This document shows positions 1 through 64,000 of a DNA stretch of 64,000 bases, one piece after another. The translations under genes were made by a program, and so were the position numbers. Every line of letters starts with the position of its first letter. Positions within the stretch are counted from its first letter, which is position 1. The notes beneath the pieces were generated by a model, which was given only the letters and a program-made list of their open reading frames with translations, made no database searches and had not been told where the DNA came from. The stretch covers positions 13,292 through 77,291 of IMG/VR virus record IMGVR_UViG_3300025875_000010; one strand, 5' to 3'. The DNA is from a virus. Taxonomy: Duplodnaviria > Caudoviricetes.

Positions 1-37
1 TTCAATAAGCTCATCGAGAAGAAACTGCATCTCATCC

Positions 38-346
38 TTAGGCTCTTCTTCGTCCATCTGATTTCTTCTTTCTAATAAAGGCTGCTGTTGCAGCAAATCT
101 ATCTCCCCGCCCGCCGAGTCTGCGGTAGTATTCCTCAGCACCTCGATGGCACTTCGTACACAATGCTACCATATCTGAGAGGCGTTCGTTTCCCAACCGG
201 ACATATGTCATGTGATGCAATTGTATCGGGCCAATGGTTGTAGAGCAGGCCCTACAATAACGCCCGCGCGTGGAGAACCATAGCTCTCGCTTGGTTCTCC
301 ACGCGGGGGACTTTAAATATTGCGTATAGAAGGTTTTATCCTTCAC
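38..346 (-). CDS. HNH endonuclease-like protein
   Basis: CxxC (CRAC), QLHH, and CxxCH (LCTKCH) motifs in 102 aa. Confidence 0.75.
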   Translation of the reverse strand: MKDKTFYTQYLKSPAWRTKRELWFSTRGRYCRACSTTIGPIQLHHMTYVRLGNERLSDMVALCTKCHRGAEEYYRRLGGRGDRFAATAAFIRKKKSDGRRRA

Positions 347-1135
347 TTACCACTGCAACTCGCCAGATTCAGTTTTTGCACCAGTGATCTGATTACCGGT
401 CTCTACCGTTGCGACAACAGTGTCATCGTCAAGGGCATCACCGTCCTGATACACGGCACCGTAGTATCCGGGCTGCTCTTCGTAAGAAATCTTACGAAGA
501 ACCGCTTCCTCTAGGTCAATTACCTCCACGTCAATTGCATCATAGAGGTCAATACCCTTTGCCTCCTTGAGCTTCCATGCAGTCGACGTTCCGGTTCCGG
601 AACGAGTGATCCTCCACATCTTGTTCGTAATCTGGTTGTTATCGTCATCTTCCACCTCCTGAATTAAATCGTCAACGAATGACGAGTTAAAGCTGCGGGA
701 AATAACAACCGGCTTCACTCCCTCTCCGTCCTTGTAATCAACGAGGGCCCAGATATAAAAATTCCTCTTTTGACCCCAACCCTTTAGCTTCTTCTTGCCG
801 TCAACTACCGGCGCATTAAGCCTGTCGTCCGCGTGACGTTCGCATGCAAAACATGCACCTTCATCTGCGGTGCAGCTTGCCCTACGCTTGAAGCCTTCCT
901 TGCCGGGAGCCTGATGCTCTACCGCGCTAAGTGGAAGTCCATAATTAGGATCGTAACCCTCTACGCCCTCATCGAATTCCTGCAAGAAGCGAACAAACAC
1001 AACGTCCTTATCGTCCTTGCTCTTGTTATTCTTCCAGTTGAAATACTCTGCTCTTGGACGCTCGCGCGCCTCCTGCTCGGCCTTGATCTGTGCCTTTGTT
1101 GATTTAAATGCTGCAATACCTCTTGAAATTGCCAT
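347..1135 (-). CDS. ssb: single-stranded DNA-binding protein
   Basis: 262 aa, FVRFL..H..C..C phage gp32-like pattern, acidic C-terminal tail, next to primase, strong RBS AAGGAG. Confidence 0.75.
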   Translation of the reverse strand: MAISRGIAAFKSTKAQIKAEQEARERPRAEYFNWKNNKSKDDKDVVFVRFLQEFDEGVEGYDPNYGLPLSAVEHQAPGKEGFKRRASCTADEGACFACERHADDRLNAPVVDGKKKLKGWGQKRNFYIWALVDYKDGEGVKPVVISRSFNSSFVDDLIQEVEDDDNNQITNKMWRITRSGTGTSTAWKLKEAKGIDLYDAIDVEVIDLEEAVLRKISYEEQPGYYGAVYQDGDALDDDTVVATVETGNQITGAKTESGELQW

Positions 1136-1186
1136 TGAAATTTAATCTCTCCTTTTATTATTGAGGGCTCTGCCCTTCTATGTATC

Positions 1187-1215
1187 ATTGTACACCCGGA
1201 TGACTTAAAGGTCAA
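1187..1215 (-). promoter_or_regulatory. sigma70/SigA-type promoter for ssb
   Basis: TTGACC-17 nt-TACAAT on minus strand. Confidence 0.8.
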
Positions 1216-2284
1216 GTGCATATTCGAAATGTGGAATGGCATTCTTGATGCTATAGCGAATGGTTTCATCATCCATATCATCCGGGTCCTTGGCGGGAAG
1301 TCTATTGACGCCACCATGGTGCGCCCATACAACTCTCTTGGTACTCATCATATCTGCAATCTTTACGCCTAGCTCTTCACCGGGCCGGTGCCCCATACAT
1401 AGATTAGAACCGGCCTTTTTGCACTTGGCACAAACCGGATAAAATTGCTTTTCATCCCAATCAGTCATAATAACAATAGTGTTAAAATACTTGCCTAGTA
1501 GGCTGGCATGTTCCTTTGAAAAGTGGCCCATTAAAAGGCTGACAGTATTGGGATAGCCAACCTGAGTCAGCCTCATGGCGCTGAATGACGCCTCGACAAT
1601 GATCGCAACGTCACCCGTTTTTTTTGCACGGTGAAGATTAAAGAGTGTCTTGGAAGTAGGCAACCCCGGAGTATTCTTAAACGACTTGCCCTTAACAGAC
1701 CGCCGTACGGCCCCAACTTCAACATTTCCCATAGGATCATGCATCGGAACACAAACCATATCAAGATTAACGTCGTAACCAATTTCAAAGTCCTTTAGTG
1801 TTTGTTTTTCAAACCCGCGTCCGCGCATGTACATTTGTCCATCGGGATACTTCCACATATCACGCCTTGTACGATCCAAATAATCCGCTTCAACTACATT
1901 TCCCTCTGTATCCTTACGAACATAAGGAGACCAAAGCTCTTTAGTTTCATTAACCTTTTCTAGCTCGGCCACAAGGTCACCCTGAGCTGTTCTGCTCTTG
2001 GCTATTAATCTTTTAATTTGAAAGTCATTAAGGTTGGCTACATTCTTAATGAGTCTTTCCAACCCGCCAGTCTTGTTACAGGACGGATTGAAGCAAATAT
2101 AAGTTCCATCGGTCTTATTAACAGCAAAGCTAGGGGTGTCCCTATTGCCGTGGTATGGGCAATAGGCCAAATACACCGCCTCAGTCTCGCCGTCAACATC
2201 TAGACCAATTTTACGGAGTATGGCGCTTACTTGATTTTCTGTGTAGGAATTTGTTTCCCACCGGATATCCCTTCTATCTGCCAT
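1205..2284 (-). CDS. dnaG: DNA primase (CHC2 zinc finger + Toprim)
   Basis: CPYH...CFNPSC zinc finger, IIVE and TDWD Toprim motifs. Confidence 0.85.
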   Translation of the reverse strand: MADRRDIRWETNSYTENQVSAILRKIGLDVDGETEAVYLAYCPYHGNRDTPSFAVNKTDGTYICFNPSCNKTGGLERLIKNVANLNDFQIKRLIAKSRTAQGDLVAELEKVNETKELWSPYVRKDTEGNVVEADYLDRTRRDMWKYPDGQMYMRGRGFEKQTLKDFEIGYDVNLDMVCVPMHDPMGNVEVGAVRRSVKGKSFKNTPGLPTSKTLFNLHRAKKTGDVAIIVEASFSAMRLTQVGYPNTVSLLMGHFSKEHASLLGKYFNTIVIMTDWDEKQFYPVCAKCKKAGSNLCMGHRPGEELGVKIADMMSTKRVVWAHHGGVNRLPAKDPDDMDDETIRYSIKNAIPHFEYALDL

Positions 2285-2532
2285 GCTCTCTCCTCACCTA
2301 CATAAACTCCTTGCCATGTATATACAAATTCAAATACATCTTCCTCTACCCATTGTTGTTCCCACACCGGGTCAATATCAAGATAAGGCGCAAAACCCTC
2401 TATTTTCATCCAATTGACTATAGCTATCTTATATGTGTCACGGGATTGAACTATTTTATCACCGGCCACTGTGCCCGGCAACTGAAATCTTCTAATTATT
2501 TGATTCGTCATACGTTTCCTCATAAATTCCAC
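2227..2532 (-). CDS. hypothetical protein
   Basis: 101-aa ORF packed between helicase and primase; start uncertain. Confidence 0.6.
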   Translation of the reverse strand: MEFMRKRMTNQIIRRFQLPGTVAGDKIVQSRDTYKIAIVNWMKIEGFAPYLDIDPVWEQQWVEEDVFEFVYTWQGVYVGEERAWQIEGISGGKQIPTQKIK

Positions 2533-3709
2533 TGTTGTAATCAGTCTTTAGAAACATATCTCCCAAGTCACCAAATCGATTTTTTCTCATTACAACCTCA
2601 GTCAAACCATTCTCATGCTTGTGAACTGCAACGATTACGTCTGCGGTATATTCAAGAGAACGTCCCCATGCTAGCTGACCCAGGTCCGGTGGCCTATTTC
2701 TGCCCTGATCCTTGTCGGTAACAGCGCTAATAATGATGACCGGAATCTTGTTATTCTTCGCTAGAAGCTTCATTTCACGAGAGAAGTTCATCATTCGTGC
2801 AACCATTTCAGGACTCTTTGCATTGTCCATAGCTAACTGCTGGTAATCTAGAACAAGTAAGCCGGGATGATGCTGATCAATCTTGGCTTGCATGAAGTTA
2901 GGCGTTACGTCCTGGCCTTCCATTCCTGAGGTAACAATAAATCCAGTCTTACCGGCTTTTTTCTTGCCAATGGATTCAAATGCCTCAGAATCATAAACGC
3001 CCCTTTGAAGATCACTATTCTTGAAATCACCCTCACCGATCATCGTCCAGATTCTATTTCGCATATCTTCTGGCGTCATCTCCAAAGAAATGACCAATGG
3101 CTTGACCCCATGATCCCAGGCTCGTTCGGCCATCTTTGCCGCCAACCAGGTCTTACCGTGGCTAGAGAAACCAATAAAGTAAATTACATGACCGGGAGCC
3201 ATTCCCGTAGCATAGTAACTGTCAATTCCTTTAAATCCAGTTGGGATGCCAACTGTTCCACCATTCTCATCAGCTTCCTTGCGGGTCTTTTCAAAATGCT
3301 CTCTGGCATCATCCAAATCCATAATATCCAGGTCCTTGTTAACCGTGGACATTCTTTGAAGCTTGGCTAGCTGAGCCTGTAAGCCATTGAGAATATCTTG
3401 AGGCTCGTGGCGGTCCTGCATATGCTTTCCAGTCTTAACTAAAAGTTCCCTAATTCTACCCTCAGTGTATTCCTTCTTTAACTGATTAAGGTAAAAGGCC
3501 GTGTCGCCTTTTACCTCAACTTCTTCTGCTGCCGGGTTGATTTGTGCAAGAATATCAATATCTGGAACGGTGCGGTACTCGTTATAATGGTTGCGAAGGT
3601 CTACGTACACATCTTCATATTCACCGAATAACTCGGGGTCCTCGGACAGCGCCAGAAAGATATCTTTGCTCTTACATATAGAATTAATTACGTTGAGGGC
3701 TTCTGCCAT
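2492..3709 (-). CDS. dnaB: DnaB-like replicative helicase
   Basis: Walker A GFSSHGKT, SLEM, LVLDYQQL, LEYTADVIV, KNRFG motifs. Confidence 0.9.
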   Translation of the reverse strand: MAEALNVINSICKSKDIFLALSEDPELFGEYEDVYVDLRNHYNEYRTVPDIDILAQINPAAEEVEVKGDTAFYLNQLKKEYTEGRIRELLVKTGKHMQDRHEPQDILNGLQAQLAKLQRMSTVNKDLDIMDLDDAREHFEKTRKEADENGGTVGIPTGFKGIDSYYATGMAPGHVIYFIGFSSHGKTWLAAKMAERAWDHGVKPLVISLEMTPEDMRNRIWTMIGEGDFKNSDLQRGVYDSEAFESIGKKKAGKTGFIVTSGMEGQDVTPNFMQAKIDQHHPGLLVLDYQQLAMDNAKSPEMVARMMNFSREMKLLAKNNKIPVIIISAVTDKDQGRNRPPDLGQLAWGRSLEYTADVIVAVHKHENGLTEVVMRKNRFGDLGDMFLKTDYNSGIYEETYDESNN

Positions 3710-4032
3710 TGCTTATCGTGTTCCTCTACTTTCTTCCTAGTCTCTTCGCGCAATTGCTTCCGATAAATTTCATCCTCAGAATCCTCATGCATCCATTCAT
3801 TAATCTCTGAATAGTTTCTGAGGAAGTCTTGCGTTGAATGCATCTTCTTCAAGGTGAAGTAATACTCTAAAGTCTCTGCCGCCTCTACTCCCAAATCATC
3901 AAGCATGTATGCAAAGTCCCAACGCGCTGTATTCCTATTTAGCTTGGGCTTTATTTCATACTTATCTTGATATAACTTGATGAACCGAGACATAAGAATA
4001 TTTACTCTTTGTGTCTTGGTCTTAGCGTCCAT
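3688..4032 (-). CDS. hypothetical protein (possible helicase loader)
   Basis: 114-aa ORF directly upstream of helicase; function inferred from position only. Confidence 0.55.
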   Translation of the reverse strand: MDAKTKTQRVNILMSRFIKLYQDKYEIKPKLNRNTARWDFAYMLDDLGVEAAETLEYYFTLKKMHSTQDFLRNYSEINEWMHEDSEDEIYRKQLREETRKKVEEHDKQWQKPST

Positions 4033-4268
4033 CAGGCTTCTCCTAAACCGGCCTCGGCTAACTCTTTCTTAGTCTGCTCAAACTTATCGACTAACTTATT
4101 CTCCGTAAGAGCATAGACTCTATCGATAAGATCGGCGGCCTTTTCACCGGGCATGGCAGAAGCTTCTAGCTCCATTTCTACGGTGGTGTTCTCAAAGTTG
4201 CCAAGATTCATCTTATAGCCAATGCGGACACTGACCCTAGGTGGCTCTACCTTATTTAGCTCTTCCAT
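4032..4268 (-). CDS. hypothetical protein
   Basis: 78 aa, coupled overlaps on both sides, NLGNFE motif. Confidence 0.65.
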   Translation of the reverse strand: MEELNKVEPPRVSVRIGYKMNLGNFENTTVEMELEASAMPGEKAADLIDRVYALTENKLVDKFEQTKKELAEAGLGEA

Positions 4269-4576
4269 TATTCATTCTCCTCTGCTATTATGACTTCCGG
4301 ATCATCAACCGGTGGTGCTGCCTGAAAACCTACTCCGGTTTTGTAGTTATTGCCCCCTGCGTTGATGGGCGTGCGTTGCGCTTCTGGATCGGTATAATGG
4401 GTTATGGCTTCACTAAATTTCATCCACATTGCACCTACAGCCAACATGCCCTCAACGTCATTGATCTTCTCTGCCATAATCCCGGCAGCGTCAAGGGCTA
4501 AAGTCGCTTGTATCAAAGCTTCTTCTGGACCTATGTCACCCTCCTTTGGAAGAACCTTATACCTCATTGTAAGCAC
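4268..4576 (-). CDS. hypothetical protein
   Basis: 102-aa ORF in tight operon. Confidence 0.6.
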   Translation of the reverse strand: MLTMRYKVLPKEGDIGPEEALIQATLALDAAGIMAEKINDVEGMLAVGAMWMKFSEAITHYTDPEAQRTPINAGGNNYKTGVGFQAAPPVDDPEVIIAEENE

Positions 4577-5126
4577 TCCAAACCGGCGTCATTTCACCGT
4601 CTGCTGTTTTCATGTAAAACATGGGCTGCTGTCTCAGAACAGCCAGCAATTCTTTGCGGCTGGGCAATCTAGTTGCTGCATATAGTGTACCATCCTTTCT
4701 CGGTCTACCTCCACCAATATAAAGCATATGTTCGTGAAGAGCAATAATATCTGCCTCGCTCCACTTCAAAGTGTCAAAAGTCTTTCCAGATGCATTGACA
4801 CCATGCTTTGGTACTCGAACGGGCGAATTAATTTTACCATTTATGACATAACCTTGAATCGTGACTCGATTTCTATTAAGAAAATATGCCACTTCTTTTG
4901 TATCATATGCTGGCTTCATTCGCTTTTTAGCATCTGACAAAAGAAACTTCACTAACTTATCTTTCTCTATATCCTTCGCGGTAAGAATATCTCTTGGCCT
5001 GTCCTGGCGAATTATTTTATAAAGCCTGCCATCCAAAAAGAAATAAGCCTGACGACCTTTACTTCTCGTCAAGGGCTTATTGTTTGGTGGTCCTACGTTT
5101 TGCTTCCTAGGAGTCGGGTCAGCCAT
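4557..5126 (-). CDS. helix-turn-helix DNA-binding protein (MerR/excisionase-like)
   Basis: YDTKEVAYFLNRNRVTIQGYVINGKI HTH pattern. Confidence 0.7.
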   Translation of the reverse strand: MADPTPRKQNVGPPNNKPLTRSKGRQAYFFLDGRLYKIIRQDRPRDILTAKDIEKDKLVKFLLSDAKKRMKPAYDTKEVAYFLNRNRVTIQGYVINGKINSPVRVPKHGVNASGKTFDTLKWSEADIIALHEHMLYIGGGRPRKDGTLYAATRLPSRKELLAVLRQQPMFYMKTADGEMTPVWSAYNEV

Positions 5127-5260
5127 AATCCAGTATCGCTCTCTTTCTTAATCATTGGTCTTTTACCACACATGATGCAAAAGAGCTCATAATGCCCTAG
5201 CTCACTGAAAACAGTATCTAAGAACACCCGGCCTTTGCACTTATTGCAAATTAACATCAT
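5093..5260 (-). CDS. small zinc-ribbon protein (55 aa; absent from the ORF track)
   Basis: Manual translation MMLICNKCKGRVFLD...ELFCIMCGKRP; two CxxC pairs; ATGA overlap with holin stop. Confidence 0.75.
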   Translation of the reverse strand: MMLICNKCKGRVFLDTVFSELGHYELFCIMCGKRPMIKKESDTGLWLTRLLGSKT

Positions 5261-5508
5261 TTAACCTTTACTTCCTTCTTAACGTTAGGGAACTTATAAA
5301 CACCGGCAGTGGCTAGTGCTGACGTTAGAATCAGCAACCACTCATCCGTTGTTATTCCGTTCGTGTACACAGCGAACGCTGTGGTGACAGCCGTGCCAAG
5401 CGCAGACAGAATTGTCTTCCTATACCTGGCCCAATAGGGCTTGCCTAGGGTGAGGATAATTCTTAACTTACTTACCTCCACCACTTCCGCTGCCCTATGT
5501 CTGCCCAT
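5257..5508 (-). CDS. putative holin
   Basis: 83 aa, two hydrophobic segments, basic C-terminus; leaderless promoter TATACT-6 nt-ATG. Confidence 0.65.
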   Translation of the reverse strand: MGRHRAAEVVEVSKLRIILTLGKPYWARYRKTILSALGTAVTTAFAVYTNGITTDEWLLILTSALATAGVYKFPNVKKEVKVK

Positions 5509-5525
5509 GATTAAAGTATAACATA

Positions 5526-6386
5526 TCAGGTGCTAAACTTCTTCCCGTCAACTATACATGTTAACCCCTCATCGGTTTCTCTAACAGGGATAAACTGTAA
5601 GAAAGCCTTATTGTCAACAACATGAGCAATTCCAAAGCCCTTCTCCCAAGAAGGGTTGATGGTATATCTTAAACCATATTTGTTAGGGTCACAAAGATGA
5701 CCCGTTCCCATGCCAACTAAAGACATTTCCTTTCTCATGGGATAGGACTTATACACAACCCCGCCCCTGTGATCATGACCTCTGACCAAAGAAATGCCAT
5801 AATTCTCAATGTCTGACTTTACGGCGAGACCAGTAGTAGTTGTAGTTGCCCCGTGATGAACATGAATGCCTGCAAATCTTTCAAAAGGTGGAAACTCATA
5901 ACTCTGCCAGGTGATGCCAAGGTCATCTAAAGACCATAACATATTCGGAGTGACATACTCCTTGCTCTCTGGCGATTTCTTATCCACGTACTTAAAAACT
6001 CTTATGTCGTGGTTACCCAAAGAATTATGAATATCTGCCTTTGGATGGTCTGCTCTCAGGTCTTGGTAGAATCTCCTTGCACCTTCGGCATTCTTCTTAA
6101 TAAACGGCAGGGGATCAACCGGCTCTAAATCAACCGGCGCGGCATCGTTCTGCTTAATACTAGCTTCTATCAGCTTAGTATTAATCTTTTGGTTAGCCAC
6201 CAGACGATTGAAGAACTCATCTGTCGTTCCATCGCTAAAGGTTGAGTATTCCAACTGATCATCTATATCTCCAACGATATCAATTGCATCCGGCTTCCAA
6301 GCCTTCATTACCTTGAAAAACAATTCTACTGCTCGATTATCGTGGTATGGAATTTGTAAATCTCCGACAAATCCCCACTTAAACAT
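5526..6386 (-). CDS. calcineurin-like metallophosphoesterase
   Basis: GDLQ, GDIDD, GNHD, HVHHG, GHDH motifs; start placed at ATG 6386 (MFKWGFVGD). Confidence 0.85.
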   Translation of the reverse strand: MFKWGFVGDLQIPYHDNRAVELFFKVMKAWKPDAIDIVGDIDDQLEYSTFSDGTTDEFFNRLVANQKINTKLIEASIKQNDAAPVDLEPVDPLPFIKKNAEGARRFYQDLRADHPKADIHNSLGNHDIRVFKYVDKKSPESKEYVTPNMLWSLDDLGITWQSYEFPPFERFAGIHVHHGATTTTTGLAVKSDIENYGISLVRGHDHRGGVVYKSYPMRKEMSLVGMGTGHLCDPNKYGLRYTINPSWEKGFGIAHVVDNKAFLQFIPVRETDEGLTCIVDGKKFST

Positions 6387-6444
6387 TTCTGACACTCTTT
6401 GCCCTTCTGAAAGTATCTCTAGCCGCCAAATCATCGTTCGTCAT
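6379..6444 (-). CDS. 21-aa leader ORF coupled to phosphoesterase
   Basis: AAGAAAGG RBS then MTNDDLAARDTFRRAKSVRNV*; stop overlaps downstream ATG. Confidence 0.4.
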   Translation of the reverse strand: MTNDDLAARDTFRRAKSVRNV

Positions 6445-6478
6445 ATATTGCCTTTCTTTAGGGGTAGATCAATGACAG

Positions 6479-6502
6479 GACCCCAGGCCGTAACCTGGGG
6501 TC
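6479..6502. terminator. stem-loop (possible terminator or processing site)
   Basis: GACCCCAGG-6 nt-CCTGGGGTC; no clear U-tract. Confidence 0.45.
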
Positions 6503-6798
6503 TAAACTGCCTCCACTCTATCACACTCTTGATCGTCTAGCAACTTGTCGCCCCTATCCATGTTGCAGCGCCAATGGGAAGCCTTCACATTTTCATAGAC
6601 GTGAAGGCCGCCCCGGCTGATTGGAATAACGTGGTCTAATGTGGCGCGCATCCAAGCGTCACCACGAAGCTTTCGGTCGATCAGTGTATCACACAGGTGG
6701 CACATCCATTCATCACGCTCAAAAACGGTCAGGTGACAAATATCGTCACCTTGAGCCATGACCGCACGACGTTTTGCGGAATAGTACCTTTTGCGCAT
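6502..6798 (-). CDS. HNH endonuclease
   Basis: CHLC, TLDHVIPISRGGLHVYENVKASHWRCN. Confidence 0.9.
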   Translation of the reverse strand: MRKRYYSAKRRAVMAQGDDICHLTVFERDEWMCHLCDTLIDRKLRGDAWMRATLDHVIPISRGGLHVYENVKASHWRCNMDRGDKLLDDQECDRVEAV

Positions 6799-6841
6799 GC
6801 TACATTACGGCCCTCATGGTCCTATAATTATACCATAAAGT

Positions 6842-7270
6842 TTAATAACCTACTGCAATCCAAGAAACAATTCCCCAAGCTTCGATGCGCGGAGCGACCG
6901 TTTCGTGATCGGTTACGTGAGCCCAGAATCCGCGATGATCAATCTCTCCACCAAATCCTCTAACAGTTACCAACTTCCTCAGCTTCCATCCTAGCGTTTC
7001 AACAGTTGCCGTAACAATTGGCCTGCATCCTGGGGTGAAGAAATTTTTGAACTGCACGTTAACATCAATATAATCTGTGTTAGTCCAAAGATATGCCGTC
7101 TTACCCGCGAGGATTCTCAAGCTAGAGTCCTTTGTAATGATTCTGTCATCAACTCTAATCCTTGGGCTGTTCTCATACAGCCATTGAATGTTGTTACTGG
7201 TCTGCTGTAGCTTATCAAGTTTTAACAATCCATCAGTGAACGACACCGGCCTATATGCTGTTACTGCCAT
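6842..7270 (-). CDS. minor tail protein
   Basis: 142 aa in tail module; C-terminal VSWIAVG typical of gp53-like fibre tips. Confidence 0.6.
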   Translation of the reverse strand: MAVTAYRPVSFTDGLLKLDKLQQTSNNIQWLYENSPRIRVDDRIITKDSSLRILAGKTAYLWTNTDYIDVNVQFKNFFTPGCRPIVTATVETLGWKLRKLVTVRGFGGEIDHRGFWAHVTDHETVAPRIEAWGIVSWIAVGY

Positions 7271-7422
7271 CAGTCATCTTCCTCCTTAATGTCTTGGTCT
7301 ACGGCCTCTTCGGGCTGAGAAGCGACAAGCTGAACCTTAAGCAAAGCGATTTGCTTGGCCTGCTCACCAATCTCATGCATGAGAGTGTCTATTACTTTGT
7401 TAATATCAATATTGTTATCCAT
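7270..7422 (-). CDS. small acidic coiled-coil protein (50 aa; absent from the ORF track)
   Basis: RBS AAGGAG then MDNNIDINKVIDTLMHEIGEQAKQIALLKVQL... Confidence 0.65.
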   Translation of the reverse strand: MDNNIDINKVIDTLMHEIGEQAKQIALLKVQLVASQPEEAVDQDIKEEDD

Positions 7423-7457
7423 AATTCTCCTTTAAGTTTCTTTTATCATACCACATG

Positions 7458-9959
7458 TTACTTCTCCAGCTCGGCAATTCGCTGCTCTAAAGTCTGAATG
7501 CTACCGACCAGGGCAGCTATAACTGCTATTACATCTACACCTGATGGCCCTTCTACCTTTGGATCGGGATTACCACGAACTACTTCCAGTGGCATTTCGT
7601 CAGTAACGAATCCGATCTGATGCATCGGTGGGACTCCTGCGTTCTTAGCCTCACCCTTATGTCCCTTACGATAGAACTCTCGGGTTCTCATTTTTTTAAC
7701 TACTTCTAGTGCATCGAATGATATGTCCTGAATATCTTCCTTGGTGGAACGGTCGGAGCTTCCAATGAATCCAGTTCCCCATACTGGAATGTTTCCGGTG
7801 TCCTGAACATTACGGAACTCCATTCTCTCACCACCGGCGTCGGACGCCAAGTAATAATACTTCATGATTCCACCGAAGCCGTTACGGTTTTGTAGTACAA
7901 GCTTGACGGAAGAACCAGGGATTCCTGACTCTAGGATTCTCATTGATGAACCGTCACCGGGAACTGTGGTTCTAGCGCGGATTACAGTTTCTGCACGGTG
8001 GACTTCAATCTGTCCTCTATTCTCAGAGTTGTTTGGACCGGCCGGGCCGTAAATGTAAGTATTGTCGTTGGCAATAGCAAATCTGGTGTCACCGACGTTA
8101 CCAATATCGTCACCATCATAAAGCTTAAGTCCACCGTCGTTACTCAGCCAAATGCGAAGTCTGTTTCCGTTATCGTAGAATCGAGTTCCATTTGCTTCGT
8201 CAACGATCATACGAGCATCAAGCTGTGGCGGCGTGGTCACGGTTCCTCTATCAGTGGCGTGATCAATTCGGAAGGTACCATTAGTTACATCGCCACCATA
8301 GGTAAAACGAATATCTTTCGATACGGTGAAAATGGCATCGTTACTCTGAATCTGAATAGAGTTCCATGCTCCATACCAACTATTGTTCAGAGGTACGTTC
8401 ATAGACAACGACTCAACACCGGCCTGTGGCAGTGATGCAGTGTAACCTTGAACGCGAGCCAAAGCCCCGGCTGGACTAAAGAATGAAATAACACCCTGGA
8501 TTCCACCAGACATAATCTCTACTCTTCGGCCGGTTACGTTAGTTCTAAAGCTTCCTCGCAGAGTGGCGCTACCGAACTCTACCGTTCCATCACCATTAAT
8601 CGTCCAACCGGCTGTGTTTGGAATGTAATTGTATGATCTGATTACTGCCTTTGCATTATCTGCAACTTGACTTGAGGTTGAGCTTCCTACGACCAACTGA
8701 CCTATAACGCTTGCCTCGTTAAAAACCGCACGACCAGTTAGGTTAACTGACCATAAAGGCTGAGCAATACCATTATAGTTTGCCATCACGCTTGACTTTA
8801 GTTCACCGGTCGTAATGGTTGCTGCATTGACGCTGGCTATATTTGCCGCATCAATCACGGCAGTTCCAATGTTTGCCTTGCTGGTTATCAACAAATTAGT
8901 GCCTACGGCATCAGAAGTTACAGTGTTTGCAATCAGCTTCCTACCTGAGATTACTCCAATGGAAGTGTCTTCCACCCAAGTGCCGGTTGCACTGCGTCGA
9001 TAGGTTTTACCCGAATTGGTAGCTGGTGGTGAAGCTGTATTAAAGAAAACATCACCTGGCTTGTAGGCTGTTCCATCGGGAGCAGCCTGCGTTGTCGGCA
9101 GAGTCGTTCCATAGAATGCATTAGCTCCACCCAGCTCTCGGGCGGTGAAGTTCATCTGATTTGCACTTAGCTTGGCATTTGGATCAATTTCCAGCCCGCT
9201 CAAGCGCGTGGGTGTTCCGCTGGCCTGTCCCGATGGTGGGGACTTCTTGCCCTTGCGGTTAACGCTGACCAGTCTAAAGTAATACACCGTGTCGTAGGAC
9301 AAGGCAGACACAATTGTGCCCTGCTTGCCGTACGGCTCAAATCTACCCACAATGGTTGAATCACTTGGGGTAAACCCACTTAGGGTGAAGGCATGTATTT
9401 CTACGTACTGCAAGTTAAATGGATTAATCGTACCGGCGCTGGTCTGTCCATCCCATTCCACGGTGATCTTACCCATTGTACTATCAACAATTGGTGCCGT
9501 TGGAGTTGGTGGTGTCTCTTCCGTTGCGGTCTTGGTCACACCTGGGCTCTTGTTGCCACTAAGGTCACGAGCCTTAATCGTAATCTCTACAGTCAGCTCA
9601 ATGCCATCGAAAGCCTGAGCGTTCATAACTAGAGTAAAGTCAAAGGTAGTATTGATAGTATTGTAAGTTTGGCTCTTGCCATTAGCTCTAACTATTATCT
9701 CATAGTCCTTAAGGTCTCTCAAAGACTTCCGGTTTCCAAAGGCATCTGGGCCGTCAAGCGTTGGAGCAATCCATGTGGCAATAAAAGACTCACCCGTTGC
9801 GATCCACGTAAGACCTTCAACATCACCAGGTGGTGTTACATCACCGGCCGTCTTTAGCTTATAGACGGGGGACCACTGCGACACGTTCATTCCATCATTG
9901 GTACGAAACTGTAATAGATAGTCCTGACCTGGGCGCAGGTCTCTTGCTAGAACTCTCAA
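7458..9959 (-). CDS. tail fibre/tip protein with FN3-like N-terminus and C-terminal peptidase S74 chaperone
   Basis: SSDRSTKEDI...QIGFVTDE...coiled-coil C-terminus; FN3-like repeats at N-terminus. Confidence 0.8.
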   Translation of the reverse strand: MRVLARDLRPGQDYLLQFRTNDGMNVSQWSPVYKLKTAGDVTPPGDVEGLTWIATGESFIATWIAPTLDGPDAFGNRKSLRDLKDYEIIVRANGKSQTYNTINTTFDFTLVMNAQAFDGIELTVEITIKARDLSGNKSPGVTKTATEETPPTPTAPIVDSTMGKITVEWDGQTSAGTINPFNLQYVEIHAFTLSGFTPSDSTIVGRFEPYGKQGTIVSALSYDTVYYFRLVSVNRKGKKSPPSGQASGTPTRLSGLEIDPNAKLSANQMNFTARELGGANAFYGTTLPTTQAAPDGTAYKPGDVFFNTASPPATNSGKTYRRSATGTWVEDTSIGVISGRKLIANTVTSDAVGTNLLITSKANIGTAVIDAANIASVNAATITTGELKSSVMANYNGIAQPLWSVNLTGRAVFNEASVIGQLVVGSSTSSQVADNAKAVIRSYNYIPNTAGWTINGDGTVEFGSATLRGSFRTNVTGRRVEIMSGGIQGVISFFSPAGALARVQGYTASLPQAGVESLSMNVPLNNSWYGAWNSIQIQSNDAIFTVSKDIRFTYGGDVTNGTFRIDHATDRGTVTTPPQLDARMIVDEANGTRFYDNGNRLRIWLSNDGGLKLYDGDDIGNVGDTRFAIANDNTYIYGPAGPNNSENRGQIEVHRAETVIRARTTVPGDGSSMRILESGIPGSSVKLVLQNRNGFGGIMKYYYLASDAGGERMEFRNVQDTGNIPVWGTGFIGSSDRSTKEDIQDISFDALEVVKKMRTREFYRKGHKGEAKNAGVPPMHQIGFVTDEMPLEVVRGNPDPKVEGPSGVDVIAVIAALVGSIQTLEQRIAELEK

Positions 9960-10774
9960 GAAATGTTCACCGCCAGGGCATATTCAATATCATTATCAAT
10001 CGTCTGGTTGACTAAGTATGGAATGGCTAGCACCGACCTGGCAACAAGAATATTACCCTCATTGATTGAGTTCTGTTCTACTCTAATGCCATCGAAGAAT
10101 AGGTTTCCTCCACCGGCCGCTGTGGCTGACGGGCGAACTGCAACGTATCTGATTTCATCCCATCTTGGACTACCAACCATTGTACCAGATGACAAAGACA
10201 GGCGAGCCACATTATAAGAGTTGGCCGTTGATGCTGGCAACACAAATTCATAATAGTTGCTGGTGTCCAATCCAATTCTTACCCTGACACTTGAAATGTT
10301 GACGGTAACATGATATCCAATTACTATGCTGTCTGATCCTGTGTACATTGAAAGATTTTCATTGACACCGACGACTTCTGCATTTGTAGTTCCATTTGCT
10401 GAGTAACTAATTTGCATGGTGTTCTGGTTTGCTCGTCCATTGGCGTTGGAAATTGTAGCATTAGTCCAGACACTGGTTGTTCCAAGAAGTCCTAGAGTCT
10501 TTCCACTAATCTGTCCGACTGGATATGCCCATAGACCAACTTCATAGATGGTCTTAATACCGGCCGGTGGCAGCACGGCCCTGAACACAATTCTGTCGTT
10601 GTCAGGCTCAACACCAACTGATGTTATGTTGATTCTTTCTACTTCGTATTGCATTCTACTGTCGTTGATTGTCTCTGGCTGTGAACCGGCACCTACCGAC
10701 AGGGAGGAGGCAATTCTTCCCTCGTCACCTGAGTAGAATCGCTTAATAATTTTTTTTCCGTTTGCGGTTATCAT
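9956..10774 (-). CDS. minor tail protein
   Basis: 272 aa in tail operon, MITANGK...IYEVGL pattern. Confidence 0.65.
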   Translation of the reverse strand: MITANGKKIIKRFYSGDEGRIASSLSVGAGSQPETINDSRMQYEVERINITSVGVEPDNDRIVFRAVLPPAGIKTIYEVGLWAYPVGQISGKTLGLLGTTSVWTNATISNANGRANQNTMQISYSANGTTNAEVVGVNENLSMYTGSDSIVIGYHVTVNISSVRVRIGLDTSNYYEFVLPASTANSYNVARLSLSSGTMVGSPRWDEIRYVAVRPSATAAGGGNLFFDGIRVEQNSINEGNILVARSVLAIPYLVNQTIDNDIEYALAVNIS

Positions 10775-11079
10775 GCTGGGCTCACATTAATATCTATCGT
10801 AGTGTTGTTGATATCGGAAAACTCAAAGAGCACATCGACCACACTGCTTCCGTCAGGTGCCGTTCTAATGGTCTGAGACACCACGGTAAAATTAGTTGGA
10901 GCGTTGGGGATGGTGTCGTTGGGGCTGGAAAGAACCGGGCCATCTTGCGGCTGAACGGTAGTGATACCTTCATAACTGTCGGAAGATTCATCGGTATTCT
11001 CTTGCCTAACGTCAATAACTCCTGGAGGCACGCCAAACAGAGGGCTTAGCTGAATATCTCTTCTGTTAGTTTTAGCCAT
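10771..11079 (-). CDS. minor tail protein
   Basis: 102 aa; leaderless promoter TTGCAT-17-TAGGAT-6-ATG. Confidence 0.6.
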   Translation of the reverse strand: MAKTNRRDIQLSPLFGVPPGVIDVRQENTDESSDSYEGITTVQPQDGPVLSSPNDTIPNAPTNFTVVSQTIRTAPDGSSVVDVLFEFSDINNTTIDINVSPA

Positions 11080-11133
11080 GACTTTATCCTAACACCCCTT
11101 CATCCTAAATGCAAATTCTTAGACGACTAATAA

Positions 11134-14100
11134 TTACTTCGACCTGCGAAGAATTAGATTAGTGTCCAAACCATCATTGAAATCATTCTTAATAGAGACG
11201 ATGTAATATTTATGAGTGGCTGGATATAATCCCTTGGCTGGATAGTTCATAGTAACTAAATCCCCCAACTGAACTAAGGGGTTACCAAATACCTGAACCG
11301 ATACTTCATCTGCTCCAAGGCTCCACAGCCCCACAACCCAATCTCCCAGTTCGTTTGCCATTTTTTCTGTTTGAACAAACTTATTATCAATATCAAGGGC
11401 AACCTTACCCTTTGCTCGGATTGACTGATCATCTTTCTTGATGATGACGTTTTCTTCCTCCTGGAACAGCTTGCGTCCATAGATGAACATCTTTTGATCA
11501 ATCTTGTTATCAATTCCGAAAGTAATGGAATCCTCACCCTTGATCACTGCGTCGCGCCTGGATGCATTGACCAAGGTGAACTTAGCACCAAAGGCATTGG
11601 CCGTATAATCCGTACAGAATACCTGGGTGTTTGAAATGTATGGGAATGAGTGAGCCACAGGAACGTCATCCTCATTGAACTCAACATCGAATTCTCTAAC
11701 CTCATGAACTACCGGCCCGAACTCGTCGTAATAGTAGAACGCACGATTTCCAAAATGAGTTATCCTGCGCCCTCCCTCGCGCAAGGCTGCGACACCGGTC
11801 TGCATGTATGGAGCCCAGCGCCATTCCCTTTCAATAAATCCGCTGGACAATCCCCCATTGGTTAGATCAAAGAATGAAGAAGCGTCTGGTGTTAGGCTTC
11901 CAGCATCAAATAAAGAATACAGATAATCCACGTCAACGACACATGATCCTCTAGCGTAAACTCCGAAATTGCCCTGCTCAAACCATCCTCGTCTGACCTT
12001 AGGAATGTTCCATGCATTCATAAACATTCCATCGAGGTAGACCATAATGTTGGCAGAACCGTCGAAGTTATGTATGTGCTTGACCTCTAGGTCATACCAC
12101 TTATCATAAACAATGTTTGCTGCAACTCCAACCGCCTTTGCACCGGTCACTGCGCGGGTGAGAGGATTACTTCCCGCTCCACCCATCCACAGGTTAATCT
12201 CATTGGTCATTCTCTTTGTTGAGTCTGCCATCTTTGTAGTCATAAACTCTAGATAATAGCCAATATCACCAAAGTCACTGGCAAACTGCAAACCACCGAT
12301 AGCGAACTGGTCGGCGCGAATCTGCTTTTCAGGAAATCTGATTCTTGCTCCAATCAGTGTATTGGCCGTAGGTACGGTAGCATTAGGACGCATAACATAA
12401 ATCAAATCATCAGGCTTGTTAGGTGGAACCGATAGCTGAACAAATCCATTCTTCTGATGATGCCAGTTTGATCGACTCTCTAGGAAAGTTCCATTTACTC
12501 TGGTGACAATGCTTGCGGTGTAAGCGTTAGGCTTTAACTTATGCTCTGCCTTTCCTGAACCGGATACTCCGCGCTCAGTGACAACTAACCGGCCGGTCCA
12601 GTTGTTAGACCAGATCATTGCCGGATCGGAGTCGTCATCGATGGCGGTCTTTTCCTCAACACTAGTGACGATCTTGAGTTCTGTTCCGCCACCCTTCTTG
12701 TACTTTAAGTACTCTTTTCCCTTGTACTTCATAATTTCGCCGCGAATGTTCACATGGGACTCAAAGGGCCAGTGAGAAGCATCGACTGCACTGATATAAA
12801 TGCTCATGCCGTTAAGCGGAATGTCTCTCAACAAAGCGGTGCCCCTTAGAACTACGCTTTCTTCCGAAGGCTCCCAAACGGTCTCCATTTCTGGAACACC
12901 CTTATTCTCCCTGAACTCCGCTGGCTTCCAATTAATTTCGACGTGATTGACTACCATGTTGTCGTCAGTCGATGACTCGATAACATCGGGAAGCTTAGCA
13001 TTGTTTTGTACCGCATCAAAGTTCCAATCAACCGTCTTATGTGTTCCAAAAATTGACTTTCTGGTCTTGATCTGCATAATATCATACTCATCAAAGTAAA
13101 CCGCCGTCTGGGTTGCTTCTGACAGCTCGCTGATCTGCTCCCAGGCCGTGCCCTCATTGGCCCAGAAGTAAGGAATAATCTGTCCTGAGTCAATAACTTC
13201 CTGATTATATGCGTAGTTAGTTAGACCTACCGTGTCCATGATTTGCCAGCAAATAGCTCCAATGGTAAGGTTTTCCCAGAATACCTTAGGCATATCGACT
13301 TCCTGTAAAAAGACAGAAGAGTCTTTTAAATTAACCGATACAGAATCCTCATCCTTGTTTCCCCAGCTATCGGCCCACATGGTGAACTCTCTGATTCTCT
13401 CATTGGGCTGACCTCCCGTGGGCGTAGCGTCGATCCTCAGGTCCATTGTGAACTTTGCCTTCTTATCGACAAGACCATAGAAGATTGATGCTTCATTGTC
13501 ATCATTAAATGCCTGATCAAAATTACTCAATGTTACTGCCGCTTGATTGGATGATGCTGCACCAACTGGTGCAATAAATGAGCGCTCTGATACCTCCATT
13601 GACTTAGAGTAGTTAATAACTATATCACTAATATCCCTTTCCAACCGGGCACCTAGTTGAATAACATCGAGATGCGCCCCGCCCTCATTCATGCTTCTTA
13701 CTATTAAGCGAACCCCGTGAACCCATCCTAGTAAATTGTAAACCGGCGTGGTGCCCCAAGTTTGCGGTGAATCATTGGTAAGCCACAAGGCCACCTGACC
13801 ACTCTTGGTGTTGGGCACAATGTTAGAACCAATCGTCCTCCACTGGGACTCTGTTGGATTAGCAACCTCAGTAATCTGAATGTCATATGATCTGGGGCGT
13901 GCGTAGCTGGTCTCAAATCCTACCACAACCTTATTACTGATTAGCTTCTCTTCGTACATCATAGTCAGCTTGATAGGTGTCGGGAAATTGTAATCTGCTG
14001 TGGCTACCGCTGTGGCTGATGTTCGTGAGGTTGATGCCCAATAAGTGTATGGGTCCTCGTCGCTGGCCGCATAGAATCTAGCGGCTGGGGCCTTATCTAC

Positions 14101-14379
14101 ATATCCCTGTAGAAGCTTAATTGTCTCCGTCAACCGGGCCTTTGCAATACCAGTTTCGGGACGGTTAGGCATTGTAATGGCGTTAGCATCAAATACAGAA
14201 CTCCACTCGTTGTTAAGAGGATCATTAGCTGGCGTGACCGCAACAAGTGTTCCCTTGTCGTCCAAAGACTTGATCTTGCTGTAACGATTATGCTCGAACT
14301 CAACACGAAGCTGAGGAGTAGCACGAACTTCTGTGCCCTCCTGTATTAGTTTTCTAACCGCCAGTGTTGCTGACTTCAA
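11134..14379 (-). CDS. large minor tail (hub/tip) protein
   Basis: 1081 aa downstream of tape measure and distal tail gene. Confidence 0.75.
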   Translation of the reverse strand: MKSATLAVRKLIQEGTEVRATPQLRVEFEHNRYSKIKSLDDKGTLVAVTPANDPLNNEWSSVFDANAITMPNRPETGIAKARLTETIKLLQGYVDKAPAARFYAASDEDPYTYWASTSRTSATAVATADYNFPTPIKLTMMYEEKLISNKVVVGFETSYARPRSYDIQITEVANPTESQWRTIGSNIVPNTKSGQVALWLTNDSPQTWGTTPVYNLLGWVHGVRLIVRSMNEGGAHLDVIQLGARLERDISDIVINYSKSMEVSERSFIAPVGAASSNQAAVTLSNFDQAFNDDNEASIFYGLVDKKAKFTMDLRIDATPTGGQPNERIREFTMWADSWGNKDEDSVSVNLKDSSVFLQEVDMPKVFWENLTIGAICWQIMDTVGLTNYAYNQEVIDSGQIIPYFWANEGTAWEQISELSEATQTAVYFDEYDIMQIKTRKSIFGTHKTVDWNFDAVQNNAKLPDVIESSTDDNMVVNHVEINWKPAEFRENKGVPEMETVWEPSEESVVLRGTALLRDIPLNGMSIYISAVDASHWPFESHVNIRGEIMKYKGKEYLKYKKGGGTELKIVTSVEEKTAIDDDSDPAMIWSNNWTGRLVVTERGVSGSGKAEHKLKPNAYTASIVTRVNGTFLESRSNWHHQKNGFVQLSVPPNKPDDLIYVMRPNATVPTANTLIGARIRFPEKQIRADQFAIGGLQFASDFGDIGYYLEFMTTKMADSTKRMTNEINLWMGGAGSNPLTRAVTGAKAVGVAANIVYDKWYDLEVKHIHNFDGSANIMVYLDGMFMNAWNIPKVRRGWFEQGNFGVYARGSCVVDVDYLYSLFDAGSLTPDASSFFDLTNGGLSSGFIEREWRWAPYMQTGVAALREGGRRITHFGNRAFYYYDEFGPVVHEVREFDVEFNEDDVPVAHSFPYISNTQVFCTDYTANAFGAKFTLVNASRRDAVIKGEDSITFGIDNKIDQKMFIYGRKLFQEEENVIIKKDDQSIRAKGKVALDIDNKFVQTEKMANELGDWVVGLWSLGADEVSVQVFGNPLVQLGDLVTMNYPAKGLYPATHKYYIVSIKNDFNDGLDTNLILRRSK

Positions 14380-14382
14380 AAC

Positions 14383-14793
14383 TTACACCTCTTCCATTTG
14401 AACGCTTACGTCCCATAAATCGTACTCGCCTCTTTTAGATATTTTTTTATTGAACTCTGTGAATACAACATTAAAATTATTGATTGCTCCATCACCGTTG
14501 GTAATCTGCAATAAAAACTCACCGGCATTATCAAGATAAAACTCTTCAATATCCGAACCGCCCCAAAAGCCATCAACTGTCCAAGTTGATTTATTTGGAA
14601 GTTCTTCCCAGGACACACTAAATGTGTGCTTGTCGGCCACAACATACTTTCTCATCCGGCCGTTTGCCATGCGCTTGGAATTCTCAATTCTCTCAACGCT
14701 GACGGAAAGATCACTACGATTATGGTCTGTTACTTTATTCCCATCCCACATCATTATTGCATTGCGGGCGAACTTCATTGGTGCTGGCGGCAT
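14383..14793 (-). CDS. distal tail protein-like minor tail protein
   Basis: 136 aa directly after tape measure; RMANGRMRKYVVADKHTFSVSW. Confidence 0.7.
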   Translation of the reverse strand: MPPAPMKFARNAIMMWDGNKVTDHNRSDLSVSVERIENSKRMANGRMRKYVVADKHTFSVSWEELPNKSTWTVDGFWGGSDIEEFYLDNAGEFLLQITNGDGAINNFNVVFTEFNKKISKRGEYDLWDVSVQMEEV

Positions 14794-17700
14794 TAAATTT
14801 TCCTCTTCCTTCCCTTGCGATTCTCAATATTATCAAGTGCCCTTTCAACGCCAGCCTGGAAATCAATATCGTCCTTAATGACTGCGCCCCTTAGATCAAC
14901 TGTTACATCATAGCGCGTTTCTCCACCATTTGCAACATTGTCAACTACACGTACCGGAGTTGGCATTCCATTTGAAGGAACATCGAAGGTTGGATTGATA
15001 TTAGCTTTCAAGATATCCCACTGAGGGCCAGTGAATACCGGCTCTGGACGGCGGGTTCCATTAGATACAACCTGATTTACGCCTGGCTGTAGGTATCCGC
15101 CATCGTCATACCAACCATTACGCTCCCAGAATACCCTAGCCTGGGCTGGGCTACCATAACGACCACCGAAATAGTTCATACCGGCCCAAGCCTGCTCATT
15201 AACCGGAGCAAGACGCATCTTAGGTGCTGCTACTCCGGGGCGCTTGTAAGCGTTCCAAGTTTTATCGATGTGCTGGAATAGACCAGAAGCTGTAGATACC
15301 GGATTCTGAGCCTCTGGCCTCCAACCAGATTCCTTGTTAATAACCCAATCAATTGCAGCCCAGTTTGCTCCAGTTCCCCATCCTTTTGCATTAGCGGCAG
15401 CCAACACCTGATCACGAACTGATCCTCCACCACTAACAGGCCCAACCGCTCCCGAAGCAATCTTTCTACCGGCAGCAGCAATTGCCTCAGGTGTCATAGC
15501 CCAGTGAACGTGATTACGGTGAGAAGCTTGAATTGCAGCAGAATATGGCAAATTCTGACCATGCTTTAGGTTAGATCGATCGTCACCCAAACCGTTATAA
15601 ATAAGTTCAGTAGAACCACGGAAGTTATCATAAATCCAGCGATTCATATCAGCCATGTAAGAATTACCGGCCCCACCAGGAGTTCCTGCCAAACCAATGT
15701 CGATAGCCATTCCCTTACCATGGTAATCATTGGCTCCCGGACGAGTTGAGTCATTCAACCCAGCCTTAGGGAAAGCAGACTTAATGGTGTTCCATAGTCT
15801 CTGCCATGGTGCATTTCCACCGGCGATTGTGCCTGTGCTTCCACCGGCTGCTCCTGCCGATGCTGCCGCTAGCTGAGCCTCGTATGCTGCCTTACCATCT
15901 GCAACCTTCTTGGTAGCTGCAATCTGCATAACCTTAGCAGCAGAAACCATCTGCAATGCAGCAAGTCCAGCAGTAAACTCCATGAATCCACCGAGCGGAC
16001 CACCAATGTCATTAGGATTTCCACCACTATTAATGGTTTCTAGAAGTGGCTTATTCTTCATCGCATCCTTTTTGTTAACCATGAACTCGCCTCTCTTGGC
16101 AAGAACTAGCTGCTCAGAAGGATATGGTGAAGCCCCACGAGGTACACCCGTTCTGTCTCTTGCACTACCTGCTGGGCCTCCGATTTCACCACCAATGTGC
16201 TTAGTTACATATGGAATTCCAGCCCTGTGCTCTGCCGCATTGGCAGAACCGACAAATGGCCTTGGTGCATATGGTGTAGTTGTTGCTGGGTCTCCCGCTG
16301 GGAATACACCAGTGCGCAAGAAGTCCTTAACCTGCTGCATGGTCATGCCCATACCGGCACCAATATCAGCAGCGATCTTCTCTGCAATCTGTACCCAGTT
16401 AATATCATTCTGTAGGGCCGCTGCGGCTGCATCTACGTTTGTCTTTAGTGCAGCACCGACGAATGAACCCCACTTGTTACCCTCATCGCGTAGGTCTAGA
16501 CCATAGCCTTGATAAACCTTTTCTACTTCTGCGGTGTGGGCAATAAGCTCTGCCTCGTTCTGTGGAACAAATTCCTGCAAGGCACGAAGGCGCTCTGCCA
16601 ACCCGCGCTTGTCTGCATCCATCTGCACCTGAACTGACTTTAGAGTTGACTCAGTGTCCTTTCGGTCGGCCTCCATGCGCGCCTCTGCTCCCGCTCTTGC
16701 AGCATCCCTTTCACTCTGCAACCTCTGATCAGCAATTGCCTTCTGGAAATTAAGGTTAGCCTGAGCGGTCTCCCTATCATTTCGCAATGCCTCCTGACGA
16801 GCTTCCTTGACAGTCCTCATCTCTTCTAGACGAGCTTCCTTGACCGTTTTGATTTCTTCTAGGCGAGCTTCCTTTAGAGTCTGTAGCTGGTCAAGCTCCT
16901 CTTGCAGCTTAGCAACTTTAGCCTCAGATGCATCCTGAGAAATTCTATTCTGATCTTCTAGGGTCCAACTGTCCTGCTGTGCAACTGCATCATTAGCGAC
17001 CCTAGCGGCCTCATCAAGATCGCCAGAGTTAAGGGCAACATTGAAGTCAATATTAGAGCTAAGTCTAGATGCCATTCTATCAATACGACGCTGCTCAGCT
17101 TCAAAAATTTCTTGACGCTTCTTTTCAGCTTCTTCTTCTGCCTCAATGGAAGCTTCAATTCCTTCAATGCGAGAATCCCAATAGTTTTCTTCCGCCTCAA
17201 TGCGGTCTTCCCACTCGTCTTCGAAAGCCTTCTCCTTTGACTTCCATTCATTCTCAAATCCCTTTTCACGTGTATCCCATTCTTGATCAAAAGCATTCTC
17301 TCTGGTTGCCCAGTACCATTCAGCCTCACCCTGACGACGCTCAAAATCAGCATCAACGCGATCTGCGTCTGCCTTCATTGCTTCCTGACGTGCGTCACCC
17401 GCCTCGTTAATTGACTCTAGATTACGAGACTGCATTTCTTGGAACTGACGATCTGCCTCAGAGAAGATATCGTTCATTGTGCCGCCCATTGCAGCCTTCT
17501 GAGAATTAATAAGCTGATCTACATTATCTGCATTGAAGTTCATCATACCGGACGCCAAGTTGTTTAATTTTTCAACTTCGGCCGTCGCTCCACCAACATA
17601 ATTACCAAACTTCTTAGCTGCATTGCTGCCTTCGTCTAGACCGGCTGCTGCCAACCAGTAAACACGCCTAGCTTCCTTCTGCTCGTCAGTCATTCCACGA

Positions 17701-20700
17701 CCAGCCTTCTTTGCCTCATCAACTTCAAGCTTCCAATTCTGGAAAGCCTTAGCCTCACTGATGATTCCAGTTGCAGGAACGTCATATACTTTTCGTAGAT
17801 CCAAAATGCTAGCAAGCTGCTTCTTCATCAAATTACCCTCATCGGCGGTAATTTGCTTCGTCTTAACCATACCGTCTATGAAGTTATCCCAATACTGATC
17901 GGCAGTCTGCATAAGCTGCTCCATATCACCATTGTCTTCATACTCTTCCCAGAGTGTCTTTTCTGAGCTTGTTAAAGCCTTTCCATCCTTCATCTTCTGA
18001 TCAATAGTGTTAATTGCTGAAACGAACGAATCTGCACCCTTAATTCCTAGCCGTGAGAATGCGGCAGAAACTTCATCATCACCCTTAATTCCGTTCTTAA
18101 CCTTGCTGAACATATCACTGAACATCTGATCATACTGCGCAGATGCAGCGTTAAGAGCATCGGCTTGAAGGAACTTATTTTCACCGGCTACACCAAAGGC
18201 TGTACCGAACCTTGTACCAAGAATGGTAGCTGCGGCTTCCGCCTCGGCAGTAAGGTCACGACCCAAGTCTTCCATGAAGTCGCCACCACGGGCCTTAAAC
18301 CATCCACCAATTCCACCACCGGCGTCGTCGGAAGGCGTAAGATTGCCCTCAATCTTAACATCACCTGTGGTGCCATTAATCTGCTCAAGAAGCTGCTCTC
18401 TTAAGTTTTCAGGATTCTCTAGATGCAGTCGATCATACTTAACAGAAAGCTCATCAATTTCTGTTTCCTTGAACCCGGCCATATCAAGAGCGGCCTGGAA
18501 TTGCTCCCTAGCCTGCTCAATTGTAGCACCAGCAGTTAGAGACTGCATTGCCATATCCAATGCCATTTCATAACCTGTACCGGCCTGCTTAGCGGCAACC
18601 ATCGCCTTGGATAGACCATCTTGGGCCTTACTCATCTTATCAATAAGATCGATACGAGCCTGATGACCCTTTACTTCTTCCGGCTTCATGCCCGGCAACT
18701 GACCTGGATTATAATCCCAACCCTGGACTTCCGCCCACTTTTCGGAAGCGCCACCAATTGCGATGGCGTTATCCTTGACCTCCATGATATTGTCATTCAT
18801 GTTCTTGAAGTATATAGCCGCACCGGCAATAAGTCCTAACGGACCAAAGACCCTCAAAGCAACCGGCAGCATTGACTTGAATGCATTTGCACCAGCAGAA
18901 ATGCCCTTCAATCCACCGCCTGCGGCAATAGAGGCACTAGAAATCATTCGGGCCTTGTCCGCAATGCCGGTGAATCCAGCCTTTATCTTGCCCATAATTC
19001 CTGGGCCACCGGTAGTCTTTAGATTACCGGTCATCTTCCTGACGCTATCTGCCATTCCAGTGAATACACTAGTTGGTAGCACAGTGGCAACCATTGCCGC
19101 CATCATTGCAATATTAATCCATGCTTCGTTTACAGATTCAGAACCTTCATTCATTGCACCAATAGCCAGACCACCTACAGCCAAAGCTCCCACTATGGCA
19201 CCGGTCTTGCTCATTGAGCGACGAGTATCCTCAGCGTGACCGGCGGTCTTCTTGCTGCTATCCTCTACTGCCTTAAATGCTGCTACGTCGGATGGATTCA
19301 TCCTTGACCCAGAATGACCCGCGATCGGCTTTCCATTATCGTCTCTAGAACCTGCTGCATATGCAAAGCTATCTGCCGTTCCTGGAACACGCCGAACTGT
19401 CCTAGTGAAGCCATTAACTGTCTTTTGACCGGCCGAGGTCATCATACCATTAGCGATAGCATTCTTTTCCATGGCGGCAGTTAAAATATTAATCTGAGCA
19501 GCAAGGTTTGCTGCTGCTCCCGCCTCAGTGCTAAACGCAGAAGAAGCGGTACGCGCATTGATCATTGCTGCGGCTTCTTCTGCGCTCATTGCCTTAAACT
19601 TCCAGCGAAGATTACCAATCTGTAGACCAAGCTTCATTACGTTACCAAATAGGTTCGCAAAGATACCAGTAATCATCAATAGGGGACCGGCAATTGCAAC
19701 AAGTCCTAGAATAGCTAGAGTTGCACCCTTACCAAAACTACCCATTTCTTGGAATCCGCTGATCAATGGCTTAATCATCTTCTCAAGTATAAATGTACCA
19801 ATTTCAAGCGCCATCATTCCTAGAGGGATAAGCTCAGCCTTTACAGACTCAACTGCCGCCTTGAATCGGAATGATACAGATTCTTGTAGCTTTTCTAGCT
19901 CTCGGGCCGCACCCGTGGCGTGAGTCTCAGCACTCTGACCTAGAAGTTCAAATGCCTTAGCTGTCTGGTTAGACGTTCCGGTCATAGCGTCACCAACGTT
20001 ACCTACAAGAGCAGTAATACGGTTGAACTGATAAGTACCAAAAGTCTTAGCGATTGCAGTTTGTACAGTTTGTGGGTCTAGTCCATTAAGGGCAACAGAG
20101 ATTTCCTTAATGAAATCGAACATATTTCCACCGGCCTTCTTTACGATGGCTGGCAAATCCTTATCTAGAACTTGATCCCAGTATTGCACAGCTTCCTTGG
20201 TTGGGTCAAGAATTCTGGTGGCACCGGACTTTAGAGCGTTGGCAGCCTCTGCCGCATCAACACCCGATTCCTTCATGGCTACAAGCATGACGGTCATTTC
20301 CTTGGCGTCTACACCAAGAGCTGCCATTGCGCTTGCGGCGCGCGGAGTAGCCTCTGCAATGTCCTGAATTGCAAGGCTAGTTGCGTTCTCAACGCTGTTG
20401 AAGAAATCAAAAGTTTGAGTCAGGTCTTCGGCCGTCTTAATGGTATCACGGAATGCGGTCTGTAGAGAAACCGTCATATCAATAGACTCTTGAACATCCA
20501 TTTCACCAAGAGTAGCAATACGTGCCGCTTCGTCAGTTGAACTGAATAGCTTATTTCCGCTCAATCCAGTTGCAGCAAGCTGGGCCTGAATATTAATTAC
20601 ATCTTCCATAGAAGAGCCATACTCCTGAGCCAAACGCTTAGCCTGATTAAGTCCTACTTCACGAACTCTAGATAGTTCTTTTTCTCTACCTTCTGCTGTG

Positions 20701-21410
20701 TCTGCTGTAGTGTCATAAACCTTAGCTACTCTGGTAAGCTCTTGGTCAATCTTTAGGGCCAAAGCACCGGCTCCTACTGCTGCCATTCCCAGAGGAAGTG
20801 TAAGACCAACCATAATCTGACGACCGGCCCACTGTGTATTCTTACCCCAATTAACAGTATTTTGAGCGGCAGAGTAAAGCAACCTATTAATCATACCATA
20901 GCGAGTAATGGAATCATTTAGGTTTGAATTAAGATTCTTTGGAATGAACATATCACTACTGTTCTTGCCAAAAGGCTTACTTGACCACTGAGTGGACATA
21001 GAGTTTCGGAGGGCCTCCTGGCCGCGAATTGCTTCACCAAGATTAGAAGTAACCCCAGTCCTTAATTCCTTCTTATAAGCGCGGAATTCGGCGCTGGCTT
21101 GACCCCAACCAATCTTTTGGTTTTTGATTGCATTAGTTAGTCTTTCGGAGTCAGAAATTGTTCGTACGGTCTGCGTGTGGAATTGACCAGAAGAAGCAGC
21201 GGTCTCATTAAATGCTGCCCTTAACTCATTAAGAGCCTTTAGCTGTTCATTATAAATTTTACCACGATTCTGCTGCGGGGCTCCTGAACGTATAGCGTTC
21301 ATGGACGTGTTCAGTCTAGTGAACTGCCCCTGTAGCTGCTGAATTTCGCGCTTTACCTGATCGAAATTAGCAGAACCATTAAACCGTACTACAATATCCT
21401 GAATCTTTAT
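14793..21410 (-). CDS. tape measure protein (~2205 aa), probable ATA start, with C-terminal muralytic motifs
   Basis: Ala/Gly-rich, coiled coils; frame open 36 codons upstream of ATG 21302 to ATA at 21410 behind AAGGAG; SLT-like ESGW..NP.STASGLFQ and H..GMAID...HVH motifs. Confidence 0.9.
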   Translation of the reverse strand: MKIQDIVVRFNGSANFDQVKREIQQLQGQFTRLNTSMNAIRSGAPQQNRGKIYNEQLKALNELRAAFNETAASSGQFHTQTVRTISDSERLTNAIKNQKIGWGQASAEFRAYKKELRTGVTSNLGEAIRGQEALRNSMSTQWSSKPFGKNSSDMFIPKNLNSNLNDSITRYGMINRLLYSAAQNTVNWGKNTQWAGRQIMVGLTLPLGMAAVGAGALALKIDQELTRVAKVYDTTADTAEGREKELSRVREVGLNQAKRLAQEYGSSMEDVINIQAQLAATGLSGNKLFSSTDEAARIATLGEMDVQESIDMTVSLQTAFRDTIKTAEDLTQTFDFFNSVENATSLAIQDIAEATPRAASAMAALGVDAKEMTVMLVAMKESGVDAAEAANALKSGATRILDPTKEAVQYWDQVLDKDLPAIVKKAGGNMFDFIKEISVALNGLDPQTVQTAIAKTFGTYQFNRITALVGNVGDAMTGTSNQTAKAFELLGQSAETHATGAARELEKLQESVSFRFKAAVESVKAELIPLGMMALEIGTFILEKMIKPLISGFQEMGSFGKGATLAILGLVAIAGPLLMITGIFANLFGNVMKLGLQIGNLRWKFKAMSAEEAAAMINARTASSAFSTEAGAAANLAAQINILTAAMEKNAIANGMMTSAGQKTVNGFTRTVRRVPGTADSFAYAAGSRDDNGKPIAGHSGSRMNPSDVAAFKAVEDSSKKTAGHAEDTRRSMSKTGAIVGALAVGGLAIGAMNEGSESVNEAWINIAMMAAMVATVLPTSVFTGMADSVRKMTGNLKTTGGPGIMGKIKAGFTGIADKARMISSASIAAGGGLKGISAGANAFKSMLPVALRVFGPLGLIAGAAIYFKNMNDNIMEVKDNAIAIGGASEKWAEVQGWDYNPGQLPGMKPEEVKGHQARIDLIDKMSKAQDGLSKAMVAAKQAGTGYEMALDMAMQSLTAGATIEQAREQFQAALDMAGFKETEIDELSVKYDRLHLENPENLREQLLEQINGTTGDVKIEGNLTPSDDAGGGIGGWFKARGGDFMEDLGRDLTAEAEAAATILGTRFGTAFGVAGENKFLQADALNAASAQYDQMFSDMFSKVKNGIKGDDEVSAAFSRLGIKGADSFVSAINTIDQKMKDGKALTSSEKTLWEEYEDNGDMEQLMQTADQYWDNFIDGMVKTKQITADEGNLMKKQLASILDLRKVYDVPATGIISEAKAFQNWKLEVDEAKKAGRGMTDEQKEARRVYWLAAAGLDEGSNAAKKFGNYVGGATAEVEKLNNLASGMMNFNADNVDQLINSQKAAMGGTMNDIFSEADRQFQEMQSRNLESINEAGDARQEAMKADADRVDADFERRQGEAEWYWATRENAFDQEWDTREKGFENEWKSKEKAFEDEWEDRIEAEENYWDSRIEGIEASIEAEEEAEKKRQEIFEAEQRRIDRMASRLSSNIDFNVALNSGDLDEAARVANDAVAQQDSWTLEDQNRISQDASEAKVAKLQEELDQLQTLKEARLEEIKTVKEARLEEMRTVKEARQEALRNDRETAQANLNFQKAIADQRLQSERDAARAGAEARMEADRKDTESTLKSVQVQMDADKRGLAERLRALQEFVPQNEAELIAHTAEVEKVYQGYGLDLRDEGNKWGSFVGAALKTNVDAAAAALQNDINWVQIAEKIAADIGAGMGMTMQQVKDFLRTGVFPAGDPATTTPYAPRPFVGSANAAEHRAGIPYVTKHIGGEIGGPAGSARDRTGVPRGASPYPSEQLVLAKRGEFMVNKKDAMKNKPLLETINSGGNPNDIGGPLGGFMEFTAGLAALQMVSAAKVMQIAATKKVADGKAAYEAQLAAASAGAAGGSTGTIAGGNAPWQRLWNTIKSAFPKAGLNDSTRPGANDYHGKGMAIDIGLAGTPGGAGNSYMADMNRWIYDNFRGSTELIYNGLGDDRSNLKHGQNLPYSAAIQASHRNHVHWAMTPEAIAAAGRKIASGAVGPVSGGGSVRDQVLAAANAKGWGTGANWAAIDWVINKESGWRPEAQNPVSTASGLFQHIDKTWNAYKRPGVAAPKMRLAPVNEQAWAGMNYFGGRYGSPAQARVFWERNGWYDDGGYLQPGVNQVVSNGTRRPEPVFTGPQWDILKANINPTFDVPSNGMPTPVRVVDNVANGGETRYDVTVDLRGAVIKDDIDFQAGVERALDNIENRKGRKRKI

Positions 21411-21418
21411 TCAGCTCC

Positions 21419-22131
21419 TTATTCCGACTCAAATCCAAATCCGAGTTCGGCGTATTCCTGTCTCTGCACTTCATTTTCACCAAGCATCTTAACTGAAGCT
21501 CGACGCCTTACCTCATCTAGTCTTTCCTGAACAGGATTGCTTTCATTCTTGTCCAAATCTATTCCCTGAATTGCTGCTTGAAAATGTCTTTGTGTTCTTT
21601 CTGCCTTTCGCTTATGCTCAAGAATAAGCATCAATTCCGGCATACTTAGATTCTCTTCTAAGTCATCAAAATTCATCCATCGTCCTAATTGAAAGACTTC
21701 TGCCTCTAACTCTGCTAGTTCTAGCTCTGACCATCTTGTTCCGCTGCCACCTGCTGGGCCGCCGCTAACTCCATCGCCTGCTCCACTAGTTTTGGGTCGT
21801 TAAGCTTCACTCCCAAGAAAATTTCAATTACCTTAAACATTGTATCATAATCAAATAGTTCTTCCAGAAGCTCATAATTAGTTACCTTGCGTCCGGTCTT
21901 TTCTCCGTCGTCACCGATCTCGTCAGTTTCAAAATCTTCTCTCTGACGCTTTAAGCAAAGGCATACAATATCTAGAAGTGCATGCACTCCCTCATCATTG
22001 TCATCTACTTCGCCCAGCTTAGCTAGCAACTCATTACCCTTACGAGTTACCTTAATGTTTGCTGGCTTGCAGGTAATTGTTGAATTATCATCTAGAACTA
22101 GTTCTTGCACTTCATATACTGTGGTTGCCAT
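21419..22131 (-). CDS. tail assembly chaperone, long form via -1 programmed frameshift
   Basis: C CCA AAA heptamer at 21790-21796; -1 frame open from there into ORF 21419..21676. Confidence 0.75.
21721..22131 (-). CDS. tail assembly chaperone (short form)
   Basis: 136 aa between major tail and tape measure. Confidence 0.8.
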   Translation of the reverse strand: MATTVYEVQELVLDDNSTITCKPANIKVTRKGNELLAKLGEVDDNDEGVHALLDIVCLCLKRQREDFETDEIGDDGEKTGRKVTNYELLEELFDYDTMFKVIEIFLGVKLNDPKLVEQAMELAAAQQVAAEQDGQS

Positions 22132-22205
22132 TGTTCTCCTTAGGTTATTTAATGATTTTAGTATACCGTCTTTTCTTCAAAAAGCAAAATCTTAGACGAC
22201 TAAGA

Positions 22206-22238
22206 ATTGAAAAAACCCCCAGATTTCTCTAGGGGCTC
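22206..22238 (-). terminator. intrinsic terminator after major tail gene
   Basis: GCCCCTAG-loop-CTGGGGGT followed by T-run on minus strand. Confidence 0.75.
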
Positions 22239-22253
22239 CTTCAAAAACTAGGA

Positions 22254-22892
22254 TCACACAACAGTTGTTAGAAGTGGGGATACCGCTCTATCTGTAATGG
22301 TTCCGTATGCTGCTCCACCAGACGCGCTAGCGTTTGGAAGGCAGCGGAAGCTGGCTGGAAGTCCAGTAGCCTCAGCCCTACGTAGCGCAAAGCTTGAGCT
22401 TTCGGTCTGAATTGCACGGTAAATGCGGTAGACTCGCTCCTGTGCTGCATTTGCATCCGTTACCGGACCAGGACCAACGAAGAGCAAAGCGCGCTCCTGT
22501 GGAGCGTCACCTAGATTACCAGCAGAGATATTGACCGTTCCGCCAACAGGTGCTCCACTCTGACCCCAAACAATTAGAAGGTTCTCTAGAGTTGCCTCGG
22601 CCAAAGTAGTATTAACTGTTACACGCATTCCCTGCTTGAACAATCTTGCGGAGTCAAGCATCTGGTCAACCTCAACCTCACCGTAGTCAGGCTCATAAGA
22701 TAGCTCAACGCCCTCCATGGTGAATCCGACAGGAGCCATTGCTGCTGTTGGAGTGTTTCCAGTTCTTGGAACTGGAATTGCAACATTGTTGCTTGCGGCC
22801 AAAGTAGTTGGAACGTTTCCCTCTGGCATTTCACCAGTTGGACCGACCCAGAAATTAGCTGCACCAACGATGATGTTCTTTGTATTTGCCAT
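22254..22892 (-). CDS. major tail protein
   Basis: 212 aa; NIIVGAA, GFTMEGVELSYEP, TTLAEATLENL motifs. Confidence 0.85.
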   Translation of the reverse strand: MANTKNIIVGAANFWVGPTGEMPEGNVPTTLAASNNVAIPVPRTGNTPTAAMAPVGFTMEGVELSYEPDYGEVEVDQMLDSARLFKQGMRVTVNTTLAEATLENLLIVWGQSGAPVGGTVNISAGNLGDAPQERALLFVGPGPVTDANAAQERVYRIYRAIQTESSSFALRRAEATGLPASFRCLPNASASGGAAYGTITDRAVSPLLTTVV

Positions 22893-22985
22893 TAGTATTT
22901 ATTCACCTCCCAAAAGTGAAAGTATTGCTGGCTAGGCATTTATCTTCTCGTACATATCATAACGCCTAACCCTTAAAATTCAAAA

Positions 22986-23492
22986 TCACTGAGTGTTCTC
23001 AACATAACTGGCTGCTATAGTAACCAAAGCTTCGCTCGATCCTTGTTCTGAACCGGCGGGCATCTGAGCACCTAACACCTGCACATTGATGTGCGTAAAG
23101 CGATATCTTTTCTGTAGCGCCGTACCGTTTGCCACTACAAAGTCATTAACCCTGCGAGCGGCAGCCTCATAATCTTGAAATTCTTTTTCAAACAAATTGA
23201 TCAACTTACCCATTGCCTCGTCATCTGTAGAACGAATAGAATAAGCAATGTTGTGTGTTTTCATCCACCAATTAACTCCATTGTTAATTCTACTCCATGA
23301 GTAAACGAGAAAAGGAAATGAACCAATGCCTGGCTGTGCATCAATAATCTGTAGTAGCTCTGGAATTTCTTCAACCGGTACGATAGGCACCAGACCACTG
23401 TAATTAGTCTCAGTCAAGATGCCTTCTCCTTTAATTCTGCTCCACAAATACTTATTCAAAGCATGAACAGGAAACACTTTATCAATAACCAT
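22986..23492 (-). CDS. tail terminator-like protein
   Basis: 168 aa immediately upstream of major tail gene. Confidence 0.55.
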   Translation of the reverse strand: MVIDKVFPVHALNKYLWSRIKGEGILTETNYSGLVPIVPVEEIPELLQIIDAQPGIGSFPFLVYSWSRINNGVNWWMKTHNIAYSIRSTDDEAMGKLINLFEKEFQDYEAAARRVNDFVVANGTALQKRYRFTHINVQVLGAQMPAGSEQGSSEALVTIAASYVENTQ

Positions 23493-24309
23493 ATAGTTTC
23501 ATCCTCCTTCTTCTCGCTCGACGTACGTAATCAATTCGATTATCGTCCATGTGCTTCTTAGCTAAACGTTCGCCGGTCTTTTCATCAAGAACGTTAATTC
23601 CCAAATCTTTTCTTCTTCTACGTGTCGCTTGCTTGGCAATCTTTGATAGATCACCGGGCCTAATTACATCTGCCTCTAGCATTGGTTTTACGTTTCTCTC
23701 ATATTCTCCCGGCGCAACCTGGCTCCACCATGTAACGAAAAAACTACTAAAAACTCCGGTAGTTGTTTTATATCCCGGTGTTGTGTTGACCTCTCCCTGC
23801 CTATAGTAAACGACTCCATCTTTCACAAATGACATTCCTTTGACGCCCGGCAGCTTTGGTCGAATGTTGACCGGGATGCCGTACTCCATGACAGGAGCCT
23901 TCCATGTAAAAATGTGAACGCCTGGATTAACTCCAAGCTCTAGCAATTCCGGCTCAATTGGGCTTGGTCTGGTTTCTGGTAGAAAAGTGAACCCAATAGC
24001 TCTATTCTTTCCTTGCCCTACACTGACCAACTTCCATAGTCTATTTGCTGGGCTACCTACCAGACTTCTATCTCCATAAGTGTCTCCCCAATTGTAAACA
24101 TGGTAAAAATGCTCCCTACCCTCGTTACTTGCTGCTGCAATATCAGCTTCTTCTTCAAATTTTCTTGATAGCTGCTGTGTGGCAAATTCAACTGCGCCGT
24201 CAACGTACCGACGTGTGGAAATATTGTCTGCAATTCCCTTAATATATCCATTAACAATTCCCGTCTCACCTTCGTCCATCGAAAAATCAACCCACTTTTT
24301 TCCGGCCAT
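23482..24309 (-). CDS. neck/head-tail region protein
   Basis: 275 aa in head-tail block. Confidence 0.55.
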   Translation of the reverse strand: MAGKKWVDFSMDEGETGIVNGYIKGIADNISTRRYVDGAVEFATQQLSRKFEEEADIAAASNEGREHFYHVYNWGDTYGDRSLVGSPANRLWKLVSVGQGKNRAIGFTFLPETRPSPIEPELLELGVNPGVHIFTWKAPVMEYGIPVNIRPKLPGVKGMSFVKDGVVYYRQGEVNTTPGYKTTTGVFSSFFVTWWSQVAPGEYERNVKPMLEADVIRPGDLSKIAKQATRRRRKDLGINVLDEKTGERLAKKHMDDNRIDYVRRARRRRMKLYGY

Positions 24310-24857
24310 TACTGTTCCTCTGACCTTTTCAAGACAGTCAAGTTGTCAATATGCTTTCCGAATGGATCAAATGTTGGTGTGACTCCTTGAACTTCAAATA
24401 CCGTTGGCAATCCGGTCTCTTCCTCTTGCCACAAGATTGCATCATTACTACCTCTAATGTTTGTAACAAGCTGTCTGCGGTTTAACACATATTTAGCAGG
24501 AAATACCATCTGAATTGCTTCAAATGGCATATACTTTCCATCTAGAAAGTTTTCATTGTTTGCTGATGAGCGAAAACCTACTTCTGGGAACCCACGCACG
24601 TAACATTCAATATCGAATCTATTAGTAGTTGGCTTCCATGTGGTCCCTCTATCTCTTTTGATAGGTGTCGCCACGGCAGCATCTTCTCGCCACTCCTTTT
24701 TAATGCCTCCGGTCTCGGGGTCCTGCACAACTTCCCAGTGTCCACTCTTAATTAAATCCTCAGCACTAGGAGTTTCTTCCGCAGCATTAACTGAGGCATA
24801 CTCATTAAGAACAGTTGCCTTCATATTAAATCGAACACCTAAAAGAGTATGAATCAT
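24309..24857 (-). CDS. head-to-tail stopper-like protein
   Basis: 182 aa; position and VFEVQGVTPTFDPFG motif. Confidence 0.6.
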   Translation of the reverse strand: MIHTLLGVRFNMKATVLNEYASVNAAEETPSAEDLIKSGHWEVVQDPETGGIKKEWREDAAVATPIKRDRGTTWKPTTNRFDIECYVRGFPEVGFRSSANNENFLDGKYMPFEAIQMVFPAKYVLNRRQLVTNIRGSNDAILWQEEETGLPTVFEVQGVTPTFDPFGKHIDNLTVLKRSEEQ

Positions 24858-25732
24858 ATAATCACCATGCCCTGCCTGCGATATGGCTCTAGCAGATCAT
24901 CCGCACGCTTGTTGCCCGTTCCACGGAAGGCACCGGCAGAATACATTAGATTCCAATCTCCGGACTTCATGGATTCTAGGTAACGATCACGGTAGATTGT
25001 CTCACCACTTCCATAGTCTTTAGCTAGCAGCAATGCGGCCTGACGGATATCATCTGGTACTGAATAATATCCCCACTCTCCCTCAATTTCATAAGTAGTG
25101 CCCGAACGGAACTTCTTCCAATAGGAATCTGGAACTACGATGACTCCACTAACAAGCTGAACATTATCGATATAGTCCTCTGGTGGCATTTCTTTAATGG
25201 TGAAATAGTTCTTATTACCTACGTATAGGTACCAACCATCGTTAGAGGTATTAAAATATCCAACCGGGCCTCCCTTGATTCTATGGACGCGCATTAGACG
25301 TTTAGGCAAAGCGATCTTTTTTTCTCCATTGCCCACCACGCTGCATGTTCCTATTTCATAACCAAAGTCTTGCTGAGTGTAAGTTTCTATAAAAATACGA
25401 ACCTGCTCTTCCAAATCCTTCAACTCGCCATCAGCAATATGAACATCTTGGAAAACCGTTTTTAGATCACTCAATGAAACTAGCGGTGTAATAACTTCAA
25501 CTGAGGTTGTCCTCTTAAAAGGATTGTCCCACGTTCCGCCGACCCACTCAATATCCAATCTTCCATCAAACTGAGTCTGGACATAAGTTAACTCTAATTC
25601 ATAATTTGGGGCTGGCATTAAACCGACCTGCCTGTGAATCTCTTGACCATCCTTATAGACAATTGCAGTCAATGGACCGGGAAATGGATGTTCAAAAGTT
25701 ACAGTTGCATTAGTGTCACGGTAAACGCTCAT
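24854..25732 (-). CDS. head-to-tail adaptor
   Basis: 292 aa; IEGEWGYYSVPDDIRQAALLL, ADDLLEPYRR; leaderless promoter TTGATA-17-TACAAT-6-ATG. Confidence 0.75.
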   Translation of the reverse strand: MSVYRDTNATVTFEHPFPGPLTAIVYKDGQEIHRQVGLMPAPNYELELTYVQTQFDGRLDIEWVGGTWDNPFKRTTSVEVITPLVSLSDLKTVFQDVHIADGELKDLEEQVRIFIETYTQQDFGYEIGTCSVVGNGEKKIALPKRLMRVHRIKGGPVGYFNTSNDGWYLYVGNKNYFTIKEMPPEDYIDNVQLVSGVIVVPDSYWKKFRSGTTYEIEGEWGYYSVPDDIRQAALLLAKDYGSGETIYRDRYLESMKSGDWNLMYSAGAFRGTGNKRADDLLEPYRRQGMVII

Positions 25733-25763
25733 TCTTATATTGTAATGGCTCCTTAGTTATTTA

Positions 25764-28700
25764 TCAAACTGTGCGATTGACTGTAGCCTCAACAACACCA
25801 GCCTGTAGCTTAGCTCCAAGGGGACCATACGTATACAAACCAATATTATAATTACTACCCCAACGCTCACCGGCTGCCCAGTACGTCACACTAACTCCCG
25901 CATCATTAAGAACAGTGTATGCAGACTGACCGACAGCATTCCACTGGGCCGTAGCAGGCCAACCGATTTCACCAATAAGACCCTTTTGGTTGTGCGTAGC
26001 AAGCCATTCAGTAAAATCATTAAGCTCATCTATTACACGAGCAGATAGATTTGCATAACCACGATTGACCGCATCAGTATTTACCACATCATAAGATTCT
26101 GCGTAAACTCCATTATTAGCAGGATCAAAGTAATAATGAGCCTCGTATACGGTCTTATTGGCGGGATCAGTAATCCAAGGGTTACCGTTCTTTAGTGCCC
26201 ATTCTTTAGCTCCGCTCCAAGAATCACCGGCAATATAAATTATTCTGGTGTCACCAGTTCCTCTAATTGCAGTTACAGCAGCCTGGGAAGCAGACTTCCA
26301 CGGAGTCAACCCGGCGGCGCCCAAAGAGCCTTGAGCAAAATTATCAATATCAACAGTGTATGATGTTCCTGAAACAGCATCATTAGAGTCAATTTGAACC
26401 GCAAAAGCGTTAGACGTAAAGTCAGAATCATAGGTAGCCACGACGTTAACCGCAACTCCTGGAATTAACTGAGATACCGTTGCGCCCGTGTCTGCGCGCG
26501 TGTGTGTGATGTTAGGTGCTGTCACCCACTGGTAGCTAGAATTCTGATATTGTGGCATGGCTCTCCATACACCCGCTGTACCGGCTGCTAGTGTCACCTG
26601 AATAGAAAGTGATCTTCCTGTCAACGTGCCTCCCAGCTTTTGCCCAGCGTCATCACGACGAATTGCCAAGAATCCAGATGAAGATGCAGTTGCAACAAGA
26701 CGAAGTTTTCCGCTAGTACTACTTGCTGTTACTGTACCGCCACCGCCGGTCCATCCCTGAATACTGGTAGCCCAATCGTATCTTGTGGTGCCAGTAAACG
26801 CGCCAACGGGTGCGGGCGGAAGATCATGAGGCTCATTCATCAAACCCCATCCCACAATAGAAGTCTTACCAGCAAAACGCTGCTGCAACTTCGTCCACAC
26901 ATCAGCAAAATTTGCATCAGTCAAGCCTGCTCCAAACATAACCTCAGTATCATCAGTCTTTACAAATCGACCATAATTATGGAGATCAGGAATAACATAC
27001 AAGCCAGCAGCAGATGCTCTATCAATGGCATCTGATAGTTCTGTGATGCCTGGCTCAGACAACGCTCCACCGAGAACATTCTGTACTCTTTCCCAACGGA
27101 AAGGCATTCTTACTACCTTGTGACCTCTTGAATAGTAATAATCAAGGGATGCCCTAGAGTCATAAGAATAATCTGTGCTGTATACTCCCGGCAAAGAAAG
27201 TGGTTCATGAGCAAACTCTCCACCGGCTGAGTTAACTCCACGTAGAGTTACGGGAACGGCAGAAGCAGTTAAGGCAGCAGTTGCTGTTGCCTCTCCACCA
27301 ACGCCAACAGCTTTAAGTTCAATAGTTTGTCCTGCTGTCATCTGATACGAAGTTAACTGAGTATCAATCTCAACCCACGCACCGGCGTTTGCCCTGATGT
27401 AAAGCAAATCGGGCAATCCGGTTACCGTGAAGGTTACCAAACCAGAAGCGTTAATTTTTAGATTGTTAATTGTTGGTGGAAGAATTCTGTGAAACTTAGG
27501 CCAATAAATTCCCAGATTAGGAACATTGTTAGCATTGTCTACACAGCTTACAACTAACCCTGTACCGGCCAGACCGGGGTGAGCCTTGTAAGCATAAGTT
27601 GCCAATCCCGAAGCAACAGGCTTTTTGAAGTGGGCTGTATTCTCATAAGCTTCCCTCTCGGAATAAGCCTTAAGCGTACACTGAGCAACAGTCTTATCAG
27701 CAAACCCTCCACCCCAAAATGGAGTGTACTGAATGCGAAGAGTTCCGTTTGGATTAATGGATCTTATAACTGCATCATAACCAGGATCATCTTTAACGTG
27801 ATCGCCAATCTGAAAAGTTGGTGGTGGTGGTCTGTATCCACCGCCCGGAGCTACTACAAAATTACCATTGCCATCCTTGGCGCTAACTCGCACTCCACCG
27901 CGCATAAATGGGAAGCTTCCAACACAATCTACAATAACATACCGGCCGTCGGACCTTTTGTGTACACTCCCCTCAGAGGTGTCTGGATTCTCAGAAATTA
28001 CAAAACCTTGAATTGGATCTGTTGACCAACCTCCAAAACCATTGTAATATTCTATGTTTGCTTGTGTACCTATTCCGGTAAAGTTAGCTGTAGACCAACG
28101 GCACAAGACCCATCCACTGAATCTATTAATAGCAAATATATGAATGTAGCCACCTTCGATGGATGGGCTGAATACTGGACGGAAGCCAGTATCTCCACTA
28201 GCATAAAGCAATGTAGATACCCAAGTTGTAATATTAGTCGTCTTGGCATTTGGCACCCTGTGAACGCACCATCCCCACTCTCCACCTAACGGATTATTTG
28301 ATTGAACGCGCATAGAGAGAACATACAGGTCATTTCCAATAAACACTCCGTCCATCGGCCACGAATAATGTGTATCTGAAATTGGGAACCAACGCAAGCT
28401 AGGACTCGTTGCCTTGTAGAATGTTACCGTAGAAGTAGAAAGATCAGGACCAGACTGAATAGCTAAACTGTCGTTAGTCATAACTGATCCGTTACGATCT
28501 ACTGGAATTCCTGTTGCTGAATCTCTCCAATAGGTATCAGCAAACAGCCACAAAACCCGGCCGGTTCCATCATTAAACGGAATGCTTCTAGCAGAGTCTG
28601 CACCCAGCCATCTGCCAGTATTACCGGTCCTTGGATCAAACTTAATATCTAGATCAGGAGCAGGCTGAACATTATACGCTTGTGTGTGTGTGTACACCAT

Positions 28701-28787
28701 TTCATTACCGGCGAAAATTCTATCAATTCGATTAGCACCCGCTTTGAGTTTACCGAAAGTATTGCTGCCCATTTTAACTGTTGGCAT
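25764..28787 (-). CDS. multidomain virion-associated glycosidase: DUF4185/DUF5005-like propeller + GH5 catalytic domain with inserted beta-sandwich
   Basis: WLGADS..RVLWLFADT propeller motif; RMPFRWER, DLHNY, MNEPH, EAHYY, IGEIG GH5 motifs. Confidence 0.8.
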   Translation of the reverse strand: MPTVKMGSNTFGKLKAGANRIDRIFAGNEMVYTHTQAYNVQPAPDLDIKFDPRTGNTGRWLGADSARSIPFNDGTGRVLWLFADTYWRDSATGIPVDRNGSVMTNDSLAIQSGPDLSTSTVTFYKATSPSLRWFPISDTHYSWPMDGVFIGNDLYVLSMRVQSNNPLGGEWGWCVHRVPNAKTTNITTWVSTLLYASGDTGFRPVFSPSIEGGYIHIFAINRFSGWVLCRWSTANFTGIGTQANIEYYNGFGGWSTDPIQGFVISENPDTSEGSVHKRSDGRYVIVDCVGSFPFMRGGVRVSAKDGNGNFVVAPGGGYRPPPPTFQIGDHVKDDPGYDAVIRSINPNGTLRIQYTPFWGGGFADKTVAQCTLKAYSEREAYENTAHFKKPVASGLATYAYKAHPGLAGTGLVVSCVDNANNVPNLGIYWPKFHRILPPTINNLKINASGLVTFTVTGLPDLLYIRANAGAWVEIDTQLTSYQMTAGQTIELKAVGVGGEATATAALTASAVPVTLRGVNSAGGEFAHEPLSLPGVYSTDYSYDSRASLDYYYSRGHKVVRMPFRWERVQNVLGGALSEPGITELSDAIDRASAAGLYVIPDLHNYGRFVKTDDTEVMFGAGLTDANFADVWTKLQQRFAGKTSIVGWGLMNEPHDLPPAPVGAFTGTTRYDWATSIQGWTGGGGTVTASSTSGKLRLVATASSSGFLAIRRDDAGQKLGGTLTGRSLSIQVTLAAGTAGVWRAMPQYQNSSYQWVTAPNITHTRADTGATVSQLIPGVAVNVVATYDSDFTSNAFAVQIDSNDAVSGTSYTVDIDNFAQGSLGAAGLTPWKSASQAAVTAIRGTGDTRIIYIAGDSWSGAKEWALKNGNPWITDPANKTVYEAHYYFDPANNGVYAESYDVVNTDAVNRGYANLSARVIDELNDFTEWLATHNQKGLIGEIGWPATAQWNAVGQSAYTVLNDAGVSVTYWAAGERWGSNYNIGLYTYGPLGAKLQAGVVEATVNRTV

Positions 28788-28790
28788 ATG

Positions 28791-30014
28791 TCACCCCTGA
28801 ATCACATAAAGTGTTGTAGCTACCTTGGTTGCCAGGGCATCATAAGCGGACTGAGTAATTGATCTTACTTCTGTGATTCCTACTCCCGTAACCTTGGTGT
28901 CAACTAGCGGCTTAAGGCTAGCTGGTGTAACTGCTCTGAATTGCTCTGTACCGGTATTTGTCTCGGTGACAGAAGCCAATTCAATAATTCCAGCTACCGA
29001 TGTAGTAGCTGGGCGAACGGTTGGAGCCGTAGCTGTACCCGTTAGGTCACCGGCAAGTTGAATTAGACCCGGCGTTGTTGTAGTTGCATTTGGTGGGGTA
29101 TAATCTCCGGCTTTGGCTGTACCGGCTATAGTGCCAATCACCAAACTAGAAGTACCAGCGCCAATAGTAGTTCTAACTGTGGCCGCATCGACAGAAGTAA
29201 TGATGGTACGACCGATGGGTGTTGAGTCAGTAATATTAGCAGACGTAACTGTACCACCGGTTCCACCTCCTGGCGTTGACCATGTGCCATCACCTCGAAG
29301 ATATGTAGTTGCATCTCTTGTTCCTGTGGCTGTCAAATCAGTAACGACGTGAGTGTGAGCTAAAGGAGTTCTAGCATCACTAAGTCTCGAATCATTACCG
29401 GCCGCTGCCGTACCTGCCGTTGTACCAATAACAAGACTTGATGTTCCAGAGCCCGTAGCTGTACGCACAGCAGCAGCATCGACAGCAGTTAATATGGTTC
29501 TACCAATTGCTGTTGAATTGGAAATATCTGTCGCCGTATGAGTGTGAATAGTGTTTGCCTTACCAGCCAAACCGGGAACCGTTGGTGCTGCTGCTGTACC
29601 GGCCAAGTCACCGGCAAGTTGAATAATTCCCTTTGCTGTAGTTGTAGCGTCAGTACCCCCAGCACCCGTTTGCCCCTGGGGAATTCCTATGTTAAGAGTC
29701 TGATTCGGCGCGGCGCCCGTGATGGTCGCAGTTGCGCTAGCACCAGCAGCCAAAGTGCTTACCGTACCAATCGACAAAACATTAGTTGGGCCAGTTTCTC
29801 CGATAGCACCTCTAGGAATTCCTAGAGCAAGCGTGCGGGCGGAAGGAGTACCCCCTAATGTTACTGTGGGGGTAGCTCCCGCCGCTAACGCGCTAGCAGA
29901 GGCGCTGGTAATTGTACCGGCAGGTCCCTGCGAACCGGTAGGACCAGCATATCCAGGCACCTCAACGGTGATGACTTCAATGTCATCTGGGCTGTATGGA
30001 ATCGGCATGGTCAT
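28791..30014 (-). CDS. fibre protein with collagen-like and Thr/Ala repeats
   Basis: GPTGSQGPAG, LALGIPRG, repeated GIIQLAGDL and ISNSTAIGRTILTA; C-terminal SITQSAYDALATKVATTLYVI. Confidence 0.7.
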   Translation of the reverse strand: MTMPIPYSPDDIEVITVEVPGYAGPTGSQGPAGTITSASASALAAGATPTVTLGGTPSARTLALGIPRGAIGETGPTNVLSIGTVSTLAAGASATATITGAAPNQTLNIGIPQGQTGAGGTDATTTAKGIIQLAGDLAGTAAAPTVPGLAGKANTIHTHTATDISNSTAIGRTILTAVDAAAVRTATGSGTSSLVIGTTAGTAAAGNDSRLSDARTPLAHTHVVTDLTATGTRDATTYLRGDGTWSTPGGGTGGTVTSANITDSTPIGRTIITSVDAATVRTTIGAGTSSLVIGTIAGTAKAGDYTPPNATTTTPGLIQLAGDLTGTATAPTVRPATTSVAGIIELASVTETNTGTEQFRAVTPASLKPLVDTKVTGVGITEVRSITQSAYDALATKVATTLYVIQG

Positions 30015-30052
30015 GACCTGATTATACCTGCTCCATGATTATTTAGCAAAAA

Positions 30053-33000
30053 TTATGAATAGGTCTTGCTATTAGTGTAGGCCACAACATTTGAGTTATT
30101 ATATGCTGTGAACTTTCTAGTAACAGCCGTTCCCGTATCAGTAATCTCAATAATGCTGTACTGCTCAACCGTTCCGCTAGATGGGCTTGGTCCCCAAGTC
30201 AATGTGTTAACCTTTTTCGAAGCACCCTGATGAAGAGGTGAAGAATGCATAACAGGAATACCAAGTGAATTGGTTCCATCGTCATATCCAACGGCGTGCA
30301 TATCACCAGCCAAAATTTCAACGTTCTTGCCGCTAGCCTTAATAAAGTTGGCTAGCTCAGTACGCTCTGTGTTGTAACTAGGCCACTCATCATCAGCATC
30401 AGAATAATTTGAGAATGGCTGATCATTTCCCCAAAAGATTAGAGGCTCCGTTGCAGCCGTAATCGTATTCTTAAACCAAGTCTTCTGCTCAGCACCCAAA
30501 ACAGTCTTTGAGCTATTGTCCGTAGCCGTTTGTACTGACTTGTAACTGCGGTTGTCGGTAACAATAAATCTAACTCTACCAATAACATACGTGTGATAGA
30601 TTCCACCAGTAGCCGATGGCAATGAGTAATGCGGTACGCGCTTACGATATGCAGACTGAGCATATGGCTTAACAGTCGCTCCGGTGCCGCCAGTTCCATA
30701 TGAATTGTTTGGACCGAAATCGTGATCACTCCACGTATAATCAAAAGCCATTTCCTTAAGCATTGGCCCAGAACCTGATGCGCTCAGCATTGTGTTAAAC
30801 TTATTGTGGTAATTAGTCTCAGATGCTGTTGCATTGTCCGCATAGTGAAAATCTCCAACAGACAAGAAGAAGAGTGGAGAGTGAGCCTTAATTCTACCAT
30901 AAGCTGCCGAAACACCATTTGCGTTGTCACATGAGGAAAAGGCAAACTTAAAGCTACTTGCGCCCTGAGGTGCTGTCCTCAAAGATTGAATCTTAGCTTT
31001 ATCAATACCGGACCCTAGCTGCATTGCATAGTAATACTTAGTATTAGGTGTTAAGCCTGTAATTGTAGACTTCACATAACCGGCGCTATCTGGTGTTGAG
31101 GTAGTGGCAGCTAGAATTGGATTAGACATATCCGCTGAGGTGCTGACAGCAAGCTTCGCGGAAGGAGCACCTGAAGCCGTAGCTGATGCAGTAAATCCTG
31201 TAGACGTTAAGCCACCAGCCCACATTGTAACAATTGAGCCCGTTGGGTTTCCTGTACTGGTCTGGTTATGATAAGGGTTGGTAACCCCTGTTGGTACCGG
31301 CCAACCGGTATGCCAGTGCCACAAATCTCTAATTTCTGTAGATGCATATTCCGTGGCAGAGGCACTTGTTTCATTGAATTGGTTATAGTTACCCACCTTT
31401 TGGTACCAACTTGAACTTCCAGTAGATACCAAAGCATTTGAAGTAGCTGCTGGTACATTCATATTATTGTAGTAAAATCTTGCTTCACCAGCAACTATTT
31501 CTAGCATGCCCTCAAACTCTGTATTAGGAACATAATTATCGGCAAATACTACAATCTGACTTCCATTAGCCCTACCGACCAAACGGCACGTTCCATCACC
31601 ATTGCTGGTTGTACGAATAGCAAGGCGCTCAGTGTCTCCATTATGAAGCTGAGCAATACATACCTCTGAATCATCCGGCGGAAGGTGTGTTACGCGCGCA
31701 CGGAAGTGTAGCTGATGAACACCACCATCTTTTGCATCGAAGCCCATGTTTGTCCCGTTCAAATCAAGCTCTCTCAATTCAGAGCGCGCGAAGCTAGAGC
31801 CTGATGTTGTTGGGCCGTCAGCCCTCGCCCAAAATTGCACTCTATTAATTCCACCACTATTAACAACCTTGAAGTAAGGATCTTCGTTGTAACCGGCGGC
31901 AATGTCAGCCTGAGTCTTTGTGACAAACGTACTTCCACCATTAGGTGCAACCTGAACAGAAAAATGATTTTTTCCAGGTGCTGTGCCAATATTCAAAACC
32001 GTAGCTGGTGTTCCCGTTGGTGTTGGAGCTGGATCAACGGGTGTGGTTGGTGTTGTCGTAATGGCCGGTGAATAAACAGACTCGATGGCCTTATTGAATA
32101 CCGTGGGCCAGCCCGTGTGCCAGTGCTCCAAATCTCTTACAATAACTCTAGAATATTCAGAAGGAAGATCCGATGTAGAGTTGCTTCTATTCTGAACACC
32201 AACCCTGAACGACCAAGAAGCTGATCCTGTAGAGAGCAAAGCTGTTGAAGTAATAATTGGATCTCTCATGCTACCGTAATAAATTCTAAGCTGTCCATCA
32301 ACAACTCGAATTGAAAACTCAAATTCTGCATTAAGAACCAGAGGGTCCATTAAGCGAGGTGTGACCAAAGAACCATTAATAAACGCTCCCAAAGATACCA
32401 CACCATTAGATAGATATGCTCTGATTGATGCTCGGTCTCCCGAACCATTATTAAGCTCTGCAATTACTGTCTCGGGGTTGTTAGGTGGAAGATGAACAAT
32501 TCTCATCTTACCTCGGATGTAATGTGTTCCTACAAATGGGTTAAAAGTATATACTGAGCCATTAGAATTAACTTCTTTTAACTCCGTTCCAGTGAAATTA
32601 GAACCGGGAAGCTTCGGACCATCCAGTCTAGCACTCATCTGAACACCTCTCGTTTCAGATGGTGCTAATCTATAGAAGTCTACACTAGACATTACTGGAC
32701 TTAAAAAGCCTAGAGCTTGACGAAGAAGGCCAACCTTTCTGGATACTACCGCATCCCTAGCCACGACAGACTTAGCTAGAAGTGCTAAATGATCAGACAT
32801 TAAGAAACAGTGCAAATCTGCAATATCTTCTGTTACATTATATCTTGCCCAATCGCTCATGTAACCGGCCGGGTGGTCACCAGTAAAGGATGCTCCAAAT
32901 GCAGAACCAGACGGGTTCTGTGCAGAAAAATTAGCCTGCATTGCAGCATCCCATACTGTATTAAGATAAATGGCAGCGTGCATGTACTCGTGATGGAACT

Positions 33001-34540
33001 GCTTTCTAAATACCCTATCTCCCCAACGAGAATCAAGAAAAATAGTTGTTGTTGCCGCAGACCAAATGCTTGCTCCTGGACTGTTCATGTAACTAACACC
33101 ATCAGTAATGGCTACTGTTGACAACGGTGTTGATTGGACTCCCGCTGATGGATACTTGGCAACTTCCTGCACAAGAGCGCCAACCCTATTCTTAATGGTT
33201 TCCAAATCAGTCAGTGCCGTCCAAGAAATATTTTCTACATTAGAGCCTGTGGCCGGAACGGTCACATTGAATCCATATGTTGCTTCAATTGGATCAAGAG
33301 CAGCTAGAACACCGTCTAAGCTGGTTGCCGCATTAACTGCCGAAATAATAGAAAATGTATTGTAGTACCTCTTAGCTGGTTCATGATACGAAGCATCAAA
33401 GTATGGAGATAATGCAAATCCCGCACTAACCTCAGAGCCTGTCTTGATAACGGGCGCACTTAAGCCATCTCTTGACATTGCCAATGAGAAGTGATTCATT
33501 CCATCCAATGGATCAAGATGTAGTAGCTGAGCTGGAGATGCAGAAATATGCTTGGCATGATCTACCGGACGAATTCTACCGTTGCCATAAATTCCCAAAA
33601 CCTGCAAGGGCACCATGGCACCATTTCGCCAAATATAAAAATCTGTTTCAGTTACAGTTCCACTTAATGAAGTCCGAATAGTTTGAGCCGCTGATTCTGC
33701 TGAGCGGTTTCCTGCGGCGTCCACAGCAGATACCGTGTAGCTATACGCAGTGTTGGCTGACAAACCAGTGTCAACGTAGGTCCTATTGGTTAGTGCTGGG
33801 GCAATAGTAACCCCGTTGCGCTGAACCCTATATGAAGCTACACCTACATTATCAGTGCTAGCATTCCATGAAATGCTAGTGCTAGTTGGATCGTTTGCAA
33901 ATAAAATAATTCCGGAAGGCACGGTTGGTGCGGTCGTATCAACCTCGGGGGCAGCGGAAAGATCGGTAGAAGCAAATCTGGCAATTCTTAAGCTGGGTGC
34001 TGTAGTTCCGCTGGAATAAACTCCCACGCCTCGCTGAGTGGCTGGCACTGCACCAGAAGCATCTTGAGCCTGAACAACTAGAACATCATTAACATAGCCA
34101 CGAAGGATAACGGCACTAGATGTTTCTTCAACTTCTAGCTTCATCTTTAATCCTTCGATCCTAGAATCGGTAGGAGTATTTCCACTTCCTAGCATGGTCA
34201 TCGTAGTGCTGTTGGCTTCCTTGCGACGAATGGAAAACGCTGTTCCCGTACTTCCAGTCAAAAAGAATCCATAAAAAGCTTCGGTATTAGAATTAGAAGT
34301 TCCCAATTCTGGGAGGCGAACACAAGGCCCAGTGAAGCTTCCACCGTAAGTGTTTCCCATCTGAAAAGCAGATGAATGATTTCCTGTAGCCATAACAACC
34401 GGTGCGCGCTCAACATATGTATTTGTACCGGGCGGAACTATCGCACCCGACTTAAGGAGCATGCGGCTAGAATAGCCAGTCCAACCGTTTCCAGGTGAAC
34501 TGGCGTCGCCCCTATCAAACTCGTCATTAAAAACTGTCAT
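30053..34540 (-). CDS. giant multi-enzyme protein: FN3 + two PL7-like lyase domains + HExxH peptidase insert + PhoD-like alkaline phosphatase
   Basis: RSELRE/AQLH/YQKVGNYNQ (PL7); HHEYMH; FSSC, GDFHYAD, WSDHDF, TDNRSY, GDMH (PhoD). Confidence 0.8.
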   Translation of the reverse strand: MTVFNDEFDRGDASSPGNGWTGYSSRMLLKSGAIVPPGTNTYVERAPVVMATGNHSSAFQMGNTYGGSFTGPCVRLPELGTSNSNTEAFYGFFLTGSTGTAFSIRRKEANSTTMTMLGSGNTPTDSRIEGLKMKLEVEETSSAVILRGYVNDVLVVQAQDASGAVPATQRGVGVYSSGTTAPSLRIARFASTDLSAAPEVDTTAPTVPSGIILFANDPTSTSISWNASTDNVGVASYRVQRNGVTIAPALTNRTYVDTGLSANTAYSYTVSAVDAAGNRSAESAAQTIRTSLSGTVTETDFYIWRNGAMVPLQVLGIYGNGRIRPVDHAKHISASPAQLLHLDPLDGMNHFSLAMSRDGLSAPVIKTGSEVSAGFALSPYFDASYHEPAKRYYNTFSIISAVNAATSLDGVLAALDPIEATYGFNVTVPATGSNVENISWTALTDLETIKNRVGALVQEVAKYPSAGVQSTPLSTVAITDGVSYMNSPGASIWSAATTTIFLDSRWGDRVFRKQFHHEYMHAAIYLNTVWDAAMQANFSAQNPSGSAFGASFTGDHPAGYMSDWARYNVTEDIADLHCFLMSDHLALLAKSVVARDAVVSRKVGLLRQALGFLSPVMSSVDFYRLAPSETRGVQMSARLDGPKLPGSNFTGTELKEVNSNGSVYTFNPFVGTHYIRGKMRIVHLPPNNPETVIAELNNGSGDRASIRAYLSNGVVSLGAFINGSLVTPRLMDPLVLNAEFEFSIRVVDGQLRIYYGSMRDPIITSTALLSTGSASWSFRVGVQNRSNSTSDLPSEYSRVIVRDLEHWHTGWPTVFNKAIESVYSPAITTTPTTPVDPAPTPTGTPATVLNIGTAPGKNHFSVQVAPNGGSTFVTKTQADIAAGYNEDPYFKVVNSGGINRVQFWARADGPTTSGSSFARSELRELDLNGTNMGFDAKDGGVHQLHFRARVTHLPPDDSEVCIAQLHNGDTERLAIRTTSNGDGTCRLVGRANGSQIVVFADNYVPNTEFEGMLEIVAGEARFYYNNMNVPAATSNALVSTGSSSWYQKVGNYNQFNETSASATEYASTEIRDLWHWHTGWPVPTGVTNPYHNQTSTGNPTGSIVTMWAGGLTSTGFTASATASGAPSAKLAVSTSADMSNPILAATTSTPDSAGYVKSTITGLTPNTKYYYAMQLGSGIDKAKIQSLRTAPQGASSFKFAFSSCDNANGVSAAYGRIKAHSPLFFLSVGDFHYADNATASETNYHNKFNTMLSASGSGPMLKEMAFDYTWSDHDFGPNNSYGTGGTGATVKPYAQSAYRKRVPHYSLPSATGGIYHTYVIGRVRFIVTDNRSYKSVQTATDNSSKTVLGAEQKTWFKNTITAATEPLIFWGNDQPFSNYSDADDEWPSYNTERTELANFIKASGKNVEILAGDMHAVGYDDGTNSLGIPVMHSSPLHQGASKKVNTLTWGPSPSSGTVEQYSIIEITDTGTAVTRKFTAYNNSNVVAYTNSKTYS

Positions 34541-36567
34541 TACGTCTCCTTAAAAATTATTGTGCCTTCTGGTGTTCCTGCTGGGGGAGAACTATCTGCT
34601 GGGCCTAGGACTACAAAACCATTTGAAGTTCCACTATTTCCTCCAACCTTCTTTCCGTCTACCGGCGAAGTCGGCTTGCCTAGCTTAATTCTCAAGTCCC
34701 CATCTGGATCGACCCATAAGTGATACTGACCAATCATAGGATGAACTGAGCTGTATTCGGACTGGAATGGTGGAACTACCGGAACCTTTACACCATTGAT
34801 CGTAATATATCCAAAGGAGTAAGTTACTGCATCGGACGGTGCCTGGATTGTAGCAGAGGCAGTTACAATATTTGATGACAATGTACCAGAAGTAACCCAC
34901 GCCCTAATCGTACGTGGAGTCGTCTCTTCCACTGAATTATACACATATGTTCCATTGGCTGAGGCCGTGTCATTGATTGTACCATCTCCCCAATCAACAT
35001 GATAAACCAAGGGAGTATTATTTGGATCGAACGATCCATCAAAACTGTAGGTAACCTCTAATGGGCCAACTCCTACTGTTGGAATTGGGCTTAAAATCTT
35101 AAAGGCCAATACCGGAGCACCATCAGGAGCAATAATAGTTCCTGTTGACTTGGTTGCCGTAGAAGTTAATCCATTGGCATCTGTTGTCGTAACACTAATA
35201 TCAAATGATCTAGCCACTGTAATAGGATAAGTGTGACTTGCGGTCTTGGTTGGTTCATTTACCTGCTGAACCGATGAACCATCACCCCAGTTAATCTTAT
35301 GGTTAGCCATAGCATTTGTACCGGCCGTTGATGTAACTGTAACGGTAGCGGTCTGTGCGTTTACGGAAACGTTAAAGTTCGCTACCGGAGGATTTATAGT
35401 GACAACCGGATCGGGAGTAGTGCCGCCGGGTGAGGTGACTGTTCCAGCAACCTTTCCCCAAGTGCCGTTTCCGCTAACTAACCAATCTCCCCATCGAGGG
35501 AGAAGTCTTCTAGCGTTGCGCTCTGACACCTGACTAGGAACCGGCCAATTAAGACCAGGGTATAGGTGATTAGCCACCCAAGGCTGAATGTGCATCCACT
35601 TATTGAATTCAGGTTCAGCGGGCAGCCATAGAGGCACATTCGATAGGTTCAGGTTGTCGCGCATGAAAAGAATGTTTCTCTTGATTGCTGAGTTTACCCA
35701 ACTAGCTGCGTCAGCATATCCTGCATTAACTAGAATTGGAATAAGAACTAGCGCACCATCGATGCACTCATACTGGTAGTGAATTCCGTCACCGGTTCTC
35801 AATGGTGGCCCCCCAGAACGGGATGCGTCTTCTACGTTTGCACCAGATAGAACCTTATTTGCAACCTCGGCATTAATTACACCCTGTGAGCTTGGGTAGG
35901 TTGCCACGTCCCAACCAGAATTGAAAGATCCAGTAGCAATGAAGGTATTTTGAATAGTAGTATCTCCCAACCAGCGCTTGTAGAATCTAATCATTTCATC
36001 CAGAGTTCCTTGTACCGTAGTAGGCGCTCCCGATGGAACACCGGCCAAAGTAGTGATGCCGTGCTTTTTTAAATACAGCAAAATGATGATAGAAGATACA
36101 CGAGCGCATGCTCCCCAGTTGTTACCCGAAGTCTTACCACATTTGTATAATGAATTCCAGTTGGCCTGACCTGGCATCGTTGCATGAATTGCATAACGCC
36201 CCCATTCTACCATCGTATTACGAGGGGCAGACTTTCCTGTGCTACGATGTGGGTCCATTCCTACAAGGTCGGCAGCCAAGAAGTAAACCCCCCAGGTGCG
36301 GTATGGATTTAACGGTTGATCGGTAGTAAGTTCAGTACCCATAGCCTCGATAATTTCAGATTCGACTTTAGCCTTGCCTAGACCGCCGCCGTCCTTGGAA
36401 TATCTGATTGCAATATCCAATACATTCTGAGGGTGCAATTGGTCAACAACACCCATGTTTGCTGCGCCCGGATCGGCATTAGACTTTGAGGCCAATGAGG
36501 TCCAAGCTCCACCGCTGGTTGGCAATGAAGCTAGCGTTGTTTCCTTATATAGTAGATAATCTGGCAT
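34540..36567 (-). CDS. putative polysaccharide lyase-like protein with PKD domains
   Basis: N-terminal NNW...IHYQY pattern; two PKD-like WGDG motifs; tailspike-like GQYHLWVDPDGDLRIKLGKPTS C-terminus. Confidence 0.55.
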   Translation of the reverse strand: MPDYLLYKETTLASLPTSGGAWTSLASKSNADPGAANMGVVDQLHPQNVLDIAIRYSKDGGGLGKAKVESEIIEAMGTELTTDQPLNPYRTWGVYFLAADLVGMDPHRSTGKSAPRNTMVEWGRYAIHATMPGQANWNSLYKCGKTSGNNWGACARVSSIIILLYLKKHGITTLAGVPSGAPTTVQGTLDEMIRFYKRWLGDTTIQNTFIATGSFNSGWDVATYPSSQGVINAEVANKVLSGANVEDASRSGGPPLRTGDGIHYQYECIDGALVLIPILVNAGYADAASWVNSAIKRNILFMRDNLNLSNVPLWLPAEPEFNKWMHIQPWVANHLYPGLNWPVPSQVSERNARRLLPRWGDWLVSGNGTWGKVAGTVTSPGGTTPDPVVTINPPVANFNVSVNAQTATVTVTSTAGTNAMANHKINWGDGSSVQQVNEPTKTASHTYPITVARSFDISVTTTDANGLTSTATKSTGTIIAPDGAPVLAFKILSPIPTVGVGPLEVTYSFDGSFDPNNTPLVYHVDWGDGTINDTASANGTYVYNSVEETTPRTIRAWVTSGTLSSNIVTASATIQAPSDAVTYSFGYITINGVKVPVVPPFQSEYSSVHPMIGQYHLWVDPDGDLRIKLGKPTSPVDGKKVGGNSGTSNGFVVLGPADSSPPAGTPEGTIIFKET

Positions 36568-36579
36568 CTGTCATTCTCC

Positions 36580-37362
36580 TTAAATTTCTGTTACTATCAT
36601 ATAAACTTGTGTTCCATCAGGTAGATTGGCTACGTCTGGATTAATTCCATAAACCGCGCCGCCACCCCCACCACCAGGCTGCGTTGACATTTCATCAATT
36701 CTCGAACTAAGAACATTTTGAATATTGTCAATGTAAATCTTTGGAGCCACTTGACGATCAGTTACAGGATCATTATCTATATGAATCTGACCAATGGTAA
36801 ACGTATTATCTGTGGCTCTTTTTACTAATGTTCCTCCACCGCTAACGCTAGTCGCAGCAGTCAAATCGGAATGGGTGTGATTACCTGCTGCCGCTGTCGC
36901 ACTTGTGGTACCCAAAACAACTGCCCCAATAATTGCTCTTACTGCCGGGGCATCTGCTGCGGTTAAAATACTTCTACCGGTTACAGACGAATCTGTAATG
37001 TTTGTTGAAATAACTGCTCCGGCTGATCCGGCATCACCGCGAGGAATAGTTAAATTGAGAGAGTAATTTGGAGCGCTGCCCGTTATGGTGGCTGTAGCAT
37101 TACTTCCCGGCGCTCCGGTAGAAACCGTACCGATTGTCATTGCTGCTGCTGGACCCGCAACTCCCGGATCACCCTTTGGAAGAACTAGATTAAGCGTTTG
37201 GTTTGGTGCCGTGCCAGTAATAGTTGCCGATGCACTTGCACCACCAGCGACTGTTCCTATTGTAAGAGTGTTTGAGAGACCATTTGGTCCTGGGTCTCCT
37301 CTAGGCCCTACTGGACCCGGAGCGCCTGGTAATTCTATTGTTATTACCTGCGCTGGCATCAA
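36580..37362 (-). CDS. collagen-like fibre protein
   Basis: GPVGPRGDPGP, LNLVLPKG, LNLTIPRG repeats; paralogous to 28791..30014. Confidence 0.7.
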   Translation of the reverse strand: MMPAQVITIELPGAPGPVGPRGDPGPNGLSNTLTIGTVAGGASASATITGTAPNQTLNLVLPKGDPGVAGPAAAMTIGTVSTGAPGSNATATITGSAPNYSLNLTIPRGDAGSAGAVISTNITDSSVTGRSILTAADAPAVRAIIGAVVLGTTSATAAAGNHTHSDLTAATSVSGGGTLVKRATDNTFTIGQIHIDNDPVTDRQVAPKIYIDNIQNVLSSRIDEMSTQPGGGGGGAVYGINPDVANLPDGTQVYMIVTEI

Positions 37363-37754
37363 TCATCAACCTCGCCATGAACAACTACGTCACCGGCCAA
37401 ATATGTCCTAGCATCACCGTTAGGTTCCACTATCTGAAAATTCCAGATGTAATCACCCGGTGGAATTGTCTTTGTAATTGAGGTTGGCATGTACAAATCT
37501 ACCTTATTGGTATCACGAATAGTACACGTGTAATTATACTGAATTGGGCCAGATAGCGATGCACTAATCATTGCTTCCGCAGTCAATCCATTCAGATTAA
37601 TAGGCTGTAGAACACCACTTGCGTCTTTGGCCTCCATGACAATTGTAAACTTTTGAGAGTCACCCTTCCAGATGGTCATGTTGTAGTTGCTTGGCAACTT
37701 TTGCATGCCAAAATTACCAGTGGGTACTTCCCCTGGAAAAATTACATCGGCCAT
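37359..37754 (-). CDS. BppU-like adaptor protein
   Basis: NMTIWKGDSQKFTI...YIWNFQI...RTYLAGDVVV pattern. Confidence 0.6.
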   Translation of the reverse strand: MADVIFPGEVPTGNFGMQKLPSNYNMTIWKGDSQKFTIVMEAKDASGVLQPINLNGLTAEAMISASLSGPIQYNYTCTIRDTNKVDLYMPTSITKTIPPGDYIWNFQIVEPNGDARTYLAGDVVVHGEVDD

Positions 37755-37764
37755 TTGCTCACTC

Positions 37765-38052
37765 CTACTGTATTCTTAAAATTCCGCGAGTTATCTCCCG
37801 GTCATCTAGATATAGTGTATAGTACATCACCGTAAATTCAAAATGAGTAGATTGCTCGGCAAGCACTCTCCACACTGCACCGGTCCTCAATCTTGAGAGG
37901 CCACCGTTCTTTACGGTAAACTCTCTGGCAAAAGAGCCTCTCTCCAAGATAACCTTAAAATCTCCATTGGGCAAGACGATAGATTTACCCTGTGCATTCT
38001 TGAAATTAAAGGTTTCCTCGAAGCTCTCGCCCTTTGTCAGAGTAAAATTCAT
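37765..38052 (-). CDS. BppU-like adaptor protein
   Basis: TLTKGESFEETF...ITRGILRIQ pattern, similar layout to neighbour. Confidence 0.5.
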   Translation of the reverse strand: MNFTLTKGESFEETFNFKNAQGKSIVLPNGDFKVILERGSFAREFTVKNGGLSRLRTGAVWRVLAEQSTHFEFTVMYYTLYLDDREITRGILRIQ

Positions 38053-38486
38053 TAGCCTGCGTAGAACTCTCTGAGTTCTCTTGGTGTAGCTACTCTGAAC
38101 CCGCCGTCTACCTCAACCAAATAATCTGCATCCTCTTCCTTTACAAGAGCATATGGGTGCTGACGATTGAACTTGTATCCTCGAATCTCATAAGAGAAGT
38201 TGGTACGGATCATCTTGACGACGACATATTCGTCCTCTTCCTCTTCCACGACCACCTCTTCTTCCACTGTTCCGGTAAAATCCTCAGGAATTAAAGCAAT
38301 TTCCTCTTCTTCTATTTCAGGCTCTAGAGTCTCCTCATACATAAGCCAAGTAACTCCCATCTCACCAAGCTCGGTAAGAATATCGGCCTTCTTTGTCTTG
38401 CCGTCCAAGTCAACTGCAAACTGCCTTGCAACCTCTTTTAGCTCAGGAATAGTTAATTCTTTAAAACTCTTATCTCCTAGTGCCAT
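38052..38486 (-). CDS. Rho-N/HeH-like domain protein, probable capsid-associated
   Basis: LTIPELKEVARQFAVDLDGKTKKADIL; own promoter TTGACT-17-TACAAT at ~38515-38543. Confidence 0.6.
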   Translation of the reverse strand: MALGDKSFKELTIPELKEVARQFAVDLDGKTKKADILTELGEMGVTWLMYEETLEPEIEEEEIALIPEDFTGTVEEEVVVEEEEDEYVVVKMIRTNFSYEIRGYKFNRQHPYALVKEEDADYLVEVDGGFRVATPRELREFYAG

Positions 38487-38552
38487 TTAAATCAAATCCT
38501 CTCTGTTGAACTTCATTGTATCTGGTGATCTGTTTTAAGTCAATTAAAGCCA

Positions 38553-38586
38553 GAAAGACCGGGAAGGTTTCCCCTCCCGGTCTTTC
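38553..38586 (-). terminator. terminator after major capsid gene
   Basis: 12-bp perfect stem GAAAGACCGGGA/TCCCGGTCTTTC. Confidence 0.75.
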
Positions 38587-38597
38587 ATGGACTGTTA

Positions 38598-39599
38598 TCA
38601 GGCTCCTGTACCGACTCCAATGTTACGGACGATTACGAATGCCTCAGTGTTCTCGATCTGAGTTCCTACACGGCAGAACATGGTGTACTCAATTGTGTCC
38701 TTCTTGGCTGCGTACTGGCGTACGACCTTGATTTCACGCTTGACTCCCCATAGAAGGTTCTGTGGGAAGGTTAGCCATAGCTCACCGTGGTCACCTGTAG
38801 CACCAGAGTAGCTTCCGTCCTGGGTCTCATCGAATAGTGGAACCTCCTGTAGAGGCACTCCGAATAGACGACCAGCGTTGAATCCAGCGGCTCCGTCAGG
38901 TACAACCTGTGCGTTAGTGTCTCCATAAGTTGCAAGATTAACGTCAAGCGTACGAGAGTAAAGCCAATCCTGAATCAAGTTGCTTCCTGCGAAGAACTTC
39001 AACTGTCCTCTGCGCTGCATGAACTTACGTGGCATTGCCTTAATTGCAGCGTTAGCTGCGGCAAGGTTAAGTGGCTCTCCACCGTTGTCAATGATGTGGG
39101 CTGCACCATCGGTTGTACCGTTGATAGCAAGCTTCCTCCAACCATCGAAGACCTTTAGGGTCTTGTCAGAGCTGGTGGTATCACCATTAATTGCCAAGTC
39201 CTCCAAGTCCATTCCGGCCTGAGTTGCCATTAGGCGCGCGATGTGATCCTCCAATGCCTCACCCTCAAGGTTGTCCTCAAGTGTTTCGGTTGAAAGCTCC
39301 CAGTCAAGACGTAGCTTGTGGGTACGCATGTTGATCTTAGAGAAGAATACACCCTGGTTTTCACCAGTGTCTACCGCCTCTACAGCACCACGTAGCAAGC
39401 GCTGTCCGACACCGATACGATCAATTTCCTGCTCAGTAGAGCGCATGCGGATTGTGCGAACCTGACCACCTAGGACTGTTGAGTCCCACATGTAGTCGAT
39501 GAACTGATTTGCCTGCTCCGGAGCCAAAAGGCCAGAGCCAGGTGGGGAACCAATCTCGGTAGAGACGATTACCTTTTCAAGTAGTTCGTTGTTGCTCAT
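38598..39599 (-). CDS. major capsid protein (HK97 fold)
   Basis: 333 aa; SGLLAPEQANQFID, DLEDLAINGD, RLFGVPLQEVP. Confidence 0.9.
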   Translation of the reverse strand: MSNNELLEKVIVSTEIGSPPGSGLLAPEQANQFIDYMWDSTVLGGQVRTIRMRSTEQEIDRIGVGQRLLRGAVEAVDTGENQGVFFSKINMRTHKLRLDWELSTETLEDNLEGEALEDHIARLMATQAGMDLEDLAINGDTTSSDKTLKVFDGWRKLAINGTTDGAAHIIDNGGEPLNLAAANAAIKAMPRKFMQRRGQLKFFAGSNLIQDWLYSRTLDVNLATYGDTNAQVVPDGAAGFNAGRLFGVPLQEVPLFDETQDGSYSGATGDHGELWLTFPQNLLWGVKREIKVVRQYAAKKDTIEYTMFCRVGTQIENTEAFVIVRNIGVGTGA

Positions 39600-39664
39600 A
39601 TTATATTTTCACCTCCCGAGTGAAATAAAGTATTTGGTATTACAAACTTACATGGTGCGTTGGA

Positions 39665-41002
39665 TCAGCGAAGGCCGTCCATTGAGAAGATAGTACCGCG
39701 CCACATACCATTGCTCTTCTGTAGAGAAGATTCTTCCTCAGACCCGCCAAGGTCTGCGGACTTTCTAACTGCACCTGACTTCTCAACTGCGCCCAGCTTC
39801 TCCTGAACACCATTAAACTTTTCTGTCAAGGTACCAAATCTATTGCTTAGCTCATCGTGCTTTGTAGCTAGGTCTTCAAGTCCCTTTTCGAACTTTTCAG
39901 TGGCCTGCGCTAGAGCTTCGGCATTCTTACTGCCGTGATCTTCCAAAGTTGATTCAATGCTCTTACGTAGATCATCAAACATCTTGGTTAGAGGATTCTC
40001 CTCAACATCGCCGTCCTTAGGAGCGTCCTGGTTAAGTACCTCTGCCTCTTCTACCTTTTCTGCACCGGTTCCGGTAACGCTTACGTTCTCGTCCTTTACC
40101 TCAGTTGCAGTGTCGGCTTCCTCACCCTCAGGTGCGATAGTCTCGCTATCACCCTTAGGAGAAACTTCCTCAGCAGACTCAACCTGAGTGTCAGTGTTTT
40201 CAACAACATCCTCAGGGGTGTTTACATCTTCTTCGTTCTTCTTTTCTGCCATGTTTTCACCTCCCTCAGTTGATTCAAACTTCTCGATAATGGTGTTAAC
40301 CTTTTCTGCCTTGTCACCGCCATCGCTCTCAAACCATCCAATGTTCTGCATCGGTGCGCCACAATCGACGCAATCCTTGGTCTCGTCCGAAGCCACAACT
40401 GCTACCGGCTCATCACCCTTCTTGCAGTAGAAAACATTTTGAAGTTCCATCTTGGCTAGCATTCCGTCTACTTCGGTGGAACCGTCAGCAGCCTTCTGAA
40501 TGCTAAGAATGTTTGATAGCTGATTGGCTGGGTTATCAACAAGTGATAGCTCTACCATTTCGTAATCCTTGATGTATCTAATAGCCTTACCGGCGTCCTT
40601 GTTAAATTTGCTTTCAGCGTCCTTAACGTTACCGCCGATGCTGAAACCGGTTAGAGTGCCATCGTTAACCATTTCCCAAATGTGCTCTGCACCCTTGGAA
40701 ATATATGCGTCAACGTAAATTCCGGTATAAGTCTTTTTAGTCTTCGTGTCAAAGAATTCTTCCTCGCGGGCGTTAACTAGCTTGCCTGCTGGAACTGGCT
40801 GATGCATAAGACGAATGTTTCCACGGAAGTTAGCAAAAGCCTTAGCTGATGCCTCCTTGGTTACAATGTCGCCGTGCAAATCTTCTGAGTCGAGCGTGGC
40901 GAAGCCAGAGACAATTCGCCTCTCCTTGTCCACCTTCTGCAATGGCATGGTGATGCGAATGTTATCGCCTTCACTCTGCCAATTAGCCTTTTCTACTCTC
41001 AT
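39665..41002 (-). CDS. capsid maturation protease with scaffold-like acidic C-terminus
   Basis: RIVSGFAT, RLMH, GFSIGG, ELSLVDNPAN. Confidence 0.9.
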   Translation of the reverse strand: MRVEKANWQSEGDNIRITMPLQKVDKERRIVSGFATLDSEDLHGDIVTKEASAKAFANFRGNIRLMHQPVPAGKLVNAREEEFFDTKTKKTYTGIYVDAYISKGAEHIWEMVNDGTLTGFSIGGNVKDAESKFNKDAGKAIRYIKDYEMVELSLVDNPANQLSNILSIQKAADGSTEVDGMLAKMELQNVFYCKKGDEPVAVVASDETKDCVDCGAPMQNIGWFESDGGDKAEKVNTIIEKFESTEGGENMAEKKNEEDVNTPEDVVENTDTQVESAEEVSPKGDSETIAPEGEEADTATEVKDENVSVTGTGAEKVEEAEVLNQDAPKDGDVEENPLTKMFDDLRKSIESTLEDHGSKNAEALAQATEKFEKGLEDLATKHDELSNRFGTLTEKFNGVQEKLGAVEKSGAVRKSADLGGSEEESSLQKSNGMWRGTIFSMDGLR

Positions 41003-41634
41003 AGGTAAATGTTAACACCGTTTTCTTCAAAAGCAAAATCAAACACATACGTACGGTAATCAGCAGAGCTTCGGTTGCCCTTTGATGAATTACACGATCT
41101 ACAAAGCGGTTGCAAATTATCAATCAAATTGCTTCCACCTTGCGTAATCGGCACTACATGATCTATAGCAATATTATCTCTGGAGCCGCACGCCAAACAT
41201 TTCTTTCCATAAGCTAGGAAAATAGCCTCAATAACATCCGCTGTAATAACACCACTTGAAAGTTTTTTCTTAGAATTATAGTTGTGCCAAGCTGCTTTGT
41301 GTCTTTCAGGGTTTGCCTTATATGGTGGATTAAGACTATTGCGCTGCCTCTTCATCTCTCGATAGCAAAGGCGGCAGCGGCTCTCTCTACCATCCGTAGA
41401 GTTAGTTCGTAAGTTAAATTCTACTAATGCTTTTACCTTTTGACAAGAAATACATTTCTTGTCTGTTGCGCGGGCACGGTTCTGAACAGCAACCACTCTT
41501 AACACACTCTTGGCGTCTTTATTTTTTCTACAAATTTTGCAAACCGTTTGCAATCCATCTTTAGCTAAAGAGTTTCGGCCAAAATTTTCAAATAACTTAG
41601 ACTCCATACAAACCGCACATATTTTAGTTATCAT
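40999..41634 (-). CDS. HNH endonuclease with N-terminal Cys repeats
   Basis: CLACG..IAIDHVVPITQGGSNLIDNLQPLCRSCNSSKG. Confidence 0.9.
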   Translation of the reverse strand: MITKICAVCMESKLFENFGRNSLAKDGLQTVCKICRKNKDAKSVLRVVAVQNRARATDKKCISCQKVKALVEFNLRTNSTDGRESRCRLCYREMKRQRNSLNPPYKANPERHKAAWHNYNSKKKLSSGVITADVIEAIFLAYGKKCLACGSRDNIAIDHVVPITQGGSNLIDNLQPLCRSCNSSKGNRSSADYRTYVFDFAFEENGVNIYL

Positions 41635-43325
41635 GACTGTGTGCGACCGGCGCCCTGCGAAGCGCGTCCTTCACCGGCTGAGTCGGTGGCGTTGGCTGTA
41701 CGTGCCTGGTCACGACTTCTATTTCCCGTAGCCTGAGCACGCTGTTCAGCGCCCGGCCCACCTGACGCTGCCTTTACCTTAGCCGCCTCGGCCGCCTGCT
41801 TCTCCTGAGCCTTAAGCTGCTTATTCTGGAATTCAACAGTTTCTGGTGCGATGGCACTTGCTGCAACCATTGGACGCTCATCTCCCCAAGGTAGGGGAGA
41901 TTGGCCCTTACGAGCACGAACCTCGTTAACCGTCTCAATAGCCAAACGAAGATTACGCTCATCAATCTTAGACTGTGTATCTTCGTCAGTAAGAGCAAGC
42001 TCATTTAACTTTAGACGGAAAATGTCAGTTAGCTCACCAACTACACGATTAATCTTCTTTTCTAACATCTTCTGCTCGGGACGACAAACCTGTTCCTTGA
42101 ATGTCTTGTCTGCATCTCTTGCGGCAGCTAAACCACCAGTAGATTCTGATAGTGATACTTTTGTAACCGGCACTCCATGAGCCATAAGAATATCTGAAAT
42201 GTTACCACGACGATAATTAACGAAGCTGGAATCCTGTGTACCGGCCTCTACTGGCTTCATTTCAAAGCTAGCCTTTTGGTCCTGCTGATCGGCAGGTAAC
42301 GGAACATAAATAGTTCTGTGGTTGCGCCCCTTCAATCCTGTTTCAAAAAACTCTAGAAGATTCTGTTCGCCCTGGCTACTAAATGAAGCTCCCTTAACTA
42401 CAATAACATAACGAGGAACTGCCTTGTTTTCAAAGTAATCAAGGTTGAATCTTGCTGCAAACTCATTACCTACAATTGCCTGCTGGGCAGCTACAATATT
42501 GGGTACACCATAGAACTGGCTGGTTGGGCTGTACTTCTTAATATGAATAATTTCATTTGGACGTGAGTCATTGCCAATAGGATTTGAAATGGTTTCACCG
42601 AAGTTTCGATAGAATGTCGCCCTATTGCTGACCATTTGCACGTAGCCATCGCGCTCCTTACGGATTCGAATGGTCGATGCTGGAATGTGACCAATGTAAC
42701 CAACCGTGCCATCGAGAGTACGACCAATTTCTATGTAACCGTTTCCAGTAACTTCGTAATCAGTCCACACCTTTATCAAAGTCTCAGAAAATGTATCTTC
42801 TGCATTGCAGTCATCTAGATAATCATAAATGGCTTCCTTTGTGCGATCAAGCTTTTTGCGCATTCTCTCCTTGGCATCGCCTTCCGCGTCGCTTAGCTTG
42901 CGCTGCATAGAATGAGTAAAAACAAAATCAAACCCCAAACCGGCGATGTTAGCAACCTTGGCTCTAACCGCAGCAGCATGAGGTGCTGACATTTCATAAA
43001 TTTTAGCTAAGTAATCTAGGTTGTACTTAGGTAATACAACACCAAATAAATTATAAGCATCAATAGTTGATTCTAACTCGTCGCGCTTTGTACCGGCATC
43101 GGCGTGGCCTGAGTAAACCTTTTCCATCCTGCGGGTCTGTGTGCGCTTGGTGTTTGCATCAAGACCACGAACCTTCTTTAAATCTGAGCCGCTGACTGAG
43201 AATGGGTCAACAACATCGTTAACTAGCTCTCTATTGGTCTTAATTAACGTGGGGGAAAGAAGGGTCTGCTCATCGTCGGACTCTACGTTCCGATTGCGAC
43301 GCGCTCCTGCTACCCTATCAGCCAT
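41631..43325 (-). CDS. portal protein
   Basis: 564 aa; TGNGYIEI, EIIHIKKYSP..FYGVP, NEVRARKG. Confidence 0.9.
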   Translation of the reverse strand: MADRVAGARRNRNVESDDEQTLLSPTLIKTNRELVNDVVDPFSVSGSDLKKVRGLDANTKRTQTRRMEKVYSGHADAGTKRDELESTIDAYNLFGVVLPKYNLDYLAKIYEMSAPHAAAVRAKVANIAGLGFDFVFTHSMQRKLSDAEGDAKERMRKKLDRTKEAIYDYLDDCNAEDTFSETLIKVWTDYEVTGNGYIEIGRTLDGTVGYIGHIPASTIRIRKERDGYVQMVSNRATFYRNFGETISNPIGNDSRPNEIIHIKKYSPTSQFYGVPNIVAAQQAIVGNEFAARFNLDYFENKAVPRYVIVVKGASFSSQGEQNLLEFFETGLKGRNHRTIYVPLPADQQDQKASFEMKPVEAGTQDSSFVNYRRGNISDILMAHGVPVTKVSLSESTGGLAAARDADKTFKEQVCRPEQKMLEKKINRVVGELTDIFRLKLNELALTDEDTQSKIDERNLRLAIETVNEVRARKGQSPLPWGDERPMVAASAIAPETVEFQNKQLKAQEKQAAEAAKVKAASGGPGAEQRAQATGNRSRDQARTANATDSAGEGRASQGAGRTQS

Positions 43326-43656
43326 TCTTGTCTAGCTCCTTTTGATACTTGTATTCATCAATTAAATTACCAATATCATATGGGTCTGGCGTCTCACCAT
43401 TCTGCATGCGTGCCATTTCTTCTTCCCATTCACCTTCGCTAATTGGACGGGCTCCCTCTTCAAAAACCGGACCGCCCTCCATAATGCCCAACTCATTGTG
43501 AACAAAGGCAATCAACTTAGCAACAGCTTTCATGTCACCCCTGCGTGCGGGTGCGACAAGATAATTAAAGTTTTCGTCTACAACAGGCTTTCCATCAATT
43601 CTCCAAGTGTAAACACCATAGGGAATGCCTTCGTCAACAATCTTATATCCGCTCAT
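43318..43656 (-). CDS. hypothetical protein
   Basis: 112 aa upstream of portal; leaderless promoter TTGACA-16-TAATAT-6-ATG. Confidence 0.65.
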   Translation of the reverse strand: MSGYKIVDEGIPYGVYTWRIDGKPVVDENFNYLVAPARRGDMKAVAKLIAFVHNELGIMEGGPVFEEGARPISEGEWEEEMARMQNGETPDPYDIGNLIDEYKYQKELDKNG

Positions 43657-43705
43657 AAATTTATATTAACACAACCATTGTTATTGTCAAACCAATGACC
43701 AGCTT

Positions 43706-45262
43706 TTAGCTTTGTCCAGGTATAAATGACCAAGTTTGCGCATAGAATGAAACTGGTGAAGATGATTCTGTCACATTCACTCCAGAACTATCATTAACTC
43801 TTAGAATTGGTGACCCTACATTAGACTTATATAAATTAAGAGCTTGTGCAGCCGTCATCTCATAATCATAGGTAGCTAAATGACCAACGGTTACATCAAG
43901 CATTTCTGTACCGGTCAAATTACCACCAATTCGAAACTTGCTGTCATTAGGAGTAGTAAGAACAAAAATCCAATGAGCCCACTGATCCAATTGTTGCGCT
44001 GTCGCGCTTGTGAAGGGCTGTCCATTTCTGTAAGCAGTCATTCCTACGGCTGAAACATTGCCGCCATCTACTTTGACATAACTAGTTCCAGTATTTCCAA
44101 TAAAAAAGCCAGAATTATCATCAAGCTTGGCCCACATTTCAACTGTGCCAATAGTGTTGGCTTCATCCTGTTGAATTTCCAAGTAACCATTTCTAATAAC
44201 AGCGCCCCAGGTGCTCAGATAGTCTAATGGATTAGGTGTTTCATAATCCATTAGAACAGATTTAAATGCCAAATTTCTCGAACCACTAGTTGGCGTTATT
44301 AATCTATCGTTAAGTATCAACACAGTTAACGAATCAACCCATCCTTCTTCTGGAAGATCAAACCTTAATAGCAAGTTAACATCTGTAGCGTCCTCTAAAA
44401 CAATGGCTCCATTCATTACCGGAGTCCATGTAATATTATCAGTAGAATACGAAAGAACAGCTTTAAATCCTTGATAAGTTAAAGACACACCGGCAATCGT
44501 ATCGGATATCATCGATGATACTGGCACCATGCCCATCCACGTTCCGCCGCCATCGTTGGCTATCATTCTAGTTCCCATAATACCAACACCACTTGTAAAG
44601 AACTGATCCCAATTTGTATAGTCAAAAACAACAGTAGAATAAATGTCAGAGTCTCGATTCATCAACGTCCATGTTGTAGCTCCATTGGCAGATGCCGTCT
44701 GCTCGGGGGCTCTTACGGCCTTACCCCACTCGTAGTGCTGGCCTACTTCTCTTGCAGACAAACCTCTAGCATAGAGCGCAACGCTATCATAAATAGCAGA
44801 CCCCGTACCACCATTAATTCGAATTGAACCTGAGGTAGAAGTAAAGGGAGATAAAAGTAAATCTAAAGATGCTACCAAGGTTGCATCAATATATAGCTCG
44901 GCCTGCGTAGGGCGATAAATCATAGCCACATAAAAAGACTTACTATTGTTAGGAGTCCATGATGTTTCTACCGTACCGGCATCTTGCTTTATCCTTAAAA
45001 TGAAGTCTGTTCCATTCCAAAGCACGCCCTCTCCAGTATGACCAAGTACAACAACTTCACCGGTATTTGTCATCGGCATAAACCAAGCTTCAAGTGTAAA
45101 AGAAATCGCTTCGTATCCCTGATTGTAAGGCTCAAAACTAATGTTATCTGATGCACTGATAAGTGTTGATGATCCTGAACCGGCCACTAACGGCGGGTTC
45201 GATCCATCCAACGTACGAAACGTATGCGGATTACTACTCATCACTTCTAACTCGTAGTTCAT
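43706..45262 (-). CDS. LamG/concanavalin-like domain protein
   Basis: FTLEAWF, LYIDATLV, YDSVALYARGLSAREVGQHY; second LamG-like repeat at C-terminus. Confidence 0.75.
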   Translation of the reverse strand: MNYELEVMSSNPHTFRTLDGSNPPLVAGSGSSTLISASDNISFEPYNQGYEAISFTLEAWFMPMTNTGEVVVLGHTGEGVLWNGTDFILRIKQDAGTVETSWTPNNSKSFYVAMIYRPTQAELYIDATLVASLDLLLSPFTSTSGSIRINGGTGSAIYDSVALYARGLSAREVGQHYEWGKAVRAPEQTASANGATTWTLMNRDSDIYSTVVFDYTNWDQFFTSGVGIMGTRMIANDGGGTWMGMVPVSSMISDTIAGVSLTYQGFKAVLSYSTDNITWTPVMNGAIVLEDATDVNLLLRFDLPEEGWVDSLTVLILNDRLITPTSGSRNLAFKSVLMDYETPNPLDYLSTWGAVIRNGYLEIQQDEANTIGTVEMWAKLDDNSGFFIGNTGTSYVKVDGGNVSAVGMTAYRNGQPFTSATAQQLDQWAHWIFVLTTPNDSKFRIGGNLTGTEMLDVTVGHLATYDYEMTAAQALNLYKSNVGSPILRVNDSSGVNVTESSSPVSFYAQTWSFIPGQS

Positions 45263-45292
45263 AAATTAAGTATAGTCTTAGTCACCCAAAAA

Positions 45293-45437
45293 AGCAAAAA
45301 CCCCGAACTAAAGTCCGGGGTCATGCTGTAACTAACATTTCCATCCTAAGGTGTTCGGGAACTCTTGCGAAATTCAGGCACGAACGCCGTTAACAACTCT
45401 CATCTGTATCGGCCCACAAGCCGCACCCGAGGTTGTG
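45293..45437 (-). ncRNA. candidate small structured RNA (~145 nt)
   Basis: TTTACA-17-TATAAT promoter (45471-45443) and intrinsic terminator (45293-45322) bracket a region with only tiny ORFs and several stems. Confidence 0.5.
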
Positions 45438-45453
45438 GTTATATTATAGCACA

Positions 45454-46395
45454 TCATTTAGCGTCTGTAAAAGTGCCATCAGCCAATAGAACTAGTCTAC
45501 CTTTTTCAAACTTCTGTTCAATTAGACCGTCCTCTTCACGCTTATATTCAGCACTCGTTGGGTAACCAAGACGACCATTCTCCCAACCAGTTGATGCATA
45601 GTAATTAAGGAATGCACCGTGAATATCCCAGGCTCCGGTCTTTGGAGACCAGTAAATTGCCCAACCGGACGCGAAGTGGCTAGAATGTCCAACTCCATGA
45701 GTCAACTCATCGCTCGTAGGAAATCCAGTAGTTAGCTCACTACCAATTACACGCCAACGCTTTAGAATTTCTCCATGAACTTCGTGGGCTGTGCCCTTAT
45801 CAACATTTGGATGCCAATAAATAGCTCCATTAGTAAACTCCTGCCAACGACCAGCCTTATCTAATGTTGAAACTTCTGGACCGTCCGGCTGACCTACGAT
45901 TCCCTTTGTACGGTCATAAGCCACCCTGATGGCTCCTACAATTGGGAACTTGAACTGTGGAACTACTGGTTGTGCTGGGCCACCTAGATTCCAGGCCGCC
46001 TTGCTATCGAAACCGGCGCGGTTCAGACTAAACGATACATGGAAGTGCTTATCGTGTGGATTACTTCCGTTATATGCTCTCCATGTTCTAAAATCAGGAC
46101 TAGTAATTCTGCGGTTGAAGATAATGTATCCTCCACCGGTCAATCTTGGATCACCGGCTGCGCCCTTCTTGCGTAATTCTTCAACAATCCAAGCCGCGTC
46201 AATGCCGTCCTTGTCAACATCGCGCGCACGTACAACACCCTGCCCAGCAATAATTACCCAAGGATTGTGGTCGGAATCTCTAGATGCGTGAGCAGCATCA
46301 CCAATTGTTCCATCTGATGCCTTGTCTCGTTTAGGCCAACGAACATTAATTTCATCTACCAGAGCAATGCTGGCATTACAATTACGCCACGTCAC
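45454..46395 (-). CDS. endolysin: Zn-peptidase (M15-like) domain + LGFP repeats
   Basis: GTIGDAAH..SDHNP..ARDVD..NPHDKHFHVS; C-terminal GFPTSDE and LGYPTSAE repeats. Confidence 0.85.
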   Translation of the reverse strand: MTWRNCNASIALVDEINVRWPKRDKASDGTIGDAAHASRDSDHNPWVIIAGQGVVRARDVDKDGIDAAWIVEELRKKGAAGDPRLTGGGYIIFNRRITSPDFRTWRAYNGSNPHDKHFHVSFSLNRAGFDSKAAWNLGGPAQPVVPQFKFPIVGAIRVAYDRTKGIVGQPDGPEVSTLDKAGRWQEFTNGAIYWHPNVDKGTAHEVHGEILKRWRVIGSELTTGFPTSDELTHGVGHSSHFASGWAIYWSPKTGAWDIHGAFLNYYASTGWENGRLGYPTSAEYKREEDGLIEQKFEKGRLVLLADGTFTDAK

Positions 46396-46499
46396 TTATC
46401 ATCATCGGGATTAGTGGGAGCGTCTGCTTCCTCACCTGCGTAAACCCAGGGATCGGAGTGATCCTGCTCCCCGGCCGTCCTTGCCTTTGGTTCTGTCAT
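46392..46499 (-). CDS. 35-aa acidic peptide (absent from the ORF track)
   Basis: Strong RBS AAGGAGG; MTEPKARTAGEQDHSDPWVYAGEEADAPTNPDDDK*; GTGA overlap with endolysin start. Confidence 0.6.
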   Translation of the reverse strand: MTEPKARTAGEQDHSDPWVYAGEEADAPTNPDDDK

Positions 46500-46544
46500 A
46501 TTTATCCCCTCCTTTCTAGATTAGTATGCTCCTTTCGTTGCTAA

Positions 46545-46584
46545 AAAGCAAATGACCCAGCCTCGGAGTAGAAGGCTGGGTCAT
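46545..46584 (-). terminator. intrinsic terminator after the RNR operon
   Basis: ATGACCCAGCC/GGCTGGGTCAT stem then TTGCTTTTT. Confidence 0.75.
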
Positions 46585-46588
46585 CGAC

Positions 46589-46753
46589 TTATTCTGTTTT
46601 TTCTCTTCCATCTAAAGAATGATGGAGAATATGCCATCCAATTGAGCCATCGTCTCTCTTTACAGGCTCTGTTGTGGGCCCGCAAATACATTCATCATTG
46701 TTAGTGTTATGGTCCACAAGATCATTAACTGGATAAGTATGAACTGCTGTCAT
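46589..46753 (-). CDS. small His/Cys-rich protein (54 aa; absent from the ORF track)
   Basis: MTAVHTYPVNDLVDH...CICGPTTEPVKRDDGSIGWHILHHSLDGRE; TAATG overlap with RNR stop. Confidence 0.7.
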   Translation of the reverse strand: MTAVHTYPVNDLVDHNTNNDECICGPTTEPVKRDDGSIGWHILHHSLDGREKTE

Positions 46754-48696
46754 TAGTTTGCTGAGCCTACAAGCTCACATTGACCTGAAACACAACTTAG
46801 CATCTGCGTTCCAGTAGTGTTATCTTCCTTCTCATATAGTGGAAGGATAGACCAATTAACGTGTGCTGGCATATCTGCAACAAACTGCTTGTAACCGGAC
46901 TCGTCGGTGTCCTGGTATGGTGCTTGCTGATATGTACCGGCATCATATGGAAGAAAACTGATTCCACCAACGATATCCCAGTTTTTGTAAACCCAGTGGC
47001 TTACCTCAATCCATTCCTCTTCACGCACGTTGACGGTGATAGAAGGATTATGCTCGGTCCAGTGCATCTTGTACACCTTCCAGAACTCTAAGTGATCAAT
47101 AGCAGTTAACTCATTTCTGGTGACCGCGCCTACCGGTGCCTTCTGTGGGAAGTAGAAGACAGTTGTACTGTCAGGTGCCATTAGGTCAGGCTCATTAGGA
47201 ATACCGGCGTCATTCATGAATGATGTTAGCGGGTCCTTGTTGTCCTGACGGACGGAGCGAATGTAATAGTCATTGTGCCACGGGTGCATTCCTGACGAGG
47301 TGCCGGTAAGCTGAGAAACTGTTCCGCTAGGCTTGACAGTTGTGATCGCCGTTGAGCGATTGATTCCCATTGCATCTGCCACGCGGGCATTAACTTCAAT
47401 CGTCCGCTCTCGTAGAGAGTCCAATGCGGAAGCCAAGCGGTCAAGCCCTTGTCGGCCAGACGTAAGCTTGTTTCCAAACTGTCCGGTGAGTGAAACTCCA
47501 AGAAGCCTTTCCTCTTCGCAGTTATCTCTCCAAATCTTTCTAAGATACTTGAAATTGGTGAAGCTGGCCTGAATGGTTCCCAAAATGGTTGCAATTTCTG
47601 CCTTCTCAAGTAGTGCCTCCTCCGTATCGCTTTCCTCGACAATAATTTCAGTTAAGTTACAGAACTGATACGGACGCAAAGAAATCTCTCCACATGGATT
47701 TGTTCCACCCAATAGAGAACCGTCGCGTCGCGGTGCGAATGCAGCCTTCTTCATGTTTTCCATGTTTACGATACCGCGCTCGCCTGAACCGGACTCGTAT
47801 AGATTCTGCCATTCGTGCATAAACTCACCGATGCTTGGCTTCTTGTAATGTGCTGCGGAGTTGTTAGCTAGACGACGATATGGAGTTGCCTCCCACCACG
47901 CACCGCTCTTTGCCTTAGCCATATCATAATCGTCCAAGTCCTGCAAACTGATCAGAGCAGAACGGCGCACACCACCCACGACAACCACGTCCCCAATCTT
48001 GCACATAATGTCATGGCACTCAAGGCTTGTAAGCTTTCTTCCTGCTGCTTTCTTGAATGTAGCGATAGCAAAGTCAAATAGATCGACAAGTGGTTGTGGT
48101 CCCGATGAGCGACCTCCAAATGTCTTAAGCTTTGCTCCTGCTGGACGAAGCGCTGTAATATCAATTGCAGGAATCTGTCCAACATAAAGCATGGCAATAA
48201 GTTCGCGTAGCGCGCGTGCCCAACCTTCCTTAGAGTCCTGTACGTTGATTACTGTCTTTGTGTATTCGAAGTGCTCGTTTACAACCGGCAATCTGCTGGT
48301 GTACTTGCGCTCTGCGCTGAATCCTAAACCGGTACCGTTCATCAAAATGTACAGCGCTTCATCAAATGATCGTGGACTGTCTACCGGAATAAAGCTACAG
48401 TTATATCCTGCAACGTGTGAGCGGTCTAGTGCTGGTCCTGCCGTCATCAATGCACGCATCGAAGGCATGACTTTGTGGTTCAAAATTGCTGAGTGAATGC
48501 GATCCCATTCGTCCTCAGTTACTACGTTTGGATAGCTCTTATCCATGTGGTCATGCATGTAGTTCACATAACGGTTAACTGTCTCGTGCCAGGTCTCACG
48601 ACGACCAATATTGTCGTCCCACCTAGCATAACGAGACACGGCAATAAATGCCTTATACGGGTCTGTTAGAGCACCCGTATCATCAATAATACTCAA
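46753..48696 (-). CDS. nrdJ: class II (adenosylcobalamin-dependent) ribonucleotide reductase
   Basis: PSMRALMTAG, YNCS, TNPCGEI, TVKPSGT, C-terminal CVSGQC; no small-subunit gene nearby; TTG start. Confidence 0.9.
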   Translation of the reverse strand: MSIIDDTGALTDPYKAFIAVSRYARWDDNIGRRETWHETVNRYVNYMHDHMDKSYPNVVTEDEWDRIHSAILNHKVMPSMRALMTAGPALDRSHVAGYNCSFIPVDSPRSFDEALYILMNGTGLGFSAERKYTSRLPVVNEHFEYTKTVINVQDSKEGWARALRELIAMLYVGQIPAIDITALRPAGAKLKTFGGRSSGPQPLVDLFDFAIATFKKAAGRKLTSLECHDIMCKIGDVVVVGGVRRSALISLQDLDDYDMAKAKSGAWWEATPYRRLANNSAAHYKKPSIGEFMHEWQNLYESGSGERGIVNMENMKKAAFAPRRDGSLLGGTNPCGEISLRPYQFCNLTEIIVEESDTEEALLEKAEIATILGTIQASFTNFKYLRKIWRDNCEEERLLGVSLTGQFGNKLTSGRQGLDRLASALDSLRERTIEVNARVADAMGINRSTAITTVKPSGTVSQLTGTSSGMHPWHNDYYIRSVRQDNKDPLTSFMNDAGIPNEPDLMAPDSTTVFYFPQKAPVGAVTRNELTAIDHLEFWKVYKMHWTEHNPSITVNVREEEWIEVSHWVYKNWDIVGGISFLPYDAGTYQQAPYQDTDESGYKQFVADMPAHVNWSILPLYEKEDNTTGTQMLSCVSGQCELVGSAN

Positions 48697-48803
48697 TTAA
48701 ATTCCTCCTATACCCCGCCTACAGTGGGGCTTTCCTCAAGATTTGGTTCCTCAAGTGTACCACTGAGACTATTCTATGCAAGGTAAGTCAAAATTATTTT
48801 ACA

Positions 48804-49898
48804 TCAATTATCGGATTCAATATAGAGGCTCTGCAAGTCAATGCTTGCTGCTGCTGCGGTAGTTCCATTGGAGTGATGAATATGGGCTGACAGCATAGTG
48901 TTCAGCGCAGGAAGATCAACATTAGCAGTGCCGCTAACAACAATACCATCGTTTAAACGCTGGGCAGACCAATAAACAACCGACCCTCCACCAGAAGGAG
49001 CAAATAGCCTAAACTCATAAAAATCGGTTGCCGCCACCTGCGTGCGGAAATTGACACCAAGATCGACCGATGTTCCTGCACCAGTTCCATCATTGCACAT
49101 AAAGCGCCAAGTAGTTTGAGTAGAGTTGGCTCCAAACCCGATCAAGTTCAAAAAAGTTGAAGGCTCAACACTGGGAGAGAGGGCCGCTGTTGTAGAACTC
49201 AATCCAACAAATAATCTATTCGTTGGAGTTATTGCCTGCAATCCCAACCTAGCAACAAAAAAGAATCCTCCCATGTTGGGAGTAGATGACAAAAACCACT
49301 GAGCAGACGATGATCTAGTACCGGCTGCTGCCGCTGCCGTTGCTGCCGAAGTGAACCTGGACTTAACCATTGAAGTATAAAAATTGGTAGAAGCGTTATT
49401 CACTAACGTTGGGTTGGCAACGTTAGCAACATTTAGACCATCCAGTGTAGGAGTCGCAACGTTGTTTACAGCATTCCAGCGGGCAACCCTATTGGAAAAC
49501 ATTGCAGGTTGCAAGGCAGTGTCCTGACCAGATGGTCCTATAATAGACAAAAGCCTGCGGGCCCTATATCTAGTAAATAACTTTAAACCTGTAGCTGGTG
49601 CCGTTGGAGTGGTTGTCACATGCTCTGTAGATATAAGAGCTTCGGTTGTGGAGCCCCCACCGCCGCCGACCGATGCAACAGCATTATCAACATAAGACTT
49701 CTTGGTGGCATGATCTGGACTTGACGGATCGAAAGCAATATTAACATAACCAAAGTCTGAACCGGCCAAAATATTGTCTCTTTTAACTAAAGTTCCAGTA
49801 AAAGATGCAGTAGTGGCATTATTCAGTAATGTCTTGATGCCCTTGATTTCTGTGGCAATGCGAGAGGCTAAAGCCTGAACTTCACTTACTACGCTCAT
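48804..49898 (-). CDS. fibre-associated protein with putative receptor/lectin-like C-terminal domain
   Basis: N-terminus paralogous to 49895..50932; DHATKKSYVD fibre motif; beta-rich C-terminus. Confidence 0.55.
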   Translation of the reverse strand: MSVVSEVQALASRIATEIKGIKTLLNNATTASFTGTLVKRDNILAGSDFGYVNIAFDPSSPDHATKKSYVDNAVASVGGGGGSTTEALISTEHVTTTPTAPATGLKLFTRYRARRLLSIIGPSGQDTALQPAMFSNRVARWNAVNNVATPTLDGLNVANVANPTLVNNASTNFYTSMVKSRFTSAATAAAAAGTRSSSAQWFLSSTPNMGGFFFVARLGLQAITPTNRLFVGLSSTTAALSPSVEPSTFLNLIGFGANSTQTTWRFMCNDGTGAGTSVDLGVNFRTQVAATDFYEFRLFAPSGGGSVVYWSAQRLNDGIVVSGTANVDLPALNTMLSAHIHHSNGTTAAAASIDLQSLYIESDN

Positions 49899-50932
49899 AC
49901 TAGACCGGCCTCAAATGTTGCCACGAAATTAGTTGTAGTGTCACCTACCGCTGCGGCATCGGCAGCAGTACCGGCCGTTGTGCCAATCACAATATTAGAT
50001 ACACCCGCACCAATGGTGTTTCTAGCTGCCGAAGCATCTACAGCGGTAATCAAAGACCTACCAATTAAAGTCGAGTCGCTAATGTTAGCAGCAGTGTGGG
50101 TGTGAACGGTGGGTGCCTTGGTATCTGCAACTATCTTCAAACCGGCCGGAGTTACGGCACGAACTGTATCAGTTCCAGTAGTCGCTTCGGTAGTGGTTGC
50201 TAATTCAACAACACCGGATGCAGATTCTGTGGCTGCTGGTGGCGCATAATCTCCAGCCTTGGCTGTACCGGCATTTGTACCAATTACAAGGCTAGAAGTT
50301 CCCGCTCCAATTACACCACGAACAGCAGTTGCATCAGTTGCGGTCAGAACATTGCGACCGACCGTCGTTGCATCAGAAATATTTGCGGCCGTATGAGTGT
50401 GACTGGCAGGTGCCGCTCCAACTTCTGCGGCAGTAAAAGTCTTATTTCCGGCCATTGCAGTGGTACCTGTAACGCCAATAACTAGATTAGACGTACCGGC
50501 ACCAATATTGGTGCGAGCCTGGGTCTGCTGTGCTCCCGTTAGAGTCTGAGCAGCATCAAAACGAACTCTGTTTCCAAGAGCAGCCGTTATTGTTGCCGCA
50601 AAGTTTGGATCATCACCAAGAGCCTCTGCAATTTCATTAAGAGTGTCTAGAGTTCCCGGTGCAGAGTCAATAATTGCCGCTACTCTGTTTTGAATTTCTG
50701 TATTTGTCTTACTTGATGACCAAGAAGTTGCCGTTGATGTGTTCGTATCATTAATTCCTGAGGCATTGGCTGCGGCTGTAGCCACCTCATTGATTGCCGC
50801 TACAAGGTTTCCCTTAGCGGTGGTAACAAGGGCAGAATTGTCTACCGCGTTACCGTTAATAAGTGTGCGCAAAGTCTTGACTTCCGTAGCAATACGGGTT
50901 GCCAAGTCCTGCAAGTTTGTTACAAGTGACAT
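49895..50932 (-). CDS. fibre protein with Thr/Ala repeats
   Basis: TTAKGNLVAAINEV, APGTLDTLNEIAEALGDDPNFAATI, repeats shared with 28791..30014. Confidence 0.7.
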   Translation of the reverse strand: MSLVTNLQDLATRIATEVKTLRTLINGNAVDNSALVTTAKGNLVAAINEVATAAANASGINDTNTSTATSWSSSKTNTEIQNRVAAIIDSAPGTLDTLNEIAEALGDDPNFAATITAALGNRVRFDAAQTLTGAQQTQARTNIGAGTSNLVIGVTGTTAMAGNKTFTAAEVGAAPASHTHTAANISDATTVGRNVLTATDATAVRGVIGAGTSSLVIGTNAGTAKAGDYAPPAATESASGVVELATTTEATTGTDTVRAVTPAGLKIVADTKAPTVHTHTAANISDSTLIGRSLITAVDASAARNTIGAGVSNIVIGTTAGTAADAAAVGDTTTNFVATFEAGLV

Positions 50933-50949
50933 TATTTTATTCCTCTCCC

Positions 50950-51519
50950 TTAAATAAGTCTATTCTCAAAAAGAATAGCTAGGTCTTGCATTTCTACGTC
51001 ATACACAGGGTGAGGAGTTTGTGATTCAATATGAACCGCCAACTTAGTGTCAACAGCTTGATTCAAAATCTCCGGGTCCACTACCCCCGCAACATAGTCT
51101 TCCTTTTTCAAAAAAACTTCATCCAAGGCATTAGTTAGAGGAATAATGAACTCAGTTCTAACCTCACCCGCGCCGTCCAAAACAGTATTTCCCTCTCCAC
51201 TGCTTAGAGAATAATCTACCGCCCCCTCTACAAGCAATCCCAATTGACCATCTTTAAAGGACTTGATTCTATAGAATCCATCCTTTAAAGAATTAATCTC
51301 ATGTGCAGAAAAATTGATGACAACTTCTCCATCTCTAAATACTGCGGTTCCGCTTGTAGCGGCATCGGTAAATCTAGAGTTGTGAGCTACTTCTACAATC
51401 AACTGAGCGCCTTCAAGGTTCAAAGACGTAGGAATGACCACCCTAGCGCCCTGTCCCTCAGTCGTAGAAAATGAATATCTATGACGAGGACTTGTGGGCA
51501 CCAAATAGACGTAGGACAT
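50950..51519 (-). CDS. putative fibre adaptor/attachment protein
   Basis: BppU-like N-terminus; C-terminal DLAILFENRLI; leaderless promoter TTGAAA-17-TAATAT-6-ATG. Confidence 0.5.
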   Translation of the reverse strand: MSYVYLVPTSPRHRYSFSTTEGQGARVVIPTSLNLEGAQLIVEVAHNSRFTDAATSGTAVFRDGEVVINFSAHEINSLKDGFYRIKSFKDGQLGLLVEGAVDYSLSSGEGNTVLDGAGEVRTEFIIPLTNALDEVFLKKEDYVAGVVDPEILNQAVDTKLAVHIESQTPHPVYDVEMQDLAILFENRLI

Positions 51520-51543
51520 AATAAAATATTAGCACTTTAACCC

Positions 51544-52524
51544 TTATTTTTCAAACCGTTCTACAACGTGAGCAAAGGTCTTCTCAGTCAACCGGTCCCA
51601 ATCCCAGCGCCTCTGAATATAGCCAATTCTATCAAATGCCATGGGTGTCAACTCATCAATCTTGCTGACGGCAATCTTCATCGACTTCGCCAGTTCAGCC
51701 TCATCAGGATGCAACATATTACCGGGGTGTACGGCAGGCCAAGGAGACTTCAAAAGATTTGTCTTGACCCGCAGAGCCTCTAGAGTGGCTATCTCATAGG
51801 GCGCCCATCCTTCACTAACGATGACCGGCATTCCTGTAACCATGGCCTGTAGTGGAATCAGTCCGAATCCCTCACCGTAAGAAGGATAAACTAGAACGTC
51901 ATGGCGGTGAACAAGATCAACCATTTGGTCTTCGGTAAACTCTTCCGTAATGATTTTAACATTACTTAGTTCATTGAATGGATGAGCATTGTTGATGCCC
52001 CTGATAGTTGATGATCCAAAACCCTTAATGGTCAATGTTGCTTTATTGCTATCACCATAGAGTTTCTTGAAAGTGTCATATACTAATTGACCGGCCTTGC
52101 GAGGTGCCGGTTCTCCAATGTGGAGAAACTTAACCGGGCCGGGGCGGCGGTGGCGCTTCTTTGGCGTCCACACTTCTGAATCCACACCATGCTCATACAC
52201 ACGCGCGTTATAGCCCTTTTTGTTAAACCATTTAGCCATAAGCGGTGAAGTCGTCCACAATTCGTCACAACTTTGCAGACCCGCTCGCCACTTGGCCGGG
52301 ATTGTGGTAGACTCCCAAGCAACGTAGCCAATCTTGTAAGCATTTGGATTAGACCAGTGCCATAGATAGGGCTGAGAGAAATTAAGCTCGACCGGCGCTG
52401 TGCTATCCTTGTAGGGAACTTCGTGTCCGAGTCTCTGTAGAGACCTCACGATACCGTATGCGGCTACTCCGTAACCGTGTGTAGTGATGAGGTTGGATTC
52501 TGGAACAGATAGACTAATCTTCAT
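51544..52524 (-). CDS. GT-B (family 4-like) glycosyltransferase
   Basis: HGYGVAAY, WESTTIP, RKAGQ, VYPSYGEGFGLIPLQAMVTGMPVIVS. Confidence 0.85.
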   Translation of the reverse strand: MKISLSVPESNLITTHGYGVAAYGIVRSLQRLGHEVPYKDSTAPVELNFSQPYLWHWSNPNAYKIGYVAWESTTIPAKWRAGLQSCDELWTTSPLMAKWFNKKGYNARVYEHGVDSEVWTPKKRHRRPGPVKFLHIGEPAPRKAGQLVYDTFKKLYGDSNKATLTIKGFGSSTIRGINNAHPFNELSNVKIITEEFTEDQMVDLVHRHDVLVYPSYGEGFGLIPLQAMVTGMPVIVSEGWAPYEIATLEALRVKTNLLKSPWPAVHPGNMLHPDEAELAKSMKIAVSKIDELTPMAFDRIGYIQRRWDWDRLTEKTFAHVVERFEK

Positions 52525-52549
52525 AGGAAGATTCTACCATAGGAGACAT

Positions 52550-52747
52550 ATGAACGGAATTGAGAGAATCAAACGGGCGATTGCCCTCGACGGTGGCTAT
52601 GAATATTGTGAAGAACACAACACATACCGCTGGTGGAGTCCAGATAATTGCTCAAACAAACACAAAGAACTTCCACGCGGATATTTTACTTGTGAAGAGC
52701 ATGGGCGAATTCACACTCCCGAAGAACAAGCCTGGCATTGTGACTAA
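52550..52747 (+). CDS. small Cys/His protein (65 aa)
   Basis: RBS AGGAG then MNGIERIK; duplicated CEEH motif. Confidence 0.55.
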   Translation: MNGIERIKRAIALDGGYEYCEEHNTYRWWSPDNCSNKHKELPRGYFTCEEHGRIHTPEEQAWHCD

Positions 52748-52809
52748 CTTGCGTCATAATGAACAAGATGTTACTATTCAACTAGTCAAGTGATCAGCAG
52801 CCTACCTGA

Positions 52810-52838
52810 TTGCAAAGGACGCATTTTTGTGCTACACT
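52810..52838 (+). promoter_or_regulatory. promoter
   Basis: TTGCAA-17 nt-TACACT. Confidence 0.7.
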
Positions 52839-52844
52839 TGTATG

Positions 52845-53290
52845 TACACGTATACGCCCCAAGCAATCTAGTAGGCCCTCGAAAGAGGAGATTGCTTGGG
52901 GCTTTTACTATTTGTTAGTTCAACAGGGTTTAAGAGCACGCTCTGACAACCCACCGATAAGAGTCAGCCTACTGCTGTTATCGGAAACGGCAACAACCGG
53001 GATTCCATCCTAGTAAAAAGTTGTTGCGTGTCTCCCCTGAAATACTGGAAGAGGGGGTGGAACCTTAAGCAGTTCCGAGACTAGGGCATGGAGTGGACCG
53101 TTTGGCATACCGGCACCCCTAGGATTGAAGTTGAACCGTCCAAAAGGACGCTCCCCCAGGTGAACTCTATCAAAAAGAATTTATTCAATCTTAGACTATA
53201 CAAAAGCTTATCAATTAGATAACCCTATTAGTAGTAATTAAACACTCCGCGAGCGGAGCGAGCCCGGCGAAGCCGGTCTAGAAAGGAACT
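52845..53290 (+). ncRNA. candidate long structured RNA or structured leader
   Basis: No convincing ORF; many perfect stems and long-range complementarities (see findings). Confidence 0.5.
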
Positions 53291-53293
53291 TTA

Positions 53294-53503
53294 ATGGATA
53301 ATAAAGAAAGAAAAGCTCTTAGAGCTAAAGAGAAGAAAGACCGAGAAGATCGATGGGTAGAATTAGTCAAGAAAAAGCAAAAAACTCCTTCTAGATTAAG
53401 AACTGGTCGAGACATTCCTTATTCAAAGAAGTTTTCAGAAGTTACTATCACTAGTCCGGACGGCACCGTAGAAGTGGTTCCAGCAAAGAAGAGAGCAAAA
53501 TGA
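53294..53503 (+). CDS. basic hypothetical protein
   Basis: RBS AAAGGA; 69 aa, Lys-rich. Confidence 0.65.
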   Translation: MDNKERKALRAKEKKDREDRWVELVKKKQKTPSRLRTGRDIPYSKKFSEVTITSPDGTVEVVPAKKRAK

Positions 53504-53601
53504 AGTATTTACTATGGAGATTAGGAATTGTTCTTAGTAATGCAGGAGCTTATCTAATTTATAAGACAGAGCTTAAGGATTACTCTGATAAGACAATTTG
53601 A
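53500..53601 (+). CDS. hypothetical 33-aa protein
   Basis: ATGA overlap with upstream stop; MKYLLWRLGIVLSNAG. Confidence 0.4.
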   Translation: MKYLLWRLGIVLSNAGAYLIYKTELKDYSDKTI

Positions 53602-53615
53602 ATTTAAGGAGAGCT

Positions 53616-53780
53616 ATGCGCTTTATCATTGAGTGTCAAGAAGATATACACCGACTCGTAGGGTGGTACAATAGTGATAGGATCACAGCGGAAGAATATT
53701 TCGATGCTGTTGATCAGTATGCGGCCCGAATGTTTGAAGATGAAGTGGAACGGGTATCATGGTTAGAACGATGGAGGTGA
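53616..53780 (+). CDS. hypothetical protein
   Basis: RBS AAGGAG then MRFIIECQ. Confidence 0.6.
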   Translation: MRFIIECQEDIHRLVGWYNSDRITAEEYFDAVDQYAARMFEDEVERVSWLERWR

Positions 53781-53785
53781 TATAA

Positions 53786-53959
53786 GTGATCTTGCTAGGA
53801 ATTGTTCTCCTAATTCTAGGAGCTATTTTTGACATTGGAATCCTATTCACCCTTGGATGGATTTTGGTTGTAGTTGCCGTTGTTTTGTACATCGTTGCAG
53901 CTATCGCAGGTGCCCGCACTGGACGAGCTTTGTTCGGTAGAAGGAAGCATCTGTTCTAA
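53786..53959 (+). CDS. small membrane protein, DUF6131-like (57 aa; absent from the ORF track)
   Basis: GTG start after GGAGG; MILLGIVLLILGAIFDIGILFTLGWILVVVAVVL...GRRKHLF. Confidence 0.7.
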   Translation: MILLGIVLLILGAIFDIGILFTLGWILVVVAVVLYIVAAIAGARTGRALFGRRKHLF

Positions 53960-53975
53960 ACACCAAAAACACAAC

Positions 53976-54003
53976 GAGCCCTGGCGGAAGCCGGGGCTCT
54001 TGT
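53976..54003 (+). terminator. intrinsic terminator-like hairpin
   Basis: GAGCCCTGGC-GGAA-GCCGGGGCTC then TTGT. Confidence 0.6.
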
Positions 54004-54017
54004 GCTATCATGGGGTC

Positions 54018-54125
54018 ATGACAGAGCTTACGTGGGCCGAGAAGGTCAAGCGACAGTATGATGTAGCGATCAGGCGAAATAGGCACATCCCTGATTCTTG
54101 GAGTCTAGCGCCTAGGGGGAGATAA
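54018..54125 (+). CDS. hypothetical 35-aa protein, leaderless
   Basis: TATCAT-6 nt-ATG; MTELTWAEKVKRQY. Confidence 0.55.
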   Translation: MTELTWAEKVKRQYDVAIRRNRHIPDSWSLAPRGR

Positions 54126-54332
54126 GTGTATAACATGCCAGGGTTCCAACCGGCCCGGACCAAAGAAGAGGTTGACAAGCGTATCGAACTGTGGCATGCT
54201 GTGCCCGAAGTTACATACGACGAGCTACGACCCAGCCTCAACGACTACCTAGGGTGGTCGAAGCAGGACTATTGGGATTGGGTCATGACCGGAAGGATGC
54301 CCAATGAGCGATCCACTACAGACAGCGATTAG
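54126..54332 (+). CDS. hypothetical protein
   Basis: SLNDYLGWSKQDYWDWV motif. Confidence 0.6.
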   Translation: MYNMPGFQPARTKEEVDKRIELWHAVPEVTYDELRPSLNDYLGWSKQDYWDWVMTGRMPNERSTTDSD

Positions 54333-54567
54333 CACCGGCACCCACGCGGAATGGGAGCGCTACGTTAAGTGGCTCCAAGACGGACGGCCTGAAACCAAGA
54401 CGGCAGACGAGTGGTCTGAAATTAAGGGCATCGTCATTCGTGACCCGGACGGCTGGCGCTACGATGACGCACCGCCCTGGGATGCTTTGATCACCGAGGC
54501 CGAGTTTAATGAGCGCGCAGCGGGTTGCACCATTCAACTGTTACCGGGCAGCACCTTTGGTGTCTGA
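54304..54567 (+). CDS. hypothetical protein
   Basis: KTADEW..IVIRDPDGWR..LITEAEFNERAAGCTI. Confidence 0.65.
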   Translation: MSDPLQTAISTGTHAEWERYVKWLQDGRPETKTADEWSEIKGIVIRDPDGWRYDDAPPWDALITEAEFNERAAGCTIQLLPGSTFGV

Positions 54568-54742
54568 ATGGACTGAGGACGTATGCACCTGCAAGCACAG
54601 TCAGTCTAAGCATAGGGATACTTATGCTGGACCTTGGATGGGTGTATGCAAGATGTGTCAAGCAGATTTCGAATGGTCCGGAATGGGGCCGGTCTGCGGT
54701 AGATATCAATGGAACGGCGAACCTAGAAAGAAGGTATGGTAA
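54560..54742 (+). CDS. small Cys-rich protein
   Basis: CTCKHSQSKH...CKMC...C; GTG start. Confidence 0.55.
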   Translation: MSEWTEDVCTCKHSQSKHRDTYAGPWMGVCKMCQADFEWSGMGPVCGRYQWNGEPRKKVW

Positions 54743-54885
54743 TGAAGCAGAAGATTATGAATTTCTTTGGATTCTGGACCCAGCATCAGATTGCCACGCA
54801 GTATCGTTCGCCTTACGCGGACTGGCAGCATGAACACCGTGAGTGGATGCGTGAGCACGGCCTTAAGCCTCTCACATTCGACTGA
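54742..54885 (+). CDS. hypothetical 47-aa protein
   Basis: TAATG coupling; MKQKIMNFFGFWTQHQ. Confidence 0.5.
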   Translation: MKQKIMNFFGFWTQHQIATQYRSPYADWQHEHREWMREHGLKPLTFD

Positions 54886-54962
54886 TGATTTGTATTTTAC
54901 TGATCATCTTCGTAGTGATTGTTGGTGTAGGTCTGTGGTCATCCGATAATTGGAGGCGCTAA
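54885..54962 (+). CDS. 25-aa membrane peptide
   Basis: TGATG and TAATG coupling on both sides; hydrophobic MICILLIIFVVIVGVGLW. Confidence 0.4.
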   Translation: MICILLIIFVVIVGVGLWSSDNWRR

Positions 54963-55237
54963 TGTATCAGAATATCCGCTGGCTGACTGAGGTCTATGAA
55001 TCCCAGCATTGGGCGGAAGTAAGAGATAAGATTCCGGTGAACCCACCGGGAGCATTTCTAGCTGAGGGGGACGTTATGATTCATGACATTGATCTGCTTA
55101 ACTGGATGAACGACAACGGAGACTATGAGTTTCACCCGCGTCTGCGTGACCGGGTTCAAGAAGTCTCTCGTACGCGCATCCGGGCCATTACGATTGATGA
55201 AGCCCCCGAGATTGATGAGGAATATGACTGCGACTGA
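54962..55237 (+). CDS. hypothetical protein
   Basis: RBS GGAGG; MYQNIRWL. Confidence 0.6.
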   Translation: MYQNIRWLTEVYESQHWAEVRDKIPVNPPGAFLAEGDVMIHDIDLLNWMNDNGDYEFHPRLRDRVQEVSRTRIRAITIDEAPEIDEEYDCD

Positions 55238-55391
55238 ATGGGATAATCTTACCCTGAGCGATATCGGGATCAAGATAGCGATACCCACGGATATTTTGGA
55301 AGTATTTTATGAACGAGCGCTTGTAAGTTTATCGCAACTAGAGCGTTATTTGTATGTAGTAGCAAAGGAATTAGACGAGAGGAACGCATAG
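55224..55391 (+). CDS. hypothetical protein
   Basis: RBS GAGGA; MTATEWDNL. Confidence 0.5.
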   Translation: MTATEWDNLTLSDIGIKIAIPTDILEVFYERALVSLSQLERYLYVVAKELDERNA

Positions 55392-55801
55392 TGTTAAGAC
55401 TAGATAGGCATGTACCGATTGAAAGCGGAGTAGATGCGGTTATATTGACCGCATCTAACCTGACAGAAGCAGCTAATCTCTGCGGCGGTGCATTGGGATC
55501 AAGGCAAATTGACTATAACCAGGATGAGACTGTTCTAAAGATTCCTACCCTGGATGGCGTAAAAAAGGCCGGACCCGGAGAGTATCTCGTCAAGTATGAA
55601 AATGGTCGATGGGATACTTTAACCAAGGCTGCTTTTGAAGAAAAGTATAAAAAAGTCGGCCAACGCCAAGATGGCTTTCAACCAAGGACACGCGGCGGCA
55701 CATTCATCAAGGGCGACTCTTTTCCTCCCTTGATGAATAACACGCGCACTGGCGGCTCAGTAGAGCCTAAGGGCTGGGGACTTAACAGTGATAGTCCATG
55801 A
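55391..55801 (+). CDS. hypothetical protein
   Basis: IPTLDG..AGPGEYLVK..F..KY pattern common in phages. Confidence 0.65.
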   Translation: MLRLDRHVPIESGVDAVILTASNLTEAANLCGGALGSRQIDYNQDETVLKIPTLDGVKKAGPGEYLVKYENGRWDTLTKAAFEEKYKKVGQRQDGFQPRTRGGTFIKGDSFPPLMNNTRTGGSVEPKGWGLNSDSP

Positions 55802-56184
55802 CACTACAAGACATTCTAGACAACCACGGGGGTGAGAAGTTTCCAGTACAGAATAGGTATCTGACTAGAGACTACGGACTACCAGCAGAAATGAGCATGA
55901 ATGATCTTCGCCGGTTGCGTGATGAAGAATGGACTCGCATTAAGGTAGAAGATGTTCCTCATGAAGAGGTTCATCATGGAGGTTCCTTGTGGTCTGCTCT
56001 TAGGCAAGAAATTGATAATCGTAGGAACGACGGCAGATCGATGCCTATTCCTGATAGCTCTGACTTGGATAAGACTTACATCTATCCCGGCGACCCGGCC
56101 CCGGAAGGAATGAAGTGGGTTCTCGTCAAGGACGACTCACCAGGATTAGTAGCATACGTAGAAAAAGATGCTAATGAACAGTGA
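55798..56184 (+). CDS. hypothetical protein
   Basis: 128 aa, coupled overlaps. Confidence 0.55.
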   Translation: MTLQDILDNHGGEKFPVQNRYLTRDYGLPAEMSMNDLRRLRDEEWTRIKVEDVPHEEVHHGGSLWSALRQEIDNRRNDGRSMPIPDSSDLDKTYIYPGDPAPEGMKWVLVKDDSPGLVAYVEKDANEQ

Positions 56185-56468
56185 TCAACTACTTGCCAAA
56201 TATAACAAGCACATGGGGTCCGACCGCGATGGTTAACGGTTATGTCGCTCCTTATAATTCTGATCGTAATGTTAGAGCGATGGATCGGGTATTTGAAGCG
56301 ATTCGAGACTACAGAGTTACCGAGCTAGACACAATTAGTGGAATTGAATACCGCATAGATGGTAATATTGCTACTGAATCTTATATTAAGGCAATTAAGT
56401 CTCATTTGAGTCGTGGCTATATTTATTCTTATGAGCTAGCGCCGGGGATTCGACAACTTAGTATTTGA
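56181..56468 (+). CDS. hypothetical protein
   Basis: 95 aa, GTGA overlap. Confidence 0.55.
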   Translation: MINYLPNITSTWGPTAMVNGYVAPYNSDRNVRAMDRVFEAIRDYRVTELDTISGIEYRIDGNIATESYIKAIKSHLSRGYIYSYELAPGIRQLSI

Positions 56469-56499
56469 CTTATACCTAAGGCAATGGTATCATAATACC

Positions 56500-56937
56500 A
56501 TGACAGAAATAGAATTAGCTTACGCAGCCGGTCTTTTCGATGGAGAAGGCTGCGTAAGCATTAACAAGGTGCGACAAAAACATTATGTGAGGGATGGATA
56601 CCAGCTTCGCTGCTCGATATCAATTACGCATGAAGAAACCAGCCTTTGGTTTAAAGATCATTTTGGCGGATCACACAAGCCAATTATCAGAGCCAATGCT
56701 CGTAACTATTGGCAATGGGTTGTTGTAGCTCGTAAAGCGCGAAAATTTTTAGAGGAAATAGAACCATATTTGGTAATTAAGAAAGAAGTAGCTGGTCATG
56801 GAATTTTATTCCAAAAAGCCAGAGACGATAGCCAAGCCTATAACCGTTCAGAAGAAAATTGGAATAAGGAGACAGAATTATATGTCGCAGTCAGAAAATG
56901 TAACGCTCGATGGGGAACAGAATACTATGTTGAATAA
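56500..56937 (+). CDS. LAGLIDADG homing endonuclease (single motif)
   Basis: LAYAAGLFDGEGCVSI; FLEEIEPYLVIKK; leaderless promoter TTGACT-17-TATCAT-6-ATG. Confidence 0.9.
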   Translation: MTEIELAYAAGLFDGEGCVSINKVRQKHYVRDGYQLRCSISITHEETSLWFKDHFGGSHKPIIRANARNYWQWVVVARKARKFLEEIEPYLVIKKEVAGHGILFQKARDDSQAYNRSEENWNKETELYVAVRKCNARWGTEYYVE

Positions 56938-57625
56938 TCTTCACTTGCCGGTCTTGGATAAGGGCTACGTTAGGTATATTAAGCATATGGGTGACGACTT
57001 GGACGTTATTAATAGCGCGAAAGCAAGTTTCGCAAAGGAGGCATTATCTTTTGAAGAGCGTGAGGCCAGACTTTTGGCATTTCTTATTCGTGATCAGCAT
57101 ACTGCTACTATGCGTCATTCTGCTATTACCTTAGAAGTATATGCGCCGCTTTTGGTAGCAAGGCAATGGTGGAAACTGGTTGTAGCTTCCACTCACCTTG
57201 ATGATCAAAATGGATGGTCGGAATCTAGCCGCAGGTATATCACGGAGAATGTAGAGTTCCATTTGCCTGATGATTGGCGATCTGCCCCTGAGAATAAGAA
57301 GCAAGGTTCCGGTCCCGTCCTGCCTCACTATGACGGCATGGTTTTGACTGAGACTCTAGCTGAGCAGCAGCGACGGGGCAAAGAACTATATGAGTGGGCC
57401 ATGGAAATGGGCGTTGCACCTGAGCAGGCTAGGCTATTCCTGCCCGCGTACGGGCTCATGGTAAGATGGCGCTGGACTTTCAGCCTAGGGGCCGGTTTGC
57501 ATTTCCTACACCAGCGCCTAGCCCACGATGCCCAAAGTGAAATACGCGAATTTGCTGAGGCTGTCAAGGACATTCTTGCTGTCCACTTCCCCAATTCAGT
57601 AGAGGCAATGGTGCAACATCTATGA
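56927..57625 (+). CDS. thyX: flavin-dependent thymidylate synthase
   Basis: VLDKGYVR..MGDDLDVINSAKASF, VARQWWK, SESSRRY, GVAPEQARLFLP, HDAQSEIREFA; start moved to ATG 56927. Confidence 0.9.
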   Translation: MLNNLHLPVLDKGYVRYIKHMGDDLDVINSAKASFAKEALSFEEREARLLAFLIRDQHTATMRHSAITLEVYAPLLVARQWWKLVVASTHLDDQNGWSESSRRYITENVEFHLPDDWRSAPENKKQGSGPVLPHYDGMVLTETLAEQQRRGKELYEWAMEMGVAPEQARLFLPAYGLMVRWRWTFSLGAGLHFLHQRLAHDAQSEIREFAEAVKDILAVHFPNSVEAMVQHL

Positions 57626-58029
57626 TTCCCGTACACCAGGATTTGTTTTATGACCCAGCCTTGGCCGATGATCAACAAAGAGGCAACTGCTATCAGGCCG
57701 CTCTAGCTAGCTTGTTGGAGCTTCCGTTAAACGATGTTCCTAATTTTGTTGGCATCGATGTGGCCGGTGGAGAAAATTGGTGGACTCATTCTACACAATG
57801 GTTGTATAATAGAGGTTATGATATGTACTACTGGCCTATAGAAGATGAGAACAATCCATTAGAACCTGCACCGGATGAGCACTATTTGATTTCTGGCAAA
57901 TCACCTAGAGGTAACTTCTACCACGTAGCAGTTTATCTCGATGGAAATCTAGCACATGATCCCCACCCCAGTGGTGCCGGTATTTTGACCGAAGAAGATG
58001 TATTCCTTATTAGGAGGCGCGATGATTGA
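57622..58029 (+). CDS. conserved hypothetical phage protein
   Basis: GNCYQAALASLLELPLNDVP...HVAVY...AHDPHP. Confidence 0.7.
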   Translation: MIPVHQDLFYDPALADDQQRGNCYQAALASLLELPLNDVPNFVGIDVAGGENWWTHSTQWLYNRGYDMYYWPIEDENNPLEPAPDEHYLISGKSPRGNFYHVAVYLDGNLAHDPHPSGAGILTEEDVFLIRRRDD

Positions 58030-58204
58030 AATGACCGAAGAGGAATTCAACATGAAGATATTAAAGGCCAAAGCGGAAGTGCTTGATCTTGCAGCAAAAA
58101 CCTTTAAAGAAAGGGGCTACGGTCGATATTTACCGTCACAGGTTAGTTTAGGGCTATCATCTATGGCAAATGTTTGCAGGAGAAAGGCACTCAAAGATTT
58201 ATGA
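58022..58204 (+). CDS. hypothetical protein
   Basis: RBS AGGAGG then MIEMTEEE. Confidence 0.55.
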   Translation: MIEMTEEEFNMKILKAKAEVLDLAAKTFKERGYGRYLPSQVSLGLSSMANVCRRKALKDL

Positions 58205-58413
58205 CCGGACCTATAGAACATGAGATTGACGAAGACTGGAATACAGTTAATTTTATTATGCTGCGCCGGTTGAATGATGTAATGATGTATGTGCTGAGAG
58301 AAATGAATCCTGATGCTGCCAATCAACTGGCTAGCCTGCACGAGCAGGGCATTTTTGTATCACCACGACCGGCATGGAAACCAGGAGAAGATATAGATGA
58401 ACCCACAGACTAA
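58201..58413 (+). CDS. hypothetical protein
   Basis: ATGA overlap; MTGPIEHE. Confidence 0.55.
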   Translation: MTGPIEHEIDEDWNTVNFIMLRRLNDVMMYVLREMNPDAANQLASLHEQGIFVSPRPAWKPGEDIDEPTD

Positions 58414-58660
58414 CCCGATTCCCAGGGTAACTAATGAATCACCTATTTATGATCAATTGGTTGTCGAACTTGGTGATCCTCATGAAGAAGATGAAGACAT
58501 AGCGTTAGCTGAGATTTATTTTCAAGAAGGCAAACGTGCATATAGTGAATTTGTGCAAAACATATATGTAGAACGTATTGATGCACAAGAGGCTGTGAAA
58601 GAGGCTGAAACTGATGTGCTACCGGCTCAATCTGGTGCCACAGCTTTTAGTAAAATATAA
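58397..58660 (+). CDS. acidic hypothetical protein
   Basis: RBS AGGAG; ESPIYDQLVVELGDP. Confidence 0.6.
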   Translation: MNPQTNPIPRVTNESPIYDQLVVELGDPHEEDEDIALAEIYFQEGKRAYSEFVQNIYVERIDAQEAVKEAETDVLPAQSGATAFSKI

Positions 58661-58680
58661 TTAAGTGGTATAATGAGGCC

Positions 58681-59274
58681 ATGTTTAAGACAAATAGCGT
58701 CGGACTTGAGACCGTGGGAGCACGTAATTTTAAGTTACAAAATGATCTCACTTACCACGGCAAGTGCGGCGATTTTATCGTTAGGGCGGGATTCGTAACA
58801 GATTTCGCTACGGTGCCAAGATTTTTGTCATGGCTTATTCCTACATACGGACTATATACACTGGCTGCGATTGTCCACGACTACTTGTGCGTGAAGCTGG
58901 CAATCTACCATAACCTTCTCATGACCTATACTGACGTTAAGCTTATGCAAAAATTTGGGTGGGTATACAGAGATGGTGAGGGAATTACACCGCCGGAAGG
59001 TTTGACAAGTTCCCACGACACCGACGCTATTTTCCGCCGCATTATGCGCGAACTTGAAGTCCCATTTTTGAGGCGTTGGTTGATGTGGACAGGGGTTCGC
59101 TGGGGTGCTATGATGAACCCAGCCAGGCGCGCAGGCATACTTGCAGACTTGCCTAAGATGTTGCTAGTCTCAGTCCTTTCTGCACCCTTAGTAGTTCCAG
59201 TATCACTGTTTGTAGCAGTCGGGCTGTTAGTAGATATAATATTTGAAAAGTTAGTAGGTAGATTCATAAAGTGA
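58681..59274 (+). CDS. DUF1353 family protein
   Basis: GFVTDFATVPRFL, AAIVHDYL, DAIFRRIMREL, GVRWG; leaderless TATAAT-6-ATG. Confidence 0.8.
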   Translation: MFKTNSVGLETVGARNFKLQNDLTYHGKCGDFIVRAGFVTDFATVPRFLSWLIPTYGLYTLAAIVHDYLCVKLAIYHNLLMTYTDVKLMQKFGWVYRDGEGITPPEGLTSSHDTDAIFRRIMRELEVPFLRRWLMWTGVRWGAMMNPARRAGILADLPKMLLVSVLSAPLVVPVSLFVAVGLLVDIIFEKLVGRFIK

Positions 59275-59504
59275 CATTGACGGAATTAATCACAGATTGG
59301 AAAAAGCGCTACATAGCCTTACACGAAATGACTAAGATAGATTATGGCGAAGAATCGCCGGAAAAGAATAAGACAATTATGACCATGAAGAACCAATTAG
59401 GCTATTGCATTAAAGAACTGGAAGCTCTTATGCAGGGGACGCCAGCCCGGAGAGCAATGAGTTCGATGATCAAAGCCAGAAGGGCAGATGATGATAACTC
59501 TTGA
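59271..59504 (+). CDS. hypothetical protein
   Basis: GTGA overlap, 77 aa. Confidence 0.55.
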   Translation: MTLTELITDWKKRYIALHEMTKIDYGEESPEKNKTIMTMKNQLGYCIKELEALMQGTPARRAMSSMIKARRADDDNS

Positions 59505-59880
59505 TGATCTTGTGTATGCAATACCCTTGGCTTGGACTAACGAGACGCGAGGTGATGACAAGTATAAAGGCTATGTACCGGAAGGGTATAGGACAACTAT
59601 GGCGGCAGGTCAGTGCATCGTATCCAGCCTATTAGTGCAGCGACACCAGGGCGGTAATATTATGGGCTGCCACGTCACAGACATTCCGCATTATTTCAAC
59701 GAGCTAGAGAATGGAATGTGGGTAGACACTACAAGAAGCCAGTTTGTCGGACACAAGTCGGTCAGCAGCATTAGAAAGGTCAAGCGCAACCCAAAGGCTA
59801 AAGGCTATATTTTTGATGACACCCGGGAGAGAGTCGATCTGCTAGAGCGCCGGGTTGAAGAGGCATTGTCATGGCGATAG
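59488..59880 (+). CDS. YunG-like hypothetical protein
   Basis: GQCIVSSLLVQ..GG.I..HYFN..WVDTTRSQF. Confidence 0.6.
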   Translation: MMITLDDLVYAIPLAWTNETRGDDKYKGYVPEGYRTTMAAGQCIVSSLLVQRHQGGNIMGCHVTDIPHYFNELENGMWVDTTRSQFVGHKSVSSIRKVKRNPKAKGYIFDDTRERVDLLERRVEEALSWR

Positions 59881-60215
59881 AAGAACTACACAGTCAGCTT
59901 TGTCAGAAAGTAGTAAAAATCTTCGGCACGCCAGTGAAAGTCTATCGTGAATTCAATCCAGCCAGAGATAGCATTGAGTGGACGGTTTATACGCGGCTTT
60001 TTGGTTATCGGACCCGGTTTGATATTGAGATTGCAGCCTCTGACGTAGATAATAAGTATGCATTGGCTCACCTGTTGTCACAGTTGCCGGAACAGATTAT
60101 CGATGATCATGAAGCTAATCTAAAATACGGCTATCATCCTGTGTTTCCATATAATAGAAATGAAATAGGTAACATAGCCAATCCAAACAATGTATTCTAC
60201 CCGGAGGTAACATGA
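59871..60215 (+). CDS. hypothetical protein
   Basis: 114 aa in operon. Confidence 0.55.
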   Translation: MAIEELHSQLCQKVVKIFGTPVKVYREFNPARDSIEWTVYTRLFGYRTRFDIEIAASDVDNKYALAHLLSQLPEQIIDDHEANLKYGYHPVFPYNRNEIGNIANPNNVFYPEVT

Positions 60216-60415
60216 GATTCCATGAGCTAAAGCTCCGGCTTCACCGCCACGATTTCAGATACGATCTGAGCGGGTATATAGATTGGGTTCCAGCAATCCG
60301 GCCGGTACAGTGGATTACAGTGAGTCAATGCATCAAGTGTGACGAAAAGCGCTGCACTGTTCGGTCAACCGAGGGCACGGTAAAGCTAAGAAGCGAGTTG
60401 AAGGGGATAAAGTGA
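60212..60415 (+). CDS. hypothetical protein
   Basis: RBS GGAGG, 67 aa. Confidence 0.5.
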   Translation: MRFHELKLRLHRHDFRYDLSGYIDWVPAIRPVQWITVSQCIKCDEKRCTVRSTEGTVKLRSELKGIK

Positions 60416-60648
60416 ACTACGCACTGATAATCCACAAGAATAAGAAGATCAACGTAGCGAAGGTGCAGGCAGCTATGGCCGAAATTTCGGCGAACTACGT
60501 TGGCAAGATCATGCCTTATGGAGAGGACAAGTCTGCTTTACTTTACTACAAGAGGCCGGAACCCATCGACATAGAGAAGCTGCTGGATTCAAGCACGCTG
60601 GTGTGCCACTTTCCTAAGATCAAATACATTGACGTATGTGAGGACTAA
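60412..60648 (+). CDS. hypothetical protein (paralog of 60875..61063)
   Basis: KINVAKVQ..YGEDKSALLYY resembles EINFAKLQ..YGNKVALICW. Confidence 0.55.
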   Translation: MNYALIIHKNKKINVAKVQAAMAEISANYVGKIMPYGEDKSALLYYKRPEPIDIEKLLDSSTLVCHFPKIKYIDVCED

Positions 60649-60878
60649 TGAAGTATTACGAAGCGTTTGAGTACGACTTCAATGATGGGCATGGTGAGGT
60701 AGTAGTCCATAGAGACGATCTGACCATAAAGGCCGGTGATCAGATTATTCTAGTAAGCATAGAGGGCCAAAACACGCCGGGTTGGTATGACGGGTTTGGA
60801 TGTTTAGTCACAGTGACCGGTTTTTGGCCTGCACATAAGCAAGAATACGTTAGAGTAAGGACAGATTATAGACGATGA
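60648..60878 (+). CDS. hypothetical protein
   Basis: RBS GAGGA, 76 aa. Confidence 0.55.
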   Translation: MKYYEAFEYDFNDGHGEVVVHRDDLTIKAGDQIILVSIEGQNTPGWYDGFGCLVTVTGFWPAHKQEYVRVRTDYRR

Positions 60879-61063
60879 AGACCTATATCATAGAATTCGA
60901 AGATGATAAAGAAATCAACTTTGCCAAACTACAGACTGTAATCCTAAACTTACAGTCCGATCATAAGGCACAAGTCAAGAAGTACGGCAATAAGGTGGCG
61001 CTTATCTGCTGGACGCCCGGTGGAGAGCCGGAAGAGGCTAAAATTGTCAATGTTAACGCATGA
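60875..61063 (+). CDS. hypothetical protein (paralog of 60412..60648)
   Basis: ATGA overlap, 62 aa. Confidence 0.55.
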   Translation: MKTYIIEFEDDKEINFAKLQTVILNLQSDHKAQVKKYGNKVALICWTPGGEPEEAKIVNVNA

Positions 61064-61247
61064 GGAACAAGAGTCCTTAAAGCTGGCAGAATCAGAGCAT
61101 ACTTATAAGGTAAGACTGGTGCACTTTTCATCATTAAGGTGTGATCGCTGCACAGATAAGAGAAGTTGCGTGCGGCATGAAGATGAAATGTTAACCGTGA
61201 ATTCCTGGTCAAAGGAAGCATTAGAGCGGCGATTCAAGATCAACTAG
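61050..61247 (+). CDS. hypothetical protein
   Basis: Last rightward ORF; start placed at ATG 61050. Confidence 0.45.
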   Translation: MLTHEEQESLKLAESEHTYKVRLVHFSSLRCDRCTDKRSCVRHEDEMLTVNSWSKEALERRFKIN

Positions 61248-61338
61248 TTTCGAATGTTCAAAAATTGAGTGTGTATCAAAAATGTACGAAGTGTGATTAT
61301 AAAGCCATTTTTGCCATTATTAGTGCGCCCATTGGAAA

Positions 61339-61368
61339 GGGAGTCTGACCATTATCGGCCAGACTCCC
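61339..61368. terminator. terminator between convergent operons
   Basis: GGGAGTCTG/CAGACTCCC stem; T-run on minus side. Confidence 0.65.
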
Positions 61369-61466
61369 TAACCGTTATGCAGTGCAGTCTGCCATTAGCA
61401 GCAGTAATAGCACGATGATAAATAGTGCTGGGCCATAAGCAGTCAGGATGTGCCAGCTTCGATTAC

Positions 61467-62150
61467 TCACGCTGCATTCACTCCCTCGACACGTCGCACA
61501 CTGGCAGCCGTGCGGATCATTGTCCGGCGCCAGGCCACCCAAGCGACAGCCTGCACAGTAGAGGGCAGCACTACCGTTCCGCTCTCACGAGACAGGATGA
61601 CAGCCGCACGTGCGTAGCATGCTGCCAATGCTTCGTAACGCTTACGCGTACCGATGCCCTTAGAGCGCGTCTCGTCATTGGTCACCCTGCCCACGGCCAC
61701 ATCGTAGGCGTGCCGATCCACCACTACCGCATGCGGGTTAGTCGGGTCAGCAATCGTCAGGAAGAATGCGGAGACCTTGAGTCCTCCCACCACATCGTGC
61801 GGTGACTTACCCGCGAGCACGCGAGCCACCTTGCGCGCGTTACCCTTAAGGGTGGGAAGGTCCTGCGATACCCGACGGTATCCGCTGTCTATGGGACTAG
61901 CCTCGCCCTCTTCCCACATACGGTATGCCTCACCCGCGAGCCACACGTTACGGCCCCACGGCGTGAGCGGACTCAACAGCGCGATCACGGCAGCACTACG
62001 GGCAGAGTGTCCGGGGTCCAGGTCTTCCGCCAGGCGACGTGCGCGTACATACCATTCCGTACCGTCCGCGTGATCCTGTGCAGTAGCGGCACGGTACACG
62101 CGGGTGACGTTGCGAGTGTGGGGAGTGAGCAGGGTGACAGTCATGATCAT
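61467..62150 (-). CDS. early protein with degenerate HhH-GPD-like motifs (DUF7178-like)
   Basis: WYVRA, AAVIALLSP..W.RN, GLKVSAFFLTI, VVVDRHAYD, VQAVAWVAWR. Confidence 0.65.
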   Translation of the reverse strand: MIMTVTLLTPHTRNVTRVYRAATAQDHADGTEWYVRARRLAEDLDPGHSARSAAVIALLSPLTPWGRNVWLAGEAYRMWEEGEASPIDSGYRRVSQDLPTLKGNARKVARVLAGKSPHDVVGGLKVSAFFLTIADPTNPHAVVVDRHAYDVAVGRVTNDETRSKGIGTRKRYEALAACYARAAVILSRESGTVVLPSTVQAVAWVAWRRTMIRTAASVRRVEGVNAA

Positions 62151-62207
62151 GTCCTATCGGGTAGTGAGTGAGTGTTAGCTATGTGCCCGGTACTGCGAGG
62201 GGTAAAC

Positions 62208-62555
62208 CTAGTCCCTCAGACGCGCGATAGCCCATCCTTCAATGTCGATGTTCCCATCATCGTCCGTCCAGTAGGCGGCCAACACTACGTAGGTACCCTG
62301 TTCTGCCAGCAGGTCTAGTTCCATGCGCCCACCGATATATTCACTATTGTGCATAATGGGTCCATTGTACCCATGCTGACCCGTGTATCCGTGCGACCAC
62401 AAATCCCATCGAGAATCGTCCAGCTCTTCATCCATCAGGGTGGGAGCATAAACGTCCGATTCACCGATAAGGGTCGCACCATCCTTGTGCGTAATGGTGA
62501 TGGGCGAATCGAAATCCATTGCATCCTGGAGTCGCACGATATTTCCTTTCATCAT
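62208..62555 (-). CDS. hypothetical early protein
   Basis: LQDAMDFDSPITI...GYTGQHGYNGPIMHNSEYIGG...GWAIARL. Confidence 0.7.
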   Translation of the reverse strand: MMKGNIVRLQDAMDFDSPITITHKDGATLIGESDVYAPTLMDEELDDSRWDLWSHGYTGQHGYNGPIMHNSEYIGGRMELDLLAEQGTYVVLAAYWTDDDGNIDIEGWAIARLRD

Positions 62556-62573
62556 TCCGGGCCGGTCCCGGTA

Positions 62574-62623
62574 GTGCCTAGGTAGGAATCGAACCTACGC
62601 CCTAAGGGCCACCATGCTAGGCG
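62574..62623 (-). ncRNA. mini tRNA-like element (acceptor stem + T arm; no D or anticodon arm)
   Basis: GCCTAG...GTAGG TTCGATT CCTAC CTAGGCA. Confidence 0.6.
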
Positions 62624-62629
62624 AGTGAA

Positions 62630-62920
62630 TCAGCCGTGCGATTCGATCCATTTGATCACGGTTTCATCATCCCATCCGAGAACGTACAGCTCCCACGGCA
62701 TCTCAACCTCGCGCCACTCACTCACGTAGTCAGAGAATCCGCACCGGTAGGCGATTGGGTCGATTTCTGCCAGCACGCGGGAGGTCTCGTATTCCATACC
62801 CGCGACGGTCACTGTGCCGTAAACTTCATCCAGTATTTCGTTGTAAGCGTCCAGGGCATCGGCCTCGGCGTAACCGTTGCCGCAGTCGTCCAGCCAAATC
62901 GTGAGCGTGTCCATGATCAT
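62630..62920 (-). CDS. hypothetical early protein
   Basis: YNEILDEVYGTVTVAGMEYETSRVLAEIDPIAYRCGFSDY. Confidence 0.7.
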   Translation of the reverse strand: MIMDTLTIWLDDCGNGYAEADALDAYNEILDEVYGTVTVAGMEYETSRVLAEIDPIAYRCGFSDYVSEWREVEMPWELYVLGWDDETVIKWIESHG

Positions 62921-62968
62921 TTCCTAACGTGAGTGTGTGTAGTTCAGGGATGCCCAGGGAGGGCAGGA

Positions 62969-63196
62969 TCAAACCTGTCCGGGGTGAGCCGATCCGAGGT
63001 CAGGGTAGGTTCCGAGGTAGTCATCCCGGTCAGCGGTCGGAACACTGGCAGGGACACGTGCGAGCCCCTTGCCCGCAGGGTGACGCCGCATTGCTGCCAG
63101 GCGCTCCTGCACGGCAATCCAGGTGTCGCCGGTTGCGCCGTTGGGTGCCATGCGCTCATCGTCCGCACGGCCGGGGAAGGGGAGGACAGTGCTCAT
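62969..63196 (-). CDS. hypothetical early protein (75 aa)
   Basis: RBS AAGGAG then MSTVLPFPG; RRHPAGKG motif. Confidence 0.65.
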   Translation of the reverse strand: MSTVLPFPGRADDERMAPNGATGDTWIAVQERLAAMRRHPAGKGLARVPASVPTADRDDYLGTYPDLGSAHPGQV

Positions 63197-63278
63197 GATC
63201 TTTTCTCCTTGTGTGTGGGTTACTGCTGACACAGTAGCACAGTGCCCGGGGCTAGACCGGGAACCATGCCGTACTGGG

Positions 63279-63506
63279 TCAGGAGAAACTAACGGTCCGT
63301 CCGACGGGAGTGTTGTGACAGGCAACGCAGGCTGCGACGGATTCTCCACGCTCCACAGTGTGCGCGTACTGCCCGCATTCGGTCAAGTAAACCGTGGGAC
63401 CGGAGAAGGGCAGTCCGGCCGTTCGCGTGGGAATGTGAGCTGTGATCCCGTCCCCACCGAAGTCGGGCCGGACGGTAACGATCATGCGAGGGAGTGTGTT
63501 TGCCAT
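63279..63506 (-). CDS. hypothetical early protein
   Basis: First gene of the leftward GC-rich operon; 75 aa with C..H..CxxC. Confidence 0.55.
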   Translation of the reverse strand: MANTLPRMIVTVRPDFGGDGITAHIPTRTAGLPFSGPTVYLTECGQYAHTVERGESVAACVACHNTPVGRTVSFS

Positions 63507-63645
63507 GCCCTAAGTGTAAGCCCTATTCGGCGTGTCGACCCCTTAGAACCTGTGTAAATAGTGCTAAATCGACAAGATCACTTCGTCAACACTTGTCATG
63601 GCAACACTTGCCAAAAATGATCTTGAACTTTGTCATGATCAACTC

Positions 63646-63674
63646 TTGACAGCCGGATGATCTTGGTGTAGACT
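63646..63674 (+). promoter_or_regulatory. strong rightward promoter
   Basis: TTGACA-17 nt-TAGACT. Confidence 0.7.
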
Positions 63675-63705
63675 AGCGCGCCCTGCGCCTCTGCCTTTTT
63701 AGACC

Positions 63706-63776
63706 CTTTACGATGGGGTCAAAAATCAGCATGGAACTTCTTTTACGATGGGCAGATAAATCAACATGGGACTTTT
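63706..63776. repeat. two-copy ~35-bp imperfect tandem repeat
   Basis: CTTTACGATGGG-gtcaaa-AATCAGCATGGAACTT / CTTTTACGATGGG-cagata-AATCAACATGGGACTT. Confidence 0.7.
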
Positions 63777-64000
63777 CGCTGTGTAATTGTGAAAGAACAA
63801 GATCATTCTATGTAATTCTGTAGGAGAAAAACACTCACCGGTGCTTGCGCCGGTCCCGAAGGGGAGTAATAGTGTATAAGAGATAGAGACAAAGAAACCA
63901 ATAGAGAATATCCCACACGTGTTTACTCCTATTCTACGCTTTTAGCGCTTTTGAGGCTTTTTGGGCCGTTATTGGCTTATTTCGGGGCCTTTTTGCTGTT

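Follow-up and report, generated by a model that had tools for sequence, protein, structure and literature searches.

The window is a 64,000-nucleotide stretch of a viral contig assembled from a metagenome, which CheckV rates as about 60% complete, and belongs to a soil-type, Loccivirinae-like siphophage of the Streptomyces BK-cluster type. It contains a cassette of seven minus-strand open reading frames, with sizes and ends exactly as given in a first-pass annotation made from the letters alone. That annotation had placed the cassette between a major capsid/Rho-N-like gene and the head-tail adaptor, and both borders can be identified. Upstream, the major capsid protein (38598-39599; phrog_1623) is 66-69% identical to Streptomyces BK-cluster capsids. 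Outside the cassette, the slot is bounded upstream by g144 (38052..38486, minus strand), a conserved 144-aa protein in which a SAP/Rho_N-like N-terminus, for which the SAP/Rho_N matches are weak, is followed by an acidic linker and a C-terminal domain. It matches phrog_9487 (E 1e-32), has homologues at 76 loci by tblastn, and follows a terminator-like hairpin and a TTGACT-17-TACAAT site. The downstream edge, likewise outside the cassette, is the head-to-tail adaptor (24854..25732, minus strand; phrog_442, E 1e-26), which is 31% identical to the Muntaha gp28 "head-to-tail adaptor"; TTGATA-17-TACAAT ends 6 nt upstream of its ATG.

Read in the direction of transcription, the cassette begins with two small genes, g95 (37765..38052; 95 aa), encoding a small Ig-like protein, and g131 (37359..37754; 131 aa), whose product has the predicted fold of an Ig-like ring-forming collar protein. 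These are followed by fibre A, g260 (36580..37362; 260 aa); the polysaccharide-lyase-like g675 (34540..36567; 675 aa); the mosaic protein g1495 (30053..34540; 1495 aa); fibre B, g407 (28791..30014; 407 aa); and g1007 (25764..28787; 1007 aa), which joins a DUF5005/DUF4185-like region to a GH5 domain. The fibre-then-enzyme layout described earlier is therefore real. The genes form two sub-operons in which neighbors abut or overlap, with gaps of no more than 12 nt: the start of g260 overlaps the stop of g131 by 4 nt, g1495 and the stop of g675 overlap by 1 nt, and 3 nt separate the stop of g407 from g1007. The gene g407 had been credited with its own leaderless promoter; a promoter-like TTGCTA-17-TATAAT does end 6 nt upstream of its ATG, but such sites are not enriched in the region (29, compared with 26.4 in shuffles).

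The slot between capsid and adaptor genes is hypervariable. Among 53 related loci holding both border genes it spans 0.56-9.4 kb, as compared with 12.9 kb here; 31 slots measure 0.56-0.75 kb, 18 measure 1.7-3.6 kb, and the four longest reach 5.2, 6.2, 6.6, and 9.4 kb. All but one of these loci carry g144, those with 0.6-kb slots included. A homologue of g131 is detected in 21 of the 22 relatives with slots longer than 1.5 kb, the exception being L043, with a 1466-aa GDPD protein in its slot, and in none of the slots of about 0.6-0.7 kb among the 53 loci. Collar, fibre, and enzyme sets like those that had been taken for a unique insertion are already present in some of these relatives: the slot of L083 encodes proteins of 95 and 126 aa, a 462-aa fibre, and a 742-aa DUF5005 protein, and that of L013 encodes proteins of 95, 126, and 314 aa, a 1551-aa fibre, and a 752-aa DUF5005 protein. 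Syntenic homologues of g95, g131, g407, and the g1007 N-domain are found in both, g95 being confined to the closest relatives; the relatives' slots contain nothing corresponding to g675 or g1495. The region may thus be described, with moderate confidence in the explanation as a whole, as an expanded accessory collar/fibre/depolymerase locus.

Most of the enzyme motifs that the first-pass annotation had recognized in the three large proteins are borne out by domain analysis. In g675, a predicted α/α toroid of the Cap_depo (PF26986) or alginate lyase (PF05426) kind occupies residues 1 to about 370; two PKD domains come next, and an Mtd_N-like fibre motif of about 95 aa lies at the C-terminus. 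The toroid was recognized from a precomputed PF26986 match and the PKD domains from a match to PKD_4; comparison with PF05426 clusters gives an ESM Atlas feature score of 0.94 and a structure TM of 0.74, and the g675 homologue P0144 matches PF05426 with E 2.4e-7. Full-length homologues of g675 are 37-43% identical to it.

The mosaic protein g1495 consists of a conserved N-module of no assigned family (1-195), an FN3 domain (200-290), a degenerate PL7 copy (330-386 and 631-815) interrupted by an HExxH zincin (387-630), an intact PL7 (846-1082), a PhoD_N/PAP_N domain (1095-1180), and a PhoD-like metallophosphoesterase (1199-1490). Both PL7 copies, PhoD, and FN3 are found by Pfam, and the protein matches PDB 1uai (E 6.5e-17), so the PL7-like lyases and PhoD phosphatase claimed earlier hold, with one lyase copy degenerate. 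Without the insert, the degenerate PL7 (copy 1) can be aligned with the intact one over 232 aa at 41%; its RSELRE, AQLH, and YQKVGNYNQ residues have been lost. The peptidase motif likewise belongs to a conserved domain, as the zincin has 116 relatives in which HExxH and E-D are invariant, with weak matches to Peptidase_Mx1. A stand-alone 374-aa protein of L088, whose gene adjoins that of a g675 homologue, shares 46-52% identity with residues 1-283.

In g1007, a YxG repeat (4-32) precedes the DUF5005/DUF4185-like region (about 40-440), an Ig-like linker, and GH5 (510-1000). The glycosidase is an endoglucanase-type barrel with an insert of about 170 aa after the NEP acid/base motif; it is detected by Pfam in two stretches (E 9e-33) and against PDB 4lx4 (E 1e-46), the latter alignment also falling into two parts, 513-655 and 829-983, with NEP at 651 and GEIG at 939. 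The claimed DUF4185-like propeller is indicated by a precomputed Pfam 38 match to PF16396 (DUF5005) and an ESM lead, but local models reproduce neither DUF5005 nor DUF4185. L083_742, L013_752, and tail-module proteins of L085/L086 share 41-49% identity with this N-domain. A DUF4185 (GH183) domain of Gordonia phage GMA6 is an endo-D-arabinanase with experimentally demonstrated activity on cell-wall arabinan (PMC10115798). The likeness extends to a DUF4185-type domain within a large multidomain phage protein, GMA6 having an actinobacterial host; however, the g1007 domain is called DUF5005 by the newer Pfam release alone, and the Streptomyces hosts of relatives are without arabinogalactan.

The two fibre proteins, described earlier as collagen/Thr-Ala fibres, are indeed present, but their collagen-like stretches are short, with 4-5 GXY triplets. 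Both begin with a strand-PG motif shared by most, but not all, of the slot fibres compared, followed by the collagen-like run and β repeats, and they are 32% identical to each other. In g260 the repeats are of about 45 aa and lead to a C-terminal "NLPDGT" end, the last 25 or so residues of which resemble the end of L087_148, a small protein preceding a g675 homologue; its PHROG matches are to tail, minor tail, and head-fibre families. In g407 they are followed by T4 gp34-like DUF5907 repeats (E 3e-13) and Phage_tail_C (E 1.7e-9), and the protein is 65% identical to the 462-aa fibre of L083. The C-terminal 35 aa of g407 are nearly invariant across unrelated phages.

This fibre end is coupled to the protein encoded next. 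In 30 distinct IMG/VR loci with a Phage_tail_C-ending protein, the following open reading frame bears a terminal YxG repeat in 20 (17 N-terminal, 3 C-terminal), compared with 41 of 1223 background open reading frames (odds ratio 58, Fisher p = 4e-21), and inspection by hand of five loci with enzymes (L083, L013, L089, L093, and L094) showed the pairing in every one. The YxG motif of g1007 aligns with 15 such partner N-termini. So strongly non-random a pairing argues that g1007 is the distal part of fibre g407. The motif is absent from g675 and g1495; pairs of a small protein with a g675-like lyase recur in L086 and L087. Elsewhere, the same kinds of domain are built directly into tail proteins: fusions of Sipho_Gp37 with DUF5005, with GH5, and with PhoD occur in other phages, the gene for the DUF5005 fusion in L085 and L086 comes directly after those for the tape measure and a probable Dit (distal-tail) protein, and two relatives have the zincin joined to Dit domains. 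Because these homologues are fused to tail-tip proteins, host envelope polymers are the suggested targets, and the earlier proposal of biofilm, soil, or plant polymer digestion with phosphate release is unsupported.

The predicted structures of the two small proteins suggest how such fibres might be held. The AF2 model of g131 (pLDDT 83, poor over a conserved N-terminal extension of 19 aa) resembles p132 of DT57C and T5 (VIA Z 12.1 and 11.9; rmsd 2.4 Å over 114 aa), as compared with Z 8.8 for the next unrelated fold; Z is 10.2 for residues 1-105 of Douge BppU, 8.3-8.5 for the Bas63 and Sf14 neck collars, and 7.9 for TP901-1 BppU, and the sequence matches phrog_1084. Assignment of g131 to the ring-forming collar class of T5 p132, the BppU N-terminal ring, and the Bas63 collar is well supported by this modelling. 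Domains of this class form 12-mer rings bearing fibres or whiskers (PMC13033339, PMC12609058). The model of g95 (pLDDT 95.6) best matches the N-domain of the P74-26 neck collar gp112 (Z 9.7, rmsd 1.8 Å over 72 aa), with the Bas63 collar at Z 9.6 and T5 p132 at Z 9.2, but antibody domains come next at Z 8.8, and the model cannot be told apart from a generic Ig domain. An hhalign comparison with g131 (probability 61%, E 8e-5) makes g95 a probable paralogue and second collar or adaptor subunit. Of the two BppU-like adaptors named by the first-pass annotation, g131 thus stands, and g95 is generically Ig-like.

Taken together, the sequences most likely describe a particle-borne toolkit for cutting host surface polymers. 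In the organization we propose, g131, probably with g95, would form an Ig-like ring around an axial part of the virion, placed most plausibly at the neck because of the position of the genes. Trimeric g260 and g407 fibres would hang from this ring, possibly via their shared strand-PG motif, each bearing as its distal part the enzyme encoded directly downstream, as the gene pairing suggests: g407 would bind g1007 by joining its Phage_tail_C end to the N-terminal YxG repeat, and g260 would carry g675 and possibly g1495 as well. The enzymes would then cut surface or matrix polymers of the host, giving the particle access to its receptor; candidate targets are β-glucan, polyuronate-type glycans, phosphodiester-linked polymers such as teichoic acids, peptide, and possibly arabinan-like glycans. 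With attachment and virion position included, this explanation as a whole seems to us moderately probable. The head or neck anchoring asserted earlier was nevertheless overstated, as it derives from gene position and fold analogy, and the best matches, T5 p132 and Douge BppU, are at tail tips.

Alternatively, only the collar and fibres may be structural and the three large enzymes may be soluble late proteins released at lysis. Their role would be to break down matrix or capsule so that progeny can escape, to keep virions from adsorbing again to debris, or to gather nutrients, and they would lie in the slot only because it tolerates insertions. We consider this unlikely, although several observations fit it. 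None of the three has a recognized anchor domain or the N-terminal domain of about 230 aa ("MA-x-x-x-VG" start) found in relatives' slot enzymes and many fibre-partnered enzymes; g675 homologues in L086 and L088, as well as the L093 pair, adjoin holin genes; the PhoD homologues of BE-cluster phages and of L089 sit among non-structural genes; the actinophage-type contig L091 also has stand-alone GH46 and GH16 genes; and GC and AT skew at 26-36 kb depart from those of the flanks, as could be expected of acquired cargo. Against this, the Phage_tail_C/YxG pairing makes g1007 a fibre's partner, inspection of the cassette N-termini by eye found no evident signal peptide, the enzyme genes abut or overlap and are tightly linked to those for collar and fibres, and, elsewhere, tail-module proteins carry homologous domains as fusions. 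Furthermore, in L094, of an unrelated lineage, the genes for capsid, connector, Ad1, and Hc1 are followed by a fibre and PhoD pair inside the neck module.

Somewhat more doubtful still is a virion-borne array on the tail, with the collar placed around the distal tail tube or Dit and the proteins acting as baseplate side fibres. The closest matches of g131, the ring domains of T5/DT57C p132 and Douge or TP901-1 BppU (7qg9, 8hqz, 8zdo, 4v96), are those of tail-tip collars, and the T5 p132 and BppU rings encircle the distal tail (PMC13033339); the fibres' PHROG matches are mostly to "tail" or "minor tail" families, and the Pfam name of the C-terminal domain is "tail tip domain." Yet T5 p132 and BppU are encoded in tail modules and are 12-16% identical to g131, whereas the genes here lie between capsid and adaptor (in L094, between Hc1 and later genes), and the neck collars of Bas63, Sf14, and P74-26 have the same fold. 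Moreover, the genes downstream of the tape measure include a separate tail-tip module, in which a 1081-aa protein is accompanied by an 833-aa fibre with a Peptidase_S74 chaperone.

It is improbable that the fibres are instead head fibres binding capsomers, comparable to phi29 gp8.5 and the collagen-like SPP1 gp12, with the small Ig proteins as capsid decoration. The genes do come directly after the major capsid gene, collagen-like stretches are present, and phrog_5711 "head fiber" matches g407 (E 2e-23) and g260, but that match is limited to a common fibre repeat that also matches tail families, and the folds nearest g131 are those of axial ring proteins, not decoration proteins. Finally, an assembly chimera absent from any one phage genome is very improbable, for although the contig is metagenomic and incomplete, 26-36 kb departs slightly in composition, and g675 and g1495 are absent from relatives' slots, the strand is uniform, genes abut or overlap within each sub-operon, the synteny of g95, g131, g407, and the g1007 N-domain extends to L013 and L083, and both slot borders are conserved.

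The collar-fibre-enzyme arrangement has several known counterparts. In the neck passage structures of lactococcal 936- and P335-group phages, a BppU-N-like β-sandwich ring is the proposed collar at the head-tail connector, from which trimeric fibres radiate to end in carbohydrate-binding or β-helix (pectin/alginate-lyase-like) modules (PMC6669499). These too are accessory and highly variable between related phages, but each is one polypeptide of 500-900 aa with coiled-coil shafts and one carbohydrate-binding module as its distal load, whereas here ring, shafts, and distal modules are products of separate genes, the g260 and g407 shafts are collagen-like with β repeats, and the distal modules add up to about 3,200 aa, in which at least five catalytic domains are predicted. 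In Bas63/Sf14 and P74-26, small Ig-like proteins form a 12-fold neck ring at the adaptor/head-completion interface or terminator, and Bas63 whiskers are carried by the collar's N-terminal extension (PMC12609058, PMC12407722). Fold similarity (Z 8.3-8.5 for g131; Z 9.6-9.7 for g95, not above generic Ig domains) and the conserved extension of g131 recall these collars, although their whiskers are enzyme-free and the hosts are Gram-negative or Thermus. At the tail tip, Douge BppU bears its own carbohydrate-binding module (PMC13033339) and TP901-1 BppU holds receptor-binding proteins (PMC6669499). Contrary to the earlier suggestion, the system is thus not of an undescribed kind, since neck passage structures (PMC6669499) and whisker-bearing Ig-like collars (PMC12609058) were already known. 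The cassette is best read as a form of the collar-and-whisker or neck-passage-structure idea that is divided among separate proteins and rich in enzymes.

Several polysaccharide-degrading proteins per virion, attached via adaptor domains, are also found in CBA120 (TSP1-4), G7C (gp63.1/gp66), and Klebsiella phage K64-1. Their cargo is modular and exchangeable, and consists of β-helix tailspikes with T4 gp10-like or XD anchors, each with one activity, on the baseplates of podo- and myophages of Gram-negative hosts. In contrast, the folds in the cassette are toroid, jelly-roll, TIM barrel, and metallophosphoesterase, the proposed joint is between Phage_tail_C and YxG, and a single chain contains up to four catalytic-type domains.

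The fibre, enzyme and adaptor genes that the first-pass annotation had placed between the capsid and adaptor genes are present as it described them, as seven genes at 25764-38052 whose sizes and coordinates proved exact and which share the minus strand with every other gene of the region. The virus record, a metagenomic contig of 77 kb of which the window covers 64 kb, is about 60% complete (CheckV). Along this strand, portal, HNH endonuclease and prohead protease genes are followed by the major capsid protein gene (38598-39599) and g144 (genes are designated here by the length of their products in residues), then by the cassette itself (g95, g131, g260, g675, g1495, g407 and g1007), and finally by the head-to-tail adaptor (24854-25732), four small genes, the tail tube protein, two further small genes and a 2169-aa tape measure. 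Identity of the capsid protein to its counterparts in the Streptomyces BK-cluster phages (Stanwilliamsviridae, Loccivirinae) is 66-69%, and the GC content of the window (~46%) is as in this group.

The slot between the capsid and adaptor genes is hypervariable, and the window holds the largest state known. Retrieval with the capsid protein yielded 80 IMG/VR loci, and the capsid-adaptor distance was taken in the 53 having both genes. In 31 of these the slot spans 0.56-0.75 kb and contains only a homologue of g144, the conserved gene at its upstream edge; another 18, of 1.7-3.6 kb, add g131 and one or two fibre-like proteins to g144 (the latter not detected in L062), and include the cultured phages Muntaha and Comrade, in which the slot genes are annotated as hypothetical. 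The four largest slots among relatives measure 5.2, 6.2, 6.6 and 9.4 kb, compared with 12.9 kb in the window. Enzymes are already found in intermediate forms of the slot: L083 has proteins of 95 and 126 aa, a 462-aa fibre and a 742-aa DUF5005 protein, L013 has proteins of 95, 126 and 314 aa, a 1551-aa fibre and a 752-aa DUF5005 protein, and L043 encodes a glycerophosphodiester phosphodiesterase domain in a protein of 1466 aa. Whereas g131 is detected in all slots longer than 1.5 kb save that of L043, g95 is confined to the closest relatives, and no counterparts of g675 or g1495 occur in relatives' slots. Searches of a cultured-phage collection of 50,697 records by tblastn found no homologue of g675 or of the g1007 N-terminal domain, the two weak matches to g1007 being restricted to its glycoside hydrolase family 5 (GH5) part, and an IMG/VR scan using g1007 peptide patterns gave no match; nor did megablast of the whole cassette against the 50,697 phage records. 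GC and AT skew between 26 and 36 kb differ from those of the flanks, which fits a mosaic acquisition of the cassette.

Gene spacing and promoter-like sites suggest a division into two sub-operons that correspond to two fibre modules. From g95 to g1495 the genes overlap or follow one another within 12 nt, while the 38-nt gap before g407 contains the sequence TTGCTA-17-TATAAT, whose -10 element ends 6 nt upstream of the ATG, and g1007 follows g407 after 3 nt. A TTGATA-17-TACAAT site near the adaptor gene likewise ends 6 nt upstream of the ATG. The layout remains a suggestion because promoter-like sites are no commoner here than in shuffled sequence; of the leaderless promoter earlier credited to g407, what stands is a plausible site, in a scan that does not exceed shuffled expectation. 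Farther upstream, the capsid gene is followed by a strong terminator-like hairpin (GACCGGGAGGGG…CCTTCCCGGTC and a T-run; 38515-38578, minus strand), with a TTGACT-17-TACAAT site between it and g144, and together they may attenuate transcription past the capsid gene and reinitiate it ahead of the accessory genes.

The two small proteins at the head of the cassette had both been called BppU-like adaptors, a description that is well supported for g131 and only plausible for g95. The AlphaFold2 model of g131, built from a 22-sequence alignment (pLDDT 83), is an Ig-like sandwich that follows an N-terminal extension of 19 residues, conserved but modelled poorly, and it has the features of the ring-forming Ig β-sandwich domains of the BppU-N/p132 type. 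Its closest fold matches are p132 of DT57C (Z 12.1) and of T5 (Z 11.9), with an rmsd of 2.4 Å over 114 residues, followed by the N-terminal ring domain of the mycobacteriophage Douge BppU (residues 1-105; Z 10.2). The first unrelated fold, filamin, appears at Z 8.8, the neck collars of Bas63 and Sf14 at Z 8.3-8.5, and TP901-1 BppU at Z 7.9. In published structures the matching domains assemble into 12-fold rings that encircle Dit or the neck (PMC13033339, PMC12609058), and in Bas63 the ring bears whiskers through an N-terminal extension (PMC12609058). The g95 model (pLDDT 95.6) is a generic Ig-like fold whose best match, the P74-26 neck collar gp112 (Z 9.7; PMC12407722), is not discriminating, since antibody domains rank close behind it. 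Profile comparison of g95 with g131 (probability 61%, E 8e-5) suggests that they are paralogues. No counterparts of either were found by profile search in the loci L085-L094.

The two fibres, g260 and g407, are 32% identical across their N-terminal 250 residues. Each begins with a β-strand-PG motif and a short collagen-like run, after which come β repeats of ~45 residues. The strand-PG start is common to most fibres of relatives' slots, some of which give strong Collagen matches; it is absent from L006_482, and the 1551-aa fibre of L013 was left out of this comparison. Additional to g407 are DUF5907 repeats, as in the T4 proximal long tail fibre, and a match to PF24243 (Phage_tail_C; E 1.7e-9) at its extreme C terminus.

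This C terminus may link the fibre to an enzyme. The g1007 protein opens with three short "h-Y/F-h-G" units (the YxG repeat), and its residues 4-32 were aligned with 15 partner N termini. In five other loci (L083, L013, L089, L093 and L094), a fibre with the same 35 nearly invariant C-terminal residues precedes a DUF5005 or PhoD enzyme, in these cases with the YxG repeat at the enzyme's C terminus. A scan of IMG/VR for Phage_tail_C ends gave 48 loci with 30 distinct pairs of fibre and next ORF; a terminal YxG repeat is found in 20 of the 30 next ORFs (N-terminal in 17), compared with 41 of 1223 background ORFs (odds ratio 58, Fisher p = 4e-21), and at least three further next ORFs carry degenerate copies recognized by eye. 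The repeat is absent from DUF5005 proteins fused to the tail-module domain Sipho_Gp37, and the YxG regular expression occurs only once over the 77-kb contig. The pairing looks like a widespread two-protein fibre joint of which g407 and g1007, a PF24243 end and then an ORF with a terminal repeat, would be one instance. No solved structure matches profiles of either the Phage_tail_C end or the YxG repeat and no paper mentioning PF24243 was found, so that the pairing is undescribed as far as the literature and PDB sequences searched show. The succession of a protein ending in …Y-D-A-L-x-T-K-x-x-x-T-L-Y-V-I-x-G and an ORF with the triple repeat, as seen in L095-L142 and at 28662-28830 of the window, spans very diverse phages that include contigs of 100-240 kb.

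The enzymes themselves are composite. In g1495, a conserved N-module without a family match is followed by FN3, a split PL7 domain, a putative zincin insert, an intact PL7 domain and a PhoD-type metallophosphoesterase. The intact PL7 copy (846-1082) matches PF08787 at E 5e-29 and PDB entry 1uai at E 6.5e-17 and retains R-x-E-x-R, Q-x-H and Y-x-K-x-G-x-Y-x-Q, as expected of this family. The first copy (330-386 and 631-815; fold match E 8.5e-6), interrupted by the 244-aa zincin, has lost its catalytic residues; with the insert excised, the two copies are 41% identical. Within the zincin, H517, E518 and H521 of the HExxH motif and E571-D572 are invariant among 27 aligned relatives out of 116 detectable, and similarity to Peptidase_Mx1 (PF15890; E 0.16 with the query, 1e-5 to 4e-3 with relatives) lies below the Pfam cut-off. 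The PhoD domain (PF09423, E 3.6e-19; phrog_13624, E 2.7e-72) has its metal-ligand motifs at GDFHY 1229, SDHDF 1271 and GDMH 1412, as its family requires, and no Tat or Sec signal is visible in the protein. A large-database search with g1495 was dominated by FN3 repeat proteins, the few informative matches being the proteins P0026, P0027, P0069 and P0105.

The GH5 domain of g1007 (PF00150, E 9e-33, above the cut-off) has the features of its family, with matches to PDB endoglucanases in two stretches (E 1e-46 to 1e-14) and both the acid/base NEP at 651 and the nucleophile Glu in G-E-I-G at 939 intact; an insert of ~170 aa (656-828) interrupts the barrel exactly after the NEP strand. The ~400-aa domain N-terminal to it is DUF5005 according to a newer Pfam release, precomputed PF16396.13 assignments being listed for the window protein and for homologues at 41-49% identity (E ≤ 1e-5 for the homologues). 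The profiles PF16396.11 and PF13810.12 (DUF5005/DUF4185) gave no match at E ≤ 1 in Pfam and whole-contig HMM scans, no PDB sequence matches the profile of this family, and an ESM Atlas score of 0.81 serves as a lead only. Gordonia phage GMA6 encodes a DUF4185 (GH183) domain whose endo-D-arabinanase activity is proven (PMC10115798). The N-terminal ~370 aa of g675 are predicted by profile and fold to form an alginate-lyase-like α/α toroid (PF05426/Cap_depo PF26986): PF26986 is precomputed for g675, the homologue P0144 matches PF05426 at E 2.4e-7, above the cut-off, and residues 1-365 have an ESM Atlas feature score of 0.94 and a structural TM of 0.74. The rest of the protein consists of two PKD domains and then a fibre-like motif at the C terminus.

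Taken together, these features make a virion-borne array of collar, fibres and enzymes, most likely at the neck and acting on polymers of the host envelope or matrix, the reading that we favour by a modest balance of probability. The interpretation of the cassette as a head- or neck-anchored enzyme array accordingly survives in part, through the g407/g1007 pairing and the collar fold of g131, while the best matches of g131 are tail-tip rather than neck collars and tell against the neck site. The accompanying proposals, digestion of soil or plant polymers and release of phosphate, are unsupported; homologous domains sit on tail-tip proteins. Beyond the YxG pairing, further gene contexts favour a place for the enzymes on fibres. 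The g675 homologues in L086 and L087 are preceded by a small protein family, one member of which has its C-terminal ~25 residues in common with g260, and the g1495 N-module has a stand-alone homologue (46-52% identity) adjoining the g675 homologue of L088. The catalytic domains are also joined to tail-module proteins in other phages: DUF5005, GH5 and PhoD are each found fused to Sipho_Gp37, the zincin to Dit domains, and in L085 and L086 the gene for the DUF5005 fusion comes straight after those for the tape measure and a probable distal-tail protein (Dit).

Release of soluble enzymes at lysis is a lesser but appreciable possibility. The YxG repeat is absent from g675 and g1495, all-against-all BLAST found no anchor domain common to the three enzymes, and all three lack the ~230-aa N-terminal domain of relatives' slot enzymes, which is also present in many fibre-partnered enzymes; hhalign gave no match between this domain and the g1495 N-module. 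Some homologous modules, moreover, adjoin holins or sit among non-structural genes. Holin genes directly precede modules of a small protein and an enzyme (a Cap_depo lyase or PhoD) at L086:9252-11989, L093:790-5821 and L088:1373-4857, and for this reason some may act at lysis. The ~230-aa domain, which starts MA-x-x-x-VG, has conserved GD and GW and is without an assigned family, heads many large actinophage enzymes after fibre genes, among them DUF5005, GDPD and PhoD proteins (L083:10001-10720, L013:18060-18779, L043:13007-13726, and the N termini of enzymes in L089, L091, L093 and L094). The unrelated actinophage-type contig L091 also has stand-alone GH46 (chitosanase family) and GH16 genes at 17761-20225 and a 1474-aa PhoD protein after its lysis genes.

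An assembly at the tail tip, where the collars that best match g131 are located, is rather unlikely. The ring of the favoured array would lie at the head-tail connector, to judge from gene position, published collars and the analogy of L094, where, beside an unrelated lambda-E-type capsid, a fibre and PhoD pair follows connector, Ad1 and Hc1 within the neck module. That the fibres are capsid fibres is improbable: their PHROG matches include "head fiber" families together with tail and minor tail families, all through common repeats. Least credible is an assembly artefact.

Conceptually, the nearest known system is the neck passage structure (NPS) of lactococcal phages, an accessory and variable protein whose BppU-like N-terminal ring domain, proposed to act as a collar at the connector, is joined to a trimeric fibre and a distal CBM or β-helix module (PMC6669499). 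The window locus differs in being split among several proteins and in its far larger and enzymatic distal load. As ring, shaft and distal module are encoded by separate ORFs rather than one polypeptide, and no sequence relation is shown, it is best regarded as a functional analogue or variant outside the NPS protein family. Whisker-bearing Ig-like collars have been resolved in Bas63 and Sf14 (PMC12609058), and "neck proteins" seen in electron micrographs of BE-cluster relatives (PMC10690885) lend mild support to neck appendages in this phage group. Classical tailspike depolymerases, trimeric right-handed β-helices with an N-terminal particle-binding domain, do not describe the three enzymes: no β-helix family match was obtained for g675, g1495 or g1007, their folds are instead toroid, jelly-roll, TIM barrel and phosphoesterase, and their genes lie outside the tail module.

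More speculatively, the array may be a neck-mounted, plug-and-play display platform, in which fibres with standardized ends, Phage_tail_C meeting the YxG repeat and a second type of joint serving the lyase, would be mounted on a ring of small Ig proteins, so that unrelated enzymes could be swapped and stacked. Each particle would then bear, at a distance from the tail tip, at least five catalytic activities, and the Phage_tail_C/YxG joint would be a widespread, structurally uncharacterized connector across many phage lineages. If enzymes are indeed borne on neck or collar fibres, actinobacterial siphophages carry depolymerase arrays outside the tail tip, with activities per particle far above the usual one enzyme per spike; genome-based prediction of host range and matrix penetration would change, and the capsid-to-adaptor slot would become a place to search for accessory adhesins and enzymes now annotated as hypothetical. 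The Phage_tail_C/YxG pairing offers a concrete, testable rule for neighbouring proteins that make one fibre and a possible means of engineering phages whose enzyme cargo can be exchanged. Candidate new activities against the surface polymers of actinobacteria are offered by the PL7 with its inserted zincin, the GH5 with its inserted domain and the PhoD in a virion context.

Other features of the window were also noted. An HNH/endonuclease VII-like gene (40999-41634, minus strand; phrog_1035, E 7e-35) lies between portal and prohead protease, a place occupied in Muntaha and Comrade by a hypothetical or membrane protein of ~150 aa. Upstream of the portal, where the large terminase might be expected, a 518-aa ORF (43706-45262, minus strand) has no terminase family match, matching only phrog_11584, whose function is not known, and a Laminin_G_3/ConA-like domain (E 2.4e-12); the genes found there in BK-cluster phages, of 564-811 aa, are annotated as hypothetical. 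A separate 833-aa fibre is encoded in the tail module (7458-9959, minus strand), with FN3, a weak Phage_Tail_Tip match and a C-terminal Peptidase_S74 intramolecular chaperone, at a place corresponding to a ~2000-aa protein in BK relatives. At 62001-64000, the end of both window and contig, GC rises to 0.55 from ~0.46 elsewhere.

What the first reader, a model, noticed from the sequence alone, without database searches (positions are those of the whole stretch)
30053..34540. 1495-aa chimera: FN3, duplicated PL7-like lyase, metallopeptidase and PhoD phosphatase
Seen: the second lyase copy (~31320-31980) retains the three PL7 signature motifs (RSELRE, AQLH, YQKVGNYNQ). The first copy has them degenerate (GTELKE, AELN, FRVGVQN), suggesting a binding-only module. 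An HHEYMH zincin motif lies at ~32975-32995. The C-terminal ~400 aa show PhoD motifs (FSSC, GDFHYAD, WSDHDF, TDNRSY, GDMH). Known: PL7 enzymes are alginate/polyuronate lyases and PhoD is a phosphate-scavenging phosphatase. Inference: a lyase, protease and phosphatase fused in one putative virion protein is not an architecture I recognise.
Basis: partly seen in the sequence, partly recalled or inferred. Interest (0 to 1): 0.82.

Follow-up and report, generated by a model that had tools for sequence, protein, structure and literature searches.

The report
Phage multi-enzyme cell-wall polymer cutter
An uncultured relative of large Streptomyces phages encodes one real 1,495-residue protein that strings together a dead and a live sugar-acid lyase, a zinc-peptidase-like domain inserted inside the dead lyase, and a PhoD-type phosphodiesterase, most likely to cut through the acidic, phosphate-linked polymers of its host's cell wall.

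Summary
Window 30053-34540 (- strand) is one intact 1,495-aa gene with a strong ribosome-binding site. It sits in the structural operon of an IMG/VR phage whose capsid protein is 66-69% identical to Streptomyces BK-cluster phages.

- FN3.
- Two PL7 lyase domains: the first has lost all catalytic residues, the second keeps them.
- A zincin domain (HHExxH plus ED), a distant relative of Peptidase_Mx1.
- A PhoD phosphodiesterase with its metal ligands kept.

New here: the zincin is inserted inside the dead PL7 jelly roll. An unassigned 195-aa N-terminal domain plus FN3 recurs as small stand-alone proteins.

No full-length homologue exists, but every sub-combination recurs elsewhere. These include tandem PL7, N-domain+FN3+zincin, FN3+PhoD, and PhoD+PL7 in a minor-tail protein of another uncultured phage.

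Best reading: a modular depolymerase for anionic wall polymers (teichuronic/teichoic type), either carried on the virion or released at lysis. It is a new variant of a known kind. Virion attachment, substrates and activity are inferred, not shown.

The parts
30053..34540 (-). Whole gene, 1,495 aa (P0001), stop codon included
   Evidence: open frame, AAGGAG SD, TAATG overlap with the upstream ORF; even composition and codon usage along the ORF
33956..34540 (-). N-terminal domain, residues 1-195, no family assigned; possibly a jelly-roll or lectin-like module (lead only)
   Evidence: No Pfam or PDB sequence hit. Three metagenome homologues of 377-443 aa (46-55% id) made of this domain plus FN3, one cluster named 'predicted phage tail protein' by JGI. 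P0082 has it followed by FN3 and the zincin. Atlas feature hits to jelly-roll-type families are leads only
33662..33952 (-). Fibronectin type III domain, residues 197-293
   Evidence: Pfam fn3 29.2 bits; PDB 8PN5 and 1K85 FN3 domains, E 1e-13 to 1e-15; phrog_1696 FN3 part
33548..33655 (-). Short segment, residues 296-331, equivalent to the C-terminal end of the small N-domain+FN3 proteins
   Evidence: Alignment A6: FYIWRNGAMVPLQVLG aligns with the last ~35 residues of P0270 and P0271
33386..33544 (-). PL7a-N: first strands of the inactive PL7 jelly roll, residues 333-385 (LLHLDPLDGMNHF...SPYF)
   Evidence: Aligns with the N-extension 'LNIGxxxGxNHF..Q...PYF' of the PL7 subfamily. My PL7 HMM hits 346-385 at E 4e-5. 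AF2 pLDDT is 83-95 here
32663..33385 (-). Zincin domain inserted in PL7a, residues 386-626; HHEYMH 516-521, E571-D572
   Evidence: 121 homologues. HHExxH and ED are invariant or nearly so. 41 of 49 homologues hit PF15890 Peptidase_Mx1. AF2 pLDDT 89.8. Best PDB match is 4L7A, a putative Zn metallopeptidase, followed by M34-type gluzincins
32096..32662 (-). PL7a-C: remainder of the inactive PL7 domain, residues 627-815; GTELKE, AELN and SFRVG replace RSELRE, AQLH and YFKAG
   Evidence: Pfam PF08787 E 2.4e-7; PDB 1UAI E 5e-9. Together with PL7a-N it superposes on 5ZQI at Z 30.8, rmsd 1.6 A, 214 of 216 residues
32009..32095 (-). Pro/Thr-rich linker, residues 816-844
   Evidence: Read directly from the sequence
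31286..32008 (-). PL7b: predicted active PL7 lyase domain, residues 845-1085; R919, R923, Q964, H966, Y1046 present
   Evidence: Pfam E 5e-22; PDB 1UAI E 6.5e-17 and 5ZQI; subfamily alignment A2
30971..31258 (-). PhoD_N / purple-acid-phosphatase N-terminal FN3-like domain, residues 1095-1190
   Evidence: PF16655 and PF16656, E 1e-4 to 6.5e-5, below the gathering score; aligned with the N-domain of 2YEQ
30056..30970 (-). PhoD-type metallophosphodiesterase domain, residues 1191-1495; C1204, GDFHY 1229-1233, WSDHD 1270-1274, N1278, D1329/R1331, D1413/H1415
   Evidence: PF09423 69.5 bits; phrog_13624 'hydrolase' E 2.7e-72; 2YEQ E 1e-11, with Cys-180, Asn-272 and Asp-436 equivalents conserved; invariant in the phage subfamily

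Best explanation
The gene encodes a modular enzyme of an actinobacterial (Streptomyces-type) siphophage that degrades cell-envelope polymers. It is made late with the structural proteins, and it acts either on the virion or after release at lysis.

Proposed parts list:
- The N-domain and FN3 form a carrier or attachment part. The same pair exists elsewhere as small stand-alone proteins.
- PL7b cleaves a 4-linked uronic-acid polymer by beta-elimination.
- PL7a has lost its catalytic residues and serves as a carbohydrate-binding module for the same polymer.
- The PhoD domain hydrolyses phosphodiester bonds of teichoic-acid-type chains or linkage units.
- The zincin inserted in PL7a adds a third, possibly peptidase, activity of unknown substrate.

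The most likely joint target is an anionic wall glycopolymer with both uronic-acid and polyol-phosphate parts, such as the teichuronic acid-wall teichoic acid hybrid described in Streptomyces.

Shown here: the gene, the domains, their order, the split domain, which catalytic residues are kept or lost, and the recurrence of the modules in phage tail-type proteins. Inferred: the activities, the substrates, the host and attachment to the virion.
For: Gene and setting:
- The gene is real, has an SD site and overlaps the stop codon of the upstream ORF, and shares orientation with portal, protease, capsid, adaptor, tape measure and minor tail genes.
- The phage is a relative of Streptomyces BK-cluster phages: capsid protein 66-69% identical, with a syntenic head-to-tail module.

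Domains:
- PL7b keeps every residue that is invariant or nearly so in its subfamily; PL7a alone has lost them.
- A colinear tandem-PL7 protein (P0140, 37% id, E 6e-94) has both copies intact.
- The PhoD ligands named for B. subtilis PhoD (Cys-180, Asn-272, Asp-436) and the family motifs are kept.
- B. subtilis PhoD is a phosphodiesterase whose proposed role is release of phosphate from wall teichoic acid (PMC4223295).
- The zincin motif and fold are supported.
- The split PL7a is supported by alignment and by the AF2 model.

The same PL7 subfamily sits in phage tail-type multi-enzyme proteins:
- L004: PL7 + pectate-lyase beta-helix 'minor tail protein'.
- L005: fibre-tail adaptor Gp77 + Ig + GH5 + PL7.
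- L013: GH46 + PL7 + GH16 + chondroitinase B.

PhoD relatives were found at 36 viral loci. In the seven large PhoD proteins scanned for partner domains, the partners were:
- minor-tail or tail families in L022, L042 and L047,
- PL7 in L047,
- GH16 in L017,
- FN3 in L016.

Other support:
- Tail-borne phosphodiesterases of another fold (GDPD) that are thought to attack teichoic acid are known in enterococcal phages (PMC10194240).
- Streptomyces carries a teichuronic acid with a 4-linked ManNAc3NAcA unit attached to wall teichoic acid (bioRxiv 10.1101/2025.04.24.650519).
- The N-terminus is not hydrophobic, so there is no signal peptide. That fits a virion protein or one released at lysis.
Against: - No activity, substrate or virion proteomics data exist.
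- The gene lies between the capsid gene and the head-tail adaptor, not in the tail-tip region. This 11.6-kb five-gene cassette is absent from the closest cultured relative, Muntaha, which has two small unrelated genes there.
- The N-terminal domain has no detectable link to any known virion-anchoring domain and no homologue in 50,697 phage records.
- In BE-cluster Streptomyces phages the PhoD-type 'hydrolase' is a stand-alone gene among tRNAs, outside the structural genes.
- The host is inferred only from relatedness to cultured phages. The window has 46% GC, against 49-53% in the compared regions of those phages.
- The zincin is only a distant relative of Peptidase_Mx1 (direct hit E 0.15), and that family has no known substrate.
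- PL7 enzymes with solved structures act on alginate or glucuronan, not on teichuronic acids.
Confidence: 0.6

Rival explanations
1. A soluble receptor-destroying or debris-clearing enzyme. The protein is not part of the particle. It is made late and released when the cell bursts, then strips wall polymers from lysed hyphae and neighbouring cells. Progeny are then not trapped on dead material, or the colony matrix is opened. The enzymology is the same as in the best explanation; only the location differs.
For: - There is no recognisable virion-anchor domain and no signal peptide.
- The gene lies in a variable cassette that the nearest cultured relative lacks.
- Stand-alone PhoD-type genes lie outside the structural modules of BE-cluster phages.
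- Earlier scan notes on other genomes describe signal-less PL7 enzymes next to lysis genes (e1-3581638 and e1-3283357; unchecked here).
Against: - The gene's start codon overlaps the stop of the upstream ORF, inside the head-to-tail structural operon and between two collagen-like fibre genes.
- The same PL7 and PhoD modules sit in proteins that carry minor-tail or fibre-adaptor domains in other phages.
- The N-domain+FN3 part exists as small proteins that JGI calls 'predicted phage tail protein', an automatic name.
Confidence: 0.25
2. The PhoD domain is an auxiliary metabolic module that frees phosphate for phage DNA synthesis, as the family name suggests. The fusion to the lyases would then serve nutrient release from polymers rather than entry.
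For: - PhoD is a Pho-regulon phosphate-scavenging enzyme family (PMC4223295).
- Cyanophages carry a related gene annotated as alkaline phosphatase D (H1-H3).
- BE-cluster phages hold it among non-structural genes.
Against: - An enzyme without a signal peptide that is made late cannot feed DNA replication earlier in the same infection.
- The domain is fused to polymer-cleaving and binding modules inside a structural operon.
- In other phages it is fused to minor-tail domains.
- The NCBIfam PhoD equivalog score is 41.7 against a cut-off of 1000, so this is not an orthologue of the scavenging enzyme.
Confidence: 0.05
3. All or most enzyme domains are inactive and the protein is mainly a multivalent adhesin. 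It would be a decoration or fibre that binds wall polymers through dead or near-dead enzyme folds.
For: - PL7a is clearly dead.
- In L047 the PhoD domain has lost several metal-ligand motifs while its PL7 is intact, which shows that these modules can turn into binders.
- FN3 and the unassigned N-domain are typical non-catalytic modules.
Against: PL7b, the PhoD domain and the zincin each keep the complete catalytic or metal-binding set of their families, which is not expected under neutral decay.
Confidence: 0.08

Closest known systems
PL7 polysaccharide lyases with solved structures: ALY-1 of Corynebacterium sp. (PDB 1UAI), AlgAT5 (5ZQI), A1-II' (2CWS)
   Same: Both PL7 copies have the beta-jelly-roll fold (Z 27-31). 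PL7b keeps the R-x-E-x-R, Q-x-H and Y-x-K-x-G boxes.
   Different: - It belongs to a metagenome and actinophage subfamily with its own N-extension (LNIGxxxGxNHF) and C-terminal HWHTGWP motif.
- It is in tandem, with one dead copy that is interrupted by a 240-aa zincin.
- The substrate is very unlikely to be alginate if the host is a Streptomyces-type actinobacterium (host inferred only).
Bacillus subtilis PhoD (PDB 2YEQ) and Streptomyces chromofuscus phospholipase D, PhoD family PF09423
   Same: The PhoD_N plus metallophosphatase core is present. Equivalents of the Cys Fe ligand, the GDxxY motif, Asn-272 and Asp-436 are conserved.
   Different: - No Tat signal peptide and no C-terminal cap helix.
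- Only E 1e-11 to 2YEQ, and far below the NCBIfam equivalog cut-off.
- It belongs to a phage subfamily (phrog_13624) and is fused to lyases.
Uncultured-phage minor tail protein at L047:6088-10668 (IMGVR_UViG_3300036393_000024), and the PL7+PhoD tail proteins noted earlier by this scan (e1-3581639)
   Same: One phage protein carries both a PhoD-type domain and a PL7 domain of the same HW(H)(T/S)G(W/Y)P subfamily.
   Different: - The order is reversed (PhoD, then PL7).
- The N-terminal part is a recognised minor-tail family (phrog_1885).
- The PhoD motifs are degenerate there.
- There is a single PL7 and no zincin.
- Identity is only 28-29%.
Virion-associated depolymerases and tail-associated lysins, e.g. 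phi29 gp12 appendages (own knowledge) and GDPD phosphodiesterase domains in enterococcal phage tail modules (PMC10194240)
   Same: The logic is the same: enzymes carried by or made with the particle remove wall or capsule polymers, teichoic acids included, to reach the cell surface.
   Different: - The folds differ: PhoD metallophosphatase instead of GDPD or beta-helix, and a PL7 jelly roll instead of a trimeric beta-helix.
- Three catalytic modules are in one chain.
- The gene lies in the head-neck region, not at the tail tip.
- Attachment to the virion is not shown.
Peptidase_Mx1 / Peptidase_Mx (PF15890, PF15887; structure 4L7A, BACCAC_01431)
   Same: It has HHExxH plus a downstream ED(x)AE. 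41 of 49 of its sequence homologues are Pfam members, and 4L7A is the best fold match.
   Different: - The direct Pfam score is below threshold (11.8 against 25.6 bits), and the TM-score is only 0.44-0.46.
- Here the domain is inserted into another domain.
- The family has no characterised substrate.

Membership tests
PL7 polysaccharide lyase (PF08787), copy 2 (res 845-1085) | Profile match above the gathering score | tested here: met
   E 5e-22, 79.3 bits against a cut-off of 29.7 for the domain alone; 1UAI E 6.5e-17
PL7 polysaccharide lyase (PF08787), copy 2 (res 845-1085) | Catalytic set: Arg/Arg of R-x-E-x-R, Gln and His of Q-x-H, Tyr of Y-x-K-x-G | tested here: met
   R919, R923, Q964, H966, Y1046 and K1048 align with the invariant or nearly invariant columns of 19 subfamily members and with 1UAI
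PL7 polysaccharide lyase (PF08787), copy 2 (res 845-1085) | Beta-elimination activity on a uronic-acid polymer | not testable with these tools
   Needs an enzyme assay
PL7 polysaccharide lyase, copy 1 (res 333-385 + 627-815) | PL7 jelly-roll fold | tested here: met
   AF2 model superposed by VIA-align on 5ZQI: Z 30.8, rmsd 1.6 A, 214 of 216 residues over model 9..486 with the insert trimmed. Pfam 31.2 bits against 29.7 for the C-part alone. Caveat: the alignment given to AF2 already placed the two pieces this way
PL7 polysaccharide lyase, copy 1 (res 333-385 + 627-815) | Catalytic set R, R, Q, H, Y | tested here: not met
   The residues are G651, K655, E695, N697 and S778 instead. It has the fold of the family but is not predicted to be a lyase
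PhoD family (PF09423) | Profile match above the gathering score | tested here: met
   69.5 bits against a cut-off of 27; 2YEQ E 1e-11
PhoD family (PF09423) | Metal ligands of B. subtilis PhoD named in PMC4223295 (Cys-180, Asn-272, Asp-436) and the Tyr-bearing GDxxY motif | tested here: met
   C1204, N1278 and D1413 align with them. GDFHY 1229-1233 aligns with GDYIYEY, but the exact Tyr equivalence is ambiguous because of a 2-residue gap
Alkaline phosphatase PhoD equivalog (NCBIfam NF058638) | Score above the equivalog cut-off | tested here: not met
   41.7 bits against a cut-off of 1000. It is a family member, not an orthologue of the scavenging enzyme
Peptidase_Mx1 (PF15890) zincin | Profile match above the gathering score | tested here: not met
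   E 0.15, 11.8 bits against a cut-off of 25.6
Peptidase_Mx1 (PF15890) zincin | HExxH zinc motif plus a downstream acidic ligand, and a zincin fold | tested here: met
   H517, E518, H521, E571 and D572 lie at columns that are invariant or nearly so (at least 90%) across the homologue alignments (121 rows, 50 rows). 41 of 49 homologues are PF15890 members. AF2 pLDDT is 89.8; the best PDB hit is 4L7A (E 1e-4), followed by M34 gluzincins
Fibronectin type III (PF00041) | Profile match above the gathering score | tested here: met
   29.2 bits against a cut-off of 25; PDB FN3 domains E 1e-13 to 1e-15
Virion-associated depolymerase / tail fibre | A domain that anchors the protein to the particle, or detection in virions | tested here: inconclusive
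   No match of residues 1-200 to any PHROG, Pfam family or phage record. The gene sits in the structural operon. The modules occur in minor-tail proteins elsewhere. No proteomics data exist

The most novel reading that the evidence does not exclude
The protein is a virion-displayed, three-activity 'wall-polymer drill'. It would be carried in the head-neck region by a fibre cassette and matched to the hybrid teichuronic acid-teichoic acid polymer of Streptomyces. The PL7 lyase would cut the uronic-acid glycan. A PhoD-type metallophosphodiesterase, a fold not described on any characterised phage particle, would cut the phosphodiester chain. A zincin that evolved as an insertion inside a dead lyase domain would use that dead domain as its substrate-binding platform.
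Probability: 0.2. Interest if true: 0.75.

Novelty: new variant of a known kind. Interest (0 to 1): 0.55.

Why it matters
How phages get through the wall polymers of Streptomyces and other actinobacteria is almost unstudied.

- A lyase paired with a PhoD-type phosphodiesterase recurs in unrelated uncultured phages. That points to a specific class of target: anionic polymers with both uronic-acid and phosphodiester parts, like the recently described TUA-WTA hybrid.
- It also offers ready-made enzymes to probe or strip such polymers.
- The zincin inserted into a dead PL7 domain is a clear example of domain insertion and of an enzyme turned into a binding module.
- The protein as a whole shows how these phages assemble depolymerases by shuffling a small set of modules.
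- If the cassette proves to sit on the head or neck, that would be an unusual place for depolymerases.

Tried and rejected
- **Assembly chimera:** rejected. GC (0.42-0.49), GC3 (0.32-0.39) and codon usage are even across the domains and similar to neighbouring genes. The relatives of these modules found in IMG/VR mostly have 53-71% GC, so the modules have long since adapted to this genome.
- **Full-length relatives:** none found in the 5.8-billion-cluster search, IMG/VR pattern scans or tblastn of 50,697 phage records. The N-domain, and the zincin+PL7 region, gave no tblastn hit in phage records.
- **Context of the N-domain+FN3 small proteins:** Scans of IMG/VR and of the metagenome contigs with alignment A6 found nothing. 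A second metagenome scan with P0273 returned only FN3 matches.
- **N-domain identity:** Pfam, PDB sequence profiles and PHROGs gave nothing. The Atlas gave only feature-level leads to jelly-roll families.
- **Mixed alignment for AF2:** a mixed PL7+zincin alignment (A5) misaligned the zincin rows, so it was not used. A PL7-only alignment (A7) was used instead, and the insert is therefore poorly modelled in that run.
- **Promoter and terminator scan of 24.5-40 kb:** counts were at background level, so it says nothing about transcription units.
- **Fibre gene o407 against phage records:** only two weak partial hits, which does not help place the cassette.
- **Literature:** searches found no paper describing a PhoD-type domain or this PL7 subfamily on a phage particle. 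The library does not hold most subscription journals.

Full report
**1. The gene and its setting**

Window 30053-34540 on the minus strand is a single open frame of 1,495 codons. Its ATG overlaps the stop codon of the upstream 675-aa ORF (TAATG) and follows an AAGGAG site.

The window belongs to a 77-kb IMG/VR virus record that CheckV rates about 60% complete. On the same strand lie genes for:
- portal protein, prohead protease and major capsid protein,
- head-tail adaptor, major tail protein and a 2,169-aa tape measure protein,
- minor tail proteins.

The capsid protein is 66-69% identical to those of Streptomyces BK-cluster phages such as Muntaha and Comrade (Stanwilliamsviridae). The head-to-tail module is syntenic with Muntaha.

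The target is one of five genes, about 11.6 kb in all:
- a 260-aa collagen-like fibre,
- a 675-aa protein,
- the target,
- a 407-aa fibre,
- a 1,007-aa GH5 protein.

These lie between the second small gene after the capsid gene and the head-tail adaptor. Muntaha has two unrelated small genes at that position. GC, GC3 and codon usage are even along the ORF and similar to the neighbours, so nothing suggests an assembly chimera.

**2. Domains**

Pfam finds PL7 (two stretches), PhoD, fn3 and, weakly, PhoD_N. PHROGs finds the phage 'hydrolase' family phrog_13624 over residues 1095-1486 (E 2.7e-72), and an FN3 part of a tail protein family.

*The two PL7 copies.*
- They are 43% identical to each other (E 1e-46).
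- In alignments with 1UAI and with 17 metagenome homologues of the same subfamily, copy 2 keeps R919, R923, Q964, H966, Y1046 and K1048.
- Copy 1 has G, K, E, N, S and R at those columns, and it is the only row that departs.
- The subfamily has its own N-extension (LNIGxxxGxNHF..Q...PYF) and a C-terminal HWHTGWP motif.

*The PhoD domain.* It aligns with B. subtilis PhoD (2YEQ, E 1e-11). C1204, N1278 and D1413 fall at the positions of Cys-180, Asn-272 and Asp-436, the ligands named in PMC4223295. The GDxxY, WxDH(D/E), DxR, DxW and GDxH motifs are invariant among nine large relatives.

**3. The HEXXH region is a real zincin, inserted inside PL7 copy 1**

- A full HMMER search of 1.8 billion representatives with residues 295-650 gave 121 relatives covering residues 390-626.
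- HHExxH and a downstream ED(x)AE are invariant or nearly so.
- 41 of 49 relatives are Pfam Peptidase_Mx1 members. The query itself scores below threshold.
- An AF2 model (pLDDT 89.8) matches best the putative zinc peptidase 4L7A, then M34-type gluzincins.

Residues 333-385 (LLHLDPLDGMNHFSLAMS...SPYF) align with the N-extension of the PL7 subfamily, and my PL7 HMM hits them (E 4e-5).

An AF2 model of residues 325-835, made with PL7 homologues only, gives pLDDT 83-96 for both flanking pieces. With the insert trimmed, it superposes on complete PL7 structures: 5ZQI at Z 30.8, rmsd 1.6 A, 214 of 216 residues, across model residues 9..486. The C-piece alone has about 185 residues, so the N-piece must supply the missing strands. 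One caveat applies: the alignment supplied to AF2 already placed the pieces this way.

This agrees with the reading of another first-stage note on the same stretch (e1-5895248).

**4. A mosaic of recurring modules**

No protein shares the whole architecture, but each block recurs:
- **N-domain + FN3.** Residues 1-331 correspond end to end to small proteins of 377-443 aa made of N-domain plus one or two FN3 domains. One cluster is named 'predicted phage tail protein' by JGI, an automatic name.
- **N-domain + FN3 + zincin.** P0082 has these in the same order, without PL7.
- **Tandem PL7.** P0140 is a tandem PL7 colinear with residues 623-1088, with both copies intact.
- **FN3 + PhoD.** P0002 and L016 have this combination.

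In IMG/VR, the PL7 subfamily occurs at 11 loci, among them:
- L004: PL7 + a pectate-lyase-type 'minor tail protein'.
- L005: fibre-tail adaptor Gp77 + Ig + GH5 + PL7.
- L013: GH46 + PL7 + GH16 + chondroitinase B.

PhoD relatives occur at 36 viral loci in ORFs of 394-1,845 aa. Some are fused to minor-tail or tail families (L022, L042, L047) or to GH16 (L017). L047 carries minor tail + PhoD + PL7 in one 1,526-aa protein, with the PhoD motifs degenerate and the PL7 intact.

Of the 47 viral loci scanned with my HMMs, only L047 has the pair in one ORF, and none has the zincin. An earlier report of this scan on another genome (e1-3581639) says the PL7+PhoD pair recurs in about 30 phage proteins. I confirmed one independent case only.

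**5. How it most likely works**

The parts fit a depolymerase for anionic wall polymers.
- PL7 enzymes cleave 4-linked uronic acids by beta-elimination (established for the family).
- B. subtilis PhoD is a phosphodiesterase whose proposed role is to release phosphate from wall teichoic acid, and the authors suggest specialist roles for other family members (PMC4223295).
- Streptomyces carries teichuronic acid with a 4-linked ManNAc3NAcA unit attached to wall teichoic acid, a species-variable receptor (bioRxiv 10.1101/2025.04.24.650519).
- Tail-module phosphodiesterases of the unrelated GDPD fold are already thought to attack teichoic acids in enterococcal phages (PMC10194240).

I therefore propose the following division of labour:
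- PL7b cuts the uronic-acid part.
- PhoD cuts the phosphodiester part.
- Dead PL7a binds the polymer.
- The zincin adds an activity of unknown substrate.

All of this is inference.

Whether the protein rides on the particle is open.
- *For:* operon position, the start-stop overlap with the upstream ORF, flanking fibre genes, and the tail-protein context of the modules elsewhere.
- *Against:* no recognisable anchor, an unusual head-neck location, absence of the cassette from the nearest cultured relative, and a stand-alone non-structural PhoD-type gene in BE-cluster phages.

**6. Verdict**

The kind is known: a phage-encoded polymer-degrading multi-domain protein. This specific chain is not. 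In particular, the zincin inserted in a dead PL7 and the PhoD-type phosphodiesterase are not described for any characterised phage in the literature I could search. I rate it a new variant of a known kind, of moderate interest.

Noticed in passing
window 25764-28787 (-): A 1,007-aa protein with a GH5 cellulase domain (Pfam E 9e-33) ends the same cassette. In another uncultured phage (L005), GH5 and the same PL7 subfamily sit in one protein behind a fibre-tail adaptor (Gp77) domain, so GH5 and PL7 also look like recurring partners.
   Followed up: partly
window 36580-37362 (-) and 28791-30014 (-): Two collagen-like fibre genes (260 and 407 aa) share an N-terminal 180 aa at 37% identity. Both match PHROGs 'head fiber protein' (phrog_5711) and 'tail protein' (phrog_21962). 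They bracket the enzyme genes of the cassette, and the 407-aa one ends in a Phage_tail_C tip domain.
   Followed up: partly
window 34540-36567 (-): The 675-aa ORF whose stop codon overlaps the target's start has no family apart from a weak PKD domain (residues 504-544). Its function is unknown.
   Followed up: no
window 43706-45262 (-): A 518-aa protein with a Laminin_G_3 / ConA-like domain lies just upstream of the portal gene. It is weakly related (24% id) to the 811-aa hypothetical protein at the same place in phage Muntaha.
   Followed up: no
L013:6048-11087 and L014:5476-10515: A 1,679-aa protein of an uncultured high-GC phage joins GH46 (chitosanase), PL7, GH16 and a chondroitinase B-type (PL6) domain: four polymer-cleaving modules in one chain.
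   Followed up: no
L047:6088-10668: In this minor tail + PhoD + PL7 protein the PhoD motifs are degenerate: FGSS for FSSC, LSAHE for WSDHD, EGGAH for AGDMH. The PL7 boxes are intact. This is the mirror image of the target's dead-PL7/live-PhoD arrangement.
   Followed up: partly
L003 (Streptomyces phage Samisti12, record 79503-81458): The PhoD-type 'hydrolase' of BE-cluster phages (651 aa) is a stand-alone gene in the tRNA-rich non-structural region. The same enzyme family is therefore deployed in different genomic settings within Stanwilliamsviridae.
   Followed up: partly

Follow-up and report, generated by a model that had tools for sequence, protein, structure and literature searches.

The region analysed here carries a real and conserved RNA control module of about 200 nt, which lies outside Rfam and, judged from its sequence, has the appearance of a so far undescribed RNA switch that acts on early transcription. 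By the window we mean the whole stretch of DNA analysed, which comprises the final 64 kb of an IMG/VR virus record of 77 kb with a completeness estimate of 60%. Four phages share the geometry of a promoter, the structure of the hairpin that follows it (P1), and the covarying complementarity of three short words (site A, loop B and site C). Our best reading of the region is a regulatory leader of the rightward early gene block of the phage, in which these parts would form a terminator/antiterminator attenuator of ~200 nt behind tandem promoters that also gives a short hairpin RNA; taken as a whole, we consider this model about evenly balanced between right and wrong. The original prediction had proposed an unrecognised ncRNA, ribozyme or attenuator. 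The attenuator option is supported by the present analysis, but a ribozyme-like stand-alone RNA of ~450 nt is not.

The leftward genes of the window, which end at 52524, have virion and auxiliary functions (portal, protease, capsid, ribonucleotide reductase, endolysin, fibre proteins and a GT4 glycosyltransferase), and the major capsid protein is 66-69% identical to the capsids of Streptomyces cluster BE phages. From 52550 rightward the genes are small and have no function assigned. The element sits in a gap of 546 nt between a 65-aa ORF (52550-52747) and a 69-aa ORF (53294-53503), the latter basic and joined by ATGA translational coupling to a 33-aa ORF. Both the switch in gene orientation and the minimum of the cumulative GC skew fall at the element.

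Relatives were sought among 80 IMG/VR loci gathered via the capsid protein, and the longer records were searched with the region itself. Two phages, G001 (133 kb, complete) and G003 (35.6 kb), showed 74-75% identity, confined to the promoter and the first hairpin. A covariance model of promoter and P1 (R2), run over 48 related records, added only G002, in which the element lies at the extreme end of the contig; P1 is found by this model only in these three relatives. The capsid proteins of the four phages are 67-77% identical in every pair, indicating four separate and about equally distant lineages. The element occupies the same place in all three phages with readable context, where virion/fibre genes diverge from small rightward early genes. 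Beyond chance matches, pattern scans of viral contigs returned G003, G002, G001 and a twin contig identical to the last, and one pattern scan of metagenome contigs returned the same records and no new members. No match was obtained among GenBank phages by blastn and tblastn with the region and both flanking small ORFs, and related-locus searches with the glycosyltransferase, the 69-aa ORF and an aligned 54-aa ORF found nothing beyond G003. The weight of the finding is limited by its four members in the collections searched.

An Rfam scan, which the original prediction had named as a check, assigned the element to no family. Rfam 15 at gathering thresholds gave no match over the whole window, a search of 52600-53500 at E<=10 gave chance matches only (E 3.8-8.7, far below gathering), and the loci of the relatives were likewise without a match. 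Neither C4/P4 CI nor IsrK was matched in these scans even at E<=10, and no riboswitch or T-box was matched. Group I/II introns, retrons and RNase P-like RNA were rejected, as there is no Rfam match and no interrupted gene. ARAGORN reported no tRNA or tmRNA, despite an acceptor-stem-like GGUGGAG...CUCCACCA pairing in G001 and G003.

The statement in the original prediction that the region holds no convincing ORF stands, since no ORF there has a family match: a PHROG search of the ORFs in the gap found none and no frame is conserved, and a hidden protein gene was discarded for these reasons. One frame of 42 codons (GTG at 52790, end at 52918) runs across P1 and the segment upstream of it that we call region 1, with no Shine-Dalgarno sequence seen before it; the frames at its place in G003 differ from it, and the small ORFs further upstream are not alike between the phages. 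The flanking genes themselves show some further features. The 65-aa ORF (52550-52747, + strand) has a good Shine-Dalgarno sequence, a duplicated C-E-E-H motif (DNA repeat D2) and more Cys/His residues, and its product could be a small zinc-binding protein; PHROG, Pfam and tblastn against phages gave no match for it, and it is not conserved in G001 and G003, where its position holds either no ORF or an unrelated ORF of 80 aa. Downstream, the window has a 54-aa ORF (53616-53780, + strand; motif WYN..RITAE.Y.DA.D.YA) that shares 44% identity with the first ORF behind the G003 leader (L083:1974-2147), and the window adds two small coupled ORFs (69 aa and 33 aa, ATGA) between the leader and the 54-aa gene.

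The proximal promoter (52810-52838, + strand) is composed of TTGCAA (52810-15) and TACACT (52833-38) separated by 17 nt, with TG before the -10 box and a predicted start near 52845, and is the sole site of its type in the window. The corresponding sites are TTGCTA-17-TACAAT in G001, TTGCAA-17-TACAAT in G003 and TTGCTC-17-TATACT in G002. The predicted geometry is therefore kept (a TTGCNN -35 box and, 17 nt further on, a TAnAnT -10 box extended by TG) while the spacer sequences diverge, and hexamers retained around a varying spacer point to a sigma70/sigmaA-type promoter. The earlier proposal of a promoter-driven RNA is supported in the form of a + strand RNA element behind this conserved extended -10 promoter. 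No rRNA-type boxA was seen in the sequence behind the promoter.

Hairpin P1 (52856-52902, + strand) begins ~10 nt after the predicted start. Both the sequence and the predicted folds give it a lower stem of 14 bp (52856-69/52889-902), an internal loop of 7 nt on the 5' side (loop B, AGUAGGC, 52870-76) and an apical stem of 4 bp, CCTC-GAAA-GAGG (52877-88). It is followed by the U-rich tail UUUUACUAUUU (52903-52913, + strand), which is complementary to UAGUAAAA at 53011-18 (inverted repeat I14); a pyrimidine- or U-rich tail, with at least 5 T in the 8 positions after the stem, follows P1 in all four phages. A GC-rich hairpin of 14+4 bp followed by UUUUACUAUUU has the shape of an intrinsic (Rho-independent) terminator, and we regard P1 as a putative one; our terminator scan missed it because the loop limit of the scan shuts out the bulged stem. 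Across three phages 96% of the cells in P1 are paired, with compensatory changes. The lower stem (GCCCCAAGCA...) is near-invariant, with exchanges of U-A to C-G and of A-U to G-C, an A-U to G-C change occurring in G002, and the apical stem covaries (CCUC/GAGG, CCGC/GCGG and UCUUC/GAAGA) beneath an invariant GAAA cap. Covariation among homologous regions had been suggested as a check on the original prediction, and P1 and the B:C pairing do covary, but with four sequences only the covariation statistics are weak (57/500 shuffles). The G-U pairs, like the GAAA cap and the tail rich in U, are in keeping with the + strand only.

Loop B is complementary to a downstream word, site C, in every phage (4/4), although the word itself differs from phage to phage. 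The B/C pairs are AGUAGGC/GCCUACU at +64 in the window, UGAGGC/GCCUCA at +54 in G001, CUAGGG/CCCUAG at +40 in G003, and CCUGGGGA/UCCCCAGG, a pair of 8 nt, at +11 in G002. Shuffling of the downstream sequence gave a probability of a B:C match within 80 nt of 0.0036 for the window, 0.042 for G001 and 0.042 for G003. The original prediction had seen a probable pseudoknot between loop B (AGTAGGC) and GCCTACT, and the covariation of this complementarity in the relatives supports the pairing. Every phage also has the word of site C a second time, 2-9 nt before its -35 box (site A); the site A of the window is CAGCCUAC at 52798-805 (direct repeat D11). The resulting A/B/C triads are GCCUAC/GUAGGC/GCCUAC in the window, GCCUCA/UGAGGC/GCCUCA in G001 and CCCUAGUCA/UGACUAGGG/CCCUAG in G003, and in G002 UCCCUCCC and UCCCCAGG stand against CCUGGGGAGGGA. 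MAFFT put A, B and C in no shared columns, and their covariation is accordingly based on duplex folding and direct reading. A mobile-element target-site duplication as the source of the A/C direct repeat was rejected, as it fails to explain B as the complement.

Complementarity upstream of the promoter extends beyond site A. Region 1, the candidate antiterminator strand (52800-52822, + strand), comprises site A (GCCUAC, 52800-05), GAUUGC (52808-13), which overlaps the -35 box, and then GG and GC, its complement being the 5' half of P1, loop B included. The second block of complementarity covers the -35 hexamer: GAUUGC/GCAAUC in the window, GGUUGCU/AGCAACC in G001, GGUUGC/GCAGCC with a U-G pair in G003, and UUGCUC/GAGCAA in G002, whose -35 box, TTGCTC, is off-consensus in such a way that it pairs with GAGCAA of P1. 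Predicted duplexes between region 1 and the 5' half of P1 reach -21.6 kcal/mol in the window, -24.5 in G001, -28.0 in G003 and -32.0 in G002, against shuffle means of -9 to -16 (window -9.3, p 0.001), with p<=0.001 in each phage. The region 1 helices include G-U pairs, whose counterparts on the opposite strand would be mismatched as A-C, and this assigns the helices to the + strand RNA.

Folds of a partial transcript that stops at the end of the 5' half of P1 predict the region 1 helix in all four phages. In folds of the full sequence P1 is more stable than this helix in three phages, by a margin of 10-12 kcal/mol, and G002 favours the region 1 helix. According to these folds the region 1 helix and the P1 terminator exclude each other. 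An alternative helix that uses the 5' strand of a terminator and is transcribed first is characteristic of an attenuator, and region 1 is predicted to form such a helix. Given that P1 is favoured at equilibrium by this margin in three of the four phages, read-through would need kinetics or a factor.

Region 1 would be present only in RNA that starts upstream of it, and each of the four phages has a promoter-like site at a distance of 60-87 nt upstream from the proximal -35 box, those of the window and G002 being weak. The site of the window, P_up (CTGGCA-17-CATAAT, 52732-52760, + strand), was found by the promoter scan; it overlaps the end of the 65-aa ORF and is a weak consensus match (9/12) without TG. 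The scan also reported TTGACT-17-TAAAGT in G003 and TTTGCA-18-TATAGT in G001, both with TG before the -10 box, and the weaker TTTGCA-18-TATCTT of G002 is a reading by eye that falls below the scan threshold. Transcripts from P_up would thus include region 1. The original prediction had missed both this second promoter-like site and the upstream competing strand made of site A and the -35 region, and it is these that lead us to read the first hairpin as a regulated terminator rather than a mere 5' stem. A few genes downstream of the leader in G003 there is a further unit (L083:2400-2450), whose TTGCCC -35-like box and extended -10 box TGCTAGAAT flank a GC hairpin (GCCCCCUGG...CCGGGGGGC); it may be another promoter/hairpin combination of this clade.

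In the attenuator model, RNAs from the proximal promoter lack region 1 and would mostly end at P1 as a hairpin RNA of ~60 nt. RNAs from P_up, starting ~80 nt further upstream, would carry region 1, that is, site A and the -35 sequence, and region 1, being made before the 3' strand of P1, could pair with the 5' strand of P1 and loop B. The resulting helix would block the terminator, so that transcription would continue into the leader and the early genes. Where P1 does form, loop B would be free for site C, 11-64 nt downstream, and the two could pair within one molecule, as a pseudoknot, or could join the short RNA to a read-through transcript; this pairing might lock P1 in read-through RNAs or make site C a target of the short RNA in trans. 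From the sequence we infer that P_up fires, that termination takes place at P1, and what sets the balance of the two folds. Since site C is transcribed after the termination decision, attenuation alone leaves its conservation unexplained. As for a sensor that would govern the choice, we recognised no leader peptide, aptamer or known protein site.

The hexamers, stems and complements listed in the original prediction were all recovered at their positions, from the sequence and as inverted repeats I1, I9, I10, I14 and I15, and the TTTTACTA/TAGTAAAA and GCAACAAC/GTTGTTGC pairings are present as described there. Downstream of P1, the predicted folds contain three more hairpins on the + strand. P2 (52926-52952; GGGUU and AACCC around AGAG-CACG-CUCU) appears in both the MFE and the centroid fold; its place is taken in G001 and G003 by another small hairpin (GGGC/GCCC against UUCC/GGAA) with the common loop UGSAAUAAU, and in G002 by none. 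P3 (52954-52984; CCGAUAA/UUAUCGG; repeat I10 and folds) bears site C (GCCUACU, 52967-73) in its apex. P4 (52990-53027; GCAACAAC/GUUGUUGC; repeats I15 and I14, and folds of the single sequence) holds in its loop the UAGUAAAA that is complementary to the tail of P1.

The predicted RNA as a whole (52845-53293) folds at -143.3 kcal/mol, with a z score of -4.06 against shuffled controls, a comparison named in the original prediction. The excess stems from the 5' part: 52845-52990 alone has a z of -7.07, removal of the first hairpin leaves a z of -1.47, significance in sliding windows of 100 nt is confined to 52800-~53050, and the 3' 266 nt (53028-53293) have a z of +0.30. The highly structured RNA of ~450 nt that had been proposed is hence upheld for its 5' ~185 nt (52845-53030) but not for the 3' 60%, which neither energy nor comparison supports. 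The pairings listed for 53030-53293 do exist, but by energy they are no better than chance and comparative support for them is nil. The energy test is insensitive, as the core of the relatives' leaders described below, which has 16 compensatory pairs, scores a z of only -0.71 and -1.61; because the test misses a supported core, the 3' part of the window is not proven unstructured by it.

This rest of the leader (53028-53293, + strand) contains an AT-rich stretch (~53155-53240, GC 0.33-0.36) and two GC hairpins (53243-60 and 53264-77), and ends at the Shine-Dalgarno sequence and ATG of the 69-aa ORF. Its body has no homologue in any collection searched, and the relatives carry unrelated sequence there; it is probably a lineage-specific leader body. 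Within the 3' leader, CUAGGAUUGAA is complementary both to the upstream UUCCAUCCUAG and to the downstream UUCAAUCUUAG, with one mismatch in 11 (53003-53013, 53119-53129 and 53184-53194), and the two long-range helices, CUAGGAUUGAA/UUCCAUCCUAG and CUAGGAUUGAA/UUCAAUCUUAG, are mutually exclusive, each being near chance expectation. The minus strand at 53243-53260 carries a GC hairpin, CACUCCGCGAGCGGAGCG, followed by TTTAATTACT, and looks terminator-like; it lies just past a 45-aa ORF of the minus strand (53278-53415), antisense to the 69-aa ORF. In windows around 53243-53260 the minus strand folds a little better than its shuffles do (z about -2.1 to -2.4), and this hairpin may be the end of an antisense transcript, or chance.

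Behind P1, G001 and G003 have a leader of ~400 nt with a core that is 84% identical between them (242-265 nt; L082:1127-1391, corresponding to G001 80034-80298 on the - strand, and L083:1692-1933, corresponding to G003 31524-31765 on the + strand). Of the 99 pairs predicted in this core 16 show compensatory changes, and an invariant long-range pairing of 11 bp (GUGUCAAUGUC with GACAUUGACGC) competes with a covarying local hairpin. The core also contains a GGUGGAG...CUCCACC(A) helix. It has neither an Rfam match nor a conserved ORF and turned up in these two lineages only; a covariance model of it (R1), run over 30 records, recovered only its own two sources, giving nothing in 28 other related records and a best window match of 4.5 bits. 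The leader of G001 and G003 is by itself a candidate for a new structured RNA. It shares with the window the locus, the promoter, P1 and the A/B/C words in the same order, whereas its 265-nt core is without a counterpart in the window. The failure of R1 to match the window suggests that the window has a different body behind the same control module.

Several other explanations deserve consideration. That the region acts at the level of DNA, as operator sites of a phage regulator or as a replication origin with promoter priming and the AT-rich stretch at 53155-53240, strikes us as very unlikely. The original prediction had offered a structured origin at the strand switch as an alternative, and the switch in gene orientation, the skew minimum and the AT-rich sequence downstream would suit one; however, a change in the direction of transcription is itself a cause of skew, the AT-rich stretch is absent from the G001 and G003 leaders, and the direct repeats are short two-copy families at chance level, with no iterons among them. 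A replication origin is unlikely on these grounds and because the G-U pairs, the GNRA cap and the U tail fit one RNA strand. The half-sites of a dimeric protein also look like reverse complements, so the A/B/C words, or the inverted repeats around the promoter, could be sites of protein binding, and this possibility, together with the weakness of P_up, counts against the attenuator. Operator sites would nevertheless leave unexplained why B lies exactly in the unpaired loop of an RNA hairpin; moreover, the arms are 45-90 bp apart, and the G-U pairs and bulges of the helices fit + strand RNA only. It is also conceivable, though we consider it improbable, that the proximal promoter gives a single long structured 5' leader or ncRNA in which P1 is a protective 5' hairpin and not a terminator. 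The B:C pseudoknot and P2-P4 would then make up one compact domain, which would either protect the early mRNA from 5'-end-dependent decay or serve as a binding site for RNA polymerase or a protein, in the manner of HK022 put. The folding of the 5' domain (z -7), the covarying pseudoknot and the position of the hairpin ~10 nt from the predicted 5' end are consistent with such a leader, G001 and G003 do have a real structured RNA of ~400 nt at the same place, and promoter-proximal cis-acting phage RNAs of similar size are known (HK022 put, PMC9378689). It would not account for the conserved complementarity of region 1, which would be upstream and untranscribed, and it has to contend with the U-rich tail retained in 4/4 phages, a leader body that is not conserved between the window and its relatives, and a 3' part of the window without excess folding.

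A third possibility, which we rate no higher than that of the protective leader, is that the short P1 RNA is itself the regulator, resembling P4 CI or IsrK, with loop B kissing C and/or A. Pairing with A would restore termination and pairing with C could trigger cleavage or refolding, which would amount to a timer or shut-off made of RNA only. The occurrence of the same word upstream (A) and downstream (C) of B in 4/4 phages recalls the seqA-CI-seqC layout of P4 and the isoform logic of IsrK (PMC4825925). B is unpaired in the internal loop of a very stable hairpin while C, in the window, lies in a hairpin apex, and the variable spacing of C (+11 to +64) is more in keeping with a target site than with a fixed tertiary fold. 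Yet the seed is just 6-8 nt, no Rfam family (C4/CI, IsrK or others) is matched, pairing in cis accounts for the same complementarity, and the short RNA would have to be stable or abundant. An immunity function would furthermore be unexpected, as the phages look virulent, being relatives of the Streptomyces cluster BE phages. A regulatory short RNA would be compatible with the attenuator model and would extend it.

The attenuator that we favour resembles the known terminator/antiterminator leaders (riboswitch platforms, T-box and RAT-type leaders) in that the 5' strand of the terminator can pair with a segment made earlier, the two folds are exclusive and the element lies in the leader of an operon. 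It differs from them in having no recognisable sensor, in that its antiterminator strand shares sequence with the -35 box of a second promoter and would be present only in transcripts of the upstream one, and in that the internal loop of the terminator has a downstream partner of its own. Complementary words both upstream and downstream of a small RNA in one unit are a trait of C4/P4 CI, and the predicted module shares it. The C4 antisense RNAs of phages P1 and P7 (Rfam C4 family) are related to the P4 CI RNA. P4 CI controls premature termination and is complementary to upstream and downstream sequences in the same transcription unit (PMC4825925). The likeness extends to a small hairpin RNA in the untranslated leader of an early operon; but P4 CI and C4 are cut out by processing, whereas the RNA proposed here would end at its own terminator, and they come from a temperate satellite or prophage, in contrast to the large virulent-looking phages of this study, where the complementarity spans 6-9 nt and no Rfam model matches. 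In the Gifsy-1 prophage, one promoter gives IsrK as a short RNA ending at a Rho-independent terminator as well as a read-through mRNA, and the short form pairs in trans with the long one (PMC4825925). Short and read-through isoforms are likewise proposed here, but IsrK opens a ribosome-binding site, a link not seen here, where the first ORF begins ~320 nt past site C, and the two have neither sequence nor Rfam similarity. The put RNAs of HK022 are structured RNAs that act in cis just past a phage early promoter and need no phage protein (PMC9378689). They have ~70 nt and two stem-loops and suppress far-downstream terminators by binding RNA polymerase, whereas the present element has one long terminator-like hairpin; the two are compared by general shape only.

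With regard to the biology of these phages, it is a tentative and rather doubtful suggestion, less probable than any of the RNA-level readings above, that a small clade of large virulent-looking actinophage relatives times or shuts off early transcription by RNA alone. Its self-terminated RNA of ~60 nt would, as part of the same suggestion, capture A and C on transcripts from the upstream promoter and turn read-through into termination. To our knowledge, almost nothing is known of early gene control in large uncultured phages, and the RNA-only switches of phages are few (put, P4 CI, P1/P7 C4 and IsrK). The module is compact and well delimited, and clear mutational predictions follow from the two helices that compete in it and the three words that covary. 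Intrinsic termination being generic, any bacterial RNA polymerase would serve to test the module in vitro. A conserved control module can evidently bear unrelated leader bodies, that of G001 and G003 being a well-supported new structured RNA of ~400 nt. If control by RNA alone is true, the module would be an independently evolved counterpart of the P4 CI/P1 C4 immunity RNAs, serving a lytic programme as part of an attenuator with tandem promoters.
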